Assembly (NCBI GenBank): GCA_017822615.1
Contig: GCA_017822615.1_4530.1
Direction: 5' to 3' (one strand)
Source: a phage
DNA: 64,000 nucleotides
Shown here: piece by piece, positions 1-64,000 of the stretch
Numbering within the stretch: position 1 is the first letter of the stretch
How the letters are laid out: every line of letters begins with the position of its first letter
The notes under the pieces: model-generated
Database searches by the model: none
Told to the model about the DNA's origin: nothing
What the model saw: the letters and a program-made list of their open reading frames with translations, nothing else
Made by a program: the position numbers and the translations under genes

Positions 1-1
1 T

Positions 2-196
2 TATTTTAACCCTGTAGATGCTCGCGCTGTTGCTTATGCAGAGAATAAAGCAGAATGGCATTACGAAATTGTTAAGCTTCTTCGAAATCCGAACTATCGG
101 GAAGATCGCGGCTTGTTCTTAGCGGAACATGTTCGAACACATTATAATCTGGCAGATGCAAACGAATTGCGACGCCAGGTTATTGAAAGTTTGTAG
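2..196 (+). CDS. 3' fragment of a gene cut by the window edge; paralog of the next gene (glycosyltransferase-like C-terminus)
   Basis: Frame open from position 2 to TAG at 194-196; C-terminus ...VRTHYNLADANELRRQVIESL parallels ...VRTHYHIDVLNERRRLLFEEL of the 386..1147 product. Confidence 0.5.
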   Translation, partial: YFNPVDARAVAYAENKAEWHYEIVKLLRNPNYREDRGLFLAEHVRTHYNLADANELRRQVIESL

Positions 197-219
197 GTGA
201 AGTATGGGACAAATAATTC

Positions 220-248
220 TTGACAATCGTAACGGAATCAATTATAGT
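220..248 (+). promoter_or_regulatory. sigma70-like promoter TTGACA-N17-TATAGT
   Basis: TTGACA at 220-225, 17-nt spacer, TATAGT at 243-248; followed by a 7-bp leader hairpin at 271-289. Confidence 0.5.
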
Positions 249-385
249 GTCTGCGATTTCCATAGGGTAGTGCTGCCTTACTCAAGGCAGTTCTCTTCAC
301 AACCTAAACACAACGTTTTCGTTTTTAACGGAGTGCCAACAAAAGGTAAAGAGGGCTTTTAGCCCTTAAAAACCTGGGCTTTAAA

Positions 386-1147
386 ATGGTTATGGATTTG
401 GATGACTCTTTAGTTATTCCAAAAGGACACATGTTAGAAGGTATTTTTGAATCAGGTATTCGTGAACATTTAAAATGGTTTTTAGAGCACAGTGATCTTG
501 TTACAACTACGACACCTGCCTTGCAAGTTGAACTTTCACAATACAATGATAATGTGCACATAATCCCTAATGGACTTCCTTACGATGAAGGTCAATTTGT
601 GTTGACCCGTGATCGCTACTCCAAAACTCCATTAGTCTGGGCTGGAAGTGAAACACATAAACAAGATTTGGCTATCTTGCCCGATTTTGGTAAAGATCTT
701 ACAATATGTGGTTTTCGTAGGGATTCTGAAGTTTTAAGTAGTCGTGAATGGTCTTTAATCAGGGAAAATGTAGCACCAACTTGTGTTTATGAAGGTGTAA
801 GACCATATGCCAACTACATGGAATCTTACGATGGTCATCAAATCAGTCTTGCACCATTGATCGATAACGTGTTTAATAATGCAAAAAGCAATCTTAAAAT
901 TCTTGAGGCAGGTGCTAAGGGTTTACCTTTAATCTGCTCTCCTCGTGAGAATTATCATACACAAGAGTTTAAAGATTTGTTATTCTTTGCTGAAACACCT
1001 TCCGAGTGGAAAGATATTACGGAATACTTATTAAGTGCTCCCGATGTTTGCATGGAGAAAGGATTAGCATTAGCTAAGTATGTCAGGACTCATTATCACA
1101 TTGATGTGTTGAATGAGCGTCGTAGACTTTTATTTGAGGAGCTATAA
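386..1147 (+). CDS. putative glycosyltransferase-like protein (GT-B C-terminal domain)
   Basis: 253-aa ORF; motif KILEAGAKGLPLICSP resembles the GT1/GT4 donor-binding segment; C-terminus paralogous to the upstream fragment. Confidence 0.4.
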   Translation: MVMDLDDSLVIPKGHMLEGIFESGIREHLKWFLEHSDLVTTTTPALQVELSQYNDNVHIIPNGLPYDEGQFVLTRDRYSKTPLVWAGSETHKQDLAILPDFGKDLTICGFRRDSEVLSSREWSLIRENVAPTCVYEGVRPYANYMESYDGHQISLAPLIDNVFNNAKSNLKILEAGAKGLPLICSPRENYHTQEFKDLLFFAETPSEWKDITEYLLSAPDVCMEKGLALAKYVRTHYHIDVLNERRRLLFEEL

Positions 1148-1425
1148 TGATTAACACTTTTGATTTTGAATACACCACTCGTAACGGGAAAGCCTTGGTC
1201 GTGGAGGTGGATTACTATTATGAAGAACCTAATCCACTTTCTCGTGAAAGCGATTGGGATTACCACGGAGGGCTTTTAATTGACGGTATTCGTTTTTATG
1301 AAGGATCTACAGAAGTTTTTGAAAAAGATTTAAATGTAACTGTAGCAGAAATTGCTTTCCAATTTAGAAAGCACATGGAAGAACTAGAAGCAGAATATAT
1401 GATGGAGACTAACGAACCATTTTAA
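1147..1425 (+). CDS. hypothetical protein
   Basis: 92-aa ORF; ATG overlaps the upstream stop (TAATG), suggesting translational coupling. Confidence 0.55.
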   Translation: MINTFDFEYTTRNGKALVVEVDYYYEEPNPLSRESDWDYHGGLLIDGIRFYEGSTEVFEKDLNVTVAEIAFQFRKHMEELEAEYMMETNEPF

Positions 1426-1437
1426 CAGGAGAACAAA

Positions 1438-3216
1438 GTGTCGCACATTATAACTAAATATGGATTTGATGTTGATCTTAGCAAGGAAGGGCATACAGGT
1501 TGTCCGCGCTGCATGAAAAATGGCAAGGATCGCTCTCGTAATAACCTGATGGTTTATGGATTAGATTCTAATGGAGAGCATAAAGGTGCTAAGTGCTTTG
1601 CGTGTGAATACACTATTCCTAGCGTAGAATGGTTACGAGAAAATGGTGAAGTTTTAGAAGAAGAGGAGGAGATTGTGGGTTCGGAATTTAATAAACAGAT
1701 TCATCGTAAAATTGTTCAAGAAACATCAACCAACCCACGTGGTTATCGAGGCATTAAAGAAAAAGTTTCATCTTTCTATGGTGTTCGTTATGAATACCGT
1801 CAGGAAGGGGATCAGATGGTAGTAGAAAGTTGTTTATATCCAACTACTATCGGTAAAGAATTGGTTGGTTTTAAGCGTCGTATTCATCCTAAAGATTTCA
1901 GTAAACCTATTGGTCAAGTAGGTAAAGATGTAGATCTTTTTGGACAAATTCGTTTTGCAGACCGTTCTCATACTGTGGTAATTACAGGTGGTGAACACGA
2001 TGCTCTGGCAGCTTATCAAATGCTGTCTGAAAACTTGGACAACAAATATGAACTTCCAGCAGTAGTTAGTGGCACAACTGGTGAAACCAGTATGTATAAA
2101 CAAGTTCAGGCACAATACCCTTTCTTTGAAAAATTTAAGAAGATTATTGTTTGCATGGATAATGACAAAGCAGGTAATGAGGCATTTGAAAATATTGTTA
2201 AGGTGCTGCCTCGTAACAAAGTCTACCGTATGCAGATGGATCTTAAGGATGCCAATCAGTATCTGGAAGAAGGTCGTGCAAAAGATTTCGTAAAAGCTTT
2301 TTGGAGTGCTCGTCTATACACCCCAGCAGGTGTTTATGCTTCTAATGTCTTGTATGAAGCTGCATTAGAATGCTTGGAATCCAAGATGATTACCTTGCCT
2401 CCTTTTATGCGTGTTGCTGCAAATATGCTGGGTGGTGGTTTAGTAGAGGAAGAGATTACAGTCATCCTGGCAAAGACCAGTATCGGTAAAACTTTGATGG
2501 TGAACGAGATCACCAAACATATTATTGTTGCGCACCCAGAACATACCCTAGGTATTCTGTCCTTGGAAGCAACTTATAAGAAATATTCTCGTAACCTGTT
2601 GTCCTCGTTCCTGCATATTCCTCTACACAGGAAAACACCGGAAGAGAAATTTCAAATCTTGGAAGAGAATAAAGAAAAAATCCTAGATTTTTACGAAAGA
2701 GAAGATGGATCACCACGTTTTTATGTGTGTGATGATCGTGGAGCAGATGTGGAGTCTATCAAAGAAAAAGTTTTGGAGATGATCATCTATTTTGGAGTAA
2801 CAATTCTTGTTATCGACCCTTATTCTGATTTGCTTTCTGGTATGGATGTTCAAGCCCAGGAAGAGTTAGCAACATGGTTGAAGCGCATCATGAAAGAGTA
2901 TGCTATAACTATTATCGTCATCTCACACGTTAAGAAATCGGCTAATGGTGGCAATGAACACTTAACAGAGGACGATGCAATGGGTAGTAGTTTCTTGGCT
3001 AAAGGTGCTGGTATTACCTTGGCTTTGGAACGAGATAAAGCCGCTGAAGACCCTGTAGAACGCAATACGACTCATTGCTTTATCCTAAAAAACCGTGAGT
3101 TCTCGGAAACTGGTCCGGCAGGGCAGTTTTACTATGACATTAGAACTGCAACTCTGCATGACAAAGAGCAGTATTTCAACAATCCTGCTAATTTGCCTAC
3201 GGATAGCAACTACTAA
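1438..3216 (+). CDS. DNA primase/helicase (T7 gp4-like)
   Basis: GTG start after AGGAG; N-terminal Cys4 zinc ribbon (CPRC...CFAC); DnaB-like helicase Walker A AKTSIGKT and Walker B ILVIDPY; 592 aa. Confidence 0.85.
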   Translation: MSHIITKYGFDVDLSKEGHTGCPRCMKNGKDRSRNNLMVYGLDSNGEHKGAKCFACEYTIPSVEWLRENGEVLEEEEEIVGSEFNKQIHRKIVQETSTNPRGYRGIKEKVSSFYGVRYEYRQEGDQMVVESCLYPTTIGKELVGFKRRIHPKDFSKPIGQVGKDVDLFGQIRFADRSHTVVITGGEHDALAAYQMLSENLDNKYELPAVVSGTTGETSMYKQVQAQYPFFEKFKKIIVCMDNDKAGNEAFENIVKVLPRNKVYRMQMDLKDANQYLEEGRAKDFVKAFWSARLYTPAGVYASNVLYEAALECLESKMITLPPFMRVAANMLGGGLVEEEITVILAKTSIGKTLMVNEITKHIIVAHPEHTLGILSLEATYKKYSRNLLSSFLHIPLHRKTPEEKFQILEENKEKILDFYEREDGSPRFYVCDDRGADVESIKEKVLEMIIYFGVTILVIDPYSDLLSGMDVQAQEELATWLKRIMKEYAITIIVISHVKKSANGGNEHLTEDDAMGSSFLAKGAGITLALERDKAAEDPVERNTTHCFILKNREFSETGPAGQFYYDIRTATLHDKEQYFNNPANLPTDSNY

Positions 3217-3234
3217 GGGCTTCGGCCCTTTTAT
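3216..3234 (+). terminator. rho-independent terminator
   Basis: agggc-ttcg-gccct hairpin followed by TTTT directly after the primase-helicase stop. Confidence 0.6.
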
Positions 3235-3246
3235 TAAAAATACCTG

Positions 3247-3275
3247 TTGACAACTTTGCGGAAGGGACTTATACT
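3247..3275 (+). promoter_or_regulatory. sigma70-like promoter TTGACA-N17-TATACT
   Basis: Consensus -35 at 3247-3252, 17-nt spacer, TATACT at 3270-3275; upstream of the 3309 gene. Confidence 0.55.
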
Positions 3276-3308
3276 TGTCTCATCAACCAAACAAGAGGAG
3301 AAGTAAAA

Positions 3309-3740
3309 ATGCGTATGACAATCGATCTGAATGCAAAAGTTAAAGCTGCTGGTGCTCTGGGTGCTGGTGTTATTAAACACAAACAAGCGTTGGCATTTGC
3401 CATCCCACACATGATTGTTGAGGATCATCCTGAAGAGTTTGCTGTAAAAGTTGTTGAGAACAATGTCTCTGTTATTGAACATATCCCAACTGGACGTTCT
3501 TACCGTGTTGTTTCTTCTAAAGGTTTCCGTTTCGATGTAAGCCCTTCTTTCACAAAAGGTGCTGGTCGTAGTAAAGTGGGTATTCTTTCTTACAAATATT
3601 ATATCGATAAAGTTGCAGATGGTGTTGCATTCTGTCGTGTAAGTGAAGGTAAAGTAGATATCATCTTTAAAAATACCAAAAACATGGTTATTTCTGACGA
3701 TGGTAAAGTTGACCTCACTATTGAGTTCGCTAACAACTAA
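3309..3740 (+). CDS. hypothetical early protein
   Basis: 143-aa ORF with strong RBS (GAGGAG), sitting between a terminator and its own promoter. Confidence 0.6.
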   Translation: MRMTIDLNAKVKAAGALGAGVIKHKQALAFAIPHMIVEDHPEEFAVKVVENNVSVIEHIPTGRSYRVVSSKGFRFDVSPSFTKGAGRSKVGILSYKYYIDKVADGVAFCRVSEGKVDIIFKNTKNMVISDDGKVDLTIEFANN

Positions 3741-3749
3741 GGAGGACTA

Positions 3750-4544
3750 TTGAGCAAGTTGAACACACTTGATCAATATTACACTAACCCCGCTTATGCG
3801 GGGTTCTTATGTGATAAGATCAAAGAAATTTTTGGAGAGGAAGCTAACTACGTAGAACCATCTGCGGGAGAAGGAGCTTTCTCTTCTTGTTTTAAAAACA
3901 TAACTTCTTTTGATATTGACCCTAAGTTTGAAGATTGTATTGAGGCAGATTTTTTAGCTCAATCTGTTGAGTCTGTTGGTAGTGTAACTGCTTTTGTCGG
4001 TAATCCTCCGTTTGGAAAAAATGCTAGTCTTGCCATTAAGTTCTTTAACCATTGTGCTGAAATGTTGGATAACGAAGGTGGTATTTGTTTTATCTTGCCT
4101 CGCACATTTCAAAAAATCTTTTTTGCACACAAACTAAATCCCCACATGCATCTTCTTTACGAAGAAGAATGTCCAAAAGGATCTTTTATTCTTCATGGAG
4201 AACCTTGGGATGTTCCTTGTGTATTCCAGATATGGATTAAACGCAACGAGAAGCGTTCTCCCGTTGTTTTAGGAGAGAATCGACTATTCGTATTAGGTAA
4301 CAGTAAAGACTACGATATAGCCGTTAGGAGAGCGGGAGCAAGTGCAGGTAAAGTGTTATCAGAAGAAGATTCTTTATCTGAAGCATCTACCTATTTTTTA
4401 AAAGCCTTGACTTCTGATCTTAAAACGCGTATCATTGAGGCTTACCCGTTACTTAAAGCTGAAGCTAGTAAAACTGCGGGAGTAAGAAGTTTAAGTTTAA
4501 AAGAACTTCAGTGGGTTCTGGAGAACATTAGAAAGGAGGAATAG
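3750..4544 (+). CDS. DNA N6-adenine methyltransferase (gamma class), orphan
   Basis: TTG start after AAGGAGG; AdoMet motif VEPSAGEGAF followed by catalytic FVGNPPFG (NPPF); no restriction endonuclease partner seen. Confidence 0.7.
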   Translation: MSKLNTLDQYYTNPAYAGFLCDKIKEIFGEEANYVEPSAGEGAFSSCFKNITSFDIDPKFEDCIEADFLAQSVESVGSVTAFVGNPPFGKNASLAIKFFNHCAEMLDNEGGICFILPRTFQKIFFAHKLNPHMHLLYEEECPKGSFILHGEPWDVPCVFQIWIKRNEKRSPVVLGENRLFVLGNSKDYDIAVRRAGASAGKVLSEEDSLSEASTYFLKALTSDLKTRIIEAYPLLKAEASKTAGVRSLSLKELQWVLENIRKEE

Positions 4545-7141
4545 TGAGTAAGTTTACATGGGATATTGAAGCAAACGGATTGTTGAATAATGACACTATT
4601 GATTATTTAGCTAGTCCTTATCGTCTCAAAGACACATTTCAAATGCACTGTATTGTCTTAGAGAACCATGAAACAGGAGAAATAGTAGCTTTCCACGATG
4701 GCCCTAAATACATCTTTGATGGGCGTCCTTATGAAGAGTCAGATGGTAAATACACATATGTTCTTAAAGAGTATGTGGCGCAAGATTACACGCATTTTCA
4801 ACTAAAAGATTTCCCAGACTTTATTAATCATGAAGGTTATTTTAAAGACAAGCCTGAATATCTGGTTGAAATGGCTGTGGCTCACAACGGTATCAACTAC
4901 GACTGGTTGGCTACAAAACTGTTTTATGGATTAGATTACAGTGTTAAATATAATACGTGGGGCAAAAATAAGGTAAAACTTATTGACTCCTTGATTTTGA
5001 GTAAAGTGTTAAACCCAGATCGAAAGATTGAGGGCAAATCAGGACATAGCTTGGCAGCACTTTCTCGAAAAGCAGGTGGTGATGTAAAAATAGATTTCCG
5101 TAAAGAGATTCCAGAAGAAGATCGATTTAAGACTTTTGCTGCGGATATGCTTTATTACTGTATCTATGACAACAAAGCCAATACTAGCGTATATAACTAC
5201 CTTATGGAAGAATGGGGTGATTATGATAAATGGGAAGGTCCATTTGAACTTGAACAACGTGTAGCAGACATTATCACACGCCAAGAACACCGTGGGTTTG
5301 CTTTTAACATGAAGCAAGCAGAAGAGAACCTTGCTTTTTTGGATGCAGAAATGGAGCGTCTTCGTTTACTCGTTGAGCCTATTTTGCCACCTAAACCAGC
5401 AACAAAAGGCTATCTTAAGGCTTTTATTCCACCTAAGTTGCAAATTAAAAAGAACTTAGAGCCAACTAACCATATGATCAATTTTGCTAAGAAACATGAT
5501 GGTCATTTGGAAGAGAGGGATGGCGATTGGTGGTTAGTTATGTTGGGGAAAGAGTGGAAACTGCCAGTTGCAGCAGATGAACCTCTATGTGATCCTAACA
5601 TCCCTGCAACATTGAACGATACAACCCATATTAAAAACTGGCTTGTAGGATTAGGTTGGGTACCGTCTGAATATAAAGATAAAGACTTAACTCTTAAATC
5701 TGGCACCAAGATTAAAAAGAGCGAGGAAGAACTTCAGAAAGGTATTCGAGCTTACGTTGAGCAAACTCTATCTTCTAATTTTTGTCAGGATCGTTGTGAT
5801 CATCTGGAGTGCACACCGGAAACCTTGGAAAGGAAGATTCAAGAGCGTATAGCAAAAGGTAAAGGTCGCGGTCTTAAAGTATTGACTAACCCATGTTTTA
5901 CCAAAGGTCAGGAAAAAGAAATCTGTCCTAACCTGCAAGCTTTGGGTGAGAAATTTCCTTATGCTACTCAGATTGTAGAATACTTAACGTATAAGCATCG
6001 TAGGAACTCTATTTTAGGTGGCGGTGCTGATTGGGAAGAAGATGAAGAAGATCAAGAATACGATAAAGGTTTCTTAGCCGCAGTAAGGGCGGATGGGCGT
6101 ATTCCTACACCAGCCGCTACATGTGATGCTGCAACCTCTCGTATGAAGCATAGGTCTGTAGCCAATATCCCTCGTGTCACATCTTTGTTTGGATGGGAGA
6201 TGCGTAACTTGTTTGGTGTAGAAGTTCCTAAATACTTCCAGATCGGTTATGACTTCGACTCTTTGGAAGCAAAGATTGAGTCGCATTATTGTTGGCGCTA
6301 CGAACCGGAGCCTCATGAATACTGTAACGCTCTCTTGTTAGAGAAGCCTAACGATGTTCATACCATGATGGCAAAACGTATTACAGATACTATTGGGCGT
6401 AAGTTTGAACGTAGTCCGGCGAAATCTGTTAAATACGGGATCACTTATGGTGCACAAGCAGACAAGGTTGCTAAAACAATTGGTAGCGATAAATACACAG
6501 GGCAACTGGTGTTCGATGCTTTCTGGGAAGCTGCATTCCCACTGGCGCGTCTTAAAGAACGTTTAAACGATTTCTGGGTTAAGACTGGTAAACAGTATGT
6601 TTTGGGTATTGACGGTCGTAAGGTTCCTACTCGTTCTGCTCACGCGATTCTTAACTCTCTGTTCCAAAGTGGTGGGGTTATCTGTGCTAAACGTGCAATG
6701 GTTATTTATGACGACATGATCGAAGAAGAAGGGCTAAGTGTTGACTTCTTTAAAGATGACTGGAAGAATAAAGACTTCGTGCAACAAATGATTGCATATC
6801 ACGATGAAGCCCAGCTTGAAGTTTCTCGTAACCTTGTAGAATTCAAATGGTTTTCACCTGAATCATTAGGTTGGAAGAAAGTAGACGATCCTGAAGAACA
6901 AAAGAAAATTGATAAAGAATGCCTTGCTAAAGTTGAAGAATGGAAGCATAATAAGGAAAAAGAGACAGGGCAAATTTGGGCTAACATTCATGAATCTCCC
7001 AAAGGTGGATGGTTTACAGCCTATAGTCGGGCAGGTGAACTTGCTGCTTTAGCTGTTACTAAGGCTGGAGAATTTTACAATCTTAATGTTCAGCTTACTG
7101 CCGGATATGATGTGGGTAACTCCTGGGCGTCCTGTCACTAG
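4544..7141 (+). CDS. DNA polymerase, family A, with 3'-5' exonuclease domain
   Basis: GTG start; Exo I motif DIEANGL; Pol A motif A DFDSLEAKIESHY, motif B KSVKYGITYG, motif C AYHDEAQLE; 865 aa. Confidence 0.9.
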   Translation: MSKFTWDIEANGLLNNDTIDYLASPYRLKDTFQMHCIVLENHETGEIVAFHDGPKYIFDGRPYEESDGKYTYVLKEYVAQDYTHFQLKDFPDFINHEGYFKDKPEYLVEMAVAHNGINYDWLATKLFYGLDYSVKYNTWGKNKVKLIDSLILSKVLNPDRKIEGKSGHSLAALSRKAGGDVKIDFRKEIPEEDRFKTFAADMLYYCIYDNKANTSVYNYLMEEWGDYDKWEGPFELEQRVADIITRQEHRGFAFNMKQAEENLAFLDAEMERLRLLVEPILPPKPATKGYLKAFIPPKLQIKKNLEPTNHMINFAKKHDGHLEERDGDWWLVMLGKEWKLPVAADEPLCDPNIPATLNDTTHIKNWLVGLGWVPSEYKDKDLTLKSGTKIKKSEEELQKGIRAYVEQTLSSNFCQDRCDHLECTPETLERKIQERIAKGKGRGLKVLTNPCFTKGQEKEICPNLQALGEKFPYATQIVEYLTYKHRRNSILGGGADWEEDEEDQEYDKGFLAAVRADGRIPTPAATCDAATSRMKHRSVANIPRVTSLFGWEMRNLFGVEVPKYFQIGYDFDSLEAKIESHYCWRYEPEPHEYCNALLLEKPNDVHTMMAKRITDTIGRKFERSPAKSVKYGITYGAQADKVAKTIGSDKYTGQLVFDAFWEAAFPLARLKERLNDFWVKTGKQYVLGIDGRKVPTRSAHAILNSLFQSGGVICAKRAMVIYDDMIEEEGLSVDFFKDDWKNKDFVQQMIAYHDEAQLEVSRNLVEFKWFSPESLGWKKVDDPEEQKKIDKECLAKVEEWKHNKEKETGQIWANIHESPKGGWFTAYSRAGELAALAVTKAGEFYNLNVQLTAGYDVGNSWASCH

Positions 7142-7158
7142 TTAACTCATTGTTTTAT

Positions 7159-7179
7159 AAGGGGCTTCTGCCCCTTTAT
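7159..7179 (+). terminator. rho-independent terminator
   Basis: ggggc-ttct-gcccc hairpin followed by TTTAT after the polymerase stop. Confidence 0.55.
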
Positions 7180-7189
7180 AGGAGGAGAT

Positions 7190-7381
7190 ATGCATTACGA
7201 TTTAGATTGTCTTGGTATGCCTTACCTACCAGATGAATTTGAAGGTGAAGAAGAACGTGAATGGGACGATGGGGATATCCGTTGTTGGTCTTGTGGTAAA
7301 GATATGTCCTATGAACAACATATGCACAATGATGGTTTCTGCATACATTGTTATAATGAAATTGATCTGGAGGAAGATTAA
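7190..7381 (+). CDS. small acidic Cys-containing protein (zinc-ribbon-like)
   Basis: 63 aa; RBS AGGAGGAG; CWSCGK...CIHCY. Confidence 0.6.
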   Translation: MHYDLDCLGMPYLPDEFEGEEEREWDDGDIRCWSCGKDMSYEQHMHNDGFCIHCYNEIDLEED

Positions 7382-7548
7382 TGGGAAATGGTATCATGAT
7401 TTGCTATAAAATTGTGCATATTGTCGGAGACGAAGTTATCACTCGGTATTTTATGATAGAGTCTCAAACCGATGAGGTTTACAATGACTGGCTTGAAAAA
7501 GGTGGATACGATTTTGTATCTAAAGAAACTTTCCGTTTAGAAGTATAA
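7381..7548 (+). CDS. hypothetical small protein (55 aa), not in ORF track
   Basis: ATG overlaps the upstream stop (ATGA); open to TAA at 7546-7548. Confidence 0.4.
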   Translation: MGNGIMICYKIVHIVGDEVITRYFMIESQTDEVYNDWLEKGGYDFVSKETFRLEV

Positions 7549-7558
7549 GGAGAAAACA

Positions 7559-7777
7559 ATGCGTAAATTAGTGAGCTTTAATGTTTCAATTCTTGTTGAT
7601 GAACAAAATGAAGATGTTATTAAAGGTCTTGCAAATAAGATTGCAGGCGGAATGACGGAAGCTGAAGTGTGGGAAGAATGTGCTCGACTTTATGAGGAAG
7701 GTGTTATTGAGGTCTTGGGGGATGAGATTAATATGGACGATGTTGTAAAAGTAACTGTGGAGCGTATCCATGACTAA
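7559..7777 (+). CDS. hypothetical protein
   Basis: 72-aa ORF with RBS AAGGAG. Confidence 0.55.
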   Translation: MRKLVSFNVSILVDEQNEDVIKGLANKIAGGMTEAEVWEECARLYEEGVIEVLGDEINMDDVVKVTVERIHD

Positions 7778-8363
7778 ATCAAAACAAATCAATATTGCCA
7801 AAGAAATTCTTACCGTATTAAAGATTGCTGATCCTAATTCTGTCTTGGCTGGCGGCGCTGTTCGTGATTGGCGTATTCTTGATATTGCTGGACGTGATCT
7901 GGATTTTTACACGTCTCTTCCTGCACATCGATCAGAAGAGCAAATACAAGAATTGATTGCATCTGCTTTGATGGGAACTAATGTTCGTAAATTAGGAAAC
8001 AAAGAAGCTTCGGATAACTACGAGGGTGTTACTGGTCTTAAACACGTTTTTGAGTTTGAACGTGATGGTCAGCTTTGCAACCTTATGATTATGGAACCAA
8101 GCGTAATGACAACCTTTCTAAATGAGTTTGATCTGTCCATCTGCCAGGCTGCATTTGATGGGAAGGATTGTTATTACTCTAAAGATTTTGAAACAACTTT
8201 GGAAACAGGGATCTGCTTCTTGCACAAAGATGTTAGAGAAGATGCCAAACACGTTATTAAAATTGCTACACGTTTCCCATATCTTCGTTTTGTGAAAGAG
8301 GTTAAGGTTCCACGTCCACCTCAAGTAGATACCAGATTGGAAGAAGATGATATTCCTTGGTAA
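7770..8363 (+). CDS. nucleotidyltransferase, CCA-adding enzyme / poly(A) polymerase head-domain-like
   Basis: LAGGAVRDWRILDIAGRDLDFY matches the class II tRNA nucleotidyltransferase signature (GGAVRD...DxD); C-terminus EEDDIPW. Confidence 0.6.
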   Translation: MTKSKQINIAKEILTVLKIADPNSVLAGGAVRDWRILDIAGRDLDFYTSLPAHRSEEQIQELIASALMGTNVRKLGNKEASDNYEGVTGLKHVFEFERDGQLCNLMIMEPSVMTTFLNEFDLSICQAAFDGKDCYYSKDFETTLETGICFLHKDVREDAKHVIKIATRFPYLRFVKEVKVPRPPQVDTRLEEDDIPW

Positions 8364-8370
8364 TTAAAGC

Positions 8371-8400
8371 TTGACAATATTAAACATTTTATGATAGGAT
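8371..8400 (+). promoter_or_regulatory. promoter TTGACA-N18-TAGGAT with TG extended -10
   Basis: TTGACA at 8371-8376; aTGaTAGGAT at 8391-8400, same -10 region as tRNA-cluster promoter P3. Confidence 0.45.
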
Positions 8401-8408
8401 AGCATTCA

Positions 8409-8801
8409 ATGACTGAACGTTCTAAGATAGCTGTTGAAACTGTTTATGGAAACTACACCAGTTTGACACTAGTTGAGAAAAATGTTGTAGGTCTTGACAA
8501 CTCTTTTTATTTTCAAATTTTGGTTATTCAAGGTGGAAACAAGAAGCTAACTGCTCGTGTCGAAACATCTGAAATAATTGAAACCACTGTTACAAACAAA
8601 GAATTCATTTCACTGCAAGATACAATCCGAAACGTTATAGACGAAGAAGGCAAAGCTGCCACAATTAAACTCGGAGGTTTCCCAGTGCAAATAGTTCATT
8701 TTCCTAATGGTGAAATTGGAGTTGGAATAGGTAAAGGTAAATACCTGTTAGAGCAAGATGATATGGAAAGACTCCGCTCTTTCTGTGCAAAATTAATGTA
8801 A
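8409..8801 (+). CDS. hypothetical protein
   Basis: 130-aa ORF downstream of a promoter. Confidence 0.55.
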   Translation: MTERSKIAVETVYGNYTSLTLVEKNVVGLDNSFYFQILVIQGGNKKLTARVETSEIIETTVTNKEFISLQDTIRNVIDEEGKAATIKLGGFPVQIVHFPNGEIGVGIGKGKYLLEQDDMERLRSFCAKLM

Positions 8802-8817
8802 TGTAGAGGAGATAATA

Positions 8818-9705
8818 ATGTCCGTAATTAATACTGAAACTGATCGTAAAGGCAAAACCGTAACTTATGCAACTGGTATCGTAGACTACGTTAAACTGGA
8901 TAAATTCGCTGAACCTAAAACTTTTCATTGGGAAGGAAAAACGATTGTTTCAACTCACCGAGCCTCTCTTGTTCTGAAAGAGAAAGGTGCTAAACCAGAT
9001 GAGAAAGGTGTTTGGATTTCTCTTGGTGACATTGAACTGAAAGAAGGTTATGAAAACCTGCAAGTCAAAGAAGGTGATAATTGGATCACTATTGAAAAAG
9101 GTGTAGAAGTAAGTATTGATATTGATCGCGTTGATAATAAAGGCGGTAAAACTTACTACAATACTAAAAAATCTCGTATTACAGTATTGTCTACCGATGG
9201 TGTTCAGAAGTCTAACAAATCTTCTGGCAATAAAGGTTCCAACGATGCTGCTCCTAAGCAGTCCTATAAAAAACGTGATACTGTAGGTCTGGAAACTGGT
9301 CACGCAGTAAATGGTGCACTGGAACTGATTCGTAATGGTGTTAAAGGTGATGCTTTCGATATCGCTGGGGTTGTTCAATCTGCAACTGTCACGCTGAAAT
9401 CGGAAATTGCTGAATCTCGTGGCGTTGATATTAATGATTATGATCTTGGGGCATCTGTTGGTCACGCTATTCTCAATGCTTGTAAAGACCATACCATTAA
9501 GACTGTATCTGTAGAAGATCTGATTGACTCTGCTCGTAAAGTTCTAGCTCTGTCTGATAAAGTTGCTGCTGCCATTCGTGGTTCCGCAGAACAACCTAAG
9601 AAAGAAGAGAAGAAAGAAGTTAAGAAACCTGAACCACAACCAGAACCAACTCCAAGCAATCAAGAAGAACCTCCAATGGACTTCGATGATGATATTCCGT
9701 TCTGA
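8818..9705 (+). CDS. ssb: single-stranded DNA-binding protein
   Basis: 295 aa; Gly/Lys-rich linker and acidic C-terminal tail PPMDFDDDIPF, identical in its last residues to the E. coli SSB tail. Confidence 0.8.
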   Translation: MSVINTETDRKGKTVTYATGIVDYVKLDKFAEPKTFHWEGKTIVSTHRASLVLKEKGAKPDEKGVWISLGDIELKEGYENLQVKEGDNWITIEKGVEVSIDIDRVDNKGGKTYYNTKKSRITVLSTDGVQKSNKSSGNKGSNDAAPKQSYKKRDTVGLETGHAVNGALELIRNGVKGDAFDIAGVVQSATVTLKSEIAESRGVDINDYDLGASVGHAILNACKDHTIKTVSVEDLIDSARKVLALSDKVAAAIRGSAEQPKKEEKKEVKKPEPQPEPTPSNQEEPPMDFDDDIPF

Positions 9706-9733
9706 TCTTATTGATTTATAAAGAGTTTTTATA

Positions 9734-9768
9734 AAAGAAAAGGGAACCTTTGCGGGTTCCCTTTTTAT
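9734..9768. terminator. bidirectional rho-independent terminator between convergent modules
   Basis: gggaacc-tttgcg-ggttccc hairpin flanked by an A-run upstream and a T-run downstream. Confidence 0.65.
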
Positions 9769-12443
9769 TAGTCGTAATATTTCAAACCTGTAATGAACTT
9801 CGATCCCCAATCCGCACTTGCGGCGGTGAACGTCAACATCCAAGTTGTAGCTGTACCAGTGAAGACCTCTCGTTGCACAGTACCATCAGTGTGGTAAATG
9901 TCCACGCCAGTATGTCCATTCTTAGGAATAGTGAAGGTAACAGCACTGGTAGTGTCTCGTGCATAAGAACAAACAAATGGTGTCCCAGCCCAAACTGGAT
10001 TTGTCATATCACCCATCTCAAGCTGTGGAACCCAAGCAATAAGACCTGCCGTACCATCTCCTGCGAAAGTGTCTGATCCACTTGCATTCAAAGCTATAAT
10101 CTCATAGGTTATAGATGCTTGTTTGGCAACTGTCACTTTGTGTAGAATTACACGATACCAACCATTCCCCATATCGATTATGTTTGCATCTGCACCTGTA
10201 AATGTTCCAGCTACAAGATCATAAGTCCCTTCGTTAATCTCATCTCCTGAAGTCAATTTGAGTTTCACTTTAGTGATCCCGTCTGGCTTCAAGAATACGG
10301 ATGCCGCCCAGTGCTTACCTGCTGTAATATCAGAAGCTGTATTCACTGCTGATAAAATATGTTGTCCTGAAGTTGTAGAAGGTGTTAACTTGTAAGTGTT
10401 AGCTGTAGTTCCAACCGGAGAGTTGATTGTTGATGCCGTGACTGTCAAGTTCGTCTTCAACCACGGGGAAGCTGTTGTCAAGTTATTGTTGATAAAGATA
10501 TGTGTACGGTTGGCTGCTACAACACGTCTACCTTGTGGAGTTGTACCAACATATTCTAAAGGTGCTACGGGAGCAGAACTCTCTGTAGGTACAAGGATAT
10601 CTCCAGAAGCCCTGGCATAACGGTTACTCCTGTTGACCTTTACATCCGCCGGAATAGTTTCTTGCGTCAAATCATAATCCATCACAATCACCACAGCATT
10701 CACTGTGAGATAAGAACTATCTTCGGCAGTTACCACACCTTGATAAGTTGCTCTACAACCGATACGACAACCTCCATCAGCAACCGCTGTAATAACGCCT
10801 GTAACGGGGTCAACTGTTGCTACCGTAGGGTCATTAGAGAAATACTCAACAACCATACCAGGTAAGCTTGCTGCTCCTGTTGGCGTTATTTCTGCTACCA
10901 TTGTTTGTGTTGTTCCTACATCCATCGCAGATAAGCTAGGGGTGTAAACACTCAATGTTGAAGCATATCCTCCAGAGGTATCTGATAAAGTTGTTCCTTC
11001 AGCGTTTAAGGCTGTCATACCTGCATCAAAACCACCTTCTGCATGGAAAGTCATTAAACCAGTAGATGATATTGTCATGTTTGCAGGGGCAGAAGAAGTG
11101 TATTTAATATTGAAAAGTTTGCCTCCTTCTGGGCTAACAGAATGTGTCAACTGTTTAGTTCCACCTACAATACAAATTCCTAAAGAATCTGTAGTTAAGC
11201 CTGTTGCCAGAATATCGCCCGTAATCACGGAGCTTGCTATTGGTGTGAATTTATTATAGTTTAGACCACTATTGAACAGATACGAGGCTTTCCCATCTTT
11301 CCAAATACCGGAATAATACATATCTCCATTATAAACGAAAAAGGTTCCTTGATAACCTAATTGGTTAGTAACATCCATATTCAGCGTATGAACGCTTGTG
11401 AGCTTGTTTATATCCCAAGAACCCACTCCTTCAGGTTTAACTGGTTTTCCCACTTGGAGTGGATCTCCGCTCGCAGAATCATACCCCAAACCTAAGTTTG
11501 CAGTGTAGTTCTTACCAATAGCCCACAAGGAATTATTGATCCCAACGAAAAAAGAGTGGCGGCTTGGTGGAAACTTCCATGTTGAGAAACCTGCTGCAAA
11601 GGTATCCAGTTTAGTGTAGGTTGTTTCTGTATTAGATCTAACATATAAGTAGTTTACTGTACCCGTGCCACCGGAGGTATCTCCTACAACTATTGTCTGG
11701 GAAACTGTATTGATGTAATCTTTGACATACACTGTTTCAGTAGTGGATATTGTGGCATTGACAAAAGCTGTTGTTGTGTTATTATTACCTGCTAAACCTT
11801 TACTAGCTCCACAAACACGCAAGGTTCCCACATTGTTGACATAAGAGCATTGGTTGTAACCTGCATCAAAAGCAACTGCTGCGCTTGTTATCTGACGAGG
11901 AGTAGAAACTTCGTTAGTAGTGCTTGCACCTAAACTACCTACTGTGTTTTGACCCGATCCATAAAGAACACCACTATTCATTAACCAGAGAGTATTGTTA
12001 TACCCTCCTTTAACCTCTTTAAGATTGGCTAAAGAAATAGTCCCTGTTATTACAGATGGAAAGCTGGTCCAGGTAGTTACACATGCATCCGTACCACCTG
12101 CTGCTATAGATCCTACCAACCCTGCTGTCAATCCTGAATATTGCCATCCCCCACTGTTAGTTTTAATAACAAAACAACGATCTGCGGTAAACACATCCGC
12201 TACTACAGTAGAAGCTAAGTGGAAATTATTGAATCGTGCACTACGAGTTCCATCTGCAATCTCACCAAAGAGGTTTGCGCCTTGAGTAAACAATCTACCA
12301 TCATTAAGCAAAATTGCTAAACTGCTGTTAGAATTACCAGCGTTATCTGGGTAATCTAAAGTGATTACTTTTTTAACAATACCTGCTGGCAGAGGAACGA
12401 CACCAGTGCTGGTCATAATAGTAAATATTGGAATTGGAAACAT
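9768..12443 (-). CDS. tail fiber / receptor-binding protein with RCC1-like repeats
   Basis: 891 aa; repeated G-x-N/Q-x-x-G-x-L-G motifs (GVLYGSGQNTVGSLG, GRLFTQGANLFGEIADG) suggest a beta-propeller. Confidence 0.6.
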   Translation of the reverse strand: MFPIPIFTIMTSTGVVPLPAGIVKKVITLDYPDNAGNSNSSLAILLNDGRLFTQGANLFGEIADGTRSARFNNFHLASTVVADVFTADRCFVIKTNSGGWQYSGLTAGLVGSIAAGGTDACVTTWTSFPSVITGTISLANLKEVKGGYNNTLWLMNSGVLYGSGQNTVGSLGASTTNEVSTPRQITSAAVAFDAGYNQCSYVNNVGTLRVCGASKGLAGNNNTTTAFVNATISTTETVYVKDYINTVSQTIVVGDTSGGTGTVNYLYVRSNTETTYTKLDTFAAGFSTWKFPPSRHSFFVGINNSLWAIGKNYTANLGLGYDSASGDPLQVGKPVKPEGVGSWDINKLTSVHTLNMDVTNQLGYQGTFFVYNGDMYYSGIWKDGKASYLFNSGLNYNKFTPIASSVITGDILATGLTTDSLGICIVGGTKQLTHSVSPEGGKLFNIKYTSSAPANMTISSTGLMTFHAEGGFDAGMTALNAEGTTLSDTSGGYASTLSVYTPSLSAMDVGTTQTMVAEITPTGAASLPGMVVEYFSNDPTVATVDPVTGVITAVADGGCRIGCRATYQGVVTAEDSSYLTVNAVVIVMDYDLTQETIPADVKVNRSNRYARASGDILVPTESSAPVAPLEYVGTTPQGRRVVAANRTHIFINNNLTTASPWLKTNLTVTASTINSPVGTTANTYKLTPSTTSGQHILSAVNTASDITAGKHWAASVFLKPDGITKVKLKLTSGDEINEGTYDLVAGTFTGADANIIDMGNGWYRVILHKVTVAKQASITYEIIALNASGSDTFAGDGTAGLIAWVPQLEMGDMTNPVWAGTPFVCSYARDTTSAVTFTIPKNGHTGVDIYHTDGTVQREVFTGTATTWMLTFTAASADWGSKFITGLKYYD

Positions 12444-12452
12444 TTAAACCCT

Positions 12453-12481
12453 CCATAAAAAGAAAGCCCCTTTCGGGGCTT
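12453..12481 (-). terminator. rho-independent terminator (minus strand)
   Basis: aagcccc-tttc-ggggctt hairpin with T-run on the minus strand after the 12485 stop. Confidence 0.55.
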
Positions 12482-12484
12482 CTG

Positions 12485-14509
12485 TTATCGTGTTACAACA
12501 ACCATGTCCACGATATCACCCACACCAGGATACGTTAATTGCAAAATTGTTACTGCGTTAGCAGTAGTTGCTATTTCTGTATCATTTAGTGCTCCATAAG
12601 ACGCATCTAGTGTAACCGTGTGTCCCGTTGTATCTTGAATCAAATAAATCATTGCTGAAAACGCTTTAGGTTTTGTAGAGCCAGTGACACCAGGCCATGC
12701 TCCAACTGTCAGAGCGTCAGTTACTGTAACAAAATACATATTGGAAGTTCCAGAAGGAGTCCAAGATGCTCCAGAGTTGGCAGTAGTTGTTTCAAGTTCC
12801 ATGAAACCTGCTGTAACTCTAGTTGGTGTTATAGCTTCCGTAGGATCTGATCCTGATATTTCGATCCAATTTCCATCAGACCTACCATACGTCAAGCCGT
12901 CTTGAGGGGCTTCTGGTATACTAGGAAGAGTGCCTATAAGCGTCCACGTAGAAGAATCTGTTTTCTTAAACACTGCTCCAGTGGTAGTATTGAAGGCGTA
13001 ATCATTGATAACACCGTCTCCTGCGACTGGATTAGTTGTTGCTACAAACCACTGTGCGCCGTCCTTACCGTTGGTCCCATCAGTACCGTTGGTTCCGTTT
13101 GTTCCAGGATCACCCTTATCTCCTTTATCCCCTTTTTCACCTTTGTCGCCTTTAATACTTCCCATGTCAACAAAAGATGCGGAATTGGTGTCTTGATCGT
13201 AGGTATAGATGTAAAGATTACTAGTGTCTTCAGTTAAGTAAGCATCACCATAGTTATTGTAAACAGGGAGAGCTTCACTGTTCGGAACATGACCTTTAGC
13301 TGTAATTGATGTTCCTCCAAGACTGCCAACATTCATCCATTCCGTAGCATCTTGGACCCAAACATATAAATCATTATTAATTTTATATGCGTCACCTACT
13401 TCTCCAGTCGGAGGAAGTTCAGCTTCGCTGTTCAGAACCCCGATAATCTCTAAGCCTGATCCTGTTGCACCCACTGGTCCTTGTGGACCTAGTTCACCTT
13501 GTGGACCTCGCTCTCCTTGATCACCCTTGTCTCCTTTTGGACCTTTAAGTGAGGCAATAAAATCTACTTCTGTCCCTTCATTACCAGCATCCAGCCAACT
13601 TTGATATGCAGATTTCCCTTCATCTCCATCTGTTCCATCTAGACCGTCTTTTCCTGCCTCGCCTTGTGGACCTTGAGGACCAACAATATTACCCATGTTG
13701 ACCCAAGCTGTCCCATTAGAGACATAAAGATTACCATTGATAGAATAAGCTTGGCTTACGTTTTCAGAGGTAGGTTGTGGTAAGTTACTTGTAGAAGGCA
13801 AATCTCCACGATAATCAAAACCGTTGGCGTTAACACCAGGTGCTCCCTGTGGCCCTGTAGGACCAACATCGCCTTTATCACCTTTTATAGAGGTAAGGAA
13901 ATCATAAACAGATCCTGTATTACCATCTGCCAACCATACCTCGTAAGCTGATTTACCTTCTGGCCCAAGAGAAGAAATAAGTTTCCAAACAGAACCATCC
14001 CAAGCGTAGATTACATCACCTACGATATAACCATCCCCTGCAACGTTACCTGTGGATGGTAGTTCACTAGTACTTGCTAATGATCCTTTAATATTAAGTT
14101 GAGCACCAGTATCCCCTTTCAAAGAGGCAAGCCACTGTGCTTCTGTTCCAACAAAACCATTATCAAGTGCGATCTGATAAGCCGATTTACCAGCTTCAGG
14201 TATTGTTTCCGACAGATCATCAATTTGTTGCTGCATTGCCGTAAACTTGGCATTGATAATTGCTATATCATCAGCGGTCCCAACACTTTGCCATGCAAGG
14301 GAAGAAATACCACCTGTGGTGGCTGGCGTAGAGTTTGCTGGAACCACTTTAGGAAAAGTTCCTTTCCATTGGTAATAATTCCCTTCTGCTGCTAACAGCA
14401 AAACTTCACGGGAATTACGTAATGTAAAACCTGCCTCAAAGCTGCGACGTTTTCGATAAGTAGCTTCTACCAGATCGGCTATCGCACTATTAGGTCTTGT
14501 TAAATTCAT
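12485..14509 (-). CDS. tail fiber protein with collagen-like repeats
   Basis: 674 aa; several G-X-Y tracts (GDKGDVGPTGPQGAPG, KGDKGDQGERGPQGELGPQGPVGATG, GDKGEKGDKGDKGDPGTNGTNGTDG). Confidence 0.7.
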   Translation of the reverse strand: MNLTRPNSAIADLVEATYRKRRSFEAGFTLRNSREVLLLAAEGNYYQWKGTFPKVVPANSTPATTGGISSLAWQSVGTADDIAIINAKFTAMQQQIDDLSETIPEAGKSAYQIALDNGFVGTEAQWLASLKGDTGAQLNIKGSLASTSELPSTGNVAGDGYIVGDVIYAWDGSVWKLISSLGPEGKSAYEVWLADGNTGSVYDFLTSIKGDKGDVGPTGPQGAPGVNANGFDYRGDLPSTSNLPQPTSENVSQAYSINGNLYVSNGTAWVNMGNIVGPQGPQGEAGKDGLDGTDGDEGKSAYQSWLDAGNEGTEVDFIASLKGPKGDKGDQGERGPQGELGPQGPVGATGSGLEIIGVLNSEAELPPTGEVGDAYKINNDLYVWVQDATEWMNVGSLGGTSITAKGHVPNSEALPVYNNYGDAYLTEDTSNLYIYTYDQDTNSASFVDMGSIKGDKGEKGDKGDKGDPGTNGTNGTDGTNGKDGAQWFVATTNPVAGDGVINDYAFNTTTGAVFKKTDSSTWTLIGTLPSIPEAPQDGLTYGRSDGNWIEISGSDPTEAITPTRVTAGFMELETTTANSGASWTPSGTSNMYFVTVTDALTVGAWPGVTGSTKPKAFSAMIYLIQDTTGHTVTLDASYGALNDTEIATTANAVTILQLTYPGVGDIVDMVVVTR

Positions 14510-14571
14510 TTATCTCTCCTATCATTAGACCATTCTATTGGAAGAAGAGGGGGAATCCCCCCTCTATTCCA

Positions 14572-17500
14572 TTAGGTTGTTGGCACATCTACTACTGGCG
14601 TTGGGCGAATAACCGCAGTATTACCTACAGAAACATTACTGGAATCATTAGGTATGGTTTTAATTCTAACTCCAGCACTTGTAGGCGTTACAATTGGATC
14701 TGCAATGTCTATTTTAACTGGGTTAGTCCACGTATCATTATCTTGATAAGGTGCACGAGTAATAACTGTGTCCAAATCTGCTCCACCTACGCCAGCACCA
14801 GGAATACGGATACGTGTCCCTGCTGACAGAGGGTAATGATACAACCAAGAAGCATTTGTTGCTGTCCCGTTAGGAGTCAAGTTCTGTGTCAGGAAGGTAT
14901 CTCCTGCCTGTGTAGCTCGAATACCGAAAGCTGGGATATCTGGAATATATGCCCCACTTGTTGTTACAAGGAAGAACGTATTATCCGCTTTGACTATCAT
15001 ATCACCTTTGTCAAACTCTTTCCCTGTTGGGAAATGCATTCCATCAATGTTTCGACTAGGATTAGGCTCTAAGTAATAAACTTTGCCCGTTGTCCCTACA
15101 ATAGCTCCAATACCACCTGCGATATTGGTATACATATTAGCTTCAACATTACAGTTGACACGATGAATATCCGAGTAACGGCAACGGCTCCACTGTGGAC
15201 GACCAGTAACCATCGTCTTGCCATCTGGGTAACAGTTTACGTTAACCATTTCAAGAACAGATTTTTCTCTACGGAAGAATCCATCATAAAATGTCCCTGG
15301 ACCAGATTCAGGTTGACCAACACAATCGAAGATATTACAGGTGATGTTAGACATTGAAAGCCAAGAAGCTATACCGAACAACTGCAATGCAGCGCAACGA
15401 ATATTTTCAAAGCTAACTCTGTTTTCATAACCTGGCCCAGCGGAAACTCCCGCAAAAACACGCCCAGTTTTGGTGTGAATGTTACGAACAGAATAGTTAA
15501 AGCATGGATTTGAAGGTCTGCCCTGTGCCGGAACTACCGGATTACCCTCTTCGTCCAGAACTGCGTTAGTTCCCCACTCCAAGTAAATCATACGGATATT
15601 ACTTGCAAGTGTGCTACCGTCTGTTTTAGGCTCTCCATAAACACCATCAATCGTAAAGTCTTTACTTCCATACATTACAACTGCGCCAGTTGCCAAACCT
15701 GTCCCAACAGATACGGTTTGATCTGGATCGCCATGAATGTTTTCGATAGAAATATTACGACCAACTTCTACGTGGACAATCTGACGGCAACGTTTTGCAA
15801 AAACGTTACGAATTGTAATGTTCTTACAATATTGATCATCAGGGATTCCGTAACCATATGGTCCTTTACCAGCTACACCGATACCGATACCCCAGTTCGA
15901 CAGAGGAATAGGAGCATTAGTTCCATCGATATTAGACAGGTAAATATTCTCAATCACACAACCATCGTCATAATGTTTATTGATGACGTTCAGTTCTATT
16001 GCATCACCTTGCATGTCCATGAAGGTAAGGTTACGGAAGACACCACGTGTTACTGGTTCCCCTGTTCCTTGTTGAAGGATGCCGTATAACCCATTTTTAA
16101 AAGTACAATTATCAATTTCAAAAGTACCTGATATTGGGTTGCCTTGGAATACCAAGCTACCAACTTGACCCGCGCGAGGAGCACCGTCCCACAAACAATC
16201 GAACATGCGCACAGCACCACCCCAATACATAACACGAGAGTTACGGAAAGTTGTGCCTTCTACTGTAGCATTTTGCACACGATAGTCGCGTTGACCACGG
16301 AACACACCCCCACGCAAAGTGATACCTTGAATATCAAAAGAGCTTGTCGTGAAAGTCATATCGCAACCGTAAGCATCGAGAATCTTGCTTTTCGAAGCTT
16401 TTGCTGCTAACAGTGCCGCTTGGAAAGCTGCTTCTGGTGTGGTATATGCTGTTGTGTTGTTAGCAAATTCTGACAAGTAGACAACATCGAATAAATCGTT
16501 GTATGTTCCACCACGAGGGGTTAACAGTCCTTCTGTATTGGTCAGAACCCATGCATTTGGACCTAATCCACCGCTTGTCTCCAATGTATCGGAGGCCAAA
16601 ATACTTTTTGGTAAACTTCCAGCCCAACGATAACGACCAGCGCCACGTCCAATCGTCTGATTTTTAGCTGTCAGAGTTACATTATTACCAAAGCTTGTAG
16701 GCAAATGAACAAACTGTCCACGCTCAACAGCCAGTGCAGAAAGGTCTACAGATCCTCCAGAATAAGTCATTACTCCAGAAACAGACAAGGATGTTAAAGT
16801 GCCTGTAATGTTAGGAGGTAATGTGTAGGAAGACTGCGCTACCGGATCATACAGAGCTTTAATCCCTGTTAACGATTGACCTGCTGTTGCGTAAGCCACC
16901 TCATCATCTAACAAACCATACTTACGAGCAATAGTTTGCAGAGGGACTTTATCCATGCTTTCTGTTAGTTCTTCCGTTTTTGTTTCTAAACTAACAAGAC
17001 GGTTCTCTAGATTAGGATCTGTATCTGCTGAAGCTACGATTTTGCCAATATAAGCAAAAAGTTTGTTTGGCAGTCCTGTTGCAGGATCGTGTCCCAAAGG
17101 TTCAGATAAGATGATCTTACTATCTTCTATACGGAAAGCTTCCCCCAGAACCTGAATAACACCATTGATCGTAACAATAGCACTATCAAAGATGTAAGGA
17201 GGACTAATTACTGTTTCATAACCAGTTGCACCAGAATATACCCAAGGGGTGACTTCTGTTGCCAATTGTTCTGTCTTCAGTCCCCACAATACCCAGTTGT
17301 TATCTCCTACTGGAGTCCCTTGCATAGGGATTGGGTTAACCAATGTAGCGTTAGGGGCATAGTAATAACCGCTCAATACTCCATTCTGGAAATAACGAAG
17401 TTGGTTAAAAACTGTTTCGTTTGTGCCTTGCGCCCAATCCAATGGGCTTTTAAAGAAAAAGTTGTCAACAAGGGCTTTTCTCAGGGTTGGTATCAACCCT

Positions 17501-17625
17501 GATTCTGTTTCAATACTCTCTGTAGCACTTCCATTAATAACATCATGGAGTTGGTTAGATGAGAAAATAACCAGGTCTACGCCCTGTTCGAGAGACGTTG
17601 CTGGATATGTTGGGAATGTTGCCAT
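14572..17625 (-). CDS. tailspike protein, probable beta-helix depolymerase
   Basis: 1017 aa; N/G/T-rich repeats typical of right-handed beta-helix tailspikes. Confidence 0.6.
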   Translation of the reverse strand: MATFPTYPATSLEQGVDLVIFSSNQLHDVINGSATESIETESGLIPTLRKALVDNFFFKSPLDWAQGTNETVFNQLRYFQNGVLSGYYYAPNATLVNPIPMQGTPVGDNNWVLWGLKTEQLATEVTPWVYSGATGYETVISPPYIFDSAIVTINGVIQVLGEAFRIEDSKIILSEPLGHDPATGLPNKLFAYIGKIVASADTDPNLENRLVSLETKTEELTESMDKVPLQTIARKYGLLDDEVAYATAGQSLTGIKALYDPVAQSSYTLPPNITGTLTSLSVSGVMTYSGGSVDLSALAVERGQFVHLPTSFGNNVTLTAKNQTIGRGAGRYRWAGSLPKSILASDTLETSGGLGPNAWVLTNTEGLLTPRGGTYNDLFDVVYLSEFANNTTAYTTPEAAFQAALLAAKASKSKILDAYGCDMTFTTSSFDIQGITLRGGVFRGQRDYRVQNATVEGTTFRNSRVMYWGGAVRMFDCLWDGAPRAGQVGSLVFQGNPISGTFEIDNCTFKNGLYGILQQGTGEPVTRGVFRNLTFMDMQGDAIELNVINKHYDDGCVIENIYLSNIDGTNAPIPLSNWGIGIGVAGKGPYGYGIPDDQYCKNITIRNVFAKRCRQIVHVEVGRNISIENIHGDPDQTVSVGTGLATGAVVMYGSKDFTIDGVYGEPKTDGSTLASNIRMIYLEWGTNAVLDEEGNPVVPAQGRPSNPCFNYSVRNIHTKTGRVFAGVSAGPGYENRVSFENIRCAALQLFGIASWLSMSNITCNIFDCVGQPESGPGTFYDGFFRREKSVLEMVNVNCYPDGKTMVTGRPQWSRCRYSDIHRVNCNVEANMYTNIAGGIGAIVGTTGKVYYLEPNPSRNIDGMHFPTGKEFDKGDMIVKADNTFFLVTTSGAYIPDIPAFGIRATQAGDTFLTQNLTPNGTATNASWLYHYPLSAGTRIRIPGAGVGGADLDTVITRAPYQDNDTWTNPVKIDIADPIVTPTSAGVRIKTIPNDSSNVSVGNTAVIRPTPVVDVPTT

Positions 17626-17628
17626 TAA

Positions 17629-17964
17629 TTACCCCTTATTCTGTGTACGTTTAACTATGTCATCTAGCATCATTTGGATAGTCGCATTCTTGAGGTCCAT
17701 AATCTTTTCAATTTTTTGCTCAAGGGTGTTATTATTTGCCATTAATGTAGAGTTAATTTGATTTAGCATCTGGGTAAGTTCGGCTTTAGTTGCATAAGTT
17801 GATTCAACAAAGACCAACTTCTTCTCTAGCTCTCGACTTTTCTCCTCCATTTCCTCAAGATCAGAGCCGAATTTATCCATTTTTTGTTTGAAAAAGAACC
17901 AGATGACTCCGATTAAAGGGATTATTGCATCCTTTGCAAGTCCCCATGCTTCTTGAAATTCCAT
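17629..17964 (-). CDS. membrane-anchored coiled-coil protein
   Basis: 111 aa; N-terminal TM segment IIPLIGVIWFFF followed by a charged helical region. Confidence 0.5.
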   Translation of the reverse strand: MEFQEAWGLAKDAIIPLIGVIWFFFKQKMDKFGSDLEEMEEKSRELEKKLVFVESTYATKAELTQMLNQINSTLMANNNTLEQKIEKIMDLKNATIQMMLDDIVKRTQNKG

Positions 17965-17973
17965 AGTGATCCC

Positions 17974-18519
17974 TTATTCTGTCGGTAATGTAGGCCAATC
18001 TATAGCGTAAGGATAGTCTTTTTGAAGCGGAACACGATTTAGTTTAACTACATAAACTTGAAGATTTTTAAGATAAGCTAATTCGTCTTCAGTAGCCATT
18101 TCTAAATCTTTAGCATACTGTAAAGGTGTTATAAGTGCTACCGCTGTTTCTTGTAAAGAGCGAATTTTTGCACTAGCTTGTGTCATCAACTCTTCACGGG
18201 AATACTCTTTATCCTTAAGAGTTAAGGTTTCTAAATCCAGAACCTTGTTCCTAATATCCTCAAAAGTATCTATATTAAAGTCTACTTGTGCTATAGAAAG
18301 ATCTTCAGGGCAAAGCAGTGTAGGATCAGTATTCCAAAACACAATACGATTTTGATCATCAAAAACGACTTTCATTTTATCGTTATTGAATTCTGTGCTA
18401 CGTAAATCATACCAATCGTAACCTTGATCGCAACGAAGAAAAAGAATGTTCTCTGCTTCTACCAATTCTTTTAGTTCAGGGTCTTCAGGAATATATTTTT
18501 TAAAGTTTGTAAATATCAT
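17974..18519 (-). CDS. putative tail fiber assembly protein
   Basis: 181 aa directly downstream of a tail fiber gene; position and size as in P2 G / Mu U. Confidence 0.45.
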   Translation of the reverse strand: MIFTNFKKYIPEDPELKELVEAENILFLRCDQGYDWYDLRSTEFNNDKMKVVFDDQNRIVFWNTDPTLLCPEDLSIAQVDFNIDTFEDIRNKVLDLETLTLKDKEYSREELMTQASAKIRSLQETAVALITPLQYAKDLEMATEDELAYLKNLQVYVVKLNRVPLQKDYPYAIDWPTLPTE

Positions 18520-19581
18520 TTAGCCTCCAATATCGTACCAGTTTCCGTTAACGTTGCGCTGGAGGCGTTTGAAGTAAACCCCACCGATGTTATCCGCAGA
18601 GCTACGTCCTGTTTCCTGTACGATAATACCAGAAAGAACATAACCAGAAGAACAGATATAAGTCCAAGAAACCTCGTTCCCTGGTGGATAATACACACCT
18701 TGGCTAGTATAACGAATATCTCTTACAAAGGTTCCGTTAGCATAGTTGTAGTTATTTGTAATCTGACTTTGATGATTACTTTCTACATTGTTTATACGAG
18801 AAGAGAGGTTGTTGTTAACATTATTCAAGTTGTTTTGAACAGTGTTAATATTCGTCTGCAATGTGTTCTGAAGGGAAGTCAAACGAGAGTTCAGATAATC
18901 TAAACGAACTAAAGCATTTCCGTTAGAAGTATCTTGTCCACTGTTTGATCTTGGATTATCTATTAGAACATAACCTGCGTCATATAAACGAATACCTGCC
19001 GATACACTACCTGTGCTAGGATTTCTACGATAGATGTAAAGCTGACCTCCGCTTTGATACTCGGCAGAAATCTCACCATTTGTTTGTCCTGCAAAGTTTT
19101 TGAAGAACAGTGTTGCAGGATCTGTTGTGGAAGTACCGTTAACATAAACATCGCCACCATAAATAGCACCACCCGCATCACGTTTTACCAGCACGTTTGG
19201 TGTTACTGTTGAACTAGTGGCATCTGTAATGTTTGCCGACAAGTGATTATGACTGTTATCTTGAACTTGGATAGATAAAGTAACTTCTTTGTTACCGTTC
19301 CAAGTAGCCTCACCAGTAGCATCACCTGCCATTGTAATCTTAGTTCCCACTAAAGGCAAGTAGGTATTAGGTAAAGTTGGAAGAAAGTCATCCACCAAAT
19401 AGCGAATCCATAAACCGATATTATTAAGAATCCAGTTCATTTCTTCGCAAGTCATGATTTGACCATAATCCATACCAACTGTGCGGATGGTTTCTTTAGG
19501 TCTAATTTTGTTTGTGTTTAAAGTTCCTGGGAGCGTTACAGTTTGTGTAGCCCAGTCAGGATAATATATTGGCTTCGCCAT
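18520..19581 (-). CDS. tail fiber protein
   Basis: 353 aa; N/T/S-rich; sits in the P2 H-like position after the baseplate J/I-like genes. Confidence 0.6.
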   Translation of the reverse strand: MAKPIYYPDWATQTVTLPGTLNTNKIRPKETIRTVGMDYGQIMTCEEMNWILNNIGLWIRYLVDDFLPTLPNTYLPLVGTKITMAGDATGEATWNGNKEVTLSIQVQDNSHNHLSANITDATSSTVTPNVLVKRDAGGAIYGGDVYVNGTSTTDPATLFFKNFAGQTNGEISAEYQSGGQLYIYRRNPSTGSVSAGIRLYDAGYVLIDNPRSNSGQDTSNGNALVRLDYLNSRLTSLQNTLQTNINTVQNNLNNVNNNLSSRINNVESNHQSQITNNYNYANGTFVRDIRYTSQGVYYPPGNEVSWTYICSSGYVLSGIIVQETGRSSADNIGGVYFKRLQRNVNGNWYDIGG

Positions 19582-19590
19582 TTAAACTCC

Positions 19591-20220
19591 TTAATCTATT
19601 TGCTTGAGAAGCGTACACATGCGTCCTGTTTCATCCCCAGTAGATTCCATGTACAGGGAACCTAAACCACCAATACCATGAGGCGGTTTGGTAGCATAAT
19701 AAGAACTAAAACCAAAAGCTGATCCTGCTTTTGCTCCAAGACGGTAGCTACTAATAATAGGGAAAACACTTAGCAACTGCTCTAAAGCTTGATCAGATTG
19801 AAGACACAGGTTGTAGAAAAACACATCAAAGGTTTTATTCAAACCTACGTAAGTATTAAGCGTTTCACGCTCTGTTCCTGTGAAACGGGCGAAGATATCA
19901 ATTATGTCACCACGAGTCCCCGATGAGGCTACGCGGTAAGCCCTGATTTTTAATATTGTTCTATACTCTTCATCATCAGAGCCATTACGTTCGATCCCCA
20001 TTTCTTCCCCTAGAATATCTAGGTATTTGCCTGTGGCTGTAGAGATCAAGCGGTGTTTAGCAAGATAGATCATTGCCTGATCTATCTTTTGCTTTTCACT
20101 GGATACGATGTAGAGGAGCTTGACAATGTTAGGAGAAGATTTAAAATCTTCAATCAGAAGGTTTTTAACGTCTTCATTGATACTGGCCCAAGTTGTTACA
20201 TGGTCAACACTCACTGCCAT
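19591..20220 (-). CDS. baseplate/tail protein (P2 gpI-like position)
   Basis: 209 aa; gene order only. Confidence 0.4.
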   Translation of the reverse strand: MAVSVDHVTTWASINEDVKNLLIEDFKSSPNIVKLLYIVSSEKQKIDQAMIYLAKHRLISTATGKYLDILGEEMGIERNGSDDEEYRTILKIRAYRVASSGTRGDIIDIFARFTGTERETLNTYVGLNKTFDVFFYNLCLQSDQALEQLLSVFPIISSYRLGAKAGSAFGFSSYYATKPPHGIGGLGSLYMESTGDETGRMCTLLKQID

Positions 20221-20222
20221 TT

Positions 20223-21710
20223 TTACACTCCATACTCGTAAGAAATGTTATCAAGGTCAAAAGAAGGGACAACATTATAAGCAGGAACTATATTATTCTC
20301 TGTATATTTACTGTCATCCTCAGTATTAAGTTTAACATAAACACGAAGAGAAGTCAAGCGTCCAAAAGCAAGTGCTGCATAAATAACACCTTTGATTTGA
20401 TCGTTCGTTACTGAAGAACCTAATTCAAAGTAAGCTTGCAGGTTTTGTAAAGCTTCTACGATGTTTTGTTTTTCTGTTCCACTTAAAGTTGTTCCGTTGA
20501 CAGTTTGATAAACAAGTTTTACAGAATACATAGCAGAAGCACCAGGAGAGAAGCGAATAATTTCTTGTCCTCCATCTTCTGTTGTAACTGTTATGTTAGT
20601 TGTTCCGTGTGTCAAAGTGTTGATTGGTTTGGTTTTATAAATAACATTTGCAATTTCTTCTGCACTGCCACCATAAACTATAGTCTGGAAAGTCATAGCT
20701 GGAGCGTGTTCTTGATCATGTAACGTAGGGTTATCATAAATCTTCACCTTAGTAACACCATCTGTAAGCAACAGAGCTTTCACAATAGCTGCTCGTGTCC
20801 CTGCGTTAGCTTCATCAACGTTGTCATTGAAACGAGAGCGGAATTCTGCGTCTGTCTCAACATCTCGACCAGGAGAAAATGAATAGAAGTTACCACTGTC
20901 AAGATAACCTGTAAAGGTAGAAGATATCCCTGTAATAGACTCCACACCAACAGGATTGTATCCTTTCTCTGCTGCAACTACCGGAATCTCACTCCATTTG
21001 GTTCCAACCGGAACACTAGCATAAAATTTAATAGGAGTTACCAGCCCCACTGGAGTATCACTGGTTAAAGAAGTAAAACCAATTGATAAGTTACCTGAAT
21101 CAGAAAATACAAGACTACGATCAGCTTCTGTTAAATTTGCCTTGATAAAAGTTTCAAGATCGGTTATAAATGTAGAAGAACCAGGTGCAAGTGTTTTACT
21201 GTTTAGTCCTCCATCGACCGCACTTTGTGCATAAAAAGTAATATTTGGAACACCTGTAGCAGTTGCATTAGCACGAGAGATTTGATAAGCTGCAATCTTA
21301 GCATTCAACATAGTTGGTGTGCTAACATAGTAGTTCATATCACTATCAGAGTTGAAATAAATATCTGTGCCTAGCTCATAAGTCCAAGCTGCTTTGTTAT
21401 TACTCTTAACATATGCATAACCTGTACTTGCTGCTGCACCTGCTCGATAGAAACCGCGTTTAGAAAAGATTTCATCAAGATAAATACCTTCTGCACCATC
21501 CAGTGTTTGAGTATTATAAACACCTTGCATACCTTCCCACAATGTGTAATCTGTGTATGCAATTATTCTAAACAGTTGTCCGATCACAGTATCTTCCGAA
21601 GTGGCTGCATCTGCACCAAATGTGTTTTTTACTGCTGTCATGTAGTTGTTTAAAACATCGTCAAAAGTCGGGATTACAAATCCCGCATCTGTCAAACCAT
21701 ATTCGTCCAT
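20223..21710 (-). CDS. baseplate J-like protein
   Basis: 495 aa; size and position upstream of gpI-like and fiber genes. Confidence 0.45.
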   Translation of the reverse strand: MDEYGLTDAGFVIPTFDDVLNNYMTAVKNTFGADAATSEDTVIGQLFRIIAYTDYTLWEGMQGVYNTQTLDGAEGIYLDEIFSKRGFYRAGAAASTGYAYVKSNNKAAWTYELGTDIYFNSDSDMNYYVSTPTMLNAKIAAYQISRANATATGVPNITFYAQSAVDGGLNSKTLAPGSSTFITDLETFIKANLTEADRSLVFSDSGNLSIGFTSLTSDTPVGLVTPIKFYASVPVGTKWSEIPVVAAEKGYNPVGVESITGISSTFTGYLDSGNFYSFSPGRDVETDAEFRSRFNDNVDEANAGTRAAIVKALLLTDGVTKVKIYDNPTLHDQEHAPAMTFQTIVYGGSAEEIANVIYKTKPINTLTHGTTNITVTTEDGGQEIIRFSPGASAMYSVKLVYQTVNGTTLSGTEKQNIVEALQNLQAYFELGSSVTNDQIKGVIYAALAFGRLTSLRVYVKLNTEDDSKYTENNIVPAYNVVPSFDLDNISYEYGV

Positions 21711-21952
21711 TAGTCATCCTCTTTGGTAGATTGTGATCTGCCCCAGCGTAAATCAATAAGATTTTTCATGAGGCGAGAAGGAGTTATCATGAAAACAAAA
21801 GCCCAACCCATCCATTCAGGAATTTCTTTTTCTATTCCTAAAAAGATAAACATGCCTGTCATAACCGACATGCCTACAGCGTTCCAGACTTTCGTAGAAC
21901 TGACTTTATTATCAGGATATGTACAGAACATACCTATTAAAAATTTTCTCAT
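21710..21952 (-). CDS. small membrane protein (two TM segments)
   Basis: 80 aa; hydrophobic stretches VMTGMFIFLGI and WMGWAFVFMI; charged C-terminus. Confidence 0.5.
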   Translation of the reverse strand: MRKFLIGMFCTYPDNKVSSTKVWNAVGMSVMTGMFIFLGIEKEIPEWMGWAFVFMITPSRLMKNLIDLRWGRSQSTKEDD

Positions 21953-21954
21953 AG

Positions 21955-22103
21955 TGCGTTCTCATTACTTTTTAAATCACGATATGCAGCTAATTCCCCA
22001 AGGTCTACAGAACCCGCTGAATGCACAAGTACAGCAGCACTAAGACTAATGGCAGTAGTACCTGGGGCAATACCGCCTTGGGAGAACATTTCGTTCATAA
22101 GTA
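21955..22103 (-). CDS. hypothetical small protein (49 aa), not in ORF track
   Basis: RBS AAGAGG before ATG at 22103; its TGA overlaps the ATG of the 21952 gene. Confidence 0.4.
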
Positions 22104-22148
22104 CCTCTTTGTTTTTCTAAGAAACCCCCTCCGAAGAGGGGTTTGTTA

Positions 22149-24131
22149 TTAAGATCCTGAAGACTTAACCCATGTAAAGGTGTCTCCACGATAAATAACT
22201 TCGTATCCGAGAGTAGTGTCGAAATACTTTTGCCATGCGTAAGGCTGGCTAGGTCTATTGGCTGTAGTACCGCCTTCGTTTAGCCCGTAACTGAAGCGTC
22301 CGGTGCCGTTTGCGCTAAAGAACTCACCTCGCACGGTATCGATACTCCAAGTATTTAATAGCTTCTTGCAAATCATCTTACCTGTGGCAGTGCTACGCAC
22401 TTCAGTAGTACGCGCCTCCAACATATCAGTAAAGATGAAATTCATCTGATTGCCTGATGTGTTGTAGCAGGTAAATTGCATTTCATCTGTACCATAACCA
22501 GCCTGAATAGTTACGGCAATAGGCCTGGTTGCATTGGTATTACGCACCTCATTACACCAGCGCGAGTTAGTAACTGTACCTGATGCAGTGAACTCCTGGT
22601 ATATCTTAGAGTTCGTGCGAATGCCTGCTGCTGCCGGGTTATGAATCTCAGGGTAAGTAAACTTACTACGGTCATACGTTATGTTGTTGAAAGTATAATT
22701 GCCGACATCTCCCGATATATTGTTTGTAATGGCAATAGGGTGAGTAAGCGTAGTACTACGGTTAATGATGTTTAGGTTATCAATTGTGATACCACCTGCA
22801 GTACCCCCTGCATAGTTATTGTAAATACCAATAGCTACACCATACGGGGAACTGGTATCACCTACCTGGTTACAGTTCAAACTTGTCATATTACGGATAT
22901 GGAACTTACAATCATCTCGCCACTTAACAGTTTGCAGTTCCTGATTCTTACTGTTACGCCCATAAACGGAATCAATAGTAATATTGCCGGACACGCCCCC
23001 GTCACCACGGATTTCTATACAACGTTGGCATCCAATAGATGATACGGACCCTACGGTAACGTTTATAGGTTGTGATACACCAGTAAGTTGGTGTACTGCA
23101 AACAGGAGTGCAGGCCCAGCGTTATTAACACCTCGTACAGAACCTATTACTAAATCAATGATAAATTCAGAAGATACGTCAGGCTCCACGTCAATAGTAG
23201 CCCACGGACCTGCCGAAGCTCCTTGAATACTAACTCCTACACTATCTTCGATATATAAACCACGGCATGAGATAACACTTATACCTTGTCTACGAGAACG
23301 GGTGTATACACCAGTACCGGTAATTGCACCTCCGTACTGTTGGTCGTCGTTAACGAACCAAAGGATACTATCGCCCCAACAATAACTGATGTTTGGTGAA
23401 TCAATCACAAGGTTGCTACTGTTGAAGTTGCGAATACCATAACCCCATTCACCTGTAGTCCCTGTATGTGTTTCAACATCACCAACAATAACAGGGTTAA
23501 TTATTTTTGAGTTATGAGCATAGTAAGCGTCTATGATGACATATCGCCCTGATTCTACTGCATCCATTTTTAAAGACGCACCAGCAGAAAATTCGATGTC
23601 TATATTTTGGCGGGTCATTCTCAGCCCCATAGGATATGTTTCACTCCTGACAGGGTCCAAAGTATCCACGAGAACAATTCTATGCTCTCCTGGCGGAATG
23701 GTTACTTTATTAGGGGTCAATTCATATGCGGTTTTCAGAAGAGGCATGATGTCGTCTCCGCTTTTTACAGCCCCCCAATTTCTTAAATCGTCGATATCAA
23801 ATCCATTAAGTAATCCAACGCACTGCCACGAGTCGTCAGGGGAGGAACCGGCACCTACAGTTATAGTGCCGTATTTGGGTGTGTAATAATAACCGTTTGT
23901 TGTGTTTTTTAGAGCTGATACACCCTCAGTTGCGCTTCCTCCTGATAAGAAAGATCCTTCAGACTTAACTAATTGGAGTGGTTTTAGTGTATTATTAGCC
24001 CAGCTTCCAACCGTGTCAGTAAGAAAGTTGGAAACTGTGCTTTTAACAGTCTTATCAGGTTGGTCTAAAACCAGGTAATCAGAACCATTAACTTTTGATG
24101 TTTCGGGTAAATTAGTAATTGTAGTTGACAT
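22149..24131 (-). CDS. tailspike protein, pectate-lyase-like beta-helix
   Basis: 660 aa; repetitive G/N/S/V-rich beta-strand pattern. Confidence 0.6.
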   Translation of the reverse strand: MSTTITNLPETSKVNGSDYLVLDQPDKTVKSTVSNFLTDTVGSWANNTLKPLQLVKSEGSFLSGGSATEGVSALKNTTNGYYYTPKYGTITVGAGSSPDDSWQCVGLLNGFDIDDLRNWGAVKSGDDIMPLLKTAYELTPNKVTIPPGEHRIVLVDTLDPVRSETYPMGLRMTRQNIDIEFSAGASLKMDAVESGRYVIIDAYYAHNSKIINPVIVGDVETHTGTTGEWGYGIRNFNSSNLVIDSPNISYCWGDSILWFVNDDQQYGGAITGTGVYTRSRRQGISVISCRGLYIEDSVGVSIQGASAGPWATIDVEPDVSSEFIIDLVIGSVRGVNNAGPALLFAVHQLTGVSQPINVTVGSVSSIGCQRCIEIRGDGGVSGNITIDSVYGRNSKNQELQTVKWRDDCKFHIRNMTSLNCNQVGDTSSPYGVAIGIYNNYAGGTAGGITIDNLNIINRSTTLTHPIAITNNISGDVGNYTFNNITYDRSKFTYPEIHNPAAAGIRTNSKIYQEFTASGTVTNSRWCNEVRNTNATRPIAVTIQAGYGTDEMQFTCYNTSGNQMNFIFTDMLEARTTEVRSTATGKMICKKLLNTWSIDTVRGEFFSANGTGRFSYGLNEGGTTANRPSQPYAWQKYFDTTLGYEVIYRGDTFTWVKSSGS

Positions 24132-24139
24132 TTTTACTC

Positions 24140-26293
24140 CTATATATAAAATTTTTGTGTTGTTACCAAATCTTCTCCAGATTTAGTAGCTAATGTAATT
24201 CCACTTATGGTAGCAATCTCAACATTTGCTTGTTTAAGAGTGATATCTTGCAAATAACAATTCAAAGGCACATTACCCATATAGAAAACTTGGGATTGAG
24301 AATTAACTACCGTGATGGAATCATGCATTATTTGAGGATAGGCCCATATATATTGTGTAAGCCCATTGAACTTATTGGCGTTCAACACTATATTACCTAT
24401 AATCATCTTCCAAAGATATGTGCGGTAGTTTGATTTAGGATCAAAGCCATACAAAGGTGCAAGAGTAGCATCTGGAACAAAACCTGAAAGGTAGTGAATA
24501 TCAGAATATTCAAAACCTAATTTTTCATGTGGTATAGTAATTGCATCAAATGCTTTCATCATCTTACCTTCCAGAAGCCAGTCATAACACTCTGAACAGT
24601 AAAAATCAAAAGCTTCAGGAATGTAGTAATCAGACGGGAAGTTAACTTTCTCCATCAAACCGTTGCCGATAATTGATGGCAAGAACGGAAGCAATGTTAC
24701 CTTGGCTCCTGGGTAAGTTGCTCTAGTATCTGTTGCAAACTTTGTAACTCTTAATCCTAGTTTACGAGACAAAAATGCATAATATTCGTCAAACGGCGTT
24801 CCTGTTTTATAATTATCTATTGTTCCTGCATCTTGTGCAAATAAACCTGTTTCTGTGTTGAATGCCAGTTTGGTAGTGTAATCATATATGCAAGGCATTT
24901 TACTTGCTGTATTATACCACCACCAAGGCTCACCAATTTGAATGACAACTGGAATATTATTAGCTTGCGAAATAGATGCTATTTTATTAATAACATTTTG
25001 CAAATATTCCATACCTTCGTCAATAGTTGGAGACAACACATAACTAGGAGGTTCATACCCTGTTGCTGCAAGAGCATCGTTCCAATCATGCTGGACCCAT
25101 TCTACAGGACAAACTGTGCTCATCAATTCAAAACTTAAAGAGTTCATTATTGTGTAGCCCTTCTCGTTTGCTATAGAATGGAAGCTGTTAAGCCAAGCTT
25201 CTGTAGCCGGATTCAGGAAAACAGATTTATTTAAAGCCCAAGATGTTCCATTCCATGAGAACTCATAATAGTGAGACATTCCGTTATAATGGTTAATCAT
25301 CCCACGATAACCTAGTGCATATGTATTATAAATAACTCTCTCTGGAGTCAGGTTATACATATCATCATAAGATGTGCACATGCGAATATCATGTTCAGGC
25401 TGGACAAGGTTGCTGACTTTCATCATACTGTAACCAGAGGTAGGTTCAAGAAGAGTGAAAGTAAACCAAGCCTCTTGACTGTCAATAGGTACAACCTCTT
25501 CTATTTCTTCATACCTTGCTGTAATCAAAGAGAAGAAAATATTATCTACAGCACTCATATCCAAAGGAATATCATTATTAGGGCCAGAAAAGATATTACC
25601 AAAATCTAACTTGATTGTAGCTGTTTTACCATCTTCTGAAATATCTGAAGCGTAGAATCCTAAACTGACATAATGAACACTTTTATCCAGGAGAGTTACA
25701 GTCAAAGTCGGCACCAAAGGTTCTTCTTTAAAACCTGGCATGTTTTGACTAATTTCCATTTTAAACCAAAGTTTCTCTGAACTTAAATCTGTGTGGGGTA
25801 AATACCCAACACCTTTATGGTCATATTTGTCAACTGTGCTCCAGATAACCCCTGCCAAACCTGCTGTTGTTCTGTTTACAAATCTTGCAGTAAAAGAGTC
25901 TCCATGAGATACAATAGAACAACTTTCCGTTGCTTGAGAATCTATTGTCCAATACATAGGAGAGAACATTTTAACGTCTTTTGTAGTCCAAGTTATTGGA
26001 GTAGTATTTTCTTGGATAGTAGTTATAATACAATTGATGGTTGTTTCAACCATCATGTTATTTTGACTAATCCCTGAAACTTGGAGGGAGAAGTTAAGAT
26101 CTATTGAGTTCTTTGGTCGTTCAAATACTTCAACCACAATGGTAGCAGAATCAGCATCATCAGGGAACACAAGTGTTCCCGATTTTGCAATATAATCTCT
26201 ACCAGCGACTGCTGTTCCATCAACAGTCGTGTAGTTAAATGAACTCGCATTTACTCTCTTGTCTCGCGTGACAGTAAATATAGCTTGTTTCAT
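24140..26293 (-). CDS. tail-associated protein with N-terminal Calx-beta-like domain
   Basis: 717 aa; FNYTTVDGTAVAGRDYIAKSGTLVFPDD matches the Calx-beta motif; large C-terminal domain. Confidence 0.5.
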   Translation of the reverse strand: MKQAIFTVTRDKRVNASSFNYTTVDGTAVAGRDYIAKSGTLVFPDDADSATIVVEVFERPKNSIDLNFSLQVSGISQNNMMVETTINCIITTIQENTTPITWTTKDVKMFSPMYWTIDSQATESCSIVSHGDSFTARFVNRTTAGLAGVIWSTVDKYDHKGVGYLPHTDLSSEKLWFKMEISQNMPGFKEEPLVPTLTVTLLDKSVHYVSLGFYASDISEDGKTATIKLDFGNIFSGPNNDIPLDMSAVDNIFFSLITARYEEIEEVVPIDSQEAWFTFTLLEPTSGYSMMKVSNLVQPEHDIRMCTSYDDMYNLTPERVIYNTYALGYRGMINHYNGMSHYYEFSWNGTSWALNKSVFLNPATEAWLNSFHSIANEKGYTIMNSLSFELMSTVCPVEWVQHDWNDALAATGYEPPSYVLSPTIDEGMEYLQNVINKIASISQANNIPVVIQIGEPWWWYNTASKMPCIYDYTTKLAFNTETGLFAQDAGTIDNYKTGTPFDEYYAFLSRKLGLRVTKFATDTRATYPGAKVTLLPFLPSIIGNGLMEKVNFPSDYYIPEAFDFYCSECYDWLLEGKMMKAFDAITIPHEKLGFEYSDIHYLSGFVPDATLAPLYGFDPKSNYRTYLWKMIIGNIVLNANKFNGLTQYIWAYPQIMHDSITVVNSQSQVFYMGNVPLNCYLQDITLKQANVEIATISGITLATKSGEDLVTTQKFYI

Positions 26294-26301
26294 TTTACCC
26301 C

Positions 26302-29178
26302 TTACTCGGTAACGTCCACACTAATGTTTGCCATTGTCAAAACAGTAAGTGCAGGAATATTGCTCGAATCCAAAACAGGTAATGCATTTTGGGGATTAAG
26401 TTTTTTGTATAAGGCATACAACCCAAAACCACGTAACAACTCTCCGGCGTGGAAGCCAAAGAAGACTCCGTTATCACTGTCTGGTCTAGGAGCAGCACTC
26501 CAACAACCATTCATAACGTGATTAGGACCAAGAACAATATAATTTTCCTGAATAAGTTCAAAACAGCGATCTGCTACTATTTTAATGTTAGGAATTTCTG
26601 AATCATATCCAGCCATCCCCATTATAGCACATCCCGCCATAAAGAGCGCAGACATGTGACTTGTAAAGTCATCTACAGGCGCAGCCACTTCTCCGTTGGG
26701 ATAAAATATTGTTGGTGTTCTTCCTTCGTTGTTATCTTGGAACCACTTCAGATAATTGATCCAGTTTTTACAAACTGTTAAAAGTTTTGCAGGAACTTCT
26801 GCTCCTCGTTGCTTCAGTTCGTATACTGTATGACACGCACAGAAGAATGCTCGTGCTTCATAACCATCCCAAGCTTTATCGTTCCAATGATACATTGTGA
26901 ACTCATTCTTGTTTCCATATTTATGAGCATCCCAACGATCCCAAACATAAGCTTGTGCCATTGGCCCAGGCATCACAGGGGCAAACTTATTATAAAACCA
27001 CATTTGTGAATCATATAAAAAGTCTATACTGTTGTTCATACGAACCCAGTCAATATCTCTCCCTTTAAAACAATATAAGGATGGGTATTGATAACCTGGG
27101 TAAGGAATACCACGCCAACCATCATACAATGCTGTGTTAGGATCACTAATATTGGAAAATGGAATGATTCCTGGAGTATAATTCAAACTATCAAGTTTGT
27201 AGTCCAGTATCGTACAATCTCCAAGTTTTGCTGTATAAGGCTTTTCAGACGAAACTGTAACCCTGAAGTACATTGTGTAGTCATCGCCAGTGGCTGAAGA
27301 ATACAAAGATGGGATATCGTTAACGCAATAAAAGTCGATTGCCCCTGTCAAACCATTTGCAGGTTCAGAATCCAATGCAATGTTAATCTGATCAACAGTA
27401 GTCAGGTTTATTGACGAAGGTTTTGTCTCTGTGTCATTGTGATTAGGTTGCCAAGTACTTAATTTGAAATCAGCAGGACTTAAAGCTTTAGTAACCCATG
27501 CAGAATTTGTTTTTTCTAACATGGCCCACCATCTCCAACCTGCGGAATCCGTAATAGTGATGTTAAAATCATCTGCGTATGAACGATACGTAATAGATTT
27601 TAAATTGGTTGTTTTAGTTGGTGTTAACCAAAACCCAATAGTAAAACCACCATCTGAATCCATATTAGCAGAAACTATCTGATCACTATTTGTCCCAGCA
27701 ATACCAGTTGCATATTTATATTGTATCACAGTATTGCTTCCCCAGTCAACAATGATTCTAGGTTCAGCAATAATATATACACCACCTCCAGGAGGTTCAG
27801 TGCGCATAAAACTGGATAAAGGTATATCCATCTTAGTCATATTAGCTGCACCAAGAGGTAAGCCACAACGATATGTCACTGTGTCTGTTTCACTCTTAGT
27901 CTTGCTTAATTCTAACTCTGGACGGAAAAGAACACCTTCCCCTGCATCATCTACGCCTTGAAACTCAATACGCAGTTTTGAATTCTGATCCACTCTGAAC
28001 CAAACTGCTTGTTGTTCTAGAGTTGTTTGTGCTGCAACATCTTGGCGAATTACTGTGTATCCTAACTCGTCACGAGAATATTTAGGTATTGCTGTAGATG
28101 GGTATGAGTAATCATACGAGATACCATCTGTAAAAGGAATTATTGCTGTCGTAGATCTACGGAAGAATTTATCAAACATATCGATGTTTGAGTAGTCTTG
28201 ACACAACAATAAAGAAGATTGCCAGCAAAGCCAGTATTTTCTCTCTCCTGTGATTTGATACATCAAGTAGTTTGCATCACACCACCACGTTTCAGCATCG
28301 GAAGCATTATCTTGATAACCTAACTCTACCGGAACGTTTACAGGACGGTTATGCCACATCTCATTACGCTTAAGCAGATATCCACCGTGTTCTACAGGAT
28401 TGCATGTAGCGTAGTTGAATTTATAGTCCCCGTTCACAGAAGCATTTTTAAGTTGCACTGTTCCATATTCTGCGAAGCTGTGCCCTGTAGATAAAATGTT
28501 ACCGTCCCAATCAACTTTACGTCCTAGACGATCTATAATCCATTCAACGTCCCACTGATCTCCATATTCTTTCCAGTTGGTTGAACCATCTGGGTTAGTT
28601 GCATAAACTGTTGCGTTAACGGAGTTCCAACCAAGATTGCCATTGAAAGCAAACCAAGCTTTATCTAAGTATTCCCCCCAATGCGGTGCACCTTTAGGAA
28701 TAACAGTCCTTCCGTTAATCCAAGTCATCATGCTACCTTTGAACCCGCCGTGCGTAGGATACCCATCATCTGTGAGAGGGTAATGTGCTAAACGTGGTTC
28801 TTTACCATTGATGATCCAGTTGGGACGATATTTAGCTGGAGGATCAGGAATAGGTTGGCCCCCGAAGAAGTGATCTATATAGGCTTGCCAATACTTCTCG
28901 GCAGATTCAAGATATTTTTTATCCCCTGTAGCCAAATATGCATAAGCAAAACCAGTGATAAGCACAGATTGACCTTCGGTAGTAGCGTCACCGTTTGGTT
29001 GCCCTTCCTGCGCTGTCCAGTTAATAAAGTGTCTGTTGTTCGCCAATACGTTTTGTGGGTTGATAATGTAATGCTGAACCGTAGGATCTATGGTAAGCCC
29101 AGTATTTCTTTCCAAAAACTGAACCAACCCTTCAATCAACTGAAACGTGTTGTCAATATTGTGCTTAACTCTTGACAT
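26302..29178 (-). CDS. large tail fiber/depolymerase-like protein
   Basis: 958 aa; N-terminal region (GFAYAYLATGDKKYLESAEKYWQAY) resembles alpha/alpha-toroid polysaccharide lyase/hydrolase folds. Confidence 0.45.
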   Translation of the reverse strand: MSRVKHNIDNTFQLIEGLVQFLERNTGLTIDPTVQHYIINPQNVLANNRHFINWTAQEGQPNGDATTEGQSVLITGFAYAYLATGDKKYLESAEKYWQAYIDHFFGGQPIPDPPAKYRPNWIINGKEPRLAHYPLTDDGYPTHGGFKGSMMTWINGRTVIPKGAPHWGEYLDKAWFAFNGNLGWNSVNATVYATNPDGSTNWKEYGDQWDVEWIIDRLGRKVDWDGNILSTGHSFAEYGTVQLKNASVNGDYKFNYATCNPVEHGGYLLKRNEMWHNRPVNVPVELGYQDNASDAETWWCDANYLMYQITGERKYWLCWQSSLLLCQDYSNIDMFDKFFRRSTTAIIPFTDGISYDYSYPSTAIPKYSRDELGYTVIRQDVAAQTTLEQQAVWFRVDQNSKLRIEFQGVDDAGEGVLFRPELELSKTKSETDTVTYRCGLPLGAANMTKMDIPLSSFMRTEPPGGGVYIIAEPRIIVDWGSNTVIQYKYATGIAGTNSDQIVSANMDSDGGFTIGFWLTPTKTTNLKSITYRSYADDFNITITDSAGWRWWAMLEKTNSAWVTKALSPADFKLSTWQPNHNDTETKPSSINLTTVDQINIALDSEPANGLTGAIDFYCVNDIPSLYSSATGDDYTMYFRVTVSSEKPYTAKLGDCTILDYKLDSLNYTPGIIPFSNISDPNTALYDGWRGIPYPGYQYPSLYCFKGRDIDWVRMNNSIDFLYDSQMWFYNKFAPVMPGPMAQAYVWDRWDAHKYGNKNEFTMYHWNDKAWDGYEARAFFCACHTVYELKQRGAEVPAKLLTVCKNWINYLKWFQDNNEGRTPTIFYPNGEVAAPVDDFTSHMSALFMAGCAIMGMAGYDSEIPNIKIVADRCFELIQENYIVLGPNHVMNGCWSAAPRPDSDNGVFFGFHAGELLRGFGLYALYKKLNPQNALPVLDSSNIPALTVLTMANISVDVTE

Positions 29179-29651
29179 TAAATAACTCCTGCTAAAACTA
29201 AGCTACCTGTCCAAGTTGCTCCATTATCATAACTGATAAACTCAAAAGTGTCTGTTGCACCTTGACGATAACTCAAAACTGGGGAACGACCAAAACTCCA
29301 TTTTACAGAAGAAGGCCATACGACTTTATTTGCACCACTTCCTTGACGCAAAGCTAAAGTAAAGTTTAAAACTGCATTTGTTGCTACTGGAATATTAGTA
29401 AAACTAATTGTGCACGTTGCAGAAGATAAAGTTGCTGAAAAATATTCTGCCGAACTAATATCTAATGCTAGGGTGCTAGTTACTGTTCCCCGTGCATTCA
29501 GACGGTTTCTAGTTACCCCTGCACCACTCAACAGCACTTTCAAAGAAGTTTTCTTTGTTATTCCAGCCTGATCTGTTACAAAGAAATCTGTATCAGACAC
29601 AGAGGTTGTTTGGGTAAGATCAGAAACTTTGATCGTAGTTAAATCTGCCAT
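29178..29651 (-). CDS. tail/baseplate protein
   Basis: 157 aa; start overlaps the upstream stop. Confidence 0.5.
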   Translation of the reverse strand: MADLTTIKVSDLTQTTSVSDTDFFVTDQAGITKKTSLKVLLSGAGVTRNRLNARGTVTSTLALDISSAEYFSATLSSATCTISFTNIPVATNAVLNFTLALRQGSGANKVVWPSSVKWSFGRSPVLSYRQGATDTFEFISYDNGATWTGSLVLAGVI

Positions 29652-30277
29652 TACTCTTCTACTCCTGTCATAGCTGTTATACCGAAATTATTGTTTGTAG
29701 CTAATGCATCACCTTTTTCGTTAACCATGATTCTTTCCACTGCTGACTCTGTAGACCATTCATTCCACCAAGTAGAGTAGGTATCACGTGGCAAACCAAC
29801 AAAGTTGATAAAGCGATAAAGTCTATTCGAATTCTCAACAATACTGTAAGCTTCGCAAGTGATCGCTGCATTGTCTTCACCAGCTTCAGGGTAAATAAAC
29901 TCTTCAGAAGGTTGAGTATTGAATATAGATGTTACTGTATCTGCTCCAACTGTGACCATAACTGTCATTGAGTAATAACGTTGATCCATGTCATACGCAG
30001 ATTTATAACTGTTTATTGTATCAATGTAAACGTTTTTGGCAATCTCTGCTAAAAATATTCTGTCTACAATATCTTTCTTTCTGGCAACACCAATAATCTC
30101 TTGTAAGTAAGGAACACCGAAGTTAGTATTTAAAAACCACTCCCCACGATACGTGTTCAGAGTTATCCCAAGAGTTTGTGCTGCAATTTCTGTTCTGGTT
30201 GTAGTGAGGACCAAATCCCCATCATCCATGATGAGGTCGTTGTTTGGTCCAAGCTTTAAGTCAAAAGGGATTCCCAT
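29651..30277 (-). CDS. baseplate protein
   Basis: 208 aa; gene order. Confidence 0.45.
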   Translation of the reverse strand: MGIPFDLKLGPNNDLIMDDGDLVLTTTRTEIAAQTLGITLNTYRGEWFLNTNFGVPYLQEIIGVARKKDIVDRIFLAEIAKNVYIDTINSYKSAYDMDQRYYSMTVMVTVGADTVTSIFNTQPSEEFIYPEAGEDNAAITCEAYSIVENSNRLYRFINFVGLPRDTYSTWWNEWSTESAVERIMVNEKGDALATNNNFGITAMTGVEE

Positions 30278-30278
30278 G

Positions 30279-31013
30279 TTAGGCTCCTGTTGGTTTTAAG
30301 GACTCGGCACTTGAGCTACCGCTCTGAATGTTACGAACCGTGTGCGTGTGAGTATGGAATCCGATGCCATTACCATCTGTCATCAAACCGTTCTGATCTA
30401 TTTTAAGACCATTGATATCTGCCACGCCGCCTTTGAAAGTTAAATTACCACCTTTTAGATCCAAAGTCCCTGTGCCATCTGTAATAGTAATACCAGAGGT
30501 AGTAATATCTATTTTCATCCCTTGACTATTCCATATTGAAATATTACCTGTAGGGTCGAAAGAAGCGTACGTGTTTTTGTTGTTAGAAATAACTACCTTT
30601 TCAGAATCTACAGCTTCTGTTGAATCTGTTCCTGTAGCTATTTTGGGAATAAAACAAATAGGGTATAATCCACAAGGCTGCATAAAAGTGGATGATGAAG
30701 AGGTTTCTCCACTAGTTTGCAGTGCATTAGAAGGATCTCTTTCAGAAAATATAACAGTTCCTAAATCGCCAGCTTTAATAGGGAATGAGATTCTTCCTGT
30801 CCCACCACCATTAACCATAAAAGGAACATCTTCAAAAGTAGGGTAATCTATTTCATCTTCGCTAGATCGTGTGTTTTTAACAATAGATTCTAAGGTGACA
30901 GTCTTAGCACCATAATTAACGCCAGTCACACGGACTGGCAGGGCTGTATGGACTTCTGCTAATTGTTCTGTCATTAAGCCACGCATTGCTGTGACAAAAT
31001 TTAATGCATCCAT
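30279..31013 (-). CDS. baseplate central spike protein (gpV-like)
   Basis: 244 aa; C-terminal beta-rich region with HTHTH motif, resembling HxH iron-binding spike tips. Confidence 0.5.
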   Translation of the reverse strand: MDALNFVTAMRGLMTEQLAEVHTALPVRVTGVNYGAKTVTLESIVKNTRSSEDEIDYPTFEDVPFMVNGGGTGRISFPIKAGDLGTVIFSERDPSNALQTSGETSSSSTFMQPCGLYPICFIPKIATGTDSTEAVDSEKVVISNNKNTYASFDPTGNISIWNSQGMKIDITTSGITITDGTGTLDLKGGNLTFKGGVADINGLKIDQNGLMTDGNGIGFHTHTHTVRNIQSGSSSAESLKPTGA

Positions 31014-32023
31014 TATTTCTCCTTAGTCATTATTTCAGACACGGATACACACTCCACTTCAGTAACCCACTCTTTACCCTCTTTATCACCATTGTGAGAA
31101 ACAGAAACAACTTTAAATGGACCATCATAATCTCGGCTTTTTAACCAGATTGTTTTTTCTGGTAATATTGCACCATTCATTTGACATTTGAATTTAACAC
31201 CATCTGTAGGTTTCTTTGCCTTCTTAGAGGACTTGGTAACTTTTTTAGTAGGTTTTATATCGTTGTGGAATGGTTCTGGACTTCCTATCAGACCAGTTTC
31301 AGGGCTAATATAGGCGCTACGTGCACTAGACATTTGTGAACGAGGCGTGACATAAACAGATCCATCTTGTATTGACACATTGTGATCAATACTTTTACAA
31401 ATATGTTCTAGGTAATGTGAAGTGTTTCCACACATAGCTGTTGCTGAAGATAAGGTTTGATCATTATCTACGTGTATATTACCTTCTGTAGTTCCTAAAT
31501 CCTTTACCAAATCTGTCACAACACGTTTTATTTTAGTTCCTTTTGGATAACTGCGACTTGTTCTTGCTTCTGCAATGTTAATACCGCCATCTAAACAGTG
31601 TAAAGTGGTTTTCCTGTCTACCGAGTCAAAAGTATCACTAACCCACTGGATAGTTCCTTTGAAGATCATAACCAACTCTTCACCTTCGTATCCTACCGCT
31701 AAAGCAACAGCCAAGTTATTTCGGATACCACGGTTTATATAGTTAACAGTATCATCCGAAAGGTTATAAACTACAATCTCTGCTTGGTTAGGATCTTTGT
31801 TATTATCTTTCTTAATACTGAAGGTTATTTGATGGTCTTGCAACAAATACAAATTAGAAGAGGATTTTTCTGTTGTCCCTAACTTGGTATCCAAATCTAC
31901 TGTAGATTTAAATGCCGAGTTCTTAGTTCTCTTCTGTATTGTGTTTGTGGCAGAACCAATTAATAATTTGTATGCCCTGTTTAAATTAGGGGCAGGAGCT
32001 TTTGTATACTCTCTTTCTGCCAT
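31013..32023 (-). CDS. baseplate hub / tail protein
   Basis: 336 aa; downstream of tape measure. Confidence 0.45.
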   Translation of the reverse strand: MAEREYTKAPAPNLNRAYKLLIGSATNTIQKRTKNSAFKSTVDLDTKLGTTEKSSSNLYLLQDHQITFSIKKDNNKDPNQAEIVVYNLSDDTVNYINRGIRNNLAVALAVGYEGEELVMIFKGTIQWVSDTFDSVDRKTTLHCLDGGINIAEARTSRSYPKGTKIKRVVTDLVKDLGTTEGNIHVDNDQTLSSATAMCGNTSHYLEHICKSIDHNVSIQDGSVYVTPRSQMSSARSAYISPETGLIGSPEPFHNDIKPTKKVTKSSKKAKKPTDGVKFKCQMNGAILPEKTIWLKSRDYDGPFKVVSVSHNGDKEGKEWVTEVECVSVSEIMTKEK

Positions 32024-32032
32024 ATTATCTCC

Positions 32033-32446
32033 TTACGCCTGATTAGGTTTGTTATCAATATAAACCAATACAAAACGTTTATCTCGACCTGTAGTTGTAT
32101 ACCCAGGACGACCATTAATCTTAACTGTATCTACTATATATAATTGACCATCTGGCACACTTTCAAGATATTTATAAGGTTTAAGAAGATCTAAACCATT
32201 TGTAACTTTGAAACTTATACTTGGATCATCTCCAGATAATCCAATCTGACATTGCCAAGACTCGTCCCTAGTGTTCCACCTTAAACGAATGTCATAATCA
32301 ACTCCATCCAATGTAACTGTATATGTTTGATCAGGATACTCTTCAGTTTTCAGATACCATGCAAAATAAGTAGAATGGTCCTCCAGATAAACTGCACTGT
32401 AGCCTGTATTACTTGTAGACCTTGTTGTTTTAGAATAAGTTGTCAC
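32033..32446 (-). CDS. tail protein
   Basis: 137-aa ORF in the tail module. Confidence 0.45.
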   Translation of the reverse strand: MTTYSKTTRSTSNTGYSAVYLEDHSTYFAWYLKTEEYPDQTYTVTLDGVDYDIRLRWNTRDESWQCQIGLSGDDPSISFKVTNGLDLLKPYKYLESVPDGQLYIVDTVKINGRPGYTTTGRDKRFVLVYIDNKPNQA

Positions 32447-32448
32447 TA

Positions 32449-33150
32449 TTAACCTCCGTTGTTTGTTGGGGTATTAGTAGCTTCAGCAGTTCTTACTGTA
32501 ATATCTGACTTAGGACCATTCGAAGCAACTTGACCTTTCACATCACCACCAGTCGATTTATTTGGTGCTGTTTTTACAGCAATAGCATTAGTAGTGGCCT
32601 TAGAAACGAGACGGATTTGTTCAAACTCTAAATCAAATTGCATAGCAAATTCAGATTTATAATCATAAGAGTAGCCTTTGAGAATAACATTTTCAAAAGT
32701 CCTGTGTTCTGTCAAAAGAACTATTGGTTGTCTTGACTCAAATATTTGATCTAGATATTCTATTGCTTGAGAAATCCTTGCCCCATTTACACCTGCGCTG
32801 TATAATTGATCTCGCATAAGCCGAATTGGTGTTTCGGTAATTATACCTGAAAGTTTAAATCTGTTGTTTTTTATTTGAACGTGGTCACTTACATCCGATC
32901 CTGATTCTACTGGAAAACTTGTAACATCTGCCTCACGAGTTACACCTACTTCAGGGACCGAATCGAAAGTAATTGCTTTAAAGTTTTGAATGTATTGATC
33001 ACTTGAACTATTATAAACACTTGCTAAAATGCAGAAACCATTATCACCCTTTACAGTAGATGCCGAGGTATTTTTATTCTCGGTAGAGTTGATTTCCTGT
33101 TCTGCCTTATAGACGGCTCTCACCGACTGTTGTGGAGTCATTGCTGCCAT
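32449..33150 (-). CDS. tail protein
   Basis: 233-aa ORF after tape measure. Confidence 0.45.
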   Translation of the reverse strand: MAAMTPQQSVRAVYKAEQEINSTENKNTSASTVKGDNGFCILASVYNSSSDQYIQNFKAITFDSVPEVGVTREADVTSFPVESGSDVSDHVQIKNNRFKLSGIITETPIRLMRDQLYSAGVNGARISQAIEYLDQIFESRQPIVLLTEHRTFENVILKGYSYDYKSEFAMQFDLEFEQIRLVSKATTNAIAVKTAPNKSTGGDVKGQVASNGPKSDITVRTAEATNTPTNNGG

Positions 33151-33245
33151 GATAACCTCGTAGTAATGATAATGCCAAAAGGAAGATGCAAGATCTTCCC
33201 ATATTGATTATTGTAACACATATAGAAACTTCGTGTCAAGGGAAA

Positions 33246-33269
33246 CGAAAAAACCCCGCCGAAGCGAGG
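33246..33269 (-). terminator. rho-independent terminator (minus strand)
   Basis: GC hairpin followed by a T6 run on the minus strand just after the tape measure stop. Confidence 0.45.
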
Positions 33270-33276
33270 TATTTTA

Positions 33277-35262
33277 TTAACCACCAGTGTTAGATTGTCC
33301 ACTTAGAGTTGAAAGAGATAAACGTTGGAAAATGCTATTTCCGCTATTTTGAATTCTTGCATCAAGAATATTTCCAAACTCTGAAGAAGGGCTGATCGTA
33401 ACTTTGATAAGATCACTTGGTATTGCTACCGTATTCTCAACAACAGGTTGATTACGAGCCAAACTTACATTAGGTGTATATGCCGACTGACGTAAATCTT
33501 CCAGAGGGTTTCCGAAACCGAAGGTTTGTGATCTGGTTTCTTCTCCTCTTATAGCACGACCAACATCTCGTGTATCTAAACCAGTGGCATTAAATATCCA
33601 ATCTGCTATAGTATTTGGTATTATTTGAGATGCGTCATTCACCTTATCTAATATAGATTTGTTCGGATCTGAATTTTTACCAAAAGTATCAGGGAAAGTT
33701 TCTTTTAACCAGTTATTAAAAGATCCAAAACCATCTCCTAATTCTTTAGCAAACCCTGTAAGCTGGACAGTTGTCTTACCAAGTTCTTCACCTAAATTTT
33801 TGGCGAACTGATCTAACACTTTAACGTTATCCAACCAACCATCATCTTTAGGTAAAGCTTTTACAAAACCTTCTAAGAAATGGTTCTGCATACCTTGACC
33901 TACAAGTTGAACTGTTGCAGCAAAACGAGTAAACTCTTTAGAAGCGTCTATTTGTTCTTGAGTTAATGTTGCACCTGTTCTTTGAAGCATTTTCAATGTT
34001 TCATTGTATCCTTCGCCGTTTTTACTAAACATTCGTTGGTAGTGCATAAGGTCGTCACCAAGGTTTTCAAGAAGTCGCCCGATTTGAGCAGAGTTCATAC
34101 CTCGACGCTCACCTTCATTAACAGTAGCCTGAATAAAAGCTAAAGGATCGTTCTGTAAAGGTTTAAGCTGTTCTGGATTCCATCCAAACAAGTTCATAAT
34201 GTCATTTATGCCATTATCACCGCCTTTCCACTTCCCTTCTTTCTCATTCCATTTTGAGGCTAAAACTGTATTACCAAGACGTTCACGAACGTCTTTAATA
34301 TTATCTATTGACTTAATAATATTTGCAGAGTCTACACCGTTCTGTTCACCCCAAGCTGTCATCGTTAAAATAGAGTTGGCGTTTGTCTGAACGTTTTCAG
34401 CGCCACGGCTTACAAGTTTAATTCTTTCGTTAGTATTCATCAAAGTGTTACCAACTACAGAACCACCTGCAAACAGTCCAGCACCGATCAAAGAGGATGC
34501 AATCATGCGTGGATTAAGACCTGCTGCACCTTCTTTTAATTGTCCATATCGACGATCACGATCACGTTTTTGTTGAGCTAATTCACGCTTACGGTTGCGT
34601 TCTATATCTCTAAGTTCACGATTTCGCATACGTATACGCATTTTAGCTTCTGCTTCTAGCTCTCTACGAATACGGCGACGACCGCGAACCTCGTCTTCTA
34701 TTTCAGCATTCTTTTCACGATGAGATCTGCGTAAAGCATCCAACTGGTGAGCAAGAGCTTGGTTCATACGTTGAAGAGTTATTTCACCCTTTTTGTATTG
34801 CTCTACAGCTTTACCCATAACGTCCCTAGCTTCTTGCATAGCCCCAGGACTGGCTTTACTAAACGCTCTTGCTCTGTAGTTAAAGTTCTGCAAACGAAGA
34901 TTACCTAAATCTTCCCTACGTGCTGCTGCTTTAGCTTCGCGTTCAGCAGCTTTACGAGCTTTTTCTTCTTCTCTACCTTGTGGGGTTTTAGGAGTTCTAG
35001 GTCTACCAGAACCACCTACAGGAGCACCCGCTCCAGCGGGAGTAGGTGCTCGCATAGGTTTTTGGCTTTGAGTTTGAGCTTTCTTAAGTTCACGCTCAAT
35101 CTCTTTCATTTGTTGTCTAAACTTGGTCATGTTCATAGTGGGTTGCATTTTATTTGCAAACTTCTGAACACTCAACACGGCATCTTTTGCTTCCTTGAGA
35201 CTGTTCTTGTCCACCTTAAACGTAACCACGTTACTAATTCTGGAGGCGTTAATTTCTAACAA
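33277..35262 (-). CDS. tail tape measure protein
   Basis: 661 aa; Arg/Glu-rich helical core; follows the chaperone pair. Confidence 0.75.
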   Translation of the reverse strand: MLEINASRISNVVTFKVDKNSLKEAKDAVLSVQKFANKMQPTMNMTKFRQQMKEIERELKKAQTQSQKPMRAPTPAGAGAPVGGSGRPRTPKTPQGREEEKARKAAEREAKAAARREDLGNLRLQNFNYRARAFSKASPGAMQEARDVMGKAVEQYKKGEITLQRMNQALAHQLDALRRSHREKNAEIEDEVRGRRRIRRELEAEAKMRIRMRNRELRDIERNRKRELAQQKRDRDRRYGQLKEGAAGLNPRMIASSLIGAGLFAGGSVVGNTLMNTNERIKLVSRGAENVQTNANSILTMTAWGEQNGVDSANIIKSIDNIKDVRERLGNTVLASKWNEKEGKWKGGDNGINDIMNLFGWNPEQLKPLQNDPLAFIQATVNEGERRGMNSAQIGRLLENLGDDLMHYQRMFSKNGEGYNETLKMLQRTGATLTQEQIDASKEFTRFAATVQLVGQGMQNHFLEGFVKALPKDDGWLDNVKVLDQFAKNLGEELGKTTVQLTGFAKELGDGFGSFNNWLKETFPDTFGKNSDPNKSILDKVNDASQIIPNTIADWIFNATGLDTRDVGRAIRGEETRSQTFGFGNPLEDLRQSAYTPNVSLARNQPVVENTVAIPSDLIKVTISPSSEFGNILDARIQNSGNSIFQRLSLSTLSGQSNTGG

Positions 35263-35282
35263 AGTATGTTCCTCGTGTTGGA

Positions 35283-35618
35283 TTAAACAAGTTTCTTAAA
35301 CAAATCTGACATTTTGTTTGTCTGGTTTTGATGTTTTCTCTTTATTGAAGTGTCTTTAACATACATGGCTTCAACATACTCTTCGTATGTTAAATACTCA
35401 TATAGTTTTAAAAGATAATCTACACCGTAGTTATCTAATGTTTTCAGTGTTTCCGAGGTATCTTTAACGACTTTGCAAAGAATAACCTCATACCACTTCA
35501 AAGTAAGGGTTTTCGTTGCTGTGTCGATAGCATGTTCAATCGCAGGTGTTAATTTGCTGCTAAACTCGTCATCGCCTGAAGCTGTGTGAACAGTTTTCCG
35601 AAACCTCGTTTGAAAAAA
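35283..35618 (-). other. -1 frameshift extension of the tail assembly chaperone (GT-like fusion, about 249 aa)
   Basis: Slippery heptamer at 35612-35618 (minus strand); the -1 frame is open from there through the 72-aa ORF to the stop at 35283. Confidence 0.55.
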
Positions 35619-36031
35619 GGGCCGTAGTTTACCTCCAGAACTTTAGCAGTAAGATCTAACACTAGTTCTGGGTGAGCCATAAATAATTCATCAAAATTTT
35701 CTGCAACGTTATAACCGTCTTGAGTATAAACCTCATCTAAAATTTTACGCAAAAAGACAGTTAAATTCTTTTCTTCCAAACCTGCAAAAAGTTGGATCAG
35801 TGCCATAGCAATACGTGACTCAAGGTCTTCGTCTGCGGACATTGTTGCTGTGCTATACATAGTCATAGGAACAACCAGAACACTACCTAATTCTGGAATC
35901 CTGTCAAACACTTTAGATGGACTCCACTTCATAATACGGAAAGTAACAGATCTGTTTCCATCTAACGGAATCTCAACTACTTCTTCTGGTCGAGCATATT
36001 TTTGAATTGTGTTATCTTGTTCTTGTGACAT
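35549..36031 (-). CDS. tail assembly chaperone (G-like)
   Basis: 160 aa directly upstream of tape measure; contains slippery heptamer T_TTT_TTC. Confidence 0.65.
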   Translation of the reverse strand: MSQEQDNTIQKYARPEEVVEIPLDGNRSVTFRIMKWSPSKVFDRIPELGSVLVVPMTMYSTATMSADEDLESRIAMALIQLFAGLEEKNLTVFLRKILDEVYTQDGYNVAENFDELFMAHPELVLDLTAKVLEVNYGPFFKRGFGKLFTQLQAMTSLAAN

Positions 36032-36076
36032 ATTTTCCTCTCTAATGATAAAAAGGGCATTTCTGCCCTTTATTTA

Positions 36077-36556
36077 TTATTGAATTGTCAGAGCAGAGAT
36101 TGAGTTAAGGGTGCTCAAACCTACACCAACTTCATTACGCAGAAGGCTTGCATCTTTAAGACCAATAACCCATTGGTTCTCTGTAATCATTTCGCCAATA
36201 GTATCTTCAGGCTGACTTTGAATCCATCCAATCGTGCTAATGTAATAGCCACGTGGGTCTTCCAAGTAAACACTGAATGCTACTTGACGAGTAGAATACA
36301 TTGTTTGTGCATATGTTGCAAGTACTTCGTTAGCTGGAGATGTGCGTTGCAAAGACATTGTGAGTGTTCCCAAACGGTTACGACTCAAAGCTAATGAAAC
36401 GTCCCCATCAGTCCCTGAATAAGGGTTGATAATATCGTTAGATTTAGCAATAACGATTTTAGTATCAGCCGCAAAACCCCACGGTTCCCAACCACCTAAT
36501 GAAAGGATAACTTGAGATGGGTCGTAGGCCATTACGCCAGTAAGCATTTTATCCAT
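36077..36556 (-). CDS. tail tube protein
   Basis: 159 aa immediately downstream of the sheath gene; RBS AAGAGG. Confidence 0.65.
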   Translation of the reverse strand: MDKMLTGVMAYDPSQVILSLGGWEPWGFAADTKIVIAKSNDIINPYSGTDGDVSLALSRNRLGTLTMSLQRTSPANEVLATYAQTMYSTRQVAFSVYLEDPRGYYISTIGWIQSQPEDTIGEMITENQWVIGLKDASLLRNEVGVGLSTLNSISALTIQ

Positions 36557-36580
36557 TATAGATCCTCTTTATTTTGATAA

Positions 36581-36597
36581 CGGGGGCTTAACCCCCG
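36581..36597 (-). promoter_or_regulatory. intergenic GC hairpin between sheath and tube genes
   Basis: cggggg-cttaa-cccccg perfect 6-bp stem; no clean T-run. Confidence 0.35.
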
Positions 36598-36602
36598 CCG
36601 TA

Positions 36603-37976
36603 TTAGTTTGCAGTACGGTTAGTCAGGACGTTGACCTGAACTTTAACGTAATGGAAGAAGCCAGCGTAAACATATTCAATCTTCATCCCATCAACCAGAC
36701 GAGCATTGATTTGCGCATCGGTCATATCGGCACGAGAAGGAATATAAACTATAGGTTTCAGATCGACACGCAAACCAGTCTCTTCAGAAGTAACAACTTC
36801 ATTAGCGATGGAACCGTTGAGGATACCTACTTGGATCGGGTTAGCCAGAACAGCTTGTCGAATCAAAGCTAGACCGTTTGAAGTAGCACGAACACCACCA
36901 CCCAGCATAGACTGTTGTTTAAACAGTGTAAACAGTGATTCTTCTGTGCGAGCTTTAAACCACAAAGCATGAACAACATAGTCAACAAAGAAACCGCTAA
37001 CCATCAATCCATCACGATAGAACAGAGTTCCATGCTCTTTACGATAGATGTTACCGTTCTGTTGAACAATATTGTTTTCCGAAGTCTGATCCAGTTTCTC
37101 GATCTCTACACCTACCAGTGTTTTACCGTGAAGGGTAGTTAAACCAGGTTGACGAGAACAGATAGCACCAACAACTGCTGCTTCTGGGAATACAGAATCT
37201 GCATCGGTCATCCACAATGCAAAGCAAGTGTTATTATAACCGAGATCATTCAGTCGTTCCAGAACGTTATCTTCTGCTTTCGTTTTAATTCCAGGTTCAG
37301 AACTAGAGAAGAAGTAAACTTTATCATTCTCTTCTACCCATGCAGCCAAAGCTAGAATATCTTCTGTTTCATGGGAATCTGAAAGGGTCCAGAACCAGCT
37401 ACTATCAATATCATGCAGAGCAGCAATATCTTCCGTAATAGCATTAGCATAGACAGTTTCTTGAGTGAAACCTGTGCTATCAATAGAACCAAACTTACCT
37501 TCTACTGGAGTGAAAGTCATTGCAGCGCCGTTGTTAGCTACTGTAAACAGTGGGCCATAAACAAGATCTGCATTGATCATTTCAGTAAGACCAACTACAA
37601 TCTCTTGTGCAGTTGCAGTGTCATCAGCAATGAATTTAAATTCTTTTTTCTTGGTACCATTTTTGATGGTAATTGTGTAAGTTGCACTATCTTCTACGAT
37701 TGGAGTTAGAGTAAAGTTTGTAACTTCACGCTTACCAACCATAACTTGATCTGGTGGGAACAAACCGTTAAACAGTTTGACTGCCATAATATACGCTGGA
37801 TCATTTAATCCATAACCTGCTTCCAAAAGTGCATCGGAAGAAGAGTAATATTGAATCGCTTCGCCAGTTACGTTCTGACCTGTAAGGATCAGGGGAATAT
37901 CGAACTGGGTTTCACGAATTGATGTAGCACCATACAGTAAAGTTACGGTTGCTACCTTTTCACGAAAAGTTGCCAT
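36603..37976 (-). CDS. tail sheath protein
   Basis: 457 aa; precedes the tube gene, as in contractile tails. Confidence 0.7.
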   Translation of the reverse strand: MATFREKVATVTLLYGATSIRETQFDIPLILTGQNVTGEAIQYYSSSDALLEAGYGLNDPAYIMAVKLFNGLFPPDQVMVGKREVTNFTLTPIVEDSATYTITIKNGTKKKEFKFIADDTATAQEIVVGLTEMINADLVYGPLFTVANNGAAMTFTPVEGKFGSIDSTGFTQETVYANAITEDIAALHDIDSSWFWTLSDSHETEDILALAAWVEENDKVYFFSSSEPGIKTKAEDNVLERLNDLGYNNTCFALWMTDADSVFPEAAVVGAICSRQPGLTTLHGKTLVGVEIEKLDQTSENNIVQQNGNIYRKEHGTLFYRDGLMVSGFFVDYVVHALWFKARTEESLFTLFKQQSMLGGGVRATSNGLALIRQAVLANPIQVGILNGSIANEVVTSEETGLRVDLKPIVYIPSRADMTDAQINARLVDGMKIEYVYAGFFHYVKVQVNVLTNRTAN

Positions 37977-38010
37977 TTATGCTCCTGTTAGAAACTTAAT
38001 TCCAATGAGT

Positions 38011-38670
38011 TTATTCGGTAGGGTTGTTAAATAATGATCCATTTTGATTAACTGACGAGTATTCGCCTGGAACCAAAGTAATTGCATAAACCCTGTTTAG
38101 AATTAAATCTAAAGGGATAGGATCATTGTAACTATCTCTGAATGAACGGATGTGCATGTTGATTGCTTCTATTGGTGTAGTAGCAATATCTTCAATACTC
38201 ATGCGAGTGTTGAACGTCATAACCATACGCGCTCTTAATTCAGTCTTATCTCCGTCTACAATTGTATTGGCTTGAGCTATATTAGAGGCTCCTAAAAAAC
38301 CAAGACCTTTAGAATAGAGATGTTTGTATTTTAATTCCTCTGCACCACGGAGAGCAGCCAGAACATAGCTCATCAAAGTGGTAGGTCTTCCACGATAGGC
38401 TACAAGTTCAATCTCGTAGGTATTATCCATCTCGTAGGAATACATATCATTTTGAATAGAGCTTCGGTAAGACCAACCTCCAGAATCGCTGGAAGTGATA
38501 ATACGTAGTGCTAGGTAAGGAGTATCCGGTTTAATGAATGGCTTATCCATAACATAGACTGGCAACCCCACTAATTCTTGAAGGAAGCCACCTATATTTA
38601 AGTAGATGGCATTTTCGTATGCTTCTATTTGTTGGTAAATATTAGCCAAAGTTTCCTCCTTCTGTTCCAT
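38011..38670 (-). CDS. neck/tail completion protein
   Basis: 219 aa between head and tail modules. Confidence 0.45.
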   Translation of the reverse strand: MEQKEETLANIYQQIEAYENAIYLNIGGFLQELVGLPVYVMDKPFIKPDTPYLALRIITSSDSGGWSYRSSIQNDMYSYEMDNTYEIELVAYRGRPTTLMSYVLAALRGAEELKYKHLYSKGLGFLGASNIAQANTIVDGDKTELRARMVMTFNTRMSIEDIATTPIEAINMHIRSFRDSYNDPIPLDLILNRVYAITLVPGEYSSVNQNGSLFNNPTE

Positions 38671-39091
38671 AAGACCAGGAGTTGTTTTGATCGTCTAATA
38701 TTGCAACACAGTGATGATGGACTAAGAAAGATGTTCTGGTCCAATCTTTAAGGGAATAAACAGAATACCATTTACCATCTATCAATATCTGATCTGATAA
38801 CTGTTCTGTTCCTTGTTGTAACCCCTTCATTTCTGTTTTAGTCCAGAAACTATATTGAGCCTTAGATCTGTAACCTTCAGGTAGTGCATTCAGTATTTTA
38901 CCAGATATCGGTTGTAAGCTTGCAGCTTCAATAGTAAATGGTTCATATTCTACACTACTTTCTAAGTTAGCAATAACTGAACCAACGGCCTCTTTGTAGA
39001 CTCGTCTACGACCTTGGTATTCAGTTAGATCAAGGAGAGTAAATTGATCTAGTAACACTTGTATCTCCTTTTTAGTATACATCAAAAACAA
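38642..39091 (-). CDS. head-tail joining protein
   Basis: 149-aa ORF overlapping its neighbour. Confidence 0.45.
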   Translation of the reverse strand: MFLMYTKKEIQVLLDQFTLLDLTEYQGRRRVYKEAVGSVIANLESSVEYEPFTIEAASLQPISGKILNALPEGYRSKAQYSFWTKTEMKGLQQGTEQLSDQILIDGKWYSVYSLKDWTRTSFLVHHHCVAILDDQNNSWSYGTEGGNFG

Positions 39092-39103
39092 AGTTTATGC
39101 AAG

Positions 39104-39592
39104 TTATTTTTTAGACTTGCTTTTTGTGATTTTTGTTTCGATTGCATTTATCATGTGTGCCGTATCTATTAAGATATGATTAGAATAGTTGCCTTTATCT
39201 TGTCGTATCTTAATTGTCACAGGAGATAAAGGACGATAACGTTGCATTGCAATCGCTTGAGCTATTCCTTCTCTAGAGGCTCTCGCTATAGGCTCAAAAA
39301 CAGCTAACCCGACATTATTCATTAGGTAATTTGCAAACACCTGCTTCATCTTTTTAGCGATATCGTTCTGTGAGATAACAGCACCATCTGTTATAAAAGG
39401 GCGAGCAGGTATGTTATTTGTTTCATTACCATATTGTTGAATAGCTGCTATTGCAGGAATAGTGAGATCTGATTCAGGATGCCTTTTGTTTGTTAAAAAA
39501 CCAGCTTCGATTTGAACTTGTTCAAGGTCCATCATCTTTTTGATAATGGTTTCCCAATCTGTATCGTCACCTGGTAAGATCTCACTTTCCAT
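39104..39592 (-). CDS. head-tail joining protein
   Basis: 162-aa ORF. Confidence 0.45.
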   Translation of the reverse strand: MESEILPGDDTDWETIIKKMMDLEQVQIEAGFLTNKRHPESDLTIPAIAAIQQYGNETNNIPARPFITDGAVISQNDIAKKMKQVFANYLMNNVGLAVFEPIARASREGIAQAIAMQRYRPLSPVTIKIRQDKGNYSNHILIDTAHMINAIETKITKSKSKK

Positions 39593-40140
39593 TATTTGTC
39601 CCTACGATAAAAAGAAACAGGTCCGTAATTTCGCAAATAATTAACGTTGCGTGTATTACGATCAACACTTGCAACATTACCAAGACCATTTACAGAGTTA
39701 GGATCGCTGTTTACTCGATCAATCTCACGAGCATCCACACCGCCAATAAGAACTTTGCTGGTTGCTCCTCGTCCTGCCGTGCACCCAGGGATCACCATAA
39801 GACCATTTAAATAGTTATGATAGATATCTTCCCACGGAGATTTATAAGTGACTTGACCGTTGTTAAATTTAACTTCAACTTCGACTTCACCCATCTTTTC
39901 TCTGCGGGACATAGCTCCTCCTGTTTGAGTACTGTTGTTAAGAACATCGTTGTTCCATAAATACTCTAAAACAGAAATCAAGCTGTTCCACAATACTGCA
40001 CACTTATCCTTATCTTCATTCCCTATAATATCAATCCAAGTTTGGATGATCTGAATCAGCATCGCATCTGGCAATACTTCTTGAGAAGGGTTATAAACAA
40101 GAATTCGGATCAGTGGTGCCAACTCTACCGCATTCAGCAT
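39592..40140 (-). CDS. head completion / connector protein
   Basis: 182-aa ORF. Confidence 0.45.
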   Translation of the reverse strand: MLNAVELAPLIRILVYNPSQEVLPDAMLIQIIQTWIDIIGNEDKDKCAVLWNSLISVLEYLWNNDVLNNSTQTGGAMSRREKMGEVEVEVKFNNGQVTYKSPWEDIYHNYLNGLMVIPGCTAGRGATSKVLIGGVDAREIDRVNSDPNSVNGLGNVASVDRNTRNVNYLRNYGPVSFYRRDK

Positions 40141-40149
40141 AAGCCCACC

Positions 40150-40548
40150 TTATTTTTTACGAAGGGAACGTTTTTTAGCTGGAGTGTCTACCGCTTCTAC
40201 TTTTAAAACTTCTTCTTTGATTTTTACAGGTGCATAGTCTTCGTAACTTACAAGATAGTAACCCATGTGTTCTTCACTTGCAAAAGGATGCACAAGAATA
40301 CCTGTTTCTTCTCTCAAACGCGTGAGGAAGTGAATGAAGTTTCCACCTAATGCAATACGACCATCTTTCAGATAGAAAGACATTGGTGGCGCAGATACTA
40401 ATGTTTTATCAGCATCAATCAGTGGTGAAAGCGATTCGAAATCACGAATCATTTCGTGATAACTAAAGTAACGTTTCAATTCTGGGTTTGACATATCAAT
40501 CTCCTCGTTGTAAACTCTTATTGTAAACAGAAAAGGCTCGCCCATCAC
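40150..40548 (-). CDS. head-associated protein
   Basis: 132 aa; start codon lies inside a hairpin just after the capsid gene. Confidence 0.5.
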   Translation of the reverse strand: MMGEPFLFTIRVYNEEIDMSNPELKRYFSYHEMIRDFESLSPLIDADKTLVSAPPMSFYLKDGRIALGGNFIHFLTRLREETGILVHPFASEEHMGYYLVSYEDYAPVKIKEEVLKVEAVDTPAKKRSLRKK

Positions 40549-40578
40549 GGACGAGCCTCTAATCTTAACAGAGTTCTA

Positions 40579-41580
40579 TTAAGCCGTAGTCAGTTTAACT
40601 ACCAGTTCTGGACGGGTGTTAACTGCGAGCAGCGAGAATTCAGACTGAAGCTGAATAGTGCGGTGCTGGCTGATCATGAAGGTATACAGTTCACGAGCCT
40701 GGGTGTTAGCCAGTTCTGGAGTATCCGCAGGAGCGTAGTGCGCCTGGAACATACCTTCGATACCCATAGGCAGAACATATGCTTCACCAGCAGGGATGTT
40801 ACCGTGGATATCTTCAATGTAAGTTACACCGTTCCATTCGAACACCTGAACATCCATGTTACCGCTAAGGCGGTCACGCAGAAGGTTAGGAGTTCCCTGG
40901 AAATACTGATACGCCTGGCGAACAAATGGAGAGTTAACCAGAGATGCGAAAAATTCACGAGAACACAGAGCTACGATACGGGTAGCGGTAGAGCCATCTT
41001 GTTTAGTATCGATGATGTAAGCACGAGCTTCTTGTTCGATAGTGGCTGCTGGAGAAACAGTGGTAGAAGCAAAGTCTACAGCAACAGATTTCTGGGTAGC
41101 ACCCCATTCGGTATACCAGTTGTATGCAGAGTTAGCTGCACCACCTACGCCGTTATAGGCACGACCCATAACTGCTTCTGCAAAGATTTTTTCTTTGGTT
41201 TTTGCTACGTCACGCAGAATCTGGGACATATAGCGGTTAACAACTTCAGCGTCTGTGCGCAGAGAGTCGTTGATTCCTGCCATTGCAAAGCTACGGAAAG
41301 ATTGAATATCTTGAGCTTTGATGTTTTTATCCAGAGGGAAGAACGGAATGCGGAACGCTTTCAGTTCTGGATTTTTCATGGTCAGGAAGTTACGCTCACC
41401 ACCACGCTCACGAGCGGAGATCAGAGCATCTTCAGCTTTTTCTTTACCGATTTCAATAGCGGTAGTTGAATGATAGTCAACACTGAACAGATTCAGGCTG
41501 GCAATCAGTGTATCAGGGGAATCCTGAAGTTCGATCATAGGGCTGAAATCTACAACCTGATCTAAAATTACTGCTGGCAT
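40579..41580 (-). CDS. major capsid protein (lambda gpE-like)
   Basis: 333 aa; C-terminal NTQARELYTFM resembles lambda E NTQARGLRTYG; follows decoration and scaffold genes. Confidence 0.8.
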   Translation of the reverse strand: MPAVILDQVVDFSPMIELQDSPDTLIASLNLFSVDYHSTTAIEIGKEKAEDALISARERGGERNFLTMKNPELKAFRIPFFPLDKNIKAQDIQSFRSFAMAGINDSLRTDAEVVNRYMSQILRDVAKTKEKIFAEAVMGRAYNGVGGAANSAYNWYTEWGATQKSVAVDFASTTVSPAATIEQEARAYIIDTKQDGSTATRIVALCSREFFASLVNSPFVRQAYQYFQGTPNLLRDRLSGNMDVQVFEWNGVTYIEDIHGNIPAGEAYVLPMGIEGMFQAHYAPADTPELANTQARELYTFMISQHRTIQLQSEFSLLAVNTRPELVVKLTTA

Positions 41581-41601
41581 TATATTAATCTCCTATTAAA
41601 A

Positions 41602-42000
41602 TTAAGAAGTGAAAACGACTTTTTCGGTCAGTTTCAGATCATGTGTTTCCAGTGCTGCTACGCCAGCGTCATCTACCAGGGAGCCATCTTTGTAGTATAC
41701 TGCAAAGCGGTTCAGAGTAAGATCACGTACGCCAACAACTGCGGTGAAAGTGTCACCTACTGCTACATCGTCAATACCGAACAGAGCATCAGTCCAAATC
41801 AGAACTTTAGCAGCATCGGCAGCTTCAGCTTTAGCAGCTTCAGTGTTGTCAGCTTTCAGGATAGAACCAATTTTCATGGTTGCTGTTTTAACCAGGTTAA
41901 CTTCACGTACACAGTGTCCAAGGTCAGAGCTAAACACTCCACCCAGAACCAGGTGTCCGAATTCCTGGCGAGAGTTAGATAAAGTAATTCCTTTAGCCAT
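41602..42000 (-). CDS. head decoration protein (gpD-like)
   Basis: 132 aa; Ala/Val/Thr-rich; between scaffold and capsid genes. Confidence 0.55.
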   Translation of the reverse strand: MAKGITLSNSRQEFGHLVLGGVFSSDLGHCVREVNLVKTATMKIGSILKADNTEAAKAEAADAAKVLIWTDALFGIDDVAVGDTFTAVVGVRDLTLNRFAVYYKDGSLVDDAGVAALETHDLKLTEKVVFTS

Positions 42001-42019
42001 TTAATTTAATCTCCTAAGA

Positions 42020-43135
42020 TTATTGTTTCTGGGCTTTTTTAAGTTCAGCAGCTTTCTGACTAATCAGTTCAGAAGAAGATTTAGCTACAGGTTGAGTATT
42101 GATCACGTCAACACCACGTTCTGTTCCAAATTCTTTCTTAACTGCGTCCACTTCTGCACGTGCTTTTTCGAATGCTTTGACGATAGTTTCAGCGATATCT
42201 TTATTGTCTACCAGATATTTAACGAGAGCTTCAACTTTGTCTTCTTCTACGAAAGAATAGGATTTAACAACAGTTGTATATTCTTCTTCGATACGAGCTT
42301 GTTCAGCTTTACGAAGTTCTTCTGCTTCCTGTTCTGCCTTAGCGATTTTTTCCTGTGCTTCAAGTTCTGCGGCTGCACGTGCATCTGCGGCTGCTTTTTC
42401 TACAGCTTCAGCGATCTGTGCTTTCATCAGTTCTTGGAATTCAGCAGATTTCAGGAATTCTTCTTTGTTGATATTTTCCAAAGGGGTTTCTCCTTTATTG
42501 ATTCCAGTTGTGTTTGCAGATTTATCACCTGCGGGGTTAGCCTCTGCATCCACAGAGTTTGTATTAGCTTTAGCGTGAGCTTTCACTAAATAATCTTTAA
42601 CTTGACTTTGTTTCAAGGAACTCTTAACGAGATTACTCAAAGCATCGTCTAAAACGTCCTCAAAGAAATCAATGGAGATCATTACATCACCATCAACAAC
42701 TTGATAATCAGTAACACGAACAACAGGTTTAGCAACCTCTTCAACTTCAACATTCAGTCCGTCAACTTTAAAGCCAACAGAGAACATACCGTTATCTGAA
42801 CAGAAAATTGCAACGTTCGCATCGAAGTCAGCATCAATAACGTAAACCCAATCCCAACCAGCTTCAAATTTTTCACGCACTTTTTCAGAAATGCGATCCA
42901 TCACTTGTTGAATATAGCTTTTACGTAACTCTGTAACATCTTCTCCCATTTTAGTGAGAGCTTCTAACTTTTCAAAAGTTATGTCTGGAGATCCGTCTGA
43001 CTTAAATAAAAGGGGGGTATTATAACCAGATGCCGCTCCACCTTGAAAATCAAAAGTGTAAGCAATATGAGCACCTAGTGACTCTTCCGTAGCTTTTCCA
43101 GAAAAGTCTACGTTAGTTAAATATGTATTTGCCAC
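42020..43135 (-). CDS. scaffolding protein
   Basis: 371 aa; long Ala/Glu/Lys coiled-coil C-terminal half. Confidence 0.6.
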   Translation of the reverse strand: MANTYLTNVDFSGKATEESLGAHIAYTFDFQGGAASGYNTPLLFKSDGSPDITFEKLEALTKMGEDVTELRKSYIQQVMDRISEKVREKFEAGWDWVYVIDADFDANVAIFCSDNGMFSVGFKVDGLNVEVEEVAKPVVRVTDYQVVDGDVMISIDFFEDVLDDALSNLVKSSLKQSQVKDYLVKAHAKANTNSVDAEANPAGDKSANTTGINKGETPLENINKEEFLKSAEFQELMKAQIAEAVEKAAADARAAAELEAQEKIAKAEQEAEELRKAEQARIEEEYTTVVKSYSFVEEDKVEALVKYLVDNKDIAETIVKAFEKARAEVDAVKKEFGTERGVDVINTQPVAKSSSELISQKAAELKKAQKQ

Positions 43136-43137
43136 GA

Positions 43138-43617
43138 TTAGTCCTTCTTGACTTTAACGCCCATTGCGCCTATACTCAAACCTTTAAGAACGCCGTCTTT
43201 ACGAGCTTGATATAATTCAGGGTCGTTGAATTGGATTTTAACGAGGGGAGTTCCTTCCACAACGAGTTCGTCACCAATGTAACAATCGACTTCATTTACC
43301 CAAGCTTTAATTGGAGAAAACTTATCGGTGTTCTTCATGTGACCAAGATTACCACTAATGTTGGTAATATTCTCATTGAAGTTGTCAACCATCTTCCTGA
43401 TTTCCAAATCAGACATGCGCTCTCCGTGGAGATCGTCTTCTTCAGGTGGACAATACAAGACCTCAATAACCTGCATCTTTTCTTCATCAAATTTATTTTG
43501 TTTGACTAGAGTTTCAGGTTTTTGAGATGGTATAGAATCTTGTTGGGATTCAGAATTCTCTTTAAAACCAGCGAAGGTTTTGAAGAGTTCCCACAGTGTA
43601 TCTTTATTGAGTTCCAT
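43138..43617 (-). CDS. head morphogenesis protein (possible prohead protease)
   Basis: 159 aa between portal and scaffold. Confidence 0.4.
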   Translation of the reverse strand: MELNKDTLWELFKTFAGFKENSESQQDSIPSQKPETLVKQNKFDEEKMQVIEVLYCPPEEDDLHGERMSDLEIRKMVDNFNENITNISGNLGHMKNTDKFSPIKAWVNEVDCYIGDELVVEGTPLVKIQFNDPELYQARKDGVLKGLSIGAMGVKVKKD

Positions 43618-43647
43618 TTGAAACCTCTTAAAAACAGATATCCCATA

Positions 43648-43682
43648 AATCTTAGTCTACAGGATATTTGTTGTTTTGTCAA
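43648..43682 (-). promoter_or_regulatory. minus-strand promoter with ctaTTGACAA -35 motif
   Basis: ttgtcaatag at 43674-43683 on the plus strand; upstream of the 43617 start. Confidence 0.45.
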
Positions 43683-43710
43683 TAGAAAAATTAAAAAATA
43701 TTAAATATTT

Positions 43711-45276
43711 TTAATTCGACAGGTTTTGTGCTGAAGGATCTAAAGCAGAAACAGTATCAGACGTTCCAGTTCCCGCTGTAGCTAAACCATCTCCTGATCG
43801 TGAAGTTTTGTCAGGCATATAGTTATCCATGAATTCAAAGAATTTCTCTTTATTGGCAACAATATCGTCAGGGATACGATATTCAAAACCAATTTTTTCA
43901 AGGAACTCGTTAATAACTTCTGGGGTTAAAGGTATTGCACCAGAGGCTACCAACTGCTGAATAGCTTTAGCATTTACTTCAATATCAGGATCACCCATTT
44001 CACCACTGACAAACTTAGGCATATCTTCATCAGAAAGGAAGATATTGTTTAGTCGTAGTGTTTGAGGGATCAGTTGAGAGTTTATAGCTTCTACAACAAT
44101 ATCTACATCCCGCTCAATAAAATGAGACAATAGTGTTTGTTTGTTGTCAGAAAGCGCAAAACTTCCTGCATCACCATCACCCATAATCAACACACCCGCA
44201 CCAAAGCGGTTATAAATATCTAGCTTGCGTTGTTTGATTAGTGCTTGAGTGTCAAACTGTTTACCCGTGCCATCAACACCTTGGAATACAAGGTCGTATT
44301 GACGCATCACTGTGCCTTCATAAACGTCTGAAGGCAATACCATGTAGGCTTGCTCACCAGAGTGCAGGTTAGCGATGTTGGCTTGGAGAACTCGAAGAGA
44401 TTGTGCTTCATCCCCAGCAGGATCTAAAGATGCCCTGTTTAGAATGTCACTTGGAACCTTAAGAACTGGCATACCGCCTAAATCTTTAGATACCCCAATA
44501 ACCTCAAATTCCTGAATAAGAGATTTTTCACGCCAGCTACGATATACAGCTAAAAGCGGACTAACTCCTAGTGGGTTATTCTCTGTAATGTTACTACCAA
44601 CAAATAAAACTTTACTGAAAGGAATTTCTTTAATACCAGTTTCTAAAGTTGTATTACCTGGAGCTAACATCGTATTGGTGATATTCTGGTTAACAGATAG
44701 AATAGAACGTCCGTCTGCCGAATATGTAAAAGGTTGAGCCATGTGAAGAGTGTCTTGTGGTCTAAAAGCCAGTTTGGTCAATCGCCAATACCCAAAGTAA
44801 GGACTCTTAGGATCTTCATCCAACTCATAAACTTTTTCTGCGAATGCAAACCCGTATTGCTTATATGTCAAAAGTGATCTAACATATTGACGTAGAGGGG
44901 CTTGCATATTGCGTAACATGTAATCAATAAACTTAGCAGCTTTTCTTGACTTTGCCGAGTTTACATTGTATTTTATCTTGAAATCAAAGAATGCTCTATC
45001 TACAAAGATATATGTAGCGTCAAGAGCAGTAGCTACATCAGGGTCTTCACCCATCTCTTTAAAAGTGCGAATACATTCTGGGAAACGAGTCTCATAAGGT
45101 TGCATGAAATTCGTAAATGCTTTGATTGAGTTTAATCCGATCGTTCCTATTTCAGGTGACAGGAGTAACGTTTTCTCTTTCTCTGCCTCTTTTGTTGGAG
45201 AGAGAGCAGCTTTATTTGCAGCACCTTTGTCCCAGTATTCTGACTTTTTAGTGTACGTTCTTTTTCCTGTTGACAC
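43711..45276 (-). CDS. portal protein
   Basis: 521 aa; downstream of large terminase. Confidence 0.75.
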   Translation of the reverse strand: MSTGKRTYTKKSEYWDKGAANKAALSPTKEAEKEKTLLLSPEIGTIGLNSIKAFTNFMQPYETRFPECIRTFKEMGEDPDVATALDATYIFVDRAFFDFKIKYNVNSAKSRKAAKFIDYMLRNMQAPLRQYVRSLLTYKQYGFAFAEKVYELDEDPKSPYFGYWRLTKLAFRPQDTLHMAQPFTYSADGRSILSVNQNITNTMLAPGNTTLETGIKEIPFSKVLFVGSNITENNPLGVSPLLAVYRSWREKSLIQEFEVIGVSKDLGGMPVLKVPSDILNRASLDPAGDEAQSLRVLQANIANLHSGEQAYMVLPSDVYEGTVMRQYDLVFQGVDGTGKQFDTQALIKQRKLDIYNRFGAGVLIMGDGDAGSFALSDNKQTLLSHFIERDVDIVVEAINSQLIPQTLRLNNIFLSDEDMPKFVSGEMGDPDIEVNAKAIQQLVASGAIPLTPEVINEFLEKIGFEYRIPDDIVANKEKFFEFMDNYMPDKTSRSGDGLATAGTGTSDTVSALDPSAQNLSN

Positions 45277-45345
45277 TTGTTCCTCCAGTCAGGTATAAAA
45301 TCGTTAAGGCAAGGCTGTATTATATACAACCTCACCTATCTAGTT

Positions 45346-45374
45346 ATAATACACTTTAAAGTGACTTTTGTCAA
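45346..45374 (-). promoter_or_regulatory. minus-strand sigma70-like promoter TTGACA-N17-TATTAT
   Basis: Consensus hexamers (plus strand tgtcaa 45369-45374, ataata 45346-45351) between terminase stop and portal start. Confidence 0.5.
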
Positions 45375-45377
45375 CAA

Positions 45378-47453
45378 TTATCTTTTACGGACACTATACG
45401 GTTGGTGAAATCCGCTGTTCATTCTACTGTATCCTGTAGGAGCATTTGTTGTTGCAGGGATAGCTACTGCTTTGAAAGTATTCTCTTTTGACAGAGTATT
45501 GAAACAAGAAGCAGCAGCATCGGGAATGTCATCTTTAATAGTGGCTGTAGATCTTTCACCATTGAAAGATTCCAATTCTTTATAAAAGTGGGTTAAAGTT
45601 TCCACATTAGGGAAAGAATCTTCAACAATATAAACAAAACCGTTTTGACACGCACTACTAAAAGGCATAAAACGCTGAAGCTTTTTCTTGTTGCCTGGCA
45701 TAGCATCTGGTTTAACAACAAAACCCTCTAGAATAAGTTTCTTTGCAGACTCTGTATATTCTATTGTCCCAGCACCAGATGGGTCTTTAGGAAGAACTAC
45801 TGTAACTTCTGGTCCATCAATCTTACATTGATTTAGAATCAGGTTATCCCTTTCCCCAGGTAATCTTCGAAACCTTCCGAAAATTTTACTTTTCTCATCC
45901 ACAGCATCATAATCATAGTCACCAAAGATGTAGATATTACCATCTTGGTCTTTACCCATTTTGACAGATGTTGTATAGTCTGGATAACGATAAGTTTCTG
46001 TAGGAATTGAAACAGCTTTATCCCATGCTCGCATTAGTTTAAGATTATTAGGAACATCTTTATAAGATATCTTATGCAACCATTCACGTTGGAAGAAAGA
46101 CTCTTTCTGTATACGTGCAAACCAACAGCCGTCCAAGAGTTGTGCTCTTTTGATTGCTGTTTGTGATTTAAGCTGTGCTAAATAATTAGGGTTAAGCCTA
46201 ATCAATTCTGGGTTATCAAATATTGTCCCACCGATAAATACGAAAGTTTGTGGTTCAATAACAACTGTCTCCCCTGTATTAGGGTTTTCCATGAAACAGT
46301 TTTCTGGATATTTTTCTTTCAGTTCTTCAGGTGTGTCAGCAAAAACAGGTTCATCGTTAACAATGATGAAATATTTTTGTTTACCACACATATCTTCTCT
46401 AGGATAACCACCCTCATCAAGATAAGGTAACACCCAATTCAAAACCCAACTATCTGCATCGGGGTTACATGTGCACAACATGAAGCTTGTTTCTGATTCT
46501 GAACGCATACGTCCCAGAAGATAGAGCATTTCATATTGCGTGAAGTGGGTTAACTCGTCAAAACCTACCATTGAATACTGTGTACCCTGATGGTTTGTTT
46601 CTGCTGTTACGTTGTCATTTTCCAAATGGTCGAATTTGAGGGTTCCACCACCAGTGGCTTCAAAAATGATATCCATTGTACTTTCTTTTACGTGCGGTTG
46701 TAAAGGAAGATACAAACGTTTTGCTTCTGTAAACAGACCACCTGGTTTACGGTGAGCAGTGGTGTTCTTACGGAAAAGTATTCCACCAAACAAAGGGTCT
46801 TTGTAGGCGTATTTTAAAGCTTTCAGCAATAGCAGACGAGACTTGCCGCTATTCCCAGTAACGAAGCAGTGATCGCCACGTCTAAAGACAATATAGCTGC
46901 TTGGAGTCTCAAAACAATATTTCTTATCATCTGTTGAAATAACCTCGTGTATTTTTAAGTAAGTGCTCTTTTTACCAGGTATGTTAAAAGGAACACGTTT
47001 ACCGAATGGATTTTCTACATAACCTTGCAGGGGTTTTCCTATTTGCTGTAATGCAATAAGATCTCCTACAAGAATCTCGAAATGTTTCTTTGATTTCTTT
47101 TTCTTATAGAATACAAAACGGTGTTCCATACTAAGTTCTTGGAACAATCCTACACCATTTGTTATTCTGTATAGGTTATCTCCATTTAAATCATATTCTA
47201 CAAAATAAGGTGTTACCAATTCTAAACGCTTATTCTTAGGATTGTATTGGTAAATATCCTCTCCCGAATATTCACTAATCTGTCTCCAACCATCTTTTGT
47301 AAGATATTCTGTTTCAGCAGAAACACATCCAGCGGCACCACCATAAATCATAACTTCTGGCATTAAATCCATTGCAAGAGTCTGTTTACCTGGTTGAGCC
47401 TTTACTTCAATATCTACTCCAGCTAAACTACCTGCTGCCTTTTTCTTTGCCAC
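45378..47453 (-). CDS. terminase large subunit, interrupted by a mini-intein
   Basis: 691 aa; Walker A split as MIYGGAAG / SGKS around a 159-aa insert; nuclease-type C-terminal half. Confidence 0.8.
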   Translation of the reverse strand: MAKKKAAGSLAGVDIEVKAQPGKQTLAMDLMPEVMIYGGAAGCVSAETEYLTKDGWRQISEYSGEDIYQYNPKNKRLELVTPYFVEYDLNGDNLYRITNGVGLFQELSMEHRFVFYKKKKSKKHFEILVGDLIALQQIGKPLQGYVENPFGKRVPFNIPGKKSTYLKIHEVISTDDKKYCFETPSSYIVFRRGDHCFVTGNSGKSRLLLLKALKYAYKDPLFGGILFRKNTTAHRKPGGLFTEAKRLYLPLQPHVKESTMDIIFEATGGGTLKFDHLENDNVTAETNHQGTQYSMVGFDELTHFTQYEMLYLLGRMRSESETSFMLCTCNPDADSWVLNWVLPYLDEGGYPREDMCGKQKYFIIVNDEPVFADTPEELKEKYPENCFMENPNTGETVVIEPQTFVFIGGTIFDNPELIRLNPNYLAQLKSQTAIKRAQLLDGCWFARIQKESFFQREWLHKISYKDVPNNLKLMRAWDKAVSIPTETYRYPDYTTSVKMGKDQDGNIYIFGDYDYDAVDEKSKIFGRFRRLPGERDNLILNQCKIDGPEVTVVLPKDPSGAGTIEYTESAKKLILEGFVVKPDAMPGNKKKLQRFMPFSSACQNGFVYIVEDSFPNVETLTHFYKELESFNGERSTATIKDDIPDAAASCFNTLSKENTFKAVAIPATTNAPTGYSRMNSGFHQPYSVRKR
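46851..47327 (-). other. mini-intein (159 aa) inside the terminase P-loop
   Basis: Starts CVSAETEYLTKDGW (block A), has ELSMEHRF (block B-like), ends DHCFVTGN followed by Ser; excision would give YGGAAGSGKS. Confidence 0.7.
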
Positions 47454-47462
47454 ATTCCCTCC

Positions 47463-47807
47463 TTATTCAGCAATAATACCTTTTTCTTGCAGTGTTTTAA
47501 TATATGTTTGTAAACCTAGAACCTTTCGTCTATCTTGCTCCCAAAGAGCATTGTTTTGAGTTTGGTTGTTAACAACTTCAGATCTACTAACCCCTTTTGC
47601 AATTTGATTTTTAGTGTATGGCACAGGTGTCGATACTTTATCCATCAAGTCCGAATCTGGACCTTTAACCTTTTCTATGGCTACAGCCTTACACTCATCA
47701 ATAAGAACTGGGGAAACTTTTGTTGATGATGAACAACCCGTCATCATTAGGGGCAAAGCAAGACATACTGCCAGAATTAGTTTTTGCATAATTCGTTGTA
47801 TCCTCAT
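47463..47807 (-). CDS. outer-membrane lipoprotein, putative o-spanin
   Basis: 114 aa; signal peptide with lipobox-like LMMTGC; starts 110 nt inside the upstream TM/coiled-coil gene in another frame. Confidence 0.5.
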   Translation of the reverse strand: MRIQRIMQKLILAVCLALPLMMTGCSSSTKVSPVLIDECKAVAIEKVKGPDSDLMDKVSTPVPYTKNQIAKGVSRSEVVNNQTQNNALWEQDRRKVLGLQTYIKTLQEKGIIAE

Positions 47808-48090
47808 TGATCGTTTGTTTCTTCTTCTCTAAATCTGCTTTTAATTGTGCATTGTTTTTAGACAAGTTGTTTATTTGAGTATTTAATAATGCTCTTTCTT
47901 CATCTGCTCTTTTTTGAAGAACATCAAAATCTTGTTTTGCTTTTGCTTGGGCTGCTTGATATACTTGCGTTTGATAGGCAACACCATCTTTGTAGCCAGA
48001 CTCACGTATCTTGTTATAAGCAAACATTCCGGCAAGAATAAGAACAACAATTAAAACAAAACTTAATACAGTTTTAGTCTTTAGATTCAT
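47698..48090 (-). CDS. putative i-spanin (Rz-like)
   Basis: 130 aa; N-terminal TM helix (VLSFVLIVVLILAGMFAY) then coiled-coil domain; overlaps the lipoprotein gene. Confidence 0.5.
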   Translation of the reverse strand: MNLKTKTVLSFVLIVVLILAGMFAYNKIRESGYKDGVAYQTQVYQAAQAKAKQDFDVLQKRADEERALLNTQINNLSKNNAQLKADLEKKKQTINEDTTNYAKTNSGSMSCFAPNDDGLFIINKSFPSSY

Positions 48091-48140
48091 TATCTTCTAC
48101 TTCCTCATAAAATTTTATTTTAGGAAGAGAAGGGGCGTTG

Positions 48141-48311
48141 TTAACTATCTTCTTCACTTCCATTGGTTGAGCCTCCGCTAGGATCTCTTCCCAAGTCTTC
48201 TCTGTCATCATAAAGTTCTTCCTCCAAGTTCCAAACCCGTGTGTAATCATTCTTTTTATCTTTATGATAAGAAGAACGGTTAAAATCATTTTTAACTACA
48301 AAATTGCGCAT
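48141..48311 (-). CDS. small acidic protein (56 aa), not in ORF track
   Basis: Strong RBS GAGGAGG 7 nt before ATG at 48311; competes with the RBS-less 71-aa track ORF 48074..48289. Confidence 0.35.
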   Translation of the reverse strand: MRNFVVKNDFNRSSYHKDKKNDYTRVWNLEEELYDDREDLGRDPSGGSTNGSEEDS

Positions 48312-48450
48312 ATTTTATCCTCCTCATATCTGATCTTATCACAAAATGATATACAATTGCAAGCATTAAAAATAAAAAAGCCCCTAACCTTTCGGAGAGG
48401 GGTGTTAAAAATAACAAGGAGGAGGGCAAAGCCCCAAGAGAGGAGAGGGA

Positions 48451-48747
48451 TTAGATTACGATCTTTTTAGGAACGTCATCTGTATTCTGCACGGCAGGGG
48501 TTTCTTCTTCCATAGCTTCATAATGTTCTTCTAACCATTCTTCTACTTGCTCTTTAATAGCTTTAGCTGCTTGGAAGCGGAGAGGTTTTGCTGCATCCTT
48601 ATCATTAACAAGTTCAACAATATACCGCATAGCTTCTAAATAATGCTCTGCAAATAATTCTTTTACACTTGCTTGCGCCGCATCCATTGCGTAAATCTGT
48701 TGCATTTCGGCTGTTGGTCTTCCACGACCACGTTTTAGTTTAGGCAT
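48451..48747 (-). CDS. DNA-binding protein, possible terminase small subunit
   Basis: 98 aa; N-terminal KRGRGRP basic motif; RBS AGGAGG; own promoter. Confidence 0.4.
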   Translation of the reverse strand: MPKLKRGRGRPTAEMQQIYAMDAAQASVKELFAEHYLEAMRYIVELVNDKDAAKPLRFQAAKAIKEQVEEWLEEHYEAMEEETPAVQNTDDVPKKIVI

Positions 48748-48768
48748 AATAAAATCCTCCTAAACTTT

Positions 48769-48797
48769 ATCTTAACATATAAAAAATAATAAGTCAA
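48769..48797 (-). promoter_or_regulatory. minus-strand promoter TTGACT-N17-TAAGAT
   Basis: Upstream of the 48747 start. Confidence 0.4.
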
Positions 48798-48811
48798 GTT
48801 TTATTCAATAG

Positions 48812-48839
48812 ATAGCAAAAAGCCTCCAATAAGGAGGCT
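48812..48839 (-). terminator. rho-independent terminator ending the tRNA transcription unit
   Basis: agcctcc-aataa-ggaggct hairpin with T-run on the minus strand. Confidence 0.55.
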
Positions 48840-48952
48840 AATAAATACTGTTAATTTGAAATGCTTTATTATAATTGTGCGTTAAGGAGTCGCACCCCTC
48901 CCTCTTAGAAGGAACCAGGCAAGGTCTTCAAAGATACCGCTGGCGCGATATT

Positions 48953-49031
48953 TGGAGGCGGGAATCGGATTCGAACCGATGATCTCCAGCATATGAAACT
49001 GGCGAGGACGACCAGACTCCTCTATCCCGCT
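48953..49031 (-). tRNA. tRNA-Met(CAT): tRNA, anticodon CAT (Met or lysidine-Ile), CCA encoded
   Basis: Manual cloverleaf: T-arm atcgg/attcgaa/ccgat, anticodon loop TTCATAT, 6/7 acceptor pairs. Confidence 0.6.
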
Positions 49032-49037
49032 ATTATG

Positions 49038-49107
49038 TATCCCGTGCTGGATTCGAACCAGCATCACAATAAGCTGTGGAACTCTTATCCTGTAAGTCTA
49101 ACGGGAA
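49038..49107 (-). tRNA. tRNA-like gene, anticodon unresolved
   Basis: Canonical T-arm gctgg/attcgaa/ccagc and 6/7 acceptor stem, but no regular anticodon arm could be folded. Confidence 0.35.
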
Positions 49108-49112
49108 ACTGG

Positions 49113-49183
49113 TTGTTTCGACAAGAATCGAACTTGTATCTCACGATTATCAGTCGTGGGTTCTACCATTGAACTACGAAACA
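49113..49183 (-). tRNA. tRNA-Ile(GAT): tRNA-Ile (GAT)
   Basis: Perfect 7-bp acceptor stem, D-stem GTTC/GAAC, anticodon loop CTGATAA, T-loop TTCGATT. Confidence 0.75.
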
Positions 49184-49192
49184 TTTAATTGG

Positions 49193-49266
49193 TCGGAATT
49201 GCAGGATTCGAACCTGCGACAATACGCTCCCAAAGCGTACACTCTACCAAACTGAGCTAAATTCCG
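49193..49266 (-). tRNA. tRNA-Pro(TGG): tRNA-Pro (TGG)
   Basis: Perfect acceptor stem, anticodon stem TACGC/GCGTA, loop TTTGGGA. Confidence 0.75.
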
Positions 49267-49363
49267 TCATAACATTCTAAAGGTACACCGCAAAAGAAAG
49301 TGTTCGGCGGCTCCTCGTTTTTTAACTTCACACTTGAGGTAGTGACTCACCTTTGTTGTATGG

Positions 49364-49436
49364 CTGGTCTGTCTGGATTTGAACCAAACCTACGACAGTC
49401 AAAGTGTCGTGTGCTACCTGACTACACTACAAACCA
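49364..49436 (-). tRNA. tRNA-Gln(TTG): tRNA-Gln (TTG)
   Basis: Anticodon stem CGACA/TGTCG, loop CTTTGAC, T-loop TTCAAAT. Confidence 0.7.
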
Positions 49437-49534
49437 ATAAATCATTTAATGAAGGGCAACCAGAAGAAGTGTGAGAGAAGGAGAAAACCATGAGTAAAAG
49501 AGAAAGTTTTCTGGCAACCCTTTATTAAATAATT

Positions 49535-49611
49535 TGGAGCGTTATATCGGATTCGAACCGATGCCACCGACTTGGAAGGACGGGATGCTGAACCGCTAAC
49601 ACTAATAACGC
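49535..49611 (-). tRNA. tRNA-Gly(TCC): tRNA-Gly (TCC), CCA encoded
   Basis: Perfect acceptor stem, anticodon loop CTTCCAA with one U-U mismatch in the stem. Confidence 0.65.
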
Positions 49612-49619
49612 TTTGTATA

Positions 49620-49654
49620 TATTTACTATACTACATTTTACTATTGGTTGTCAA
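49620..49654 (-). promoter_or_regulatory. tRNA promoter P1 (ctaTTGACAA, TG-extended -10)
   Basis: ttgtcaatag on plus strand at 49647-49656; TATAGT-like -10; reads into tRNA-Gly. Confidence 0.5.
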
Positions 49655-49930
49655 TAGTTTTATTGAGTGGGACAGTGACGAGTATCCCATTGGGTGACTA
49701 GCCCTACGTTCGGTAAGCTAACTTAAAATAATACAAAACAAAAGTCAAATATTATTCTTCGTTGCTGTCGATGGGAGAGCCGCTTCTTCTTTTGCCCCAT
49801 CCAACCCTACTCCGGTCAAGTTTCAGGTGACTCTTTTTGTGATCAACACAATACTAAGAACACTGTCTTTCGAGCAGACCTTGTGCACAGGATACGACGA
49901 TCAATCACAGTGCTCTTAATGTTGTGTTGG

Positions 49931-50002
49931 TGCTCCCACACTGAATCGAACAGAGATCCACGGATTACAAAACCGTTGTAATAGCCATTATACTATAGGA
50001 GC
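49931..50002 (-). tRNA. tRNA-Thr(TGT): tRNA-Thr (TGT)
   Basis: Acceptor stem with one G-U pair, anticodon loop TTTGTAA, T-loop TTCGATT. Confidence 0.6.
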
Positions 50003-50008
50003 AATGCT

Positions 50009-50086
50009 GGGACTCGGCAGGATTCGATACCTGCAATTCCAGAAGCCTATTGGCGACTGGGGGGTTTACCTTAACTCTACAAGTCC
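50009..50086 (-). tRNA. tRNA-like gene, non-canonical
   Basis: Acceptor stem (6 bp plus G-U) and T-stem GCAGG/CCTGC with an 8-nt T-loop; anticodon arm could not be placed. Confidence 0.3.
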
Positions 50087-50093
50087 ATAATTC

Positions 50094-50179
50094 TGGCGAT
50101 GAGTATAGGATTCGAACCTATATTGTTCTTTCGAACACGGATTAACAGTCCGCCGCTTAAACCATTCAGCCAACTCATC
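50094..50179 (-). tRNA. tRNA-Asn(GTT): type II (long variable arm) tRNA with Asn anticodon GTT, CCA encoded
   Basis: Perfect 7-bp acceptor, 3-bp D-stem, anticodon arm GCGGA-CTGTTAA-TCCGT, 15-nt variable arm GTTCGAAAGAACAAT, discriminator G73. Confidence 0.55.
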
Positions 50180-50185
50180 TTAATT

Positions 50186-50273
50186 TGGTGGTGAGTGATG
50201 GAGTCGAACCACCCGAATCGCAATGATAACAGATTTACAGTCTGCCCCGCTACCCCTACGGAATTAACTCACC
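50186..50273 (-). tRNA. tRNA-Tyr(GTA): tRNA-Tyr (GTA), type II, CCA encoded
   Basis: Perfect acceptor stem, anticodon arm GCAGA-CTGTAAA-TCTGT, long variable arm. Confidence 0.65.
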
Positions 50274-50403
50274 TAAATACTAATATTTAAATTCTTTTTA
50301 AAATAGCCAGTGTTCACACCACTAACTATGAGGTATCGGTAAAGTGGTTACCGCCACTTGCCGAAGATTTACTCTGCTAAAGTAAGCTACATTAAAAAGA
50401 ACT

Positions 50404-50489
50404 TGGCGGTAGATGTAGGACTCGAACCTACACGCCGTTTCCGACTACAGTTTAGCAAACTGTCGTGGCTACCATTTCACCAATCTACC
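50404..50489 (-). tRNA. tRNA-Ser(GCT): tRNA-Ser (GCT), type II, CCA encoded
   Basis: Perfect acceptor stem, anticodon arm ACAGT-TTGCTAA-ACTGT, 15-nt variable arm, G73. Confidence 0.7.
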
Positions 50490-50494
50490 TAATC

Positions 50495-50585
50495 TGGCGG
50501 AAGGAGGGAGAGTCGAACTCCCAAGGCTCTTTCAAGCTCGGCGGTTTTCAAGACCGTTTTCGTCGCCACATCGATTTGCCCTTCC
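50495..50585 (-). tRNA. tRNA-Ser(TGA): tRNA-Ser (TGA), type II, CCA encoded
   Basis: Anticodon loop CTTGAAA, long variable arm, T-loop TTCGACT, G73. Confidence 0.6.
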
Positions 50586-50593
50586 ATACTTAT

Positions 50594-50623
50594 AATCTAA
50601 CATAAAATAATGTTTGTTGTCAA
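50594..50623 (-). promoter_or_regulatory. tRNA promoter P2 (ctaTTGACAA, aTGtTAGATT)
   Basis: ttgtcaatag at 50616-50625; reads into tRNA-Ser(TGA). Confidence 0.5.
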
Positions 50624-50819
50624 TAGTTTTTTAAAACATTTTACCATGAATGGTGACTCCACCAACCCCCGTTCTCCACGAACGGTGCTCTTCGAGCATT
50701 TATGTCTTCTAATATAACCGTGGCCTTTGTTTATAATGTCTGACATACTTGCCTCATTCTCTGCCACCATGATCAGTAGTGGGTTCAAATCACTTGAGCT
50801 AATTCATGTTAAAATGTTC

Positions 50820-50894
50820 TGGTGTCTTTACAAGGAATCGAACCTTGACTAAGAGTTTAGAAGACTCCTGTGCTATCCATTACACCATAAAGAC
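50820..50894 (-). tRNA. tRNA-Arg(TCT): tRNA-Arg (TCT), CCA encoded
   Basis: Perfect acceptor stem, D-stem GTGT/GCAC, anticodon loop CTTCTAA. Confidence 0.7.
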
Positions 50895-50896
50895 TT

Positions 50897-50971
50897 TGGT
50901 GGCCCTGGCTGGTTTCGATCCAGCTACCTATCGGTTATGAGCCGACAGCTCTCCCATTGAGCTACAGGGCC
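50897..50971 (-). tRNA. tRNA-Met(CAT): tRNA-Met (CAT), possibly initiator-like, CCA encoded
   Basis: Perfect acceptor stem, anticodon loop CTCATAA with three G/C pairs closing the stem; unusual T-loop ATCGAAA. Confidence 0.65.
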
Positions 50972-51180
50972 ATAAATGTGGTAACAGAGACGCTGACGAT
51001 TGTAGAGAACCGCTACATTCTCTAAGACCAAGCCCAACTTTCAGCGTAAAAGTTCTTGAGCCGAGACTATTCCTTTTCCTCTTTGGTAGCTAACCTCTGA
51101 AGAAGTAGTCTCTAACACTACCGCAGTGCAAGCCCCTCTTAACAAAAGTCAACGACCCTGTTACCACACTTGATGAACGT

Positions 51181-51210
51181 ATCCTAACATATGAAGGATA
51201 CGTTTGTCAA
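51181..51210 (-). promoter_or_regulatory. tRNA promoter P3 (ctaTTGACAA, aTGtTAGGAT)
   Basis: ttgtcaatag at 51203-51212; reads toward the tRNA-Met/Arg end of the cluster. Confidence 0.5.
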
Positions 51211-51217
51211 TAGTTAT

Positions 51218-51466
51218 TTAAGCATATTCTGCTACTTCTTCACTATCTTTCTTTTCCAGAAGAGCAACAACCAAAGCTTCTGCGTTAAAAGTGTTAATTT
51301 CAAGATCCATTTCTCGCATCAGAGCCAAGAAATCAATAACTTTAACATCTTTAGTTATTACAATAGAAGTTGTACCATTGTTTTCAGATGTGTATTTTTC
51401 TGGATGGAAAAGAAAAACTGCATTGCCGTTACCATCTTCAAACACGTGTTTTTCTAATAGAGACAT
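51218..51466 (-). CDS. hypothetical protein (83 aa, start refined)
   Basis: Internal ATG at 51466 preceded by AGGAGG is a better start than the upstream ATG used in the track. Confidence 0.5.
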   Translation of the reverse strand: MSLLEKHVFEDGNGNAVFLFHPEKYTSENNGTTSIVITKDVKVIDFLALMREMDLEINTFNAEALVVALLEKKDSEEVAEYA

Positions 51467-51474
51467 TGTTCCTC

Positions 51475-51726
51475 CTAATCTGTTAGTTGTTCGTCCTCTA
51501 CCAAGTTTGACACGAGAACGTCTGTTATACATTGATGCTGATAAACCCTTTCGGGACTATCATCAAAAGCCAAACCTGTGCAAATAGAACAGAGGTCTGA
51601 TTCCTTGATGACTCCATTTTTATCACGTCTGGAGTGGTTTGTCAAATGCCTATTACAAGCACGGCACCTAAAATAAAAGCTATTTTGCATATATCCTTCG
51701 AACCCCAAATGGGGAGTGATCGGCAT
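51475..51726 (-). CDS. hypothetical Cys-rich protein
   Basis: 83 aa with CxxC...CxxC; poor SD spacing; overlaps a plus-strand track ORF. Confidence 0.35.
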   Translation of the reverse strand: MPITPHLGFEGYMQNSFYFRCRACNRHLTNHSRRDKNGVIKESDLCSICTGLAFDDSPERVYQHQCITDVLVSNLVEDEQLTD

Positions 51727-51763
51727 CTCCTCACTTCTAGTTTAGCACGAAGGATATCTTAAG

Positions 51764-51949
51764 TCAACTAGGAATAATTTTATCCTTTTTGGTTTCATAA
51801 CCAGTCCAATCTAAATCCTCCCAGCCTTCATCATCGTCTAACACATTGTCATCATCATAAGATGCAATGTTATAAATAGAACGTGGATTACAAGACATAC
51901 AATCTTTAATAGGCACATGATGCCATTTGCACGGATTCTCACTAATCAT
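51764..51949 (-). CDS. small acidic Cys-containing protein
   Basis: 61 aa; RBS GGAGG; Asp/Glu-rich C-terminal half. Confidence 0.5.
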   Translation of the reverse strand: MISENPCKWHHVPIKDCMSCNPRSIYNIASYDDDNVLDDDEGWEDLDWTGYETKKDKIIPS

Positions 51950-51981
51950 TGCACACCTCCATTCTTGTTAAGATGTTCCGT

Positions 51982-52010
51982 ACTGTACTTCATACTAATC
52001 TATAGATCAA
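51982..52010 (-). promoter_or_regulatory. candidate minus-strand promoter TTGATC-N17-TACAGT
   Basis: Hexamers with 17-nt spacing about 33 nt upstream of the 51949 start, inside the divergent AT-rich region. Confidence 0.3.
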
Positions 52011-52431
52011 GTATTATTTATAATAATTTATTATTTTATTTTTTAATTGATAGAAGTTGATCTGTACGTACCAGTTCTGATACACTGTACCTGTTTGTTA
52101 GATCTAATAATTATTTATTATTAATATTTAATAATTATTAATCTAGTACGGAGTACAGTACTTGAGTACAGAGTACTACATCAACAACCTAAAACCTTAA
52201 CTCGCTGCGCTCGTTAATAGATTTCTAGGGTAGCATACTTCGAACACAAAAGTCAAGAGTTTTATTAAAATTATTTTCTGTGTGCAAAAAACCTTGCTTA
52301 AATAGGTAGCAATAGTATAGCCTATAACATAAGCTTCATAAGAGGCTCGTAGAGCAAGTTCACTTACTAGGTAAGGTGATTTATCATCTTATATATAAAA
52401 AGTGCGTCAGAGACGCGTTTAGGAGGCTAGA

Positions 52432-52755
52432 ATGAGATTTACAAGACAAGAGGTAGTTGTGCTGGACGAAGCAATGACAATGATCGTCTTTTACTACGAG
52501 GATATCTTCTGTGCAGCATATCATTTAAATGATATTCAGATTGAATGGCAGCAGATAGCATTCCTGTTGGACAAGAGTAATCATTTGGATGGCTTTGAGT
52601 ATTTGGAGTGGGATGGTGCAAAGGAAGTTAAAATTGTAGGGTTAAATCACGATCAGATTGTTGACATGCAATGTAAGTTGTGTCATTATCAGTTCTCAAA
52701 CAAAGTCAAACTCGAAAGGCAATTGGAGGTGGTTAAAGATGATAGCACTAATTAG
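52432..52755 (+). CDS. hypothetical early protein
   Basis: 107 aa; RBS AGGAGG; first gene of the plus-strand early block. Confidence 0.55.
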   Translation: MRFTRQEVVVLDEAMTMIVFYYEDIFCAAYHLNDIQIEWQQIAFLLDKSNHLDGFEYLEWDGAKEVKIVGLNHDQIVDMQCKLCHYQFSNKVKLERQLEVVKDDSTN

Positions 52756-52855
52756 TGAGAACCCAATCCTGACAACAATTGTTCTGATTTTTGCCATGTG
52801 TGTGGTTCACGATGTTCTGGTAAGTTATTTTGACAACAAAGGAGGTAAGAAATGA
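52739..52855 (+). CDS. small membrane peptide (38 aa, start refined)
   Basis: Internal ATG after GGAGGTGG; single hydrophobic helix ILTTIVLIFAMCVV. Confidence 0.4.
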   Translation: MIALISENPILTTIVLIFAMCVVHDVLVSYFDNKGGKK

Positions 52856-53046
52856 AAGACGTTATTCAAATGGTATTCCGTGTAACGCTAGATGGTATAC
52901 ACGTTGTTAAAGGCACACAGAACTACACAGAAGCGAAAGAACACTTCTTAGAGTGGATTGATACATTGAAGACACAAGATGTGTCCTACAGCCGTGTTAC
53001 GCTTACTGGCGACCATACCCCAATCATGGAGTACGTAAAGAAATGA
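52852..53046 (+). CDS. hypothetical protein
   Basis: 64 aa; overlapping start/stop with neighbours. Confidence 0.5.
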   Translation: MKDVIQMVFRVTLDGIHVVKGTQNYTEAKEHFLEWIDTLKTQDVSYSRVTLTGDHTPIMEYVKK

Positions 53047-53282
53047 GCAACTATCCAATTACAGGCGTAACCTATTCTTGTGTAGCAAAAGGTGGTTTAT
53101 ATACAGTAGTGGAATTTCCAAAACCCGCCGGAATATCTAAAGTGTTTGATCCTGTGGTTATCTATGAAGATCTTAGAACAGGTCAACGTTACTGGAGATT
53201 TGTGAATGACTTTTTAGATCGTATGGAGGTAGTAAGTGGCGAAAACACCGAAGAAGTTATCAAAGCCAAAGAACGTTACTAA
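53043..53282 (+). CDS. hypothetical protein
   Basis: 79-aa ORF. Confidence 0.5.
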   Translation: MSNYPITGVTYSCVAKGGLYTVVEFPKPAGISKVFDPVVIYEDLRTGQRYWRFVNDFLDRMEVVSGENTEEVIKAKERY

Positions 53283-53589
53283 GAAACCGAAAAACGAGGT
53301 TCTCAAAGTAGCCAAATCAGTTCCTAAGAAAGATAAATTTGATACGGAGGCATTCGTCTTTGACACACCAATCGAGAAGATTGAAGAAGCGTTGCAACGT
53401 CTTGAGGAGCAGGAGGCAGATCCAATGGCTGAACCACTCACGGCAGACCAAATTTATTGGTGGGGAATATGGACTTTGCAACTACCAGAAGCAAAACGAA
53501 GAGGAATGACTTCAGTTCCTACTTGTGCAAAAGAAGCGGCTGTGTTAGGTTTGTATGAGAAATCTAAAAAGAGGAGCAAAAAGAAATGA
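53236..53589 (+). CDS. hypothetical Lys-rich protein
   Basis: 117 aa; GTG start 7 nt after GGAGG; overlaps the upstream gene by 47 nt. Confidence 0.45.
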   Translation: MAKTPKKLSKPKNVTKKPKNEVLKVAKSVPKKDKFDTEAFVFDTPIEKIEEALQRLEEQEADPMAEPLTADQIYWWGIWTLQLPEAKRRGMTSVPTCAKEAAVLGLYEKSKKRSKKK

Positions 53590-53867
53590 TCAAGACTTTC
53601 CTGAAGTGTGTAAAAGCAACAGATAATGAGTGGTACTCTGGATTATTCACTGCTGGCAAGAAATACGAGATCCTCAACGGGACAGGCAAGAAGTTTTCTC
53701 TCGTTGTAAACGATGAAGGTACGAAGCAAATGGTATTTGCTGAAAGTTCTGTTTATGGTATCTTTGAAGTAGTGCAAGAAGGATCTCCAATGCTTCTGGA
53801 GTATCATGGCACTAATAAACCATATACTGCTATGGATGTTATCAACAACAAGAGAAATGCAAAATGA
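53586..53867 (+). CDS. hypothetical protein
   Basis: 93-aa ORF. Confidence 0.5.
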   Translation: MIKTFLKCVKATDNEWYSGLFTAGKKYEILNGTGKKFSLVVNDEGTKQMVFAESSVYGIFEVVQEGSPMLLEYHGTNKPYTAMDVINNKRNAK

Positions 53868-54046
53868 TTTTGCTCTATTCCGGTAAGGCAAAATACATGC
53901 AAGGTGTTAAACGCGTAGAGGTTACTAGGACAGTAACAATCGGGAAATCTTTTATCGTTTATTATTTCCTTGTTAATGGGAAGGAGTATGCTGTAGCAAA
54001 AACCTTGGTTGATAATGGTAAAACGTGGAAAGTGGAGGCACTATGA
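53864..54046 (+). CDS. hypothetical protein
   Basis: 60-aa ORF. Confidence 0.45.
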   Translation: MILLYSGKAKYMQGVKRVEVTRTVTIGKSFIVYYFLVNGKEYAVAKTLVDNGKTWKVEAL

Positions 54047-54249
54047 TCCCTGTAGCTGGGTGGGTGGTATTGGCAACACTTAATGGGAATGTTACTGTGG
54101 AGACTAAAACCATCTTCAAAGCACCAGAAGATTGCTATAACTCCTTGGTAACTTGGCCTCGTGATGATGATGATAAGGCAGAGTATCAGTGTTTTTACAT
54201 TGAGGGTAATCCTGTAGAATTTGAGGTTAAAGTGAAGGAGGAAAAATGA
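54025..54249 (+). CDS. hypothetical protein
   Basis: 74-aa ORF. Confidence 0.45.
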   Translation: MESGGTMIPVAGWVVLATLNGNVTVETKTIFKAPEDCYNSLVTWPRDDDDKAEYQCFYIEGNPVEFEVKVKEEK

Positions 54250-54716
54250 GAATTAAAGTAACTAAAGCTTACGATGATAACCCGAAGTTTATCTCTTTGA
54301 ATAAGAGTTATGGTGTCGAAAACGGCGATGAGTTCGAGGTTATCGATCTTTTTGAGGACCACGGTTATATTGTCAAAGCCCCAATCACAGAGCAGGCTAT
54401 TATCATCTTACGCACAGAGGCTGTTGAGGTAGGTTCTGATGAGCCTCAATATGACAGCCCATACATGACAGAGTGGATCGTAGCTGTGGATGTTGGAGGT
54501 ATGGTTTCTGTACTGAAGGCTCCTAATCTCCATCCTAGTTTTACAGAGAACGGTAAGACAGCTTTGGATTATGGGTTGCCAGAAGATGTTGAGAATACAC
54601 CGCCAGGTATGTACCGTTGGATTTGCTCTTTCCATGAAGAGAAGGATTGGGAATCAGGGCTTGTTGATGATTGGCATTTTGAAGTGGAAAGTTCTTTTTT
54701 AATCATGCCAGCTTAA
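54246..54716 (+). CDS. hypothetical protein
   Basis: 156 aa; RBS AAGGAGG. Confidence 0.55.
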   Translation: MRIKVTKAYDDNPKFISLNKSYGVENGDEFEVIDLFEDHGYIVKAPITEQAIIILRTEAVEVGSDEPQYDSPYMTEWIVAVDVGGMVSVLKAPNLHPSFTENGKTALDYGLPEDVENTPPGMYRWICSFHEEKDWESGLVDDWHFEVESSFLIMPA

Positions 54717-54726
54717 AGGAGGTTAT

Positions 54727-55071
54727 ATGAAAGTTTGGATAGATGATATGCGGAACCCAGCCGACTATGGACAGGAGGATGCAATTTGGTTTAAAACGTC
54801 ACAAGAAGCTATGGCCTTTCTCAACGATCCTGCTAAACTGTATCGAAGAGTAACCGAGTGGTCTTTTGACAATGATTTAGGTATGGAGTCAGACCAAGAT
54901 GGGTATGATGTTTTCCTGTACCTGGAAGAACTTCTGGCGTTTGGTAAACCTTGCTTTGGTTCACCCACCATTTTCGTGCATACTTCTAATCCCGCCGCTG
55001 GGGATAAATTCATGCTTGCAAAAGAATCCATGCTGCGTTATGGTATTAAAATGATTCGTGTGCACTACTAA
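54727..55071 (+). CDS. hypothetical protein
   Basis: 114 aa; RBS AAGGAGG. Confidence 0.55.
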   Translation: MKVWIDDMRNPADYGQEDAIWFKTSQEAMAFLNDPAKLYRRVTEWSFDNDLGMESDQDGYDVFLYLEELLAFGKPCFGSPTIFVHTSNPAAGDKFMLAKESMLRYGIKMIRVHY

Positions 55072-55080
55072 GGAGAGAAC

Positions 55081-55224
55081 ATGCATCATTCGGTTTGGTC
55101 GGAACAAGAAGAGGACGAAGGTTACTTTATCTACCGAGAAGAAGAGGATTGGCCCGACACAAGTAATGATCTTTTACTTCCAGACGCTAGTTTTTTCGAG
55201 GATAACTTAAGAGAGGAGGATTAG
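55081..55224 (+). CDS. small highly acidic protein (47 aa), not in ORF track
   Basis: RBS AAGGAGAG; product MHHSVWSEQEEDEGYFIYREEEDWPDTSNDLLLPDASFFEDNLREED. Confidence 0.4.
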   Translation: MHHSVWSEQEEDEGYFIYREEEDWPDTSNDLLLPDASFFEDNLREED

Positions 55225-55230
55225 GAAACA

Positions 55231-55587
55231 ATGAGTGGTATTGAAAACAATATTTGTTACCAACCTCTTACCTGGATGGGTGAGGGTCATTATGCGCAAC
55301 GTGTTATCGTCTGTGCTGCAAATAAGTATATTTTGAATAATGGTGAAGAGTTAATTATTCCTTGTGTTCGACATGCAAATCCTGTACTATATGCACAGTT
55401 AAACGTGTTGAAAGAAGCAGGTGTAATCAACAAAACTTTGTGCACACCAGATAATCAAGGCTTTATCGATCAGTATTACAATTGGTGGAGTCGTGCGGAT
55501 GCTTACATCATCGCGGAAAATGCTGACCAGATCGACCATGAGCGTAATGGTCACGACCATGAATTATTTAGCGAGGGATTATACTAA
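55231..55587 (+). CDS. hypothetical protein
   Basis: 118 aa; RBS GAGGAGG. Confidence 0.55.
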   Translation: MSGIENNICYQPLTWMGEGHYAQRVIVCAANKYILNNGEELIIPCVRHANPVLYAQLNVLKEAGVINKTLCTPDNQGFIDQYYNWWSRADAYIIAENADQIDHERNGHDHELFSEGLY

Positions 55588-56138
55588 TGTTTATTACAAG
55601 TGATTTGCATTTTATGCACAAACGTATACGAGAGTTTGCTCCTGAATATCGACCGTGGGAAGATATGGACCACATGACAGAAGCACTGATCGAAGCATGG
55701 AATAAATGTGCTACTACTCCTGGTGTTAAGATGTGGCATTTGGGCGACTTCTGTTTCGGAACTGAAGAAGATACCCGTAAAATTGCTTCTCGTCTCCAAG
55801 GAGATATCACCTACTGTGTTGGGAACCATGACTACAGCAAACACCGAGAAGTGCTTGCAGAGTATGGTGAAGTGGTGTATTATGACGAAGTGAAATATCA
55901 GAAGCTGTTCTTCGTCTTAAGTCATTACCCTATGGCCTCCTGGAATAAACAAGGTCGTGGATCAATCATGCTACACGGGCATTCCCACGGATCTTTCCCT
56001 GATGAAGCTTATGGTAAAATGTTAGATGTGGGTTGGGATGCACATGGAAAAATCTTGCATTTTGATGAGATAATTTCTATGATGAGTAAACGAGATATCG
56101 TGACTGTAGACCATCACAAAATAATCAAAGGAGAGTAA
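55587..56138 (+). CDS. calcineurin-like metallophosphoesterase (putative RNA 3'-end healing phosphatase)
   Basis: Motifs SDLHFMH, HLGDFCFG, CVGNHD, HGHSH; immediately upstream of the RNA ligase and kinase genes. Confidence 0.7.
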   Translation: MFITSDLHFMHKRIREFAPEYRPWEDMDHMTEALIEAWNKCATTPGVKMWHLGDFCFGTEEDTRKIASRLQGDITYCVGNHDYSKHREVLAEYGEVVYYDEVKYQKLFFVLSHYPMASWNKQGRGSIMLHGHSHGSFPDEAYGKMLDVGWDAHGKILHFDEIISMMSKRDIVTVDHHKIIKGE

Positions 56139-56139
56139 T

Positions 56140-57072
56140 GTGGCTAAATTTAACTGCGACGATTTGGTTGAAAAAGGTTTAGTTCATAAGAAAACATATA
56201 AAGAAGGAGAGTATTCTGGTCTATCTGTTCTTAAGTATAAGAACAAAGTTTTCTGGGATAACTTATGGGGCATTGATTCTCGTCTTCTGGAATGTCGCGG
56301 AATCGTTGTTGACGCTGATGACAATGTTGTTATTTGGCCTTTCACTAAGATTTTTAATCATTTTGAGAATGGCACAGATCTACCAGCGGATGAACTTGTA
56401 GATGTGGTTCGTAAAGTAAATGGTTTTATGGCCTCTGTGGGTGTATATAAAGGTCAACTTATTGTATCGACAACAGGAAGCCTTGAATCAGATTTTGCAA
56501 GTATTGCAAAGAATCATATTGTTTCAGAGTGTGATGACATAGAACATTTCATCAAATGGACAGAGAGTGCAAAAGCAACTTTCCTTTTTGAAATCTGTGA
56601 TCCTTCTGATCCGCATATTGTCGAAGAAGAACCAGGTGCATACTTAATTGGTGCCAGAATTCAAAACCCTGATGGGACAAGTTTTATGTTACCTGAAGGT
56701 GCTCTTGATGGAATTGCTTCTGTCACCAAATTTAAGCGTCCTGAAGTTTATCCAATGGTTAAGTTTTCAGATGTTGTTGAAATGTCTAAACATTGTAAAC
56801 ACGAAGGGTTTGTAGTTCGTGAAACAAACTATCCGTTCAACTTACTTTTAAAAATTAAATCACCACACTATCTTACTAAGAAGTTTCTTATGCGCGGTGG
56901 AGATAAAAAGTGGGATCTGATTTGGGATAATCCGAAAAATGCCAAACAAATTGTTGACGAAGAATATTACGCTTTGTTAGAATGGATTCGAAATAATTTT
57001 ACGAAGACTCAATGGGCTGCTTTAAATCAGCAAGAGCGACGTGAAAAAATCGAAAACTTCTTTGGAGGATAA
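56140..57072 (+). CDS. ATP-dependent RNA ligase
   Basis: Nucleotidyltransferase motif I KVNG, motif IV EGFVV, motif V LLKIK; 310 aa; flanked by end-healing enzymes. Confidence 0.65.
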   Translation: MAKFNCDDLVEKGLVHKKTYKEGEYSGLSVLKYKNKVFWDNLWGIDSRLLECRGIVVDADDNVVIWPFTKIFNHFENGTDLPADELVDVVRKVNGFMASVGVYKGQLIVSTTGSLESDFASIAKNHIVSECDDIEHFIKWTESAKATFLFEICDPSDPHIVEEEPGAYLIGARIQNPDGTSFMLPEGALDGIASVTKFKRPEVYPMVKFSDVVEMSKHCKHEGFVVRETNYPFNLLLKIKSPHYLTKKFLMRGGDKKWDLIWDNPKNAKQIVDEEYYALLEWIRNNFTKTQWAALNQQERREKIENFFGG

Positions 57073-57477
57073 ATGAAACAACTTATCATTTTACGTGGCG
57101 TTTCAGGTGCTGGTAAATCTACGGTAGCAGAAATTATTTCTGAAGGTTATTGGCCTATCTGTGAGGCAGATCAATATCATTACACAGAGAGTGGTGTTTA
57201 CGATTGGAAGCCAGAAAATGTAGGTAAAGCACACGCATGGTGTCAGGGTATTGTTCGTGATGCTATGGCATCTAATCTTAACAAGATTATTGTTTCTAAT
57301 ACTTCAACCACAGAGAAAGAACTTAAACCTTATCTAGCTCTTGCTGAAGAGTTTGGTTATCAAGTTATCTCTTTAATTGTTGAAAATAGGCACGGTAATG
57401 ATTCAATTCACGAGGTTCCACAATATATCCGTGATCAGCAAGAGAAACGTCTTCGTGGTTCACTTAAACTTCAATAA
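57073..57477 (+). CDS. polynucleotide 5'-kinase (T4 Pnk kinase-domain-like)
   Basis: Walker A GVSGAGKST in IILRGVSGAGKSTVA, close to the T4 Pnk N-terminus; IIVSNT segment; 134 aa. Confidence 0.65.
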   Translation: MKQLIILRGVSGAGKSTVAEIISEGYWPICEADQYHYTESGVYDWKPENVGKAHAWCQGIVRDAMASNLNKIIVSNTSTTEKELKPYLALAEEFGYQVISLIVENRHGNDSIHEVPQYIRDQQEKRLRGSLKLQ

Positions 57478-57486
57478 GGAGAAATA

Positions 57487-57813
57487 ATGCAGATTTATAC
57501 AGATGATCGTAAATATGAGACAATTTTAGATGAAGATACTGGACGAATTACCGTTCTCCGTCACGGTGAAGAGTGGCGTGATGAAACGGGAGACAATTAT
57601 ATCTTGTCTCTGATTCATCTTATTGAACAAATGCGTGATGATTACGCTGAACTGCATTATGAAAATGAGGCTAATAAAGTAAAATTTGAAAATGAATTAG
57701 AAGAGAAAGAATCCGAAATGGTATATCTAAAAGAAGAGATCTCCCGTTTGGAGGAAGAGATTGATGCTCTTCAAGAAGAGATTTACGAACTCAACAACGA
57801 ACTGAACGCTTAA
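57487..57813 (+). CDS. hypothetical coiled-coil protein
   Basis: 108 aa; C-terminal heptad-rich segment. Confidence 0.5.
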   Translation: MQIYTDDRKYETILDEDTGRITVLRHGEEWRDETGDNYILSLIHLIEQMRDDYAELHYENEANKVKFENELEEKESEMVYLKEEISRLEEEIDALQEEIYELNNELNA

Positions 57814-57822
57814 GGAGGGATT

Positions 57823-58011
57823 ATGAAAAAAGATATCGTTGTTGGTTGGCTGACTTGCCCTTGTGGTAGTAATGACATAACTGTAAACACAGAGGGTGAT
57901 AAAAATTATTTATTCTACGGGGATAAAATCACTTGCAATACCTGCGGACGTGTTGGTATTATAGAAACCGATGATTGTTGTGCTTTTGAATCTTGGGATG
58001 AAGAAGAATGA
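57823..58011 (+). CDS. small zinc-ribbon protein
   Basis: 62 aa; CPCG...CNTCG plus a DDCC tail. Confidence 0.5.
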   Translation: MKKDIVVGWLTCPCGSNDITVNTEGDKNYLFYGDKITCNTCGRVGIIETDDCCAFESWDEEE

Positions 58012-58229
58012 GTACTGCATTTTATGTTCGTAGCGGAGACGAGGATTTTCTAGCTACTTTTGATGACGGTGATCTTGAAGATATGTATGAAGATATGCTT
58101 GACTATGCCAAAGGGCAAGGTTTCACAAGCATTGATTATATGTTGGCAACATCTACAACGTTACTCGACGCAGATTTGGATGAAGTGTGTAACAGATTGA
58201 AAATTTCAGTTTTTAAATGGGAGGACTAA
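58008..58229 (+). CDS. small acidic protein
   Basis: 73 aa, Asp/Glu-rich. Confidence 0.45.
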   Translation: MSTAFYVRSGDEDFLATFDDGDLEDMYEDMLDYAKGQGFTSIDYMLATSTTLLDADLDEVCNRLKISVFKWED

Positions 58230-59344
58230 TGCAACAAACAAATCAAACGCTGTATGGTAAAGATTCAAAAGGAAAACTTAAACAGTGGACAGTATATACA
58301 GATGGTGCAGTTGTTACTGTAGCTCATGGAAGAGTAGGTGGAAAGATCACAGAAAAATCTTATACAGCAGAAGCAAAAAACATTGGTCGTTCCAATGAAA
58401 CAACACCGGAAGAACAAGCTGAACTTGAAGCTTTTGCCAAATGGACAAAACAGTTAAAGAATGGCTATTATAAAACAAAAGAAGAAGCTGAAAACCATGT
58501 TCCTTCCACACCAATGAAATGCCAGGATTATAAAGATTATCCTGAAAGGGTTGTGTTCCCTGGTTATGCACAATACAAACTGAACGGGTTACGTTCTATG
58601 ATTAACATGAAAGGGGAGTGTTTATCAAAAGCTGGGGAAGTGTATAACCTGCCACCTCATTGGAAAGGTATTCCAAACTTTATTAGTGAAGTTGTTGGTC
58701 ATCCTCTTGATGGTGAAGTGTTTGCTGGGTTAGGTGTCCTTAGTCTGCAACAAATTAACAGTGCTTGGAAGAAGCATAATGCAAATACACCTTTGCTGAA
58801 TTATTACGTATACGATATTCCAGTTCCAGGTCTACCGTTTGAAAAACGTGTTGATGCTCTTGCTGCTCTTAAGGCAGTAGTTGAAGATTATGGTCTTGAC
58901 GAGCTTATTTGTGTAGTTCATACAGAGTATATTGAAAACCAAGAGCGGTTTGACGCTTTCTATGAAAAAGCTTTACTTGAGAAAGCTGAAGGTGTAGTAT
59001 ATCGTAATGCTCACGGAGTTTACGAATTTGATAAACGTTCTTATGACGTTATTAAACGTAAGCCTCGCCACACCCTTGAAGTTAAAGTAACAAATTCAAA
59101 AAGCGATAAAAATGGCGATGGAGTGTTGACAGGTGAGATGGAAAATGGTAAAGTAGTCGAATTCTTAATGCGTAAAGATGCTCATGAGACTATCAATTAT
59201 CGTAAAGCAGAGAATGCTTCTACCTTGATTAATCAGTTCGTTGAAATAGAGTATGAAGAATTTTCAGATGAAGGTATTCCAACAAAACCTGTTGGTGTTC
59301 GTATTCGAGAAATGATCCCAGGCACTTGGGAACCAGCAGAGTAA
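58229..59344 (+). CDS. ATP-dependent DNA ligase
   Basis: Start refined to ATG 58229 after GGAGG; motif I KLNGLR, motif IV EGVVYR, motif V VIKRK. Confidence 0.75.
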   Translation: MQQTNQTLYGKDSKGKLKQWTVYTDGAVVTVAHGRVGGKITEKSYTAEAKNIGRSNETTPEEQAELEAFAKWTKQLKNGYYKTKEEAENHVPSTPMKCQDYKDYPERVVFPGYAQYKLNGLRSMINMKGECLSKAGEVYNLPPHWKGIPNFISEVVGHPLDGEVFAGLGVLSLQQINSAWKKHNANTPLLNYYVYDIPVPGLPFEKRVDALAALKAVVEDYGLDELICVVHTEYIENQERFDAFYEKALLEKAEGVVYRNAHGVYEFDKRSYDVIKRKPRHTLEVKVTNSKSDKNGDGVLTGEMENGKVVEFLMRKDAHETINYRKAENASTLINQFVEIEYEEFSDEGIPTKPVGVRIREMIPGTWEPAE

Positions 59345-59353
59345 GGAGGAAAA

Positions 59354-59548
59354 ATGTTCTTAGCCATTTTAATCGTTTTCAGTGTACTTTCTTTTTATTG
59401 TATGAATGCTTCGGAAAACTTTCCTAAGAATTCAAAGAAAAGAACCGTATGTGTTGTGATTGATTCATGTATGTCTGGAGTTGGGTATGCGGTAGTTTCT
59501 TGTTTCTTAGCTTATCATTGTTCAAAATACCTGGAGGCATTTTTATGA
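59354..59548 (+). CDS. small membrane protein
   Basis: 64 aa; hydrophobic N-terminus FLAILIVFSVLSF. Confidence 0.45.
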   Translation: MFLAILIVFSVLSFYCMNASENFPKNSKKRTVCVVIDSCMSGVGYAVVSCFLAYHCSKYLEAFL

Positions 59549-59727
59549 TAATTTTAGCAACAATTCTTATGATGCTGATAGCAATTGCTATTGTAATTCT
59601 GGCATCTTTTCCAGCGGATAAATGGTATTTCAATATTCCACGTATGCTTGTTTTCGGTTTCGCAGGAATTTACATGGGTGAGACTGTAGTAAATATTAGC
59701 AACTTTCTAGAAAGCTATTTTAAATAA
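59546..59727 (+). CDS. small membrane protein (start refined)
   Basis: ATG at 59546 after GGAGG; hydrophobic segments IILATILMMLIAIAIVILA and MLVFGFAGIYM. Confidence 0.45.
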
Positions 59728-59736
59728 GGAGTTATA

Positions 59737-60462
59737 ATGATCGAGAATTTTTTTAAAGATATTAAGTTCGATACTGAATTTTTCAAAAATGCAGCGAAGC
59801 ACGTGATTGATTGGAATGCTAAAGCACGAGGTGGTGAACAACCTGAATTCACTCAAGAGCTATTTATGTCCCAAATCGGATTCGTTCGTGAAGAGCTTAA
59901 AGAGTATGAAACAGCCGCGAAAGTAAACGATCATGTAGAACTCTTGGATGCAGCAGCGGATATTTTTGTAGTATCCAGTTATCTGACCTACATGTTCTTT
60001 GGTGAAGAACATACGATGAATTTCTTGGACTATGCTGTAGGCGATGTTTTTACTCCAACTGTGTATACTGATTTTGATGCTTTGGAACAAACATTTACAG
60101 AGCCAGTTCAAATGGCACTAATGGCTGCTGGTATTATGCGTATGTCTCGTGACACTCTAATCCGTTCAAAATATCCAGAAAAGAAAGTTATTAAAGAGGT
60201 ATTGAAAAGTAATGATTCCAAGTATCCAACTAAACAACAGTTGCTGAAAACTTGGAAAACTTCGGATATCGATTCAGCCATTGCACAAGAATGCGCTGCA
60301 ATTGAAGAACGAAATGCCAATCGTCCAGAAGGGGCATACACTGGTGTTCATGCTGTTTATAATGAAAAACAGAAAGTGTATGTGTTCTTTGATGATAAAG
60401 GTAAGATCATGAAACCATCGACCTTTGTCAAACCTAATATTGCAGGTATTATTAATAAGTAA
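59737..60462 (+). CDS. MazG-like nucleotide pyrophosphohydrolase domain protein
   Basis: EELKEYE ... ELLDAAADIF matches the MazG E-E-x2-E / E-x2-D metal-binding helices; 241 aa. Confidence 0.45.
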   Translation: MIENFFKDIKFDTEFFKNAAKHVIDWNAKARGGEQPEFTQELFMSQIGFVREELKEYETAAKVNDHVELLDAAADIFVVSSYLTYMFFGEEHTMNFLDYAVGDVFTPTVYTDFDALEQTFTEPVQMALMAAGIMRMSRDTLIRSKYPEKKVIKEVLKSNDSKYPTKQQLLKTWKTSDIDSAIAQECAAIEERNANRPEGAYTGVHAVYNEKQKVYVFFDDKGKIMKPSTFVKPNIAGIINK

Positions 60463-60518
60463 TGTTGTAAGCCGCCCTTTATGGGCGGTAATGTGAGATG
60501 TATTAAATAGGAGGAAAC

Positions 60519-61397
60519 ATGTTTGTAAAATCTTTTAAATCCGCTCTGCCTATGGTTGTTGGTGACAATGCTTCTGTAGCATCCCTTAACAGCATTACAG
60601 ATATTCCTCTGGAATTTGTAACAGCAGAAGGCTCCCAGTCACACACTATCGGTCTTGTTCGTTTCGAAGATGACTCTAAATTTGTAAAAGAGTTTTCAGA
60701 TCTTGAACTGCTTAATGTAGGTCAATCTGTGAAGAAGGTAGATAAAAAGAAAGTTAAACGTATTCTGAATGAACGTCTAGAAGAAATGCGTCAGGACATG
60801 GAGAGCGAAGGTAAAGAGTTTTATGTCGATAAAGAAGTAGTCAAAGCAATGAAAGAAGATATTGAATTTGCACTATTGCCTGAAACAGAACCTGAAGATT
60901 TCTTTAACTATGTTGTCTTGGATAAAACTACGAATCTTCTTTATGTTCTTAATGGAAGTAAAAAGGTTGCAGAAGAGATTACTTCTTTCCTCCGTTCCGT
61001 CCTGGGGACTTTCCCTTCGGTAGGTTTTAGTGTGCACGAAGAAGCTATTGTAAAAGGTTTTGGTGAATTGCTGGAGAATCACGAAGCAGATCGTATTACT
61101 CTCGGAAATTATATCAAAATGGAGGATAGCGAGGGCGTTGTTGTTTGGAGTAAAGAATCTCTATACGAGTCTAAAGCTGTCGAACTAAAAGAAGATGGTA
61201 AAGATGTTGTTGCAATCGGTCTTGAATATGACGGTGTTGTAGATTTTGTAGTGGATAAAGAGTTTAAACTTTCTAAACTACGTTTTCCGAAATATTTTGC
61301 AGACGAAGAAGGTAGTATTGAAGCTTCAGTCCTTCTGTGCTTCAATGAGATTCGAGGTCTGATGGAAGATTTAACCAAAGCAACAATCCTTAAATAA
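60519..61397 (+). CDS. hypothetical protein (possibly recombination-associated)
   Basis: 292 aa; RBS AGGAGG; no decisive motif. Confidence 0.5.
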   Translation: MFVKSFKSALPMVVGDNASVASLNSITDIPLEFVTAEGSQSHTIGLVRFEDDSKFVKEFSDLELLNVGQSVKKVDKKKVKRILNERLEEMRQDMESEGKEFYVDKEVVKAMKEDIEFALLPETEPEDFFNYVVLDKTTNLLYVLNGSKKVAEEITSFLRSVLGTFPSVGFSVHEEAIVKGFGELLENHEADRITLGNYIKMEDSEGVVVWSKESLYESKAVELKEDGKDVVAIGLEYDGVVDFVVDKEFKLSKLRFPKYFADEEGSIEASVLLCFNEIRGLMEDLTKATILK

Positions 61398-61401
61398 GTT
61401 C

Positions 61402-61430
61402 TTGACTTGCGGGATTAGTTATGATATTAT
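61402..61430 (+). promoter_or_regulatory. promoter TTGACT-N17-TATTAT
   Basis: Lies between the 61397 stop and the terminator hairpin; predicted start site falls inside the 5' arm of that hairpin. Confidence 0.5.
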
Positions 61431-61459
61431 GCCTACCTACTTAATGAGGTAGGCTTTTT
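61431..61459 (+). terminator. rho-independent terminator overlapping the promoter output
   Basis: gcctacct-acttaatg-aggtaggc 8-bp stem followed by TTTTT. Confidence 0.55.
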
Positions 61460-61469
61460 AGGAGGCGTT

Positions 61470-61679
61470 ATGAAAAAGATTCTGACAGTCGTTCTTTTAG
61501 CTTTTAGTTTCACAGTAGCAGCAGGTCAAATTACTTTAATCTTGTCTGATTCTGAAGTTAATGGCAACACAAAATATTGCTACTATTCTAACGCTAACCA
61601 AGATGAAGTTATAGCAATCCCGAAAAGTCGTCAATGTCCGTATACTAAAACATTCTCAACAGAGGATGACGATGAATAA
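61470..61679 (+). CDS. small secreted protein with signal peptide
   Basis: 69 aa; MKKILTVVLLAFSFTVAAG signal-like N-terminus, two Cys, acidic C-terminus; RBS AGGAGG. Confidence 0.55.
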   Translation: MKKILTVVLLAFSFTVAAGQITLILSDSEVNGNTKYCYYSNANQDEVIAIPKSRQCPYTKTFSTEDDDE

Positions 61680-61691
61680 TTAGGGGGAAAT

Positions 61692-62810
61692 ATTAGCGGT
61701 TATATTTTAATTAAACCTGAAGATCTTCATTTATATGTCAACGAAGAAACAATAGCTGCAATTGATTATGATCAGATCGCTTTCCAAGCAGCGTCTGCAT
61801 TAGAGAAAAGAACAATCATTGCGAAGCACATCCCTTCAGGTGCTCAAAAGGAATTTAAAAATAAGACAGAGTTTTGGGGTAAAAGCAAGACTAAAATTGG
61901 AGGTTGGCTAGGAGATACAAATGCAGAAAGAGCCTCCAAAAACAAACGTCCCTTCACAAAGGAAGAGTTCGAAATCATTGATAAGCAATATCCGCCAGAA
62001 GATATCGGACACACCTTCCAAGCAGCTAAAACAAAAGTCTTAGGTATTCTAAAACATCTACGTTTAGAAAAATATTGCGGAGTTATTGGCGTAGGAAAAA
62101 CTTTCAGACACGCCTTCAAAATGCCTGTAGAATATAAATCTGAACGATTAGATATCAAACCACTCCAGCTTTCAGAAACCAAAGATTATCTTGTGGAGTT
62201 CCACAATGGTGATGTTGTTACTGTAATAGAAGCTGATGATGAGTTAGAGAAGTATGGTTTCCAAGGTTATAAAGATTATAAAAGGACGGGTAAATTTTCT
62301 TATATCGTTGTATCTATAGATAAAGATAGTTTACATACTCCTAGTATCCTTTTTAATTTCTACAAAGAGGATGGAGTATTTAAAAATCCAGATATAATTC
62401 TTATTGACGAGTCTATTGGCGACATATGGATCGTAGATAAAGGTAAAAAGAAAGAAGTTAAAGGTTGGGGCAGTTACTGGTTAGCATATCAGATGCTAAT
62501 GGGAGATAAAACAGATAGTATCCGACCTTATCAAGATTTTGATATTAAGTTCGGAGATATTACTTGTTTTAATCTTCTTTCAGCTTGTAAAACTCAAGCA
62601 GAACTTTTCCAAACAGTTAAAGATACTTACTACTCATGGTTCCCAGATGGTGTTAATTTTACTTCTTGGGATGGAGAAGAAGTCCATATGACAACAGATG
62701 AATGGATAGAAACAATTTTCCAGTTGGTATACATGAAACGCTGGGATAATGACGATACAACATTTGAGAGTATGCTTCAGTCATACATCTCGCAACAGGA
62801 GGCAGAGTGA
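61692..62810 (+). CDS. 5'-3' exonuclease / flap endonuclease (T7 gp6-like), non-canonical start
   Basis: Frame open from 61680; AIDYDQIAFQAASA resembles T7 gp6 MDGDWLVFQAMSA, VVSIDKD resembles IISCDKD, GDKTDSI helix; no ATG/GTG/TTG before 62121, so ATT at 61692 after AGGGGGA is proposed. Confidence 0.5.
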   Translation: MSGYILIKPEDLHLYVNEETIAAIDYDQIAFQAASALEKRTIIAKHIPSGAQKEFKNKTEFWGKSKTKIGGWLGDTNAERASKNKRPFTKEEFEIIDKQYPPEDIGHTFQAAKTKVLGILKHLRLEKYCGVIGVGKTFRHAFKMPVEYKSERLDIKPLQLSETKDYLVEFHNGDVVTVIEADDELEKYGFQGYKDYKRTGKFSYIVVSIDKDSLHTPSILFNFYKEDGVFKNPDIILIDESIGDIWIVDKGKKKEVKGWGSYWLAYQMLMGDKTDSIRPYQDFDIKFGDITCFNLLSACKTQAELFQTVKDTYYSWFPDGVNFTSWDGEEVHMTTDEWIETIFQLVYMKRWDNDDTTFESMLQSYISQQEAE

Positions 62811-63766
62811 GCAGATTAACAGAAGAGCAGAAAGCAGATATCCTTAGTATGAGTGCAGAGGGTATGTCTTCTCGCAATATTGCAGCAATTGTTTTAGGTA
62901 GTCCAACAAGAAAAAGCACAGTGAACGATTTCCTTGCACGATTCGGAGCAAGTAAACAAGAGCCAGTTAAAAAGAAACAACCAGTTATTAAAATTATTGA
63001 TGTTGAAACTGCACCAGAGATTGCATATACTTTCCGTCGATTCAAAGCCTTCATTTCTCCAGATCAAGTAATTCGTAGGGGTTATTTGTTATCTTACTCT
63101 TCTGCCGACCTGTATACTGGTGAAGTGGAAGGTAAGAACTTGTCTTCTTATCCTCTTTTTGATATTGATCATACAGATGATTGGGAGCTTTGCCAAGATC
63201 TTTGGAACCTTCTGAATGAGGCAGATGTAGTTGTGGCACACAACGGATATAAGTTTGACCGTGCATACATTAACCAACGATTTGCATATCACGATATGGC
63301 TCCTCCTTCTAATTATGTAGTTGTTGATACATTGAAGGCAGCTAAGAAACAATTTGCACTTCCTTCCAACTCCCTTAAAGAAATGGGAGCATATTTCGAA
63401 ACAGAAAGTGAAAAACTGGATAACGAGGGGTTCCCTTTATGGAAAGCATGTTGTGAAGGTGATCGTGATGCTTTTGAACGTATGCAGATTTACAATGATG
63501 GTGATGTTGTTTCGCTCCGTGATTTGTATATGAAAATCCTTCCGTGGATTCCACAGCATCCTAACTTATCCGCTTATTACACAGATGAGAAGGTCCGTTG
63601 TTCTCGTTGTGGCAGTGATCACGTTCACGTTGTTACTGGTAAACAATACCACACTGCGGTAAGTTCTTTCGATATCATTCGTTGTGAATCTTGTGGAGGT
63701 TTGTCACGTAGTAGAGCAAACACCAGATCCAAAGATAAACGAGCAGCAACTATTATTGGAATCTAA
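62807..63766 (+). CDS. DnaQ-like 3'-5' exonuclease with N-terminal HTH and C-terminal zinc ribbon
   Basis: GTG start; HTH-like NIAAIVLGSPTRKSTVNDFL; Exo I IDVETA, Exo II VAHNGYKFD, Exo III YNDGD; CSRCG...CESCGG. Confidence 0.6.
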   Translation: MSRLTEEQKADILSMSAEGMSSRNIAAIVLGSPTRKSTVNDFLARFGASKQEPVKKKQPVIKIIDVETAPEIAYTFRRFKAFISPDQVIRRGYLLSYSSADLYTGEVEGKNLSSYPLFDIDHTDDWELCQDLWNLLNEADVVVAHNGYKFDRAYINQRFAYHDMAPPSNYVVVDTLKAAKKQFALPSNSLKEMGAYFETESEKLDNEGFPLWKACCEGDRDAFERMQIYNDGDVVSLRDLYMKILPWIPQHPNLSAYYTDEKVRCSRCGSDHVHVVTGKQYHTAVSSFDIIRCESCGGLSRSRANTRSKDKRAATIIGI

Positions 63767-63770
63767 TAAT

Positions 63771-63796
63771 CAGGGAGCTTATTGCTCCCTTTTTTA
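63771..63796 (+). terminator. rho-independent terminator
   Basis: gggagc-ttatt-gctccc hairpin followed by T6. Confidence 0.6.
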
Positions 63797-63825
63797 TTGA
63801 CAAAAATTTGATATTAGTGTATACT
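63797..63825 (+). promoter_or_regulatory. sigma70-like promoter TTGACA-N17-TATACT
   Basis: Same hexamers and spacing as the 3247 promoter. Confidence 0.55.
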
Positions 63826-63852
63826 CTGCTAACCACAATAAAAGGAGGAAAT

Positions 63853-64000
63853 ATGAGCATTACATTAACAGGTAACGAAATTTTCGAACTGTTTGAAATG
63901 TTAGGTTTAAACTACACCATCGAGAAAGACCCAGATTTACTTGACGTTAAAATAACAATTCAAGAAGATACAGCAATCTACAATGATGATGGTGATGTTA
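63853..64000 (+). CDS. hypothetical protein, 5' part (cut by window end)
   Basis: RBS AAAGGAGG before ATG at 63853; frame open to the window end. Confidence 0.5.
   Translation, partial: MSITLTGNEIFELFEMLGLNYTIEKDPDLLDVKITIQEDTAIYNDDGDV

Follow-up and report, generated by a model that had tools for sequence, protein, structure and literature searches.

The 64,000-nucleotide stretch of phage DNA analysed here (the window) encodes an 86-nt tRNA-Asn(GUU) with a class II-like long variable arm and an encoded CCA end (50094..50179, minus strand). The gene is one member of a large family of long-arm Asn tRNAs that is under purifying selection and nearly confined to viruses and tRNA arrays. The explanation that best accounts for the observations as a whole, and which we consider probable, is that the gene specifies a functional phage tRNA-Asn of this virus-restricted family, with the arm as a proposed nuclease shield.

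To our knowledge, the textbook long-arm tRNAs are only those for Ser, Leu and Tyr (the last in bacteria) and Sec. We found no description of a long-arm tRNA-Asn in phages in the full-text literature outside the 1980s T5 sequencing papers (reviews of tRNA identity and of non-canonical tRNAs included, few subscription journals among it); an older passing remark may exist. The gene as such is already known: the annotations of hundreds of genomes list it, and experiments have made use of its homologue in phage T5. It is the architecture, that of a conserved, covarying and virus-restricted family of class II-like Asn tRNAs, that appears to be undescribed so far. The class II-like tRNA-Asn extends the list of long-arm tRNAs and is present in a model phage, T5.

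Structure of the gene and its tRNA cluster

ARAGORN calls a tRNA-Asn (gtt) on the minus strand at 50094-50179, with ends that match exactly, and the Rfam tRNA model RF00005 scores the gene at 62.1 bits (E = 4.8e-11, full model 1-71; gathering score 29); the assignment is further supported by the fold and by annotated relatives. The tRNA has the layout GAUGAGU-UG-GCUGAAUGGUUUAAGC-G-GCGGACUGUUAAUCCGU-GUUCGAAAGAACAAU-AUAGGUUCGAAUCCUAU-ACUCAUC-G-CCA, and by minimum free energy it folds into a cloverleaf in which the variable arm forms a hairpin of its own and all helices are perfect. The 5' strand of the acceptor stem, GAUGAGU (tRNA positions 1-7; 50173..50179), forms a perfect 7-bp helix with the 3' strand ACUCAUC (50098-50104), with G1:C72, A2:U71 and U3:A70 as the outermost pairs; the acceptor pairs covary across the family. 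The D arm, GCU-GAAUGGUUUA-AGC (50155..50170), is class II-like in having 3 bp (G10:C25, C11:G24 and U12:A23) and leaving G13/A22 unpaired. It is followed by the anticodon arm GCGGA-CUGUUAA-UCCGU (50137..50153), with the GUU anticodon at 50144-50146, and by the 15-nt variable arm GUUC-GAAA-GAAC-AAU (50122..50136), which consists of a 4-bp stem, a GNRA tetraloop and a 3-nt 3' linker and is supported by the fold, by its presence as a 10-nt insertion and by covariation. The T arm, AUAGG-UUCGAAU-CCUAU (50105..50121), is supported by fold, sequence and family pairing. The discriminator G73 (50097) and the encoded CCA (50094-50096) complete the gene at 50094..50097. All of these parts lie on the minus strand, and the acceptor/T geometry is the canonical 7/5.

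As judged by both structural hallmarks that we used for class II, the molecule is class II-like: the variable region exceeds 10 nt (it has 15 nt) and forms a stem-loop of its own, and the D-stem has 3 bp with positions 13 and 22 unpaired, as is also the case for phage Leu and Ser tRNAs. The first-pass annotation, made from the letters of the DNA, had described a 7-bp acceptor stem, a 3-bp D-stem, a 15-nt variable arm and G73, and had likened the whole to the architecture of Ser, Leu and Tyr tRNAs. Sequence and fold bear it out on each of these points, long stem-loop arm and 3-bp D-stem included, and ARAGORN, which it had proposed to run, returns tRNA-Asn (gtt) at the coordinates it had given; the minimum-free-energy cloverleaf keeps the long arm. 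As in bacterial class II tRNAs (Ser, Leu and Tyr), a long stem-loop arm, often with a GNRA loop, is combined with a 3-bp D-stem and a 13/22 mismatch.

Comparison with the class I tRNA-Asn of Escherichia coli locates what is shared and what is not. The anticodon arm is identical to that of E. coli tRNA-Asn, as had been noted at first pass (17/17 nt are the same in K-12 asnT, NC_000913.3), and the two tRNAs also share G26, G73 and CCA, and hence the same AsnRS identity set, as well as the T-loop sequence GGUUCGA. They differ in the variable region (15 nt in the window gene, against the 5-nt loop AUGUC in asnT), in the D-stem (3 bp with G13/A22, against 4 bp with C13:G22) and in the first acceptor pair (G1:C72, against U1:A72), the acceptor sequences being unrelated. 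In the alignment of the window gene with asnT and with normal phage tRNA-Asn (alignment A4), a clean 10-nt insertion in the variable loop is the sole architectural difference.

The window derives from a Phapecoctavirus-like phage, and its tRNA cluster is 95-98% identical to those of phAPEC8, ESCO13, ZCKP1 and other Phapecoctavirus genomes. The cluster occupies 48953..50971 on the minus strand and is co-directional, with the order Met, Arg, Ser(GCU), Tyr-like, Asn, Thr(UGU), Gly, Gln, Pro, Ile and Met as assembled from ARAGORN and Rfam. Ten of these tRNAs (48953-50971) are called by ARAGORN, and the eleventh, the Tyr-like one (50189-50273), was found with Rfam directly upstream of tRNA-Asn; the Tyr, Asn and Thr tRNAs are neighbours. 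According to ARAGORN, the Thr(UGU) tRNA is of normal length, and no Lys(UUU) tRNA is called within the window. Sigma-70-like sites lie upstream of sub-blocks of the cluster at 51210-51181, 50623-50594 and 49654-49625, with a terminator-like hairpin (48839-48821) beyond the last tRNA; both are consensus matches that show no enrichment over shuffled sequences. The tRNA-Asn resembles the neighbouring phage tRNA-Ser(GCU) in overall length and layout. The variable-arm sequences of the window Tyr and Asn tRNAs are unrelated.

Covariation in the variable arm and distribution of the family

We define the family by three features, GUU on the GGACUGUUAAUCC arm, G73 and a variable loop into which a short stem-tetraloop is inserted, a description that the window gene fits in full. 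A sensitive BLAST search with the 86-nt gene matched 758 phage records, with many of the matches spanning the variable arm; the gene can be aligned over its full length with members from at least seven phage genera (A4) and with 88 distinct sequences (alignment A3). In the other Phapecoctavirus genomes it is 96.5-100% identical and annotated as tRNA-Asn. Using ARAGORN, we obtained tRNA-Asn(GUU) of 83-87 nt in Justusliebigvirus (Nernie), Mydovirus (Raoultella Ro1), Epseptimavirus (IrmaTschudi), T5 (Tequintavirus), Novosibvirus (Proteus Stubb), the T4-like Jiaodavirus (Klebsiella KpV477) and a 278-kb Pseudomonas jumbo phage. The long arm is found on the tRNA-Asn of T5-like and T4-like phages, Vequintavirinae and Pseudomonas jumbo phages; a Kuttervirus has the normal 75-nt version. 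Relative to asnT and to this Kuttervirus version, the variable loop of the long forms is extended by a single, clean 8-10-nt insertion (A4).

To follow the architecture beyond BLAST matches, we scanned for the Asn anticodon arm followed by a long gap to the T arm (GGACTGTTAATCCN{16,24}GGTTCRA). In IMG/VR, this pattern recovered at least 120 loci, with at least about 100 distinct GUU tRNAs of 79-91 nt as called by ARAGORN. In a length-blind version of the IMG/VR scan (gap 8-26), the long form accounts for 14/120 loci among the matches listed, and many of the normal-length matches may be host genes beside prophages. Normal and long-arm Asn tRNAs occur together in 10 viral loci among the matches listed. 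Across 185,579 bacterial and archaeal species, each represented by one genome, 37 stretches match the long pattern, about 17 of which are true long-arm Asn tRNAs; 11 of these lie in arrays of 7-36 tRNAs, for instance in Micromonospora and Verrucosispora. The 20 matches without an ARAGORN GUU call were set aside as not belonging to the family: most of those inspected are partial or broken tRNA-Asn, and some have a palindromic insert or are tRNA-like pieces without a matching acceptor strand. A BLAST search with the window gene gave no match among 5,426 complete E. coli genomes, a set that covers prophages and plasmids too. The long-arm tRNA-Asn is thus widespread among large phages, and cellular chromosomes are almost devoid of it. 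The first-pass annotation had considered such a tRNA unusual whichever amino acid it carries; this stands for cells, given about 17 cases in 185,579 species, and has to be given up for large phages.

The stem of the variable arm is conserved as a structure rather than as a sequence. We tested it on 88 distinct long-arm Asn tRNAs aligned with MAFFT (A3), pairing fixed columns 50-53 with 62-65; the columns were picked from the window sequence, with no per-sequence fitting. The covariation score is 0.518, as compared to 0.177 +/- 0.025 for shuffles, none of which (0/500) reached the observed value, and controls in which the 3' partner was slid along scored 0.26 at most. The central pairs 51-64 and 52-63 are formed in 67/88 and 63/88 sequences, respectively, with 37 and 43 double changes, and use GC, CG, AU, UA and GU. 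The other four helices are 89-99.5% paired in the same 88 sequences, with abundant compensatory change. Across genera the arm stem switches between GUUC/GAAC, GAAC/GUUC, GAGC/GCUC, AUCC/GGAU and GUCA/UGAC, and within the genus it is constant; about half of the long-arm Asn members have a GAAA loop, and most have a loop of the GNRA type. RNAalifold run on the same alignment recovered the cloverleaf and no variable-arm stem, because the length and register of the arm vary among sub-lineages. The exact register of the window gene (4 bp, 4-nt loop and 3-nt linker, counted from the T-stem) fits 42/109 sequences; the family is therefore heterogeneous, and the geometry obtained by per-sequence folding is descriptive and not a test. 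With a covariance model built from seven seeds (R1), long-arm Asn tRNAs score in a range that overlaps with that of Ser, Tyr, Lys and other tRNAs; the alignment derived with it (A2) is therefore contaminated and was left out of the counts; the 100.8 bits that the window gene scores with R1 are circular, the gene being one of the seeds.

The notion that the gene is a decayed pseudogene or a prediction artefact has little to recommend it beyond the unusual length. The helices are perfect, the Rfam score is high at the 62.1 bits given above, the sequence is conserved within the genus to the degree just described, and compensatory changes run across families; conservation and covariation together refute this reading, to which we give practically no weight.

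Which amino acid the tRNA carries

The window gene is very probably a working Asn tRNA, as far as its sequence and that of its relatives can tell. In E. coli, AsnRS identity consists of the anticodon and G73 and is transplantable (PMC9976931). The window gene has both: G34, U35 and U36 lie in a loop, CUGUUAA, that is the same as in asnT, and G73 is present as it is in 105/108 family members. In hosts without AsnRS, GatCAB requires U1:A72 (PMC9976931). This pair is found in 70/108 family members, the Pseudomonas phage copy among them, and is replaced by G1:C72 in the window copy, which is immaterial in E. coli because E. coli has AsnRS. Comparing all distinct tRNAs of the fetched loci, we find that the acceptor end of the long-arm Asn tRNAs follows that of normal-length Asn tRNAs: pair 1:72 is U:A in 65% and G:C in 32% of the former and U:A in 74% and G:C in 19% of the latter, as compared to G:C in 88% of Ser tRNAs, and G73 is present in 97% and 96% of long-arm and normal-length Asn tRNAs, respectively. 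Pair 2:71 is C:G in 41% and G:C in 39% of the long-arm Asn tRNAs. In the core, positions 13 and 22 are G/A in 48/108 long-arm Asn tRNAs and C:G in 66/104 normal-length ones.

Tyr and Leu identities would call for A73 with a cognate anticodon, and the window gene has G73 and GUU. Since A73 is invariant in the Tyr (73/73) and Leu (102/102) tRNAs of the fetched loci, both identities are excluded. A further alternative, which the first-pass annotation had raised beside that of an Asn tRNA with an unusual arm, is a Ser-identity tRNA that recodes or misreads AAC and AAU: SerRS, for which the anticodon is of no account and identity rests on the variable arm, would charge the tRNA (alone or alongside AsnRS) through the long arm and G73, and Ser would be inserted at Asn codons as mistranslation or recoding. 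The combination of a long arm, G73, G1:C72, C11:G24 and a 3-bp D-stem leaves some room for SerRS, as does a size and layout like those of the neighbouring tRNA-Ser(GCU). Two of these elements discriminate little, G73 being common to tRNA-Asn and C11:G24 to most tRNAs in the loci. Of the acceptor pairs expected for SerRS (G2:C71, G1:C72 and commonly A3:U70), the window gene has only G1:C72; it carries A2:U71 and U3:A70 where 92% of the 127 phage Ser tRNAs from the same loci have G2:C71 and 85% have A3:U70, and G1:C72 and G2:C71 are reported to be absolutely conserved in E. coli tRNA-Ser (PMC9976931).

The arm itself is not of the Ser type in length or orientation. As judged by per-sequence folding, Asn arms have stems of 3-4 bp and 3' linkers of 3-4 nt, Tyr arms have 3-4 bp and 3 nt, Leu arms have linkers of about 2 nt, and Ser arms have stems of 4-7 bp and linkers of about 1 nt; the variable arm of tRNA-Asn thus has a Tyr-like and not a Ser-like geometry, tRNA-Tyr (3-4 bp, 3-nt 3' linker) being the nearest among class II tRNAs. 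Compared with Ser tRNAs, then, the window gene lacks G2:C71 and A3:U70, has a shorter arm and a longer linker, and carries an Asn anticodon. Furthermore, the acceptor stems of the family match those of Asn tRNAs, U1:A72 included, the anticodon arm is an exact copy of the host tRNA-Asn one, and the T5 homologue contributes to growth recovery after cleavage of host tRNA-Asn (see below). Finally, Asn codons make up 58 per 1000 (about 5.8%) of the codons in the 41 long ORFs of the window, and insertion of Ser at that many positions would therefore harm the whole proteome. We accordingly regard a Ser or dual identity as very unlikely. The Asn reading of the first-pass annotation is the one that gains support, from GUU with G73, from the Asn-type acceptor stems of the family and from the rescue by the T5 homologue, and its recoding alternative is not supported, in view of A2:U71/U3:A70, the Tyr-like arm and the Asn codon frequency. 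For annotation and for genetic-code screens, this means that a long arm with an Asn anticodon does not imply Ser recoding.

The Tyr-like geometry of the arm and the frequent adjacency of Tyr and Asn tRNAs raised the possibility of an origin from tRNA-Tyr by anticodon mutation. As the main origin it was rejected on three grounds: Asn-type acceptor stems, the clean insertion of the arm in an Asn body, and the unrelated arm sequences of the window Tyr and Asn tRNAs.

An Asn identity supposes that AsnRS accepts the extra arm. Class IIb synthetases approach the tRNA from the variable-loop side, and we assume that AsnRS, a member of that class, tolerates the long arm; the long-arm tRNA-Asn is a natural test of how far AsnRS, EF-Tu and the ribosome tolerate such an addition.

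The T5 homologue, PARIS and the role of the arm

The T5 tRNA-Asn(GUU) belongs to the same long-arm family (83 nt, arm GUC-GAAA-GAC-AAC, 3-bp D-stem, G73, full-length alignment with the window gene) and is its only member with functional data, which concern escape from the AriB nuclease of the PARIS system (PMC12409363). AriB cleaves E. coli tRNA-Asn(GUU) at 40|41, and when the T5 tRNA-Lys, -Thr and -Asn are expressed together, cells with PARIS grow again and phage infection succeeds (Belukhina et al., PMC12409363). This rescue is the strongest indication so far that members of the family act as tRNA-Asn in E. coli. The same study reports that cutting of T5 tRNA-Lys is not restored when the E. 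coli cleavage-site sequence is put back and that recognition by AriB must involve features distal to the anticodon loop, and presents an AlphaFold 3 model in which a second AriB monomer sits on the D loop (PMC12409363). The word 'variable' is absent from that paper, and the arm is never mentioned there (PMC12409363).

When all T5 tRNAs are listed, those with long arms besides Ser and Tyr are only Thr(UGU) (87 nt, arm A-GGA-GUAA-UCC-CGUU) and Asn(GUU) (83 nt), and this non-canonical pair is exactly the two additional AriB targets. The variable arm leaves the core three nucleotides past the 40|41 site, on the same strand and beside the D arm. The T5 copy differs from the window copy in its 3-bp arm stem (4 bp in the window), in its acceptor pairs G2:C71 and G3:C70, and in U28:A42, a substitution close to the AriB site; at that place the window copy matches the host. 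Indeed, the window copy has no substitution in the anticodon stem and none near the 40|41 site, and any nuclease resistance it has would therefore come from the arm or the D loop.

These observations suggest the following scenario. The tRNA-Asn would be made from the phage tRNA operon and most likely charged with Asn by the host AsnRS, through GUU and G73 on the host-identical anticodon arm; once charged, it would decode AAC and AAU, both frequent in the window phage. Its body may be viewed as a class I tRNA-Asn changed twice, by a 10-nt stem-tetraloop placed in the variable loop and by a D-stem cut to 3 bp. The arm could then stop immune nucleases, for example PARIS AriB with its 40|41 cut and D-loop contact, from docking on or cutting the phage copy, so that Asn decoding might go on after the host tRNA-Asn pool has been destroyed. 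We tentatively hold this nuclease-shield role to be the leading hypothesis for the arm, on account of the overlap between T5 long-arm tRNAs and AriB targets, the host-identical anticodon stem and the restriction to viruses. If correct, it would let a phage tRNA escape nucleases such as PARIS AriB with its anticodon stem unchanged, and the arm may explain which of the features distal to the anticodon loop give T5 tRNAs the resistance seen in the PARIS work.

Several observations weaken the shield idea. Long arms are also present on phage Cys (15%), Trp (10%), Ile(UAU), Glu and Gly tRNAs in the fetched viral loci, and none of Cys, Trp and Ile(UAU) is known as a target of AriB; viral Lys(UUU), the main AriB target, has no long arm in any of the 68 distinct tRNAs from these loci (0/68). 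The window Thr(UGU) is of normal length and no Lys(UUU) is called beside it, and the genomic tRNA-Asn of phage Bas34 is insufficient for escape from PARIS (PMC12409363).

The same distribution can be turned into a reading in which the tRNA-Asn serves codon supply and its arm has nothing to do with defence: the arm might aid folding or stability if the tRNA is under-modified, take part in precursor processing, be recognised by a phage factor, or be a horizontally spread relic. High Asn codon use fits this account, as do long arms on Cys, Trp, Ile(UAU), Glu and Gly tRNAs that have no known link to nucleases and the absence of such arms from viral Lys(UUU). Moreover, phage Ser and Leu tRNAs also have stable GNRA hairpins as their most frequent variable arms, and the Leu tRNAs of T5 include short-armed ones, which suggests loose constraints on the variable region of phage tRNAs. 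Against it, sustained covariation over about 100 diverged sequences is not what one expects of a neutral relic, near-absence from cellular genomes argues for a virus-specific pressure, the 10 viral loci with both Asn forms hint at non-redundancy, and the long-arm set of T5 coincides with the extra AriB targets. We consider codon supply with an unrelated arm possible, if doubtful. Considerably less likely is a decoy or sponge, that is, a tRNA-Asn mimic that occupies host tRNA-targeting effectors and whose main use is not translation. The PARIS authors themselves raise competition or non-productive complexes, rather than decoding, for overexpressed T5 tRNAs (PMC12409363); the anticodon arm is the same as that of the host target, and normal and long-arm copies occur together in some phages. 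A decoy would, however, need none of the aminoacylation signals that are kept here (G73, encoded CCA, an intact acceptor stem and, in many members, U1:A72), and the gene lies in a normal tRNA operon.

A wider form of the shield hypothesis is that insertion of a short stem-tetraloop is a general viral disguise, which gives a class II-like form to class I tRNAs (Asn above all, and Thr(UGU), Cys, Trp, Ile(UAU) and others). Synthetases and ribosomes would accept the class II-like shapes, and nucleases such as PARIS AriB would be unable to dock on or cut them. We offer both the generality and this mechanism as speculation that may well prove wrong; if the disguise is real, a viral class of long-arm tRNAs is added beyond Ser, Leu, Tyr and Sec.

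Among described systems, the window gene is comparable to T5 tRNA-Lys(UUU) acting against PARIS AriB and to phage tRNA-Tyr acting against Retron-Eco7, in that each is a phage copy of a tRNA destroyed by immunity and is encoded in a similar cluster. Chimeric or allo-tRNAs and Ser-type tRNAs with non-Ser anticodons likewise join a long arm to an anticodon that is not class II (Mukai et al. 2017, PMC5389517); allo-tRNAs differ in their 8/4 or 9/3 acceptor/T geometry, in their Ser or Ala identity elements and in being charged irrespective of the anticodon (PMC5389517). Published escape from nucleases relies on point substitutions within the anticodon stem-loop or on overexpression, whereas the candidate feature here is a whole extra arm.

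Long variable arms beyond tRNA-Asn

The long variable arm is not confined to tRNA-Asn: several tRNAs whose cellular forms belong to class I are found as long-arm versions of 82–96 nt in the viral loci L008–L270 (IMG/VR loci from our scans for the Asn anticodon arm; examples are L012, L021, L030, L047, L049–L051, L054, L058, L059, L108, L127, L185, L211 and L268). Among the matches listed for these loci, the long form accounts for 11 of 65 distinct Thr(UGU), 8 of 55 distinct Cys(GCA) and 6 of 60 distinct Trp(CCA) tRNAs, along with a few Glu, Gly, Met, His, Asp and Pro tRNAs. A separate group of Ile(UAU) tRNAs is 91–96 nt long with a variable region of 21–26 nt and CAGAUUAG-like loops. Long forms of Lys(UUU) were, among the matches listed, limited to a pair of arrays located on genome contigs (L130 and L140). 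Normal-length and long-arm tRNA-Asn(GUU) co-occur in at least 10 viral loci among the matches listed (including L014, L047, L049, L051, L061, L071, L076 and L081), which suggests that the two forms are non-redundant.

In phage T5_ev212 (L272), the 87-nt tRNA-Thr(UGU) (L272 9134–9220, corresponding to LR597659.1 30133–30219, minus strand) has a D-stem of 3 bp and carries the inserted arm A-GGA-GUAA-UCC-CGUU, which is of the same kind as in the long-arm tRNA-Asn. Besides this Thr tRNA, T5 has just one further non-canonical long-arm tRNA, that for Asn; AriB, the PARIS effector nuclease, targets tRNAs of both kinds (PMC12409363). T5 also displays the reverse of the long-arm case: with a length of 77 nt each and a variable loop of 5 nt (GUUUU), its tRNA-Leu(UAG) and tRNA-Leu(UAA) (L272 10881–10957 and 15050–15126, minus strand; both A73) are class I-shaped Leu tRNAs. 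Approximately 30–50% of the Leu tRNAs in the viral loci, among the matches listed, lack the long arm.

The tRNA cluster and codon use in the window

Directly upstream of the Asn gene lies a Tyr-type tRNA (GUA, A73, 15-nt variable arm; window 50186–50273, minus strand), the counterpart of which is annotated as tRNA-Tyr in related phages. It received no ARAGORN call and an Rfam score of just 39 bits because its D-arm, UAAUUCCGUAGGGGUAGCGGGG, is odd. The Tyr, Asn and Thr(UGU) genes of the window adjoin one another, and the known targets of tRNA-directed defences include Tyr, Asn and Thr(UGU) tRNAs. The matching cluster of Klebsiella phage ZCKP1 (MH252123.1 38714–41520), while otherwise collinear with that of the window, is ~700 bp longer and contains an annotated XRE-family antitoxin gene; the tRNA cluster therefore accepts insertions.

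Codons were counted in the 41 window ORFs of at least 150 aa. Asn makes up ~5.8% of codons. Although the G+C content of the genome is 39.4%, AAC (446) and AAU (455) are used equally, whereas U is preferred in the remaining NAY pairs (UAU:UAC 2:1, GAU:GAC 3.3:1).

Cellular occurrences and look-alikes

Among the genome matches listed, the main cellular homes of the long-arm tRNA-Asn family are Verrucosispora/Micromonospora arrays of 23–36 tRNA genes in 8 kb (L131, L132, L136 and L160), which may be of mobile origin; their long-arm tRNA-Asn is 89–90 nt long, with U1:A72, G73 and CCA. Partial or broken tRNA-Asn copies in MAGs of Saprospiraceae and other Bacteroidota (L139 5498–5796; L129, L134, L138, L142, L149, L156 and L157) have the palindrome CCCGATAGCTATCGGG in place of the variable loop. 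L139 has three such copies in tandem at 128-nt spacing, alongside an intact 75-nt tRNA-Asn. The broken copies look like footprints of an element targeting tRNA-Asn. An otherwise normal tRNA-Asn of Azoarcus sp. L1K30 (L163 114–200) has a ~11-nt tandem duplication in its variable loop (CCGTAGGTCAT-CCGTAGGTC), which may be a snapshot of an insertion arising or an assembly artefact. Finally, tRNA-like elements in MAGs of Hyphomicrobiaceae and other Alphaproteobacteria (L137, L144, L145 and L152) combine an Asn anticodon arm and a well-formed T-arm with the variable hairpin GGGC-GAAA-GCCC; they lack a matching acceptor 5′ strand, and ARAGORN calls them as odd tRNAs (Trp, Val(aac), 'Stop').

Follow-up and report, generated by a model that had tools for sequence, protein, structure and literature searches.

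A predicted bidirectional promoter hub with a conserved promoter-linked hairpin at a strand switch of phAPEC8-like Escherichia coli phages

Related systems and the strand-switch interval

The primary origin of T7 and oriF and oriG of T4 are transcription-activated, with a promoter directed into an A/T-rich unwinding tract, and together with ColE1 they provide the nearest origin models for the region described here. The pR/pL region of coliphage 186 is a face-to-face promoter switch. In the related phage rV5, bidirectional sigma-70 promoters were reported at a strand switch, and skew changes track the direction of transcription (PMC3606486). Promoter-early stem-loops (PeSL) have been described in T4-type phages (PMC2839356, PMC4122927). 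Finally, the "mini-hairpin DNA" sequence class (GCGNAGC/GCGNNAGC) comprises sites in the complementary-strand origins of G4 and St-1, in ssiA of RSF1010 and in the early (virion-RNA-polymerase) promoters of N4 (PMC13037366).

The DNA analyzed here (the window, 64,000 nucleotides of a phage contig from assembly GCA_017822615.1) is 99% identical to Phapecoctavirus genomes by sequence match and represents a phAPEC8-like E. coli phage with a genome of ~145 kb. We consider, with a probability of roughly two in three, that its interval 51950-52431 is the principal bidirectional promoter hub of Phapecoctavirus, read by the host sigma-70 RNA polymerase. Like divergent regions of the rV5 type, it is an intergenic strand switch with outward host-type promoters, an A/T-rich upstream tract and a skew that turns with transcription. 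Unlike them, it combines four predicted promoters, two of them facing each other, with a 182-bp dyad and a conserved hairpin; the bidirectional promoter region of rV5 gene 10/11 was considered as a homologue and rejected, as the two are not homologous.

The initial annotation had described a non-coding interval between a minus-strand block and a plus-strand early block, and the gene map agrees with it, since the flanking ORFs lie at 51764..51949 (minus strand) and 52432..52755 (plus strand). The interval is the border between a leftward block of tRNA and virion genes (tRNAs, terminase, portal, major capsid protein, sheath and tail genes) and a rightward block of early/middle genes. Leftward transcripts would cover two small ORFs, then a 10-tRNA array and then the entire virion and packaging module, while rightward transcripts would reach the small early genes first and the RNA-repair and ligase genes after. 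A virion-gene block under sigma-70 promoters would need a timing mechanism, and none was recognized.

Most related records annotate no gene in the interval, and a few automatically annotated ones call one or two hypothetical proteins. We found no hidden gene, Rfam family or host homology within it. An Rfam scan of 51000-53500 with E up to 1 gave no match, and scans of six other loci with the hairpin element described below returned nothing relevant; Rfam matches to mir-3718 were rejected because they merely reflect an inverted repeat. In a BLAST search, 52140-52270 matched none of the complete E. coli genomes either, so the region is not host-derived. When the ten flanking proteins were compared with Pfam and PHROGs, we obtained families of unknown function and one cREC_REC domain, and no regulator or initiator. 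One neighbouring protein of 107 aa had no relatives in an IMG/VR search, and its relatives were recovered by tblastn against cultured phages.

The strong AT-richness that had first drawn attention to the interval was confirmed: its GC content is 0.313, falling to 0.186 in 51990-52145, versus 0.394 in the whole window. The lowest 150-bp GC of the window (~0.18) lies here and is also the minimum in a complete 144.8-kb relative. Compared with the 482 bp here, the genome's second divergent switch has a plain spacer of 115 bp. Because that switch works with a plain 115-bp spacer, promoter function alone leaves the size and the symmetry of the present interval unexplained.

Predicted promoters and the promoter-linked hairpin

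The coordinates of the features are collected in Table 1. A position-weight scan of both strands placed P_L2 (12.7 bits), P_R1 (11.9 bits), P_L1 (11.0 bits) and P_R3 (8.9 bits) at ranks 1 to 4 of all sites, and P_L2 was the single site above the 95th percentile of the maxima from shuffled sequences. P_R3 was found by a consensus scan, which listed 7 sites versus 6.3 expected, promoter-like hexamers being common in A/T-rich DNA. Sigma-70-type -35 and -10 hexamers with a spacing of 16-18 bp are present on both strands and point outward. No transcriptome or mapped transcription start for any member of the subfamily was found in the literature.

Table 1. Features predicted in and around the strand-switch interval (positions in the window)
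Feature	Position	Strand	Elements
Left GTAC pair GTACTGTAC	51980..51988	.	Overlaps P_L1 -10; outer end of left arm of large dyad
Large imperfect dyad	51980..52161	.	182 bp; arms 51980-52035 and 52106-52161
P_L1, leftward sigma-70-type promoter (predicted)	51982..52010	-	-35 TTGATC 52010..52005, 17-nt spacer, -10 TACAGT 51987..51982; predicted start ~51975
AT tract 1	52011..52056	.	46 bp of nearly pure A/T between back-to-back -35 boxes of P_L1 and P_R1
P_R1, rightward promoter (predicted)	52057..52086	+	-35 TTGATC 52057-52062, 18-nt spacer, extended -10 TGaTACACT 52078-52086; predicted start ~52093
AT tract 2	52099..52145	.	Near-perfect A/T palindrome, flanks AGATCT and ATCTAG
Right GTAC array	52146..52176	.	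Five AGTAC in 31 bp; two imperfect ~20-bp tandem units
Hairpin element	52196..52218	-	13-mer CGAGCGCAGCGAG 52213..52201, flanking 5-bp stem TTAAC/GTTAA
P_L2, leftward promoter (predicted)	52227..52256	-	-35 TTGACT 52256..52251, 18-nt spacer, extended -10 TGcTACCCT 52235..52227; predicted start ~52218-52224
P_R3, gene-proximal rightward promoter (predicted)	52359..52387	+	TTCACT-17-TATCAT; predicted start ~52394
Leader of first rightward gene	52404..52426	+	Hairpin GCGTCagaGACGC 52404-52416, SD AGGAGG 52421-52426, ATG at 52432

The region was compared with five diverged relatives (phiWec188, phiWec179, Tr1, phi92 and FKP3) and, within the clade, among 10 members. Phages phiWec188/179, Tr1, phi92 and FKP3 have the same predicted promoters at matching relative positions, in surroundings that are barely alignable. 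Together with the rank of two-way sigma-70-type promoters at the top of the scan, this conservation supports the proposal of a divergent control region. P_L1 precedes an SD sequence GGAGG (complement of 51956-51960) and a 61-aa ORF, and a promoter at its position is among the top three sites of phiWec188, Tr1, phi92 and FKP3 (TTGACy-17/18-TAGAGT, TACACT or TAGTAT). Within the clade, -10 hexamers TACAGT, including that of P_L1, have become TACAAT in BI-EHEC and KKP3954, which is nearer to the consensus; in EP57 a 40-bp deletion takes out the P_L1 -10 and the SD. The spacer of P_R1 contains the central palindrome GTACGTAC (52064-52071). Its counterparts are TTGATC-18-TGtTACTAT in phiWec188, TTGTAA-17-TAGTAT in Tr1, TTGTTA-17-TAGTAT in phi92 and TTGATT-17-TATAGT in FKP3, and it is disrupted by a 2-nt insertion in BI-EHEC; judging from these sequences, P_R1 is the weakest of the four promoter claims and the least consistent among relatives. 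P_R3 corresponds to TTGACT-17-TACCAT in Tr1 (12.3 bits) and to TTGACA-17-TATCAT in FKP3 (14.3 bits). The leader hairpin downstream of it, which a scan listed as terminator-like on the minus strand, is also kept at this position in phiWec188 and Tr1.

In the arrangement we propose, P_L1 and P_R1 would fire back to back from either side of AT tract 1. This tract is the lowest-GC stretch of the genome and has a counterpart at the same position in all five diverged relatives; it probably serves as a shared UP-element or as an easily bent or unwound spacer. P_L2, ~240 bp further right, would read through the hairpin motif toward P_R1, and the transcripts of these two facing promoters would overlap by ~125 nt. 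P_R3 would act directly ahead of the first rightward gene. As in 186 pR/pL, two predicted promoters ~100-125 bp apart face each other and would head operons of different timing, a layout conserved across the subfamily. Unlike 186, this phage is lytic and no repressor gene was recognized; promoter interference is what the facing layout would predict.

Just downstream of P_L2 lies the conserved motif CGAGCGNAGCGAG. In six diverged phages the TTGAC, TG and TACCCTA of P_L2 and the hairpin columns are invariant and the spacer varies, and the 13-mer is invariant except for the N of its core GCGNAGC, which is A, C, G or T even among near-identical contigs. Pairing in the outer stem reaches 90%, and two of its five pairs show UA<->CG changes, a level attained in 3 of 500 shuffles. 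A complete related genome contains TTGACT-17/18-TGnTACCCTA exactly three times; the hairpin motif comes next in every case, and two of the copies have no A/T tract. On sequence grounds, TACCCTA is the -10 of a Stephanstirmvirinae promoter class. The hairpin has no T-run and stands downstream of the -10. We also searched for TACCCTA combined with the 13-mer and obtained matches at 41 viral and 115 prokaryotic loci. A universal composite was nevertheless rejected, because ~90 chance matches are expected in 596 Gb and the 13-mer is itself abundant as a repeat across many prokaryotic genomes (e.g., tgtcattcCGAGCGNAGCGAGgaatct) and is found in unrelated viral contigs as well; widespread status is therefore kept for the 13-mer only.

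Like PeSL, the unit is repeated, heads transcription units and couples a strong promoter of sigma-70-like type to an adjacent stem-loop and to an A/T-rich tract upstream (52257-52285 here). It differs from PeSL in number (three per genome instead of ~50), in not flanking ORFans in hyperplastic regions, in placing downstream of the -10 a fixed 13-mer whose loop is GNA or GNNA instead of a polyG/polyC terminator, and in its unusual invariant -10, TACCCT. The core of the 13-mer belongs to the mini-hairpin DNA class, its free middle base or bases giving the GNA form here (GCGCAGC) and the GNNA form in the two other copies (GCGATAGC), and as at mini-hairpin sites it adjoins a predicted start of nucleic-acid synthesis. 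Unlike those sites, it lies in double-stranded DNA, on the non-template strand 12-20 nt downstream of a predicted host-type promoter.

Dyad symmetry, duplications and GTAC sites

Much of the inverted repetition reported in the initial annotation holds up against shuffled controls. The AT palindrome, AT tract 2, folds as a DNA hairpin with z = -3.44 (0 of 200 dinucleotide shuffles as stable); its 18-nt arms are 89% complementary, and it is almost invariant in the 10 clade members. The large dyad has arms of 56 nt that are 71% complementary and end in the exact sequences GTACTGTAC/GTACAGTAC. Its centre lies ~3 bp from that of the palindrome in the P_R1 spacer, and as single-stranded DNA (192 nt) it folds with z = -4.55, equalled by 0 of 200 dinucleotide shuffles. 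The GTAC-rich inverted repeats are likewise real: 10 GTAC sites start within 197 bp (51980, 51985, 52064, 52068, 52087, 52146, 52153, 52158, 52166 and 52173). All strings quoted for them are present, with some coordinates shifted by one position (the GTAC run begins at 52146, ctgtacgtaccag at 52062).

Comparison with the sister clades points to a history of duplication. AT tract 2 is absent from phiWec188/179, Tr1, phi92 and FKP3, in which TGTTAGATC is followed by the P_L2 block within ~40 nt, and the right arm of the dyad is missing as well. Relative to these clades, AT tract 2 and the GTAC segment form an insertion that matches the inverted P_L1 segment. The right array contains GTACAGTAC, an inverted copy of the left pair that carries the -10 hexamer TACAGT, and its motif GAGTACAGTAC occurs nowhere else in the window. 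For the dyad, an inverted duplication of the P_L1 segment is the best reading, and the GTAC cluster and the second AT palindrome look like phAPEC8-clade-specific products of inverted and tandem duplications of P_L1. In the phAPEC8 clade, the ancestral layout would have grown through inverted copying of the P_L1 segment together with a short tandem duplication, and the 182-bp dyad, most GTAC sites and the second A/T palindrome would all stem from these events.

GTAC is the most depleted of the 256 tetramers in the window (70 versus ~206-228 expected, O/E 0.34). The complete relative has 141 versus 438 expected genome-wide, with no other cluster of more than 4 per 200 bp. Several readings of this cluster and its neighbourhood were rejected. 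The TrpR operator consensus is GTACT-N8-AGTAC with a CTAG core, and half-sites spaced 2 or 9 nt apart with a single CTAG do not make a TrpR-type operator. Reading TTGCTTA as a T4 MotA box misfits in spacing and conservation, and three GATC in ~100 bp are unremarkable in the window as a cluster of Dam sites, though relatives have several AGATCT.

Alternative roles and significance

We regard it as distinctly unlikely that the GTAC array is recognized by a clade-specific protein (a repressor, an initiator or a nicking enzyme) and that the rest of the genome was purged against off-target action. The cluster is unique in the genome, its sites are symmetric about the A/T tracts with the right array made of two ~20-bp units, and it co-occurs with the genome-wide depletion in the phAPEC8 clade (O/E 0.30-0.34, versus 0.5-0.65 in the phiWec phages and ~0.8 in Tr1, phi92 and FKP3). 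GTAC columns nevertheless vary more than any others in the region (14 of 40, compared with 25 of 442 outside them; Fisher 2.6e-7), and C>T or G>A substitutions at the outer bases account for 15 of the 18 changes. BI-EHEC keeps 1 of 10 sites and KKP3954 ~3, with erosion to GTAT/ATAC, and EP57 has lost the left pair; GTAC itself is therefore not essential. BI-EHEC has also lost 12 of 27 GTAC sites elsewhere at 2.1% overall divergence, which resembles restriction avoidance or hypermutable sites rather than a protected operator. No methyltransferase or nuclease candidate was confirmed: a Schickermooser protein annotated "Dcm", considered as a phage GTAC methyltransferase behind the C>T erosion, has no Pfam match. 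Absent from sister clades and the fastest-changing part within the clade, the repeats have thus lost ground as binding sites for a phage regulator. That the region could be a physical genome end, a terminal repeat boundary or a packaging start is hardly credible. One public record (nieznany) begins inside it, in several others it lies 3-6 kb from the record end, and three annotate a 55-bp "repeat_region" here; yet the two nieznany ends overlap, one of them carrying a 66-bp deletion relative to the other, which indicates an assembly break in low-complexity DNA, and the annotated repeat is one arm of the inverted repeat. Schickermooser was linearized at read-end pile-ups, with a reported terminal repeat of 328 bp (Korf et al. 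2019, PMC6563267). We confirmed an exact 329-bp direct repeat at both ends of that record, without similarity to the window and ~54 kb from the region homologue at 54,492-54,968. The counterpart of this terminal repeat in DIJ07P2 is ~48 kb away from the region, and in the sister genus, too, a short terminal repeat is found, located in another non-coding region (PMC12210895). With the terminal repeat of a close relative ~50 kb away, the earlier suggestion of a genome terminus is refuted.

A replication origin, in addition to or instead of the promoter hub, is a less remote alternative that we still judge unlikely. The genome's most A/T-rich, dyad-symmetric DNA would unwind there as divergent and convergent transcripts start from the flanking promoters, and the non-template mini-hairpin downstream of P_L2 would stabilize an R-loop, or load or prime the T7-gp4-like primase-helicase. 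The region combines the genome-wide GC minimum, at a level (~0.18 over 150 bp) expected of an A/T-rich unwinding element, with a unique structure, and the nieznany assembly break with its 66-bp length variant falls inside the tract. As at the T7 primary origin and T4 oriF/oriG, predicted promoters are directed into a short, very A/T-rich tract, here AT tract 2, which they would enter from either side and which occupies +10 to +50 of P_R1; the phage also encodes a primase/helicase (T7-gp4-like) and a family-A polymerase. Unlike in T7 and T4, the transcribed tract is not conserved outside the clade. AT tract 2 is the sole transcribed tract, and the sister clades lack it and have a single A/T tract, upstream of both promoters, so the design of a promoter reading into an unwinding element is not conserved. 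The cumulative GC-skew minimum at ~52000 is real and lies at the change of transcription direction, and all four skew turning points of the genome are strand switches, as in rV5; the strand switch accounts for it. The AT-rich, unwinding-prone DNA expected of an origin is present, whereas DnaA and IHF sites, a real iteron array and a recognizable initiator gene were not found: the region has one DnaA-like 9-mer with 2 mismatches and no IHF consensus, two imperfect ~20-bp units (~12/20 identical by eye, 52145-52184) in place of at least three direct repeats of ~17-22 bp, and no initiator-like neighbour recognized by Pfam or PHROGs. Membership of the core GCGNAGC in the class known from the G4/St-1 origins, RSF1010 ssiA and N4 early promoters (PMC13037366) speaks for an origin, but the 13-mer is abundant in many prokaryotic genomes and so is not diagnostic, and of the three places that carry the promoter-plus-hairpin unit, two lack an A/T tract. 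A separate non-coding region containing four AAACTTTAAAT repeats qualifies equally well as an origin candidate, and a paper on the genome mechanics of PsgM04F makes no statement on origins. No origin-specific signature was recognized for an origin role. More doubtful still is the idea that TTGACw-17/18-TGnTACCCTA + CGAGCG(N1-2)AGCGAG forms a new initiation cassette, in which host transcription would expose the non-template-strand mini-hairpin and the hairpin would keep an R-loop from closing and bring in the phage primase-helicase; the copy here would then be the primary origin and the GTAC array a clade-specific accessory.

On the favoured reading the region is an elaborate but essentially ordinary promoter hub, whose unusual details are the GTAC cluster and the conserved promoter-plus-mini-hairpin element. 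Phapecoctaviruses are frequently put forward as therapeutic agents against E. coli and Klebsiella, and their regulatory map is blank; four predicted promoter positions are now given at the junction of the virion and early blocks. The facing-promoter layout is conserved across the subfamily and could contribute to timing. Knowing that the region is not a genome end is useful for orienting these assemblies. The 13-mer of the mini-hairpin DNA class is linked to a promoter in three copies per genome. Finally, GTAC is purged genome-wide, clustered here and erased in some isolates, which amounts to a natural experiment on restriction avoidance versus regulatory constraint.

Gene context and composition of the interval

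The stretch 51500-53000 shares 99% identity with about 65 Phapecoctavirus genomes, which are phAPEC8-like myoviruses of E. coli of about 150 kb belonging to the subfamily Stephanstirmvirinae. The gene content on either side (see table) therefore places the interval 51950-52431 at a divergent junction between a tRNA-and-virion block and an early/middle block. Cysteines and histidines in the 61-aa product of the first leftward gene form a pattern (C7, H10/H11, C17, C20), its C-terminal half is highly acidic, and the protein may, from its sequence, be a small zinc-binding early protein. On the other side, the 114-aa cREC_REC protein may form an RNA-repair module with the RNA ligase and polynucleotide kinase genes annotated further along its block in related records.

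The initial annotation had described an AT-rich divergent control region with GTAC-rich inverted repeats. This description was accurate: the interval is non-coding, AT-rich and GTAC-rich, and the inverted repeats are real, although some positions were off by one. GC content falls to 0.186 between 51990 and 52145, and here lies the 150-bp GC minimum of the window and also of a complete relative (144.8 kb). Ten GTAC sites lie within 51980-52176. Of the 256 tetranucleotides, none is as depleted in the window as GTAC (70 observed vs ~206-228 expected, O/E 0.34), which is similarly rare in the DIJ07P2 genome (141 vs 438, O/E 0.32); other clusters genome-wide reach at most 4 per 200 bp. The inverted-repeat arms (51980-52035 and 52106-52161, exact ends GTACTGTAC/GTACAGTAC) have their midpoint about 3 bp away from that of the palindrome GTACGTAC (52064-52071). 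Both the 192-nt dyad (fold z -4.55) and the A/T palindrome at 52099-52145 (z -3.44) folded better than 200 of 200 dinucleotide shuffles.

Features of the interval, its surroundings and related genomes (rc, reverse complement)
Feature	Position	Strand	Description
Plus-strand block	204-9705	+	primase/helicase, family-A DNA polymerase
Leftward block	down to 9768	-	2 small ORFs, 10 tRNA genes, terminase, portal, major capsid protein, tail sheath, tail proteins, tailspikes
Ten tRNA genes	48953-50971	-	
First leftward gene	51764-51949	-	61-aa protein MISENPCKWHHVPIKDCMSCNPRS...; PHROG without assigned function
P_L1 (predicted)	52010..51982	-	TTGATC-17-TACAGT; relatives TTGACy with TAGAGT, TACACT or TAGTAT
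A/T tract	directly upstream of P_L1		45-55 bp, conserved
P_R1 (predicted)	52057-52086	+	TTGATC-18-TGaTACACT; abuts the A/T tract
P_L2 (predicted)	52256..52227	-	TTGACT-18-TGcTACCCT
13-mer CGAGCGCAGCGAG	52213..52201	-	downstream of P_L2
P_R3 (predicted)	52359-52387	+	TTCACT-17-TATCAT; just ahead of first rightward gene
Rightward block	from the interval onward	+	many small genes, then RNA-repair and ligase genes
114-aa protein	54727-55071	+	Pfam cREC_REC (cyclic-phosphate processing receiver domain), E 4e-17
Promoter-plus-hairpin copies	DIJ07P2 rc 3842, 44717, 70463	-, +, +	window counterpart 52201-52256
Fur-box-like sites	Schickermooser left end 1-620; BME3 ends; DIJ07P2 rc 62150-62200		

Predicted promoters and an associated hairpin

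The orthologous intergenic regions of phiWec188, phiWec179, Citrobacter phage Tr1, phi92 and Klebsiella phage FKP3, whose neighbouring 107-aa protein shows 33-94% identity, were used for comparison. One skeleton is common to all of these phages, and a position-weight scan, with approximate textbook frequencies entered by hand, ranked the same elements best in each: two leftward (P_L1, P_L2) and two rightward (P_R1, P_R3) sigma-70-type promoters, all of them predictions. P_R3 was also found by a consensus promoter scan. P_R1 and P_L2 are predicted to face each other, a layout kept across the subfamily. P_L2 is the clearest of the predicted promoters: across six aligned phages its spacer varies freely, and invariant positions are confined to TTGAC, TG, TACCCTA and the 13-mer downstream. 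The phiWec phages carry an additional 70-aa gene between P_L2 and P_R3 with its own promoter TTGTGT-16-TATAGT (phiWec188 locus 2659-2871); a degraded remnant of this promoter (TTGCTT..TATAGC), with the ORF absent, is present at 52300-52380.

The 5-bp stem around the 13-mer covaries among relatives, with 90% of cells paired and two pairs changing between UA and CG, a level equalled in 3 of 500 shuffles; conservation and covariation arguments here draw on only four or five independent lineages. The complete DIJ07P2 genome contains exactly three TTGACT-17/18-TGnTACCCTA promoters, each followed 12-13 nt on by CGAGCG(C or AT)AGCGAG; one of them, at 44717, runs opposite to the genes around it and into a gap of 334 bp. 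Among described arrangements, the PeSL promoter/stem-loop cassette of T4-type phages (PMC2839356) comes closest, but its copy number, hairpin type and hairpin position are not those of the P_L2-hairpin unit.

The hairpin core, GCGNAGC/GCGNNAGC, corresponds to the 'mini-hairpin DNA' of Kimoto and Hirao, noted in their review at the G4 and St-1 complementary-strand origins, RSF1010 ssiA and N4 early promoters (PMC13037366). Contigs that are otherwise almost identical differ freely at its middle base. The 13-mer CGAGCGNAGCGAG has a broad distribution that includes unrelated viral contigs (IMG/VR) and prokaryotic genomes. In one viral contig family, with a 59-kb contig as a member, two back-to-back copies lie in a divergent region upstream of the terminase and portal genes. 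In prokaryotes it is abundant as a multi-copy repeat, e.g. tgtcattcCGAGCGNAGCGAGgaatct, in Chloroflexota, Acidobacteriota, Bacteroidota, Planctomycetota and Desulfovibrio genomes. TACCCTA was rejected as its universal partner, most prokaryotic hits being explained by chance co-occurrence. No matching Rfam family was found.

Duplication and erosion of the GTAC sites

GTAC sites had been proposed as regulator targets, a suggestion that the comparisons weaken. No GTAC cluster was found in the orthologous regions of the five diverged phages. In these relatives TGTTAGATC is followed by the P_L2 block within ~40 nt; in the phAPEC8 clade the two are separated by an ~88-bp insertion comprising the A/T palindrome and five AGTAC. 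Since this insert is an inverted match of the P_L1 segment and the right GTAC array consists of two imperfect ~20-bp units, most GTAC sites are by-products of the duplication of GTACAGTAC, which includes the -10 hexamer TACAGT.

GTAC columns are also the most variable among ten clade members (14/40 vs 25/442 other columns, Fisher 2.6e-7); C>T or G>A substitutions at the outer bases account for 15 of the 18 changes. BI-EHEC retains one of the ten sites and KKP3954 about three; in both, the P_L1 hexamer changed from TACAGT to TACAAT and was thus preserved as a -10. Over 40 kb outside the region, BI-EHEC has lost 12 of 27 GTAC sites, almost all via transitions, at an overall divergence of only 2.1%, and its GTAC O/E is 0.13. 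In 5-kb samples this ratio is 0.5-0.65 in phiWec phages and ~0.8 in Tr1, phi92 and FKP3; the depletion is peculiar to the phAPEC8 clade. Such losses point to restriction avoidance still under way or to modified sites that are hypermutable, and they speak against an indispensable operator or iteron role for GTAC. A different 4-base palindrome, CTAG, is avoided in the phiWec clade (0 vs ~11.6 expected in each of the phiWec188, phiWec181 and phiWec179 loci, ~5.4 kb each; O/E 0.58 in the phAPEC8 clade).

Natural length variants occur as well. EP57 has a 20-bp deletion around 52320-52340 and a 40-bp deletion that takes out both the P_L1 -10 and the SD in front of the 61-aa gene; judging from the latter, the left GTAC pair and the predicted P_L1 -10 are dispensable. 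The nieznany record begins inside the region, and its two overlapping ends (1-100 vs 1281-1499 of the extracted loci) differ by a 66-bp deletion (window 52022-52086), so its start is an assembly break in low-complexity DNA. From this variant, the segment with predicted P_R1 and part of the A/T tract between P_L1 and P_R1 may be dispensable.

Terminus, replication origin or control region

A genome terminus, also proposed for this interval, is refuted by relatives whose terminal repeat lies elsewhere. Schickermooser was linearised at read-end pile-ups, with a 328-bp terminal repeat (Korf et al., PMC6563267). Its record carries an exact 329-bp repeat at both ends that has no match anywhere in the window, and the counterpart of the interval lies at 54,492-54,968. 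In DIJ07P2 the homologous repeat is ~48 kb from the interval, and the sister genus likewise has a short terminal repeat in another non-coding region (PMC12210895). Three Danish records annotate a 'repeat_region' here, which corresponds to no more than one of the two arms of the inverted repeat. Several Fur-box-like sequences (GATAATGATTATCATT-like) occur in the terminal-repeat and adjoining non-coding regions, all outside the window.

An origin of replication, which would be compatible with promoters, is a reasonable idea because the interval is more prone to unwinding than any other DNA in the genome, has a structure found nowhere else in it, is entered by predicted promoters from both sides and contains the mini-hairpin motif. 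We nevertheless consider it unlikely. The skew curve turns at four points, the minimum among them, and each coincides with a strand switch, as in rV5 (Kropinski et al., PMC3606486). No DnaA or IHF sites and no true iteron array were found in the interval, nor a recognisable initiator gene among nearby proteins; the A/T palindrome, the tract predicted to be transcribed, is not conserved in relatives, and the promoter-hairpin unit occurs at three loci. Another non-coding region, outside the window, is a candidate of equal standing: DIJ07P2 rc 62200-62450, the second-lowest GC stretch of that genome, with four AAACTTTAAAT direct repeats.

Predicted promoters on both strands and a skeleton common to diverged relatives support the control-region reading of the initial annotation. 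The interval is probably (probability about 0.68) a control region that has been enlarged, with several promoters from which host RNA polymerase transcribes in both directions.

Follow-up and report, generated by a model that had tools for sequence, protein, structure and literature searches.

A putative RNA end-healing and end-sealing cassette divided over separate small proteins in a Phapecoctavirus

A Phapecoctavirus, that is, a phAPEC8/ESCO13-like coliphage, carries adjoining genes for a metallophosphoesterase (MPE), an Rnl1-family RNA ligase (LIG) and a polynucleotide 5'-kinase-like protein (KIN). These genes probably make up a pathway that heals and seals RNA ends, with its steps divided among separate small proteins, a reading to which we assign a probability of roughly 0.7. 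The evidence consists of the family memberships of the three proteins, their intact active sites, the coupling of the genes, their three-way linkage in other phages and the natural occurrence of all three activities in one fused protein, and the module is widely conserved.

In the proposed pathway, host or competitor ribonucleases would cut RNA, most plausibly in tRNA anticodon loops, so that the broken ends bear a 2',3'-cyclic phosphate and a 5'-OH group. The MPE, possibly aided by a cREC (cyclic-phosphate-processing receiver) domain protein encoded upstream, would open the cyclic phosphate and strip the phosphate to give a 3'-OH, the 134-aa kinase would transfer an NTP phosphate to the 5'-OH, and the ligase would self-adenylylate on K92, pass the AMP to the 5'-phosphate and join the ends. 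We infer that RNA, specifically tRNA, is the substrate and that the MPE and cREC may share the healing step, and analogy with T4 suggests counter-defence against anticodon nucleases. Defences that cleave tRNA are now seen as common (PrrC, RloC, PARIS, retron-linked nucleases, Cas13 and Cas12a3) and, to our knowledge, T4 Pnkp and Rnl1 represent the only repair answer of a phage to be shown experimentally.

Layout of the locus

The first-pass annotation had placed three ORFs on the + strand between positions 55587 and 57477 of the window (the whole stretch of 64,000 nucleotides that was analysed), and their positions were confirmed. The features of the locus are as follows.

54727-55071, + strand: cREC (cyclic-phosphate-processing receiver) domain protein, 114 aa
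55081-55224, + strand: small, very acidic ORF between the cREC and Arn.3-like genes, 47 aa
55231-55587, + strand: T4 Arn.3-family protein, 118 aa
55587-56138, + strand: binuclear, calcineurin-like metallophosphoesterase (MPE), 183 aa
56140-57072, + strand: Rnl1-family ATP-dependent RNA ligase (LIG), 310 aa, GTG start
57073-57477, + strand: stand-alone P-loop polynucleotide 5'-kinase-like protein (KIN), 134 aa
58217-59344: separate ATP-dependent DNA ligase gene of the phage, from profile matches
59737-60462: MazG-like gene

The MPE stop codon TAA (56136-56138) is followed by a single base and then by the ligase GTG at 56140, with a Shine-Dalgarno GGAG about 6 nt 5' of this start, while the ligase TAA (57070-57072) abuts the kinase ATG at 57073 with a gap of 0 nt. 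With junctions of 0-1 nt and internal Shine-Dalgarno sequences, the three genes are tightly translationally coupled, as had been proposed. The earlier description of a three-gene unit holds for the trio itself, but the unit is larger: a cREC gene, which had been overlooked, lies upstream, and an Arn.3-like gene is coupled to the MPE gene, its end overlapping the MPE ATG by 1 nt (TAATG). In GenBank the trio already carries the labels phosphoesterase, RNA ligase and polynucleotide kinase.

A PADLOC search gave no meaningful match, and thus nothing points to the cassette being itself a defence system. The NCBIfam search returned weak sub-threshold matches only. A promoter scan of 51-62 kb was uninformative (37 sites against 33 expected), and a terminator at 61431-61454 was the sole real-looking signal in this interval.

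Two side claims had connected the cassette with the tRNA pool. The window was said to hold 14 phage tRNAs, and the number falls to 11, of which ARAGORN found 10 and Rfam one (tRNA-Tyr, 50189-50273). The ORF at 7770-8363, described as CCA-enzyme-like, does exist, matches a PHROG 'nucleotidyltransferase' and has a GGAVRD...DLDF motif by eye, but its reading as a CCA enzyme found no sequence match in Pfam, NCBIfam or the PDB.

Family membership and active sites of the three proteins

The MPE is a calcineurin-type metallophosphoesterase, as annotated before, with matches to PF00149 Metallophos (E 3.1e-5; 24.9 bits against a gathering cutoff of 21.5) and to phrog_547 'phosphoesterase' (E 6.5e-56). 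The metal-binding and catalytic motifs DxH, GD, GNH(D/E), H and GHxH comprise D6, H8, G53, D54, G79, N80, H81, H113, G131, H132 and H134, none of which varies among 32 homologues. Of the PDB entries, the family profile matched only one strongly, 1xm7 (E 6.7e-23), which is aq_1665 of Aquifex and has no assigned function, and nothing from the Pnkp/lambda-phosphatase branch (4j6o, 1g5b) was retrieved at E <= 1. An hhalign comparison with the Pnkp-type phosphatase domain of a cyanobacterial fusion protein, described below, gave a probability of 12%. Judged by sequence, the MPE belongs to the aq_1665/COG4186 branch and not to the Pnkp/lambda-phosphatase branch; the proposal that 3'-end healing proceeds as in bacterial Pnkp therefore stands at the level of the superfamily, but not at that of the branch. 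The MPE is the candidate for two healing steps, opening of the 2',3'-cyclic phosphate and removal of the 3'-phosphate.

Membership of the ligase in the Rnl1 family (PF09511; the T4 Rnl1/Trl1-LIG clade) is well supported. Profile searches, which had been suggested as a check on the earlier assignment, returned RNA ligase families, with E 2.9e-15 for PF09511 RNA_lig_T4_1 (57.1 bits against a gathering cutoff of 28.3) and E 8.5e-70 for phrog_562. The motifs KVNG, EGFVV and LLKIK that had been read from the sequence are present, and 28 homologues share K92, N94, G95, E151, E222, G223, K238 and K240 without exception, in agreement with nucleotidyltransferase motifs I (KxxG), III (Glu), IV (EG) and V (KxK). 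The motif residues align to K99, G102, E159, E227, G228, K240 and K242 of T4 Rnl1, and K92 is the predicted adenylylation site.

A single-sequence phmmer search of the ligase against the PDB gave no match; the family profile retrieved T4 Rnl1 (2c5u, E 1.7e-10), and hhalign against T4 RnlA gave a probability of 96.8% (E 2e-10). When the AF2 model (pLDDT 90.7) was compared with the PDB by Foldseek, fungal Trl1 ligase domains and T4 Rnl1 came out on top (E ~1e-13), followed by weaker matches to Rnl3, Rnl2, Rnl5 and DNA ligases, and no Pnkp ligase structure was among the best 50 fold matches.

Mutagenesis in the Shuman laboratory reportedly identified R54, K75, F77 and K119 as essential N-terminal residues specific to T4 Rnl1. 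Of 11 residues that we take to be essential in T4 Rnl1, 10 are identical in the hhalign alignment (R53, K70, F72, K92, G95, E151, E222, G223, K238 and K240 of the phage protein), the exception being the K119 position, at which the phage ligase family has an invariant Thr (T112). The ligase scored 23.9 bits with NCBIfam TIGR02308, the T4 RnlA equivalog, against a cutoff of 242.25 bits, and by this test it would not be an orthologue of T4 RnlA. Beyond T4 residue 266 the profile alignment does not continue, and the phage ligase has about 70 residues after motif V, so that its C-terminal domain has about 70 aa as opposed to about 120 aa in T4 Rnl1, where it is thought to give tRNA specificity.

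The name attached to the ligase by PHROG and GenBank, 'RNA ligase and tail fiber protein attachment catalyst', is inherited from T4 gp63, and the DNA ligase and RdgC genes lie downstream of the cassette in the same strand block. T4 Pnk also acts on DNA. On these grounds the ligase might be mainly morphogenetic, like T4 gp63 in tail-fibre attachment, or the cassette might heal DNA ends, an explanation that we hold to be extremely unlikely. None of the nucleotidyl-transfer residues varies within the family, which points to a catalytic function, and the cassette is surrounded by early or replication-type genes, not tail genes. By fold and profile the ligase falls within the RNA-specific Rnl1 clade and matches DNA ligases far less well, and the phage already encodes its own dedicated ATP-dependent DNA ligase, so that the cassette ligase is not the replicative one.

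The N-terminus of the kinase had been likened to T4 Pnk, and both profile searches and hhalign extend this likeness over the full length. The protein matches PF13671 AAA_33 (E 3.5e-10) and phrog_505 polynucleotide kinase (E 1.2e-7). The best PDB match of its family profile, built from 33 members, is T4 Pnk (1ly1/1ltq; E 8.5e-9; full length, 2-128 against 3-145), followed by Pnkp1, C. thermocellum Pnk, PSTK and mammalian PNKP, and hhalign against T4 PseT gave a probability of 98.5% (E 2.9e-15; residues 1-133 against 1-149). G14 and K15 of the P-loop and D33 are invariant in the 33 sequences; K15, S16 and D33 align to K15, S16 and D35 of T4 Pnk, D35 being the Asp general base. T4 Pnk also has R38 and R126, which contact acceptor and NTP, and these lack counterparts in the kinase as aligned (H36 and D110), while R106, which aligns to T4 R122, is not conserved across the family. 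At 134 aa the protein has no HAD (DxDxT) 3'-phosphatase domain and corresponds to the kinase domain of T4 Pnkp only.

Conservation and neighbourhood of the module

Linkage was counted in 69 viral loci from IMG/VR with a ligase homologue (30-88% identity), partners being genes within 6 kb. An MPE homologue accompanied the ligase in 65 of these loci, a KIN homologue in 63, and both in 60; exceptions to three-gene linkage were mostly at contig ends. The gene order was MPE-LIG-KIN in 33 loci and KIN-LIG-MPE in 25, with the ligase central.

The module also reaches into bacteria. Leptolyngbyaceae cyanobacteria encode a single 712-aa protein that combines an AAA_33 kinase, a Metallophos domain and an RNA_lig_T4_1 domain. 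The kinase and phosphatase parts most resemble C. thermocellum Pnkp, the ligase part shares 35-39% identity with members of the phage ligase family, and an RtcB gene lies 1.6 kb downstream. In Cardiobacteriaceae there are three separate genes in the order KIN-LIG-MPE.

These observations bear on the possibility that the trio sits together in an island devoted to counter-defence or nucleotide metabolism but has no common substrate. The MPE could, for example, degrade immune signals derived from cyclic nucleotides or ADP-ribose, the kinase could phosphorylate nucleosides or nicotinamide riboside, and the ligase could work by itself. The surroundings in other phages are indeed rich in NAD-salvage, Macro, HD, MazG and dCMP-deaminase genes, the kinase profile also gives weak matches, confined to the P-loop, to small-molecule kinases, nicotinamide riboside kinase among them, and aq_1665, the nearest MPE structure, offers no known function. 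However, MPE and KIN accompany the ligase far more regularly than any metabolic neighbour does (at most 32 loci), and the association survives inversion of the gene order. The best match of the kinase over its full length is T4 Pnk, and the cyanobacterial fusion joins a kinase and a metallophosphoesterase to the same ligase family. As such, we consider an island of unrelated activities very improbable.

The cREC protein matches PF20274 cREC_REC with E 3.9e-17 over profile positions 1-83 of 88, and its receiver-type active-site residues are invariant in 9 sequences (D6 and D7; D48, N49 and D50; S87, N88 and P89; K94). The gene occurs in 10 of 70 viral loci, and in PVP-SE1-like (rV5-like) phages its orthologue lies between the ligase and kinase genes. 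The function of cREC is a published prediction (PMC7824862, PMC9503650), and the protein is probably an accessory healing enzyme. The 47-aa ORF that follows, listed here on account of its position alone, is a 'hypothetical protein' in MK373788, has a counterpart with 80% identity in locus L006 and gave no family match. The Arn.3-like protein has an orphan fold, and its membership in the module is doubtful; it could conceivably serve as a further specificity or anti-nuclease component.

The presence of cREC, which is embedded in the module of relatives, raises the question of whether the cassette is a trimmed form of the NAD-dependent RNA-repair system that Iyer et al. have proposed in print (PMC9503650, section 3.7.3). 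In such a system cREC would open the cyclic phosphate to a 2'-phosphate, the ligase would seal the 2'-PO4/3'-OH end in the manner of fungal Trl1, and a sirtuin, or here another enzyme such as the MPE, would remove the 2'-phosphate. A Sir2 gene lies between the kinase and DNA ligase genes in the orthologous locus of PVP-SE1 and in ten others, and genes of the NAD-salvage type (NAMPT in 29 loci, PRPP-synthetase-like in 28) and Macro genes (14) are frequent neighbours, but tblastn at E <= 0.01 detected no Sir2, Macro, NAMPT or PRPP-synthetase homologue in the 64-kb window, the Sir2 query being the protein of locus L013. Sir2 and cREC also do not strictly co-vary, as Sir2 occurs without cREC in loci L013-L015, and cREC without Sir2 in the window, L005 and L006. 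Although Trl1 ligase domains match the ligase model as well as T4 Rnl1 does, the ligase profile that reaches T4 Rnl1 retrieved no Trl1 ligase from the PDB at E <= 10. Finally, the MPE is near-universal among the loci and could alone yield a 2',3'-diol. On balance, we judge this NAD-dependent scheme unlikely.

A related idea, which we put forward only tentatively, is that the working unit extends beyond the trio: cREC, which would be metal-independent, may open the 2',3'-cyclic phosphate, and the MPE may then remove the resulting 2'- or 3'-phosphate, replacing the NAD-dependent Sir2 step of the rV5-like relatives. If this were true, a single orthologous phage locus would accommodate either of two end-healing chemistries interchangeably, and the cREC/MPE route would represent a chemistry so far demonstrated nowhere.

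Comparison with known repair systems

For the healing and sealing pathway that we favour, several precedents exist. The fungal and plant enzyme Trl1 (ligase-kinase-2H cyclic phosphodiesterase) also unites a ligase, a P-loop kinase and a cyclic-phosphate-processing activity, and in the structural model its ligase domain appears as close to the phage ligase as that of T4 Rnl1. The cassette differs in having no 2H domain, in its separate proteins and in giving no sequence-profile match. Bacterial Pnkp (C. thermocellum, Pnkp-Hen1) contains the same trio of P-loop kinase, binuclear metallophosphoesterase and ATP-dependent RNA ligase in a single polypeptide, whereas the cassette has three ORFs, an MPE of the aq_1665/COG4186 branch and an Rnl1-like ligase. 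No methyltransferase domain, of the Hen1 type or any other, was found in the ORFs scanned at 52.4-63.8 kb.

The closest description in print is that of Iyer, Burroughs and Aravind 2022 (PMC9503650), who predicted RNA repair for a sirtuin-centred neighbourhood of rV5-like and Mydo-like phages; the same prediction for this neighbourhood had been made in 2021 in the paper that defined cREC (PMC7824862). Their type 2 neighbourhood shares with the cassette region a T4-like ligase, cREC, a nucleotide kinase, a MazG-like pyrophosphatase and a calcineurin-like phosphoesterase, the last being optional in that type, and the cassette region is orthologous to theirs. It differs in that the defining sirtuin is absent from the 64-kb window, cREC is shifted from the gap between ligase and kinase to the upstream side of the MPE, and an Arn.3-like gene is inserted. 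This prior description had been overlooked in the first-pass annotation, and the system is not new. As the genes were already so annotated and the neighbourhood already discussed, what the window adds is mostly confirmatory. A literature search found no biochemical or genetic work on any member of the three cassette families, and no paper on Phapecoctavirus and RNA ligase. A functional test of the module would give the aq_1665/COG4186 phosphoesterases and the minimal Pnk-type kinase a function and could also probe the cREC prediction.

In T4, Pnkp and Rnl1 reverse the cleavage of tRNA-Lys by PrrC (PMC10264068). From the sequences, the cassette would share with T4 PseT and RnlA (gp63) the chemistry of healing the 3' end, phosphorylating the 5' end and sealing with ATP; both ligases belong to the Rnl1 family, and homology of the phage kinase to the kinase domain of T4 Pnk runs along its whole length. 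In T4, too, the genes rnlA and pseT lie close together, about 1.4 kb apart, and adjoin dCMP deaminase. The T4 3'-phosphatase, however, is a HAD (DxDxT) domain fused to the kinase, where the cassette has a separate metallophosphoesterase, and the phage ligase is shorter (310 aa against 374 aa), its C-terminal domain being reduced and K119 replaced by T112. Further differences are the translational coupling of the three cassette genes and the additional cREC gene. The module would represent a compact, three-protein alternative to T4 Pnkp/Rnl1 that occurs in many phage groups and, as a fusion, in cyanobacteria.

Layout of the cassette and its place among known phages

The three open reading frames (ORFs) of the predicted repair cassette lie at exactly the coordinates proposed in the first-pass annotation, and the tight junctions described there are present. 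Only one base lies between the phosphoesterase TAA and the ligase GTG start, which is preceded by GGAG, and no base separates the ligase TAA from the kinase ATG. Coupling reaches further upstream than the trio: a 118-aa ORF ends in a stop codon that overlaps the phosphoesterase ATG. Although the trio is real, the module as first drawn was incomplete, since an upstream ORF encoding a cyclic-phosphate-processing receiver (cREC) had been missed.

Features of the cassette region and the eleventh tRNA gene
50189-50273 (-): tRNA-Tyr, Rfam match missed by ARAGORN
54727-55071: cREC domain protein, directly upstream; PF20274, E 3.9e-17 (Pfam)
55081-55224 (+): extremely E/D-rich acidic ORF, 47 aa, between the cREC and Arn.3-like genes
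Between cREC and phosphoesterase: Arn.3-like protein, 118 aa; T4 Arn.3 family, phrog_839, PF26092
55587-56138 (+): phosphoesterase
56140-57072 (+): RNA ligase
57073-57477 (+): polynucleotide kinase
Within 57487-58229 (+): 108-aa coiled-coil protein, PHROG name 'hol-like chemotaxis'
Within 57487-58229 (+): 62-aa Cys-rich zinc-ribbon-like protein
Within 57487-58229 (+): 73-aa acidic protein
58217-59344: ATP-dependent DNA ligase, separate from the RNA ligase (Pfam, PHROGs)
59737-60462 (+): MazG-like protein, 241 aa, downstream of the cassette

Across a 5.2-kb stretch around the cassette, the window shares 99.4% identity with Escherichia phages ESCO13, ESCO5, REC, and Schickermooser, myophages of ~150 kb that belong to the genus Phapecoctavirus (subfamily Stephanstirmvirinae). 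The Schickermooser record (MK373788) labels the trio 'putative phosphoesterase or phosphohydrolase', 'putative RNA ligase', and 'putative polynucleotide kinase'. The cassette is thus not new, as its annotation stands in public records and its neighbourhood has been treated in two comparative-genomics papers; our literature search found no experimental paper on the cassette proteins. What we add are quantitative linkage data for the trio, a cyanobacterial fusion protein, and two clarifications: the placement of the phosphoesterase in an uncharacterised branch, and the absence from the window's lineage of the Sir2 gene that its relatives carry.

Active sites of the three predicted enzymes

Profile searches bear out the enzyme-level reading of a phosphoesterase (Metallophos, PF00149, E 3.1e-5, exceeding the Pfam gathering score; phrog_547, E 6.5e-56), an RNA ligase (RNA_lig_T4_1, PF09511, E 2.9e-15; phrog_562, E 8.5e-70), and a polynucleotide kinase (AAA_33, E 3.5e-10; phrog_505 polynucleotide kinase, E 1.2e-7) in Pfam and PHROGs. 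All binuclear metallophosphoesterase motifs are invariant among 32 phosphoesterase homologues (D6, H8; G53, D54; G79, N80, H81; H113; G131, H132, H134). In a profile search with this family, the sole strong solved relative was Aquifex aq_1665 (E 6.7e-23), a structural-genomics protein without known function, and the search picked up no match to the C. thermocellum Pnkp phosphatase or to lambda phosphatase. Therefore, the earlier description 'as in bacterial Pnkp' holds for the superfamily but not for the family.

A database search returned 1767 ligase relatives of ~300 aa. In an alignment of 28 of these, the nucleotidyltransferase residues K92, N94, and G95 (motif I), E151 (III), E222 and G223 (IV), and K238 and K240 (V) are invariant. 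The family profile reached T4 Rnl1 (2c5u, E 1.7e-10) and no other ligase. Alignment with T4 RnlA by hhalign (probability 96.8%, residues 47-263 versus 48-266) equates R53, K70, F72, K92, and G95 with T4 R54, K75, F77, K99, and G102, and E151, E222, G223, K238, and K240 with T4 E159, E227, G228, K240, and K242, while the counterpart of T4 K119 is T112, an invariant threonine. At a pLDDT of 90.7, the AlphaFold2 model is confident. Its best matches in the PDB are the ligase domains of fungal Trl1 proteins and T4 Rnl1 (E ~1e-13), with archaeal Rnl3, T4 Rnl2, Naegleria Rnl5, and DNA ligases ranked lower. On this profile, residue, and model evidence, the protein is a predicted Rnl1-clade RNA ligase. 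Orthology to T4 RnlA was rejected (TIGR02308, 23.9 bits versus a cutoff of 242); the window ligase also has a helical C-terminal domain that is shorter.

A kinase profile built from 33 family members of related loci matched T4 polynucleotide kinase best among solved structures (1ly1/1ltq, E 8.5e-9, full length), followed by Capnocytophaga Pnkp1, C. thermocellum Pnk, PSTK, and mammalian PNKP. Against T4 PseT (hhalign probability 98.5%, E 2.9e-15), residues 1-133 cover the whole kinase domain (1-149). The P-loop and D33 are invariant, D33 aligning with the general base D35 of T4, and H36 and D110 occupy, as aligned, the positions of T4 R38 and R126. Judging from its sequence, the kinase represents a minimal and divergent branch that lacks a phosphatase domain.

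Neighbouring genes and the NAD-dependent alternative

The receiver-type acidic, Ser, and Lys residues of cREC are invariant. Iyer et al. 2021 (PMC7824862) defined cREC domains as predicted cyclic-phosphate-processing enzymes tied to RNA ligases. At the orthologous locus, Salmonella phage PVP-SE1 has the order phosphoesterase, HNH, RNA ligase, cREC, kinase, Sir2, and DNA ligase; cREC there lies between ligase and kinase, whereas in the window it is shifted upstream. In a comparison with L005 and L007-L011, the window cREC is 55-62% identical to PVP-SE1-like cREC proteins, encoded between ligase and kinase, and 46-48% identical to those of the viral loci L005 and L006, the closest relatives, in which cREC is positioned as in the window. 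This higher identity to PVP-SE1-like phages suggests mosaic exchange of the gene.

Iyer et al. read this neighbourhood as NAD-dependent RNA repair (PMC9503650 section 3.7.3). Such a 2'-phosphate route, as proposed for Sir2-containing relatives, is the main rival to a T4-like pathway. It is made less likely by the absence of Sir2 here and by the ligase's closer match, at the sequence level, to T4 Rnl1 than to Trl1. Homologues of Sir2, Macro, NAMPT, and PRPP synthetase were all undetectable in the 64-kb window, and the place of Sir2 is taken by the three small ORFs at 57487-58229 (+); the PHROG name 'hol-like chemotaxis' given to one of them is apparently a propagated misnomer.

In the Arn.3-like protein, the C-terminal motifs LFSExLY and RH/QGF are invariant, and the model is highly confident (pLDDT 93.7). 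Its gene occurs alongside the ligase in just 3 of 70 loci and is therefore probably a passenger, not a component. The 47-aa acidic ORF, conserved in a related phage, matches no family. In the MazG-like protein, the pyrophosphohydrolase (PRA-PH) match is limited to residues 34-85, the other ~150 residues being without assignment.

Linkage, natural fusion, and a proposed healing-and-sealing pathway

An IMG/VR pattern scan with the ligase alignment gave 70 loci with ligases 30-88% identical, and both tblastn and unbiased ORF clustering place the phosphoesterase and kinase families beside the ligase. Where the ligase ORF is complete (69 loci), the phosphoesterase lies within 6 kb in 65, the kinase in 63, and both in 60; a contig end interrupts most loci lacking a partner. 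The ligase is always central (phosphoesterase-ligase-kinase in 33 loci, kinase-ligase-phosphoesterase in 25). Other neighbours are far rarer: DNA ligase (32), NAMPT (29), PRPP-synthetase-like (28), HD (19), Macro (14), dCMP deaminase and MazG (13 each), and Sir2 and cREC (11 each). NAMPT-like and PRPP-synthetase-like genes adjoin the trio in ~28 of the 70 loci (including L009, L011, L013-L017, and L022-L032), often with Macro and HD genes. This pairing resembles the phage NAD-reconstitution pathway NARP1, which would make these regions counter-defence islands. The window carries none of these genes.

In GTDB genomes, the ligase family occurs in Cardiobacteriaceae, as three separate genes in the order kinase-ligase-phosphoesterase, and in Leptolyngbyaceae cyanobacteria. 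In Leptolyngbya sp. PCC 7375, a single 712-aa ORF (L091, 4768-6906) joins AAA_33, Metallophos, and RNA_lig_T4_1 in that order, with an RtcB ligase 1.6 kb downstream; ~25 other Leptolyngbyaceae loci likewise encode the fusion. Its kinase and phosphatase domains are nearest C. thermocellum Pnkp (4gp6, E 3.5e-11; 4j6o, E 2.5e-24), the phosphatase belonging to the Pnkp branch and not that of the phage phosphoesterase (hhalign 12%). The architecture is like that of Pnkp, although the ligase domain is Rnl1-type, not Rnl4-type. As an independent line of evidence, the fusion favours a joint action of this ligase family with a polynucleotide kinase and a metallophosphoesterase at the ends of broken RNA.

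The first-pass annotation counted 14 phage tRNAs; ARAGORN and Rfam together found 11, located 4.6 kb upstream of the cassette on the opposite strand (Met x2, Ile, Pro, Gln, Gly, Thr, Asn, Tyr, Ser, and Arg). The eleventh is tRNA-Tyr, as its anticodon loop reads GUA; its variable arm is long and its CCA is encoded. tRNA-Lys, the classic PrrC target, is absent from this set. Separately, a 197-aa ORF at 7770-8363 (+) lies 47 kb away from the cassette. Its GGAVRD...DLDF motif recalls the head domains of class II CCA-adding/poly(A) polymerases, and the ORF has matches among PHROG 'nucleotidyltransferase' families (E 3.3e-63) and none in Pfam, NCBIfam, or PDB sequence searches.

The evidence best supports a T4-like pathway of healing and sealing, with the steps divided among separate proteins. 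The phosphoesterase, perhaps with cREC, would convert the 2',3'-cyclic phosphate to a 3'-OH, the kinase would phosphorylate the 5'-OH, and the Rnl1-type ligase would seal the break via K92-AMP. Family membership and intact active sites point to this enzymology, and linkage and the cyanobacterial fusion support joint action. A tRNA substrate and a counter-defence role may be proposed by analogy with T4 Pnkp and Rnl1 against PrrC, together with the 11 phage tRNA genes nearby.
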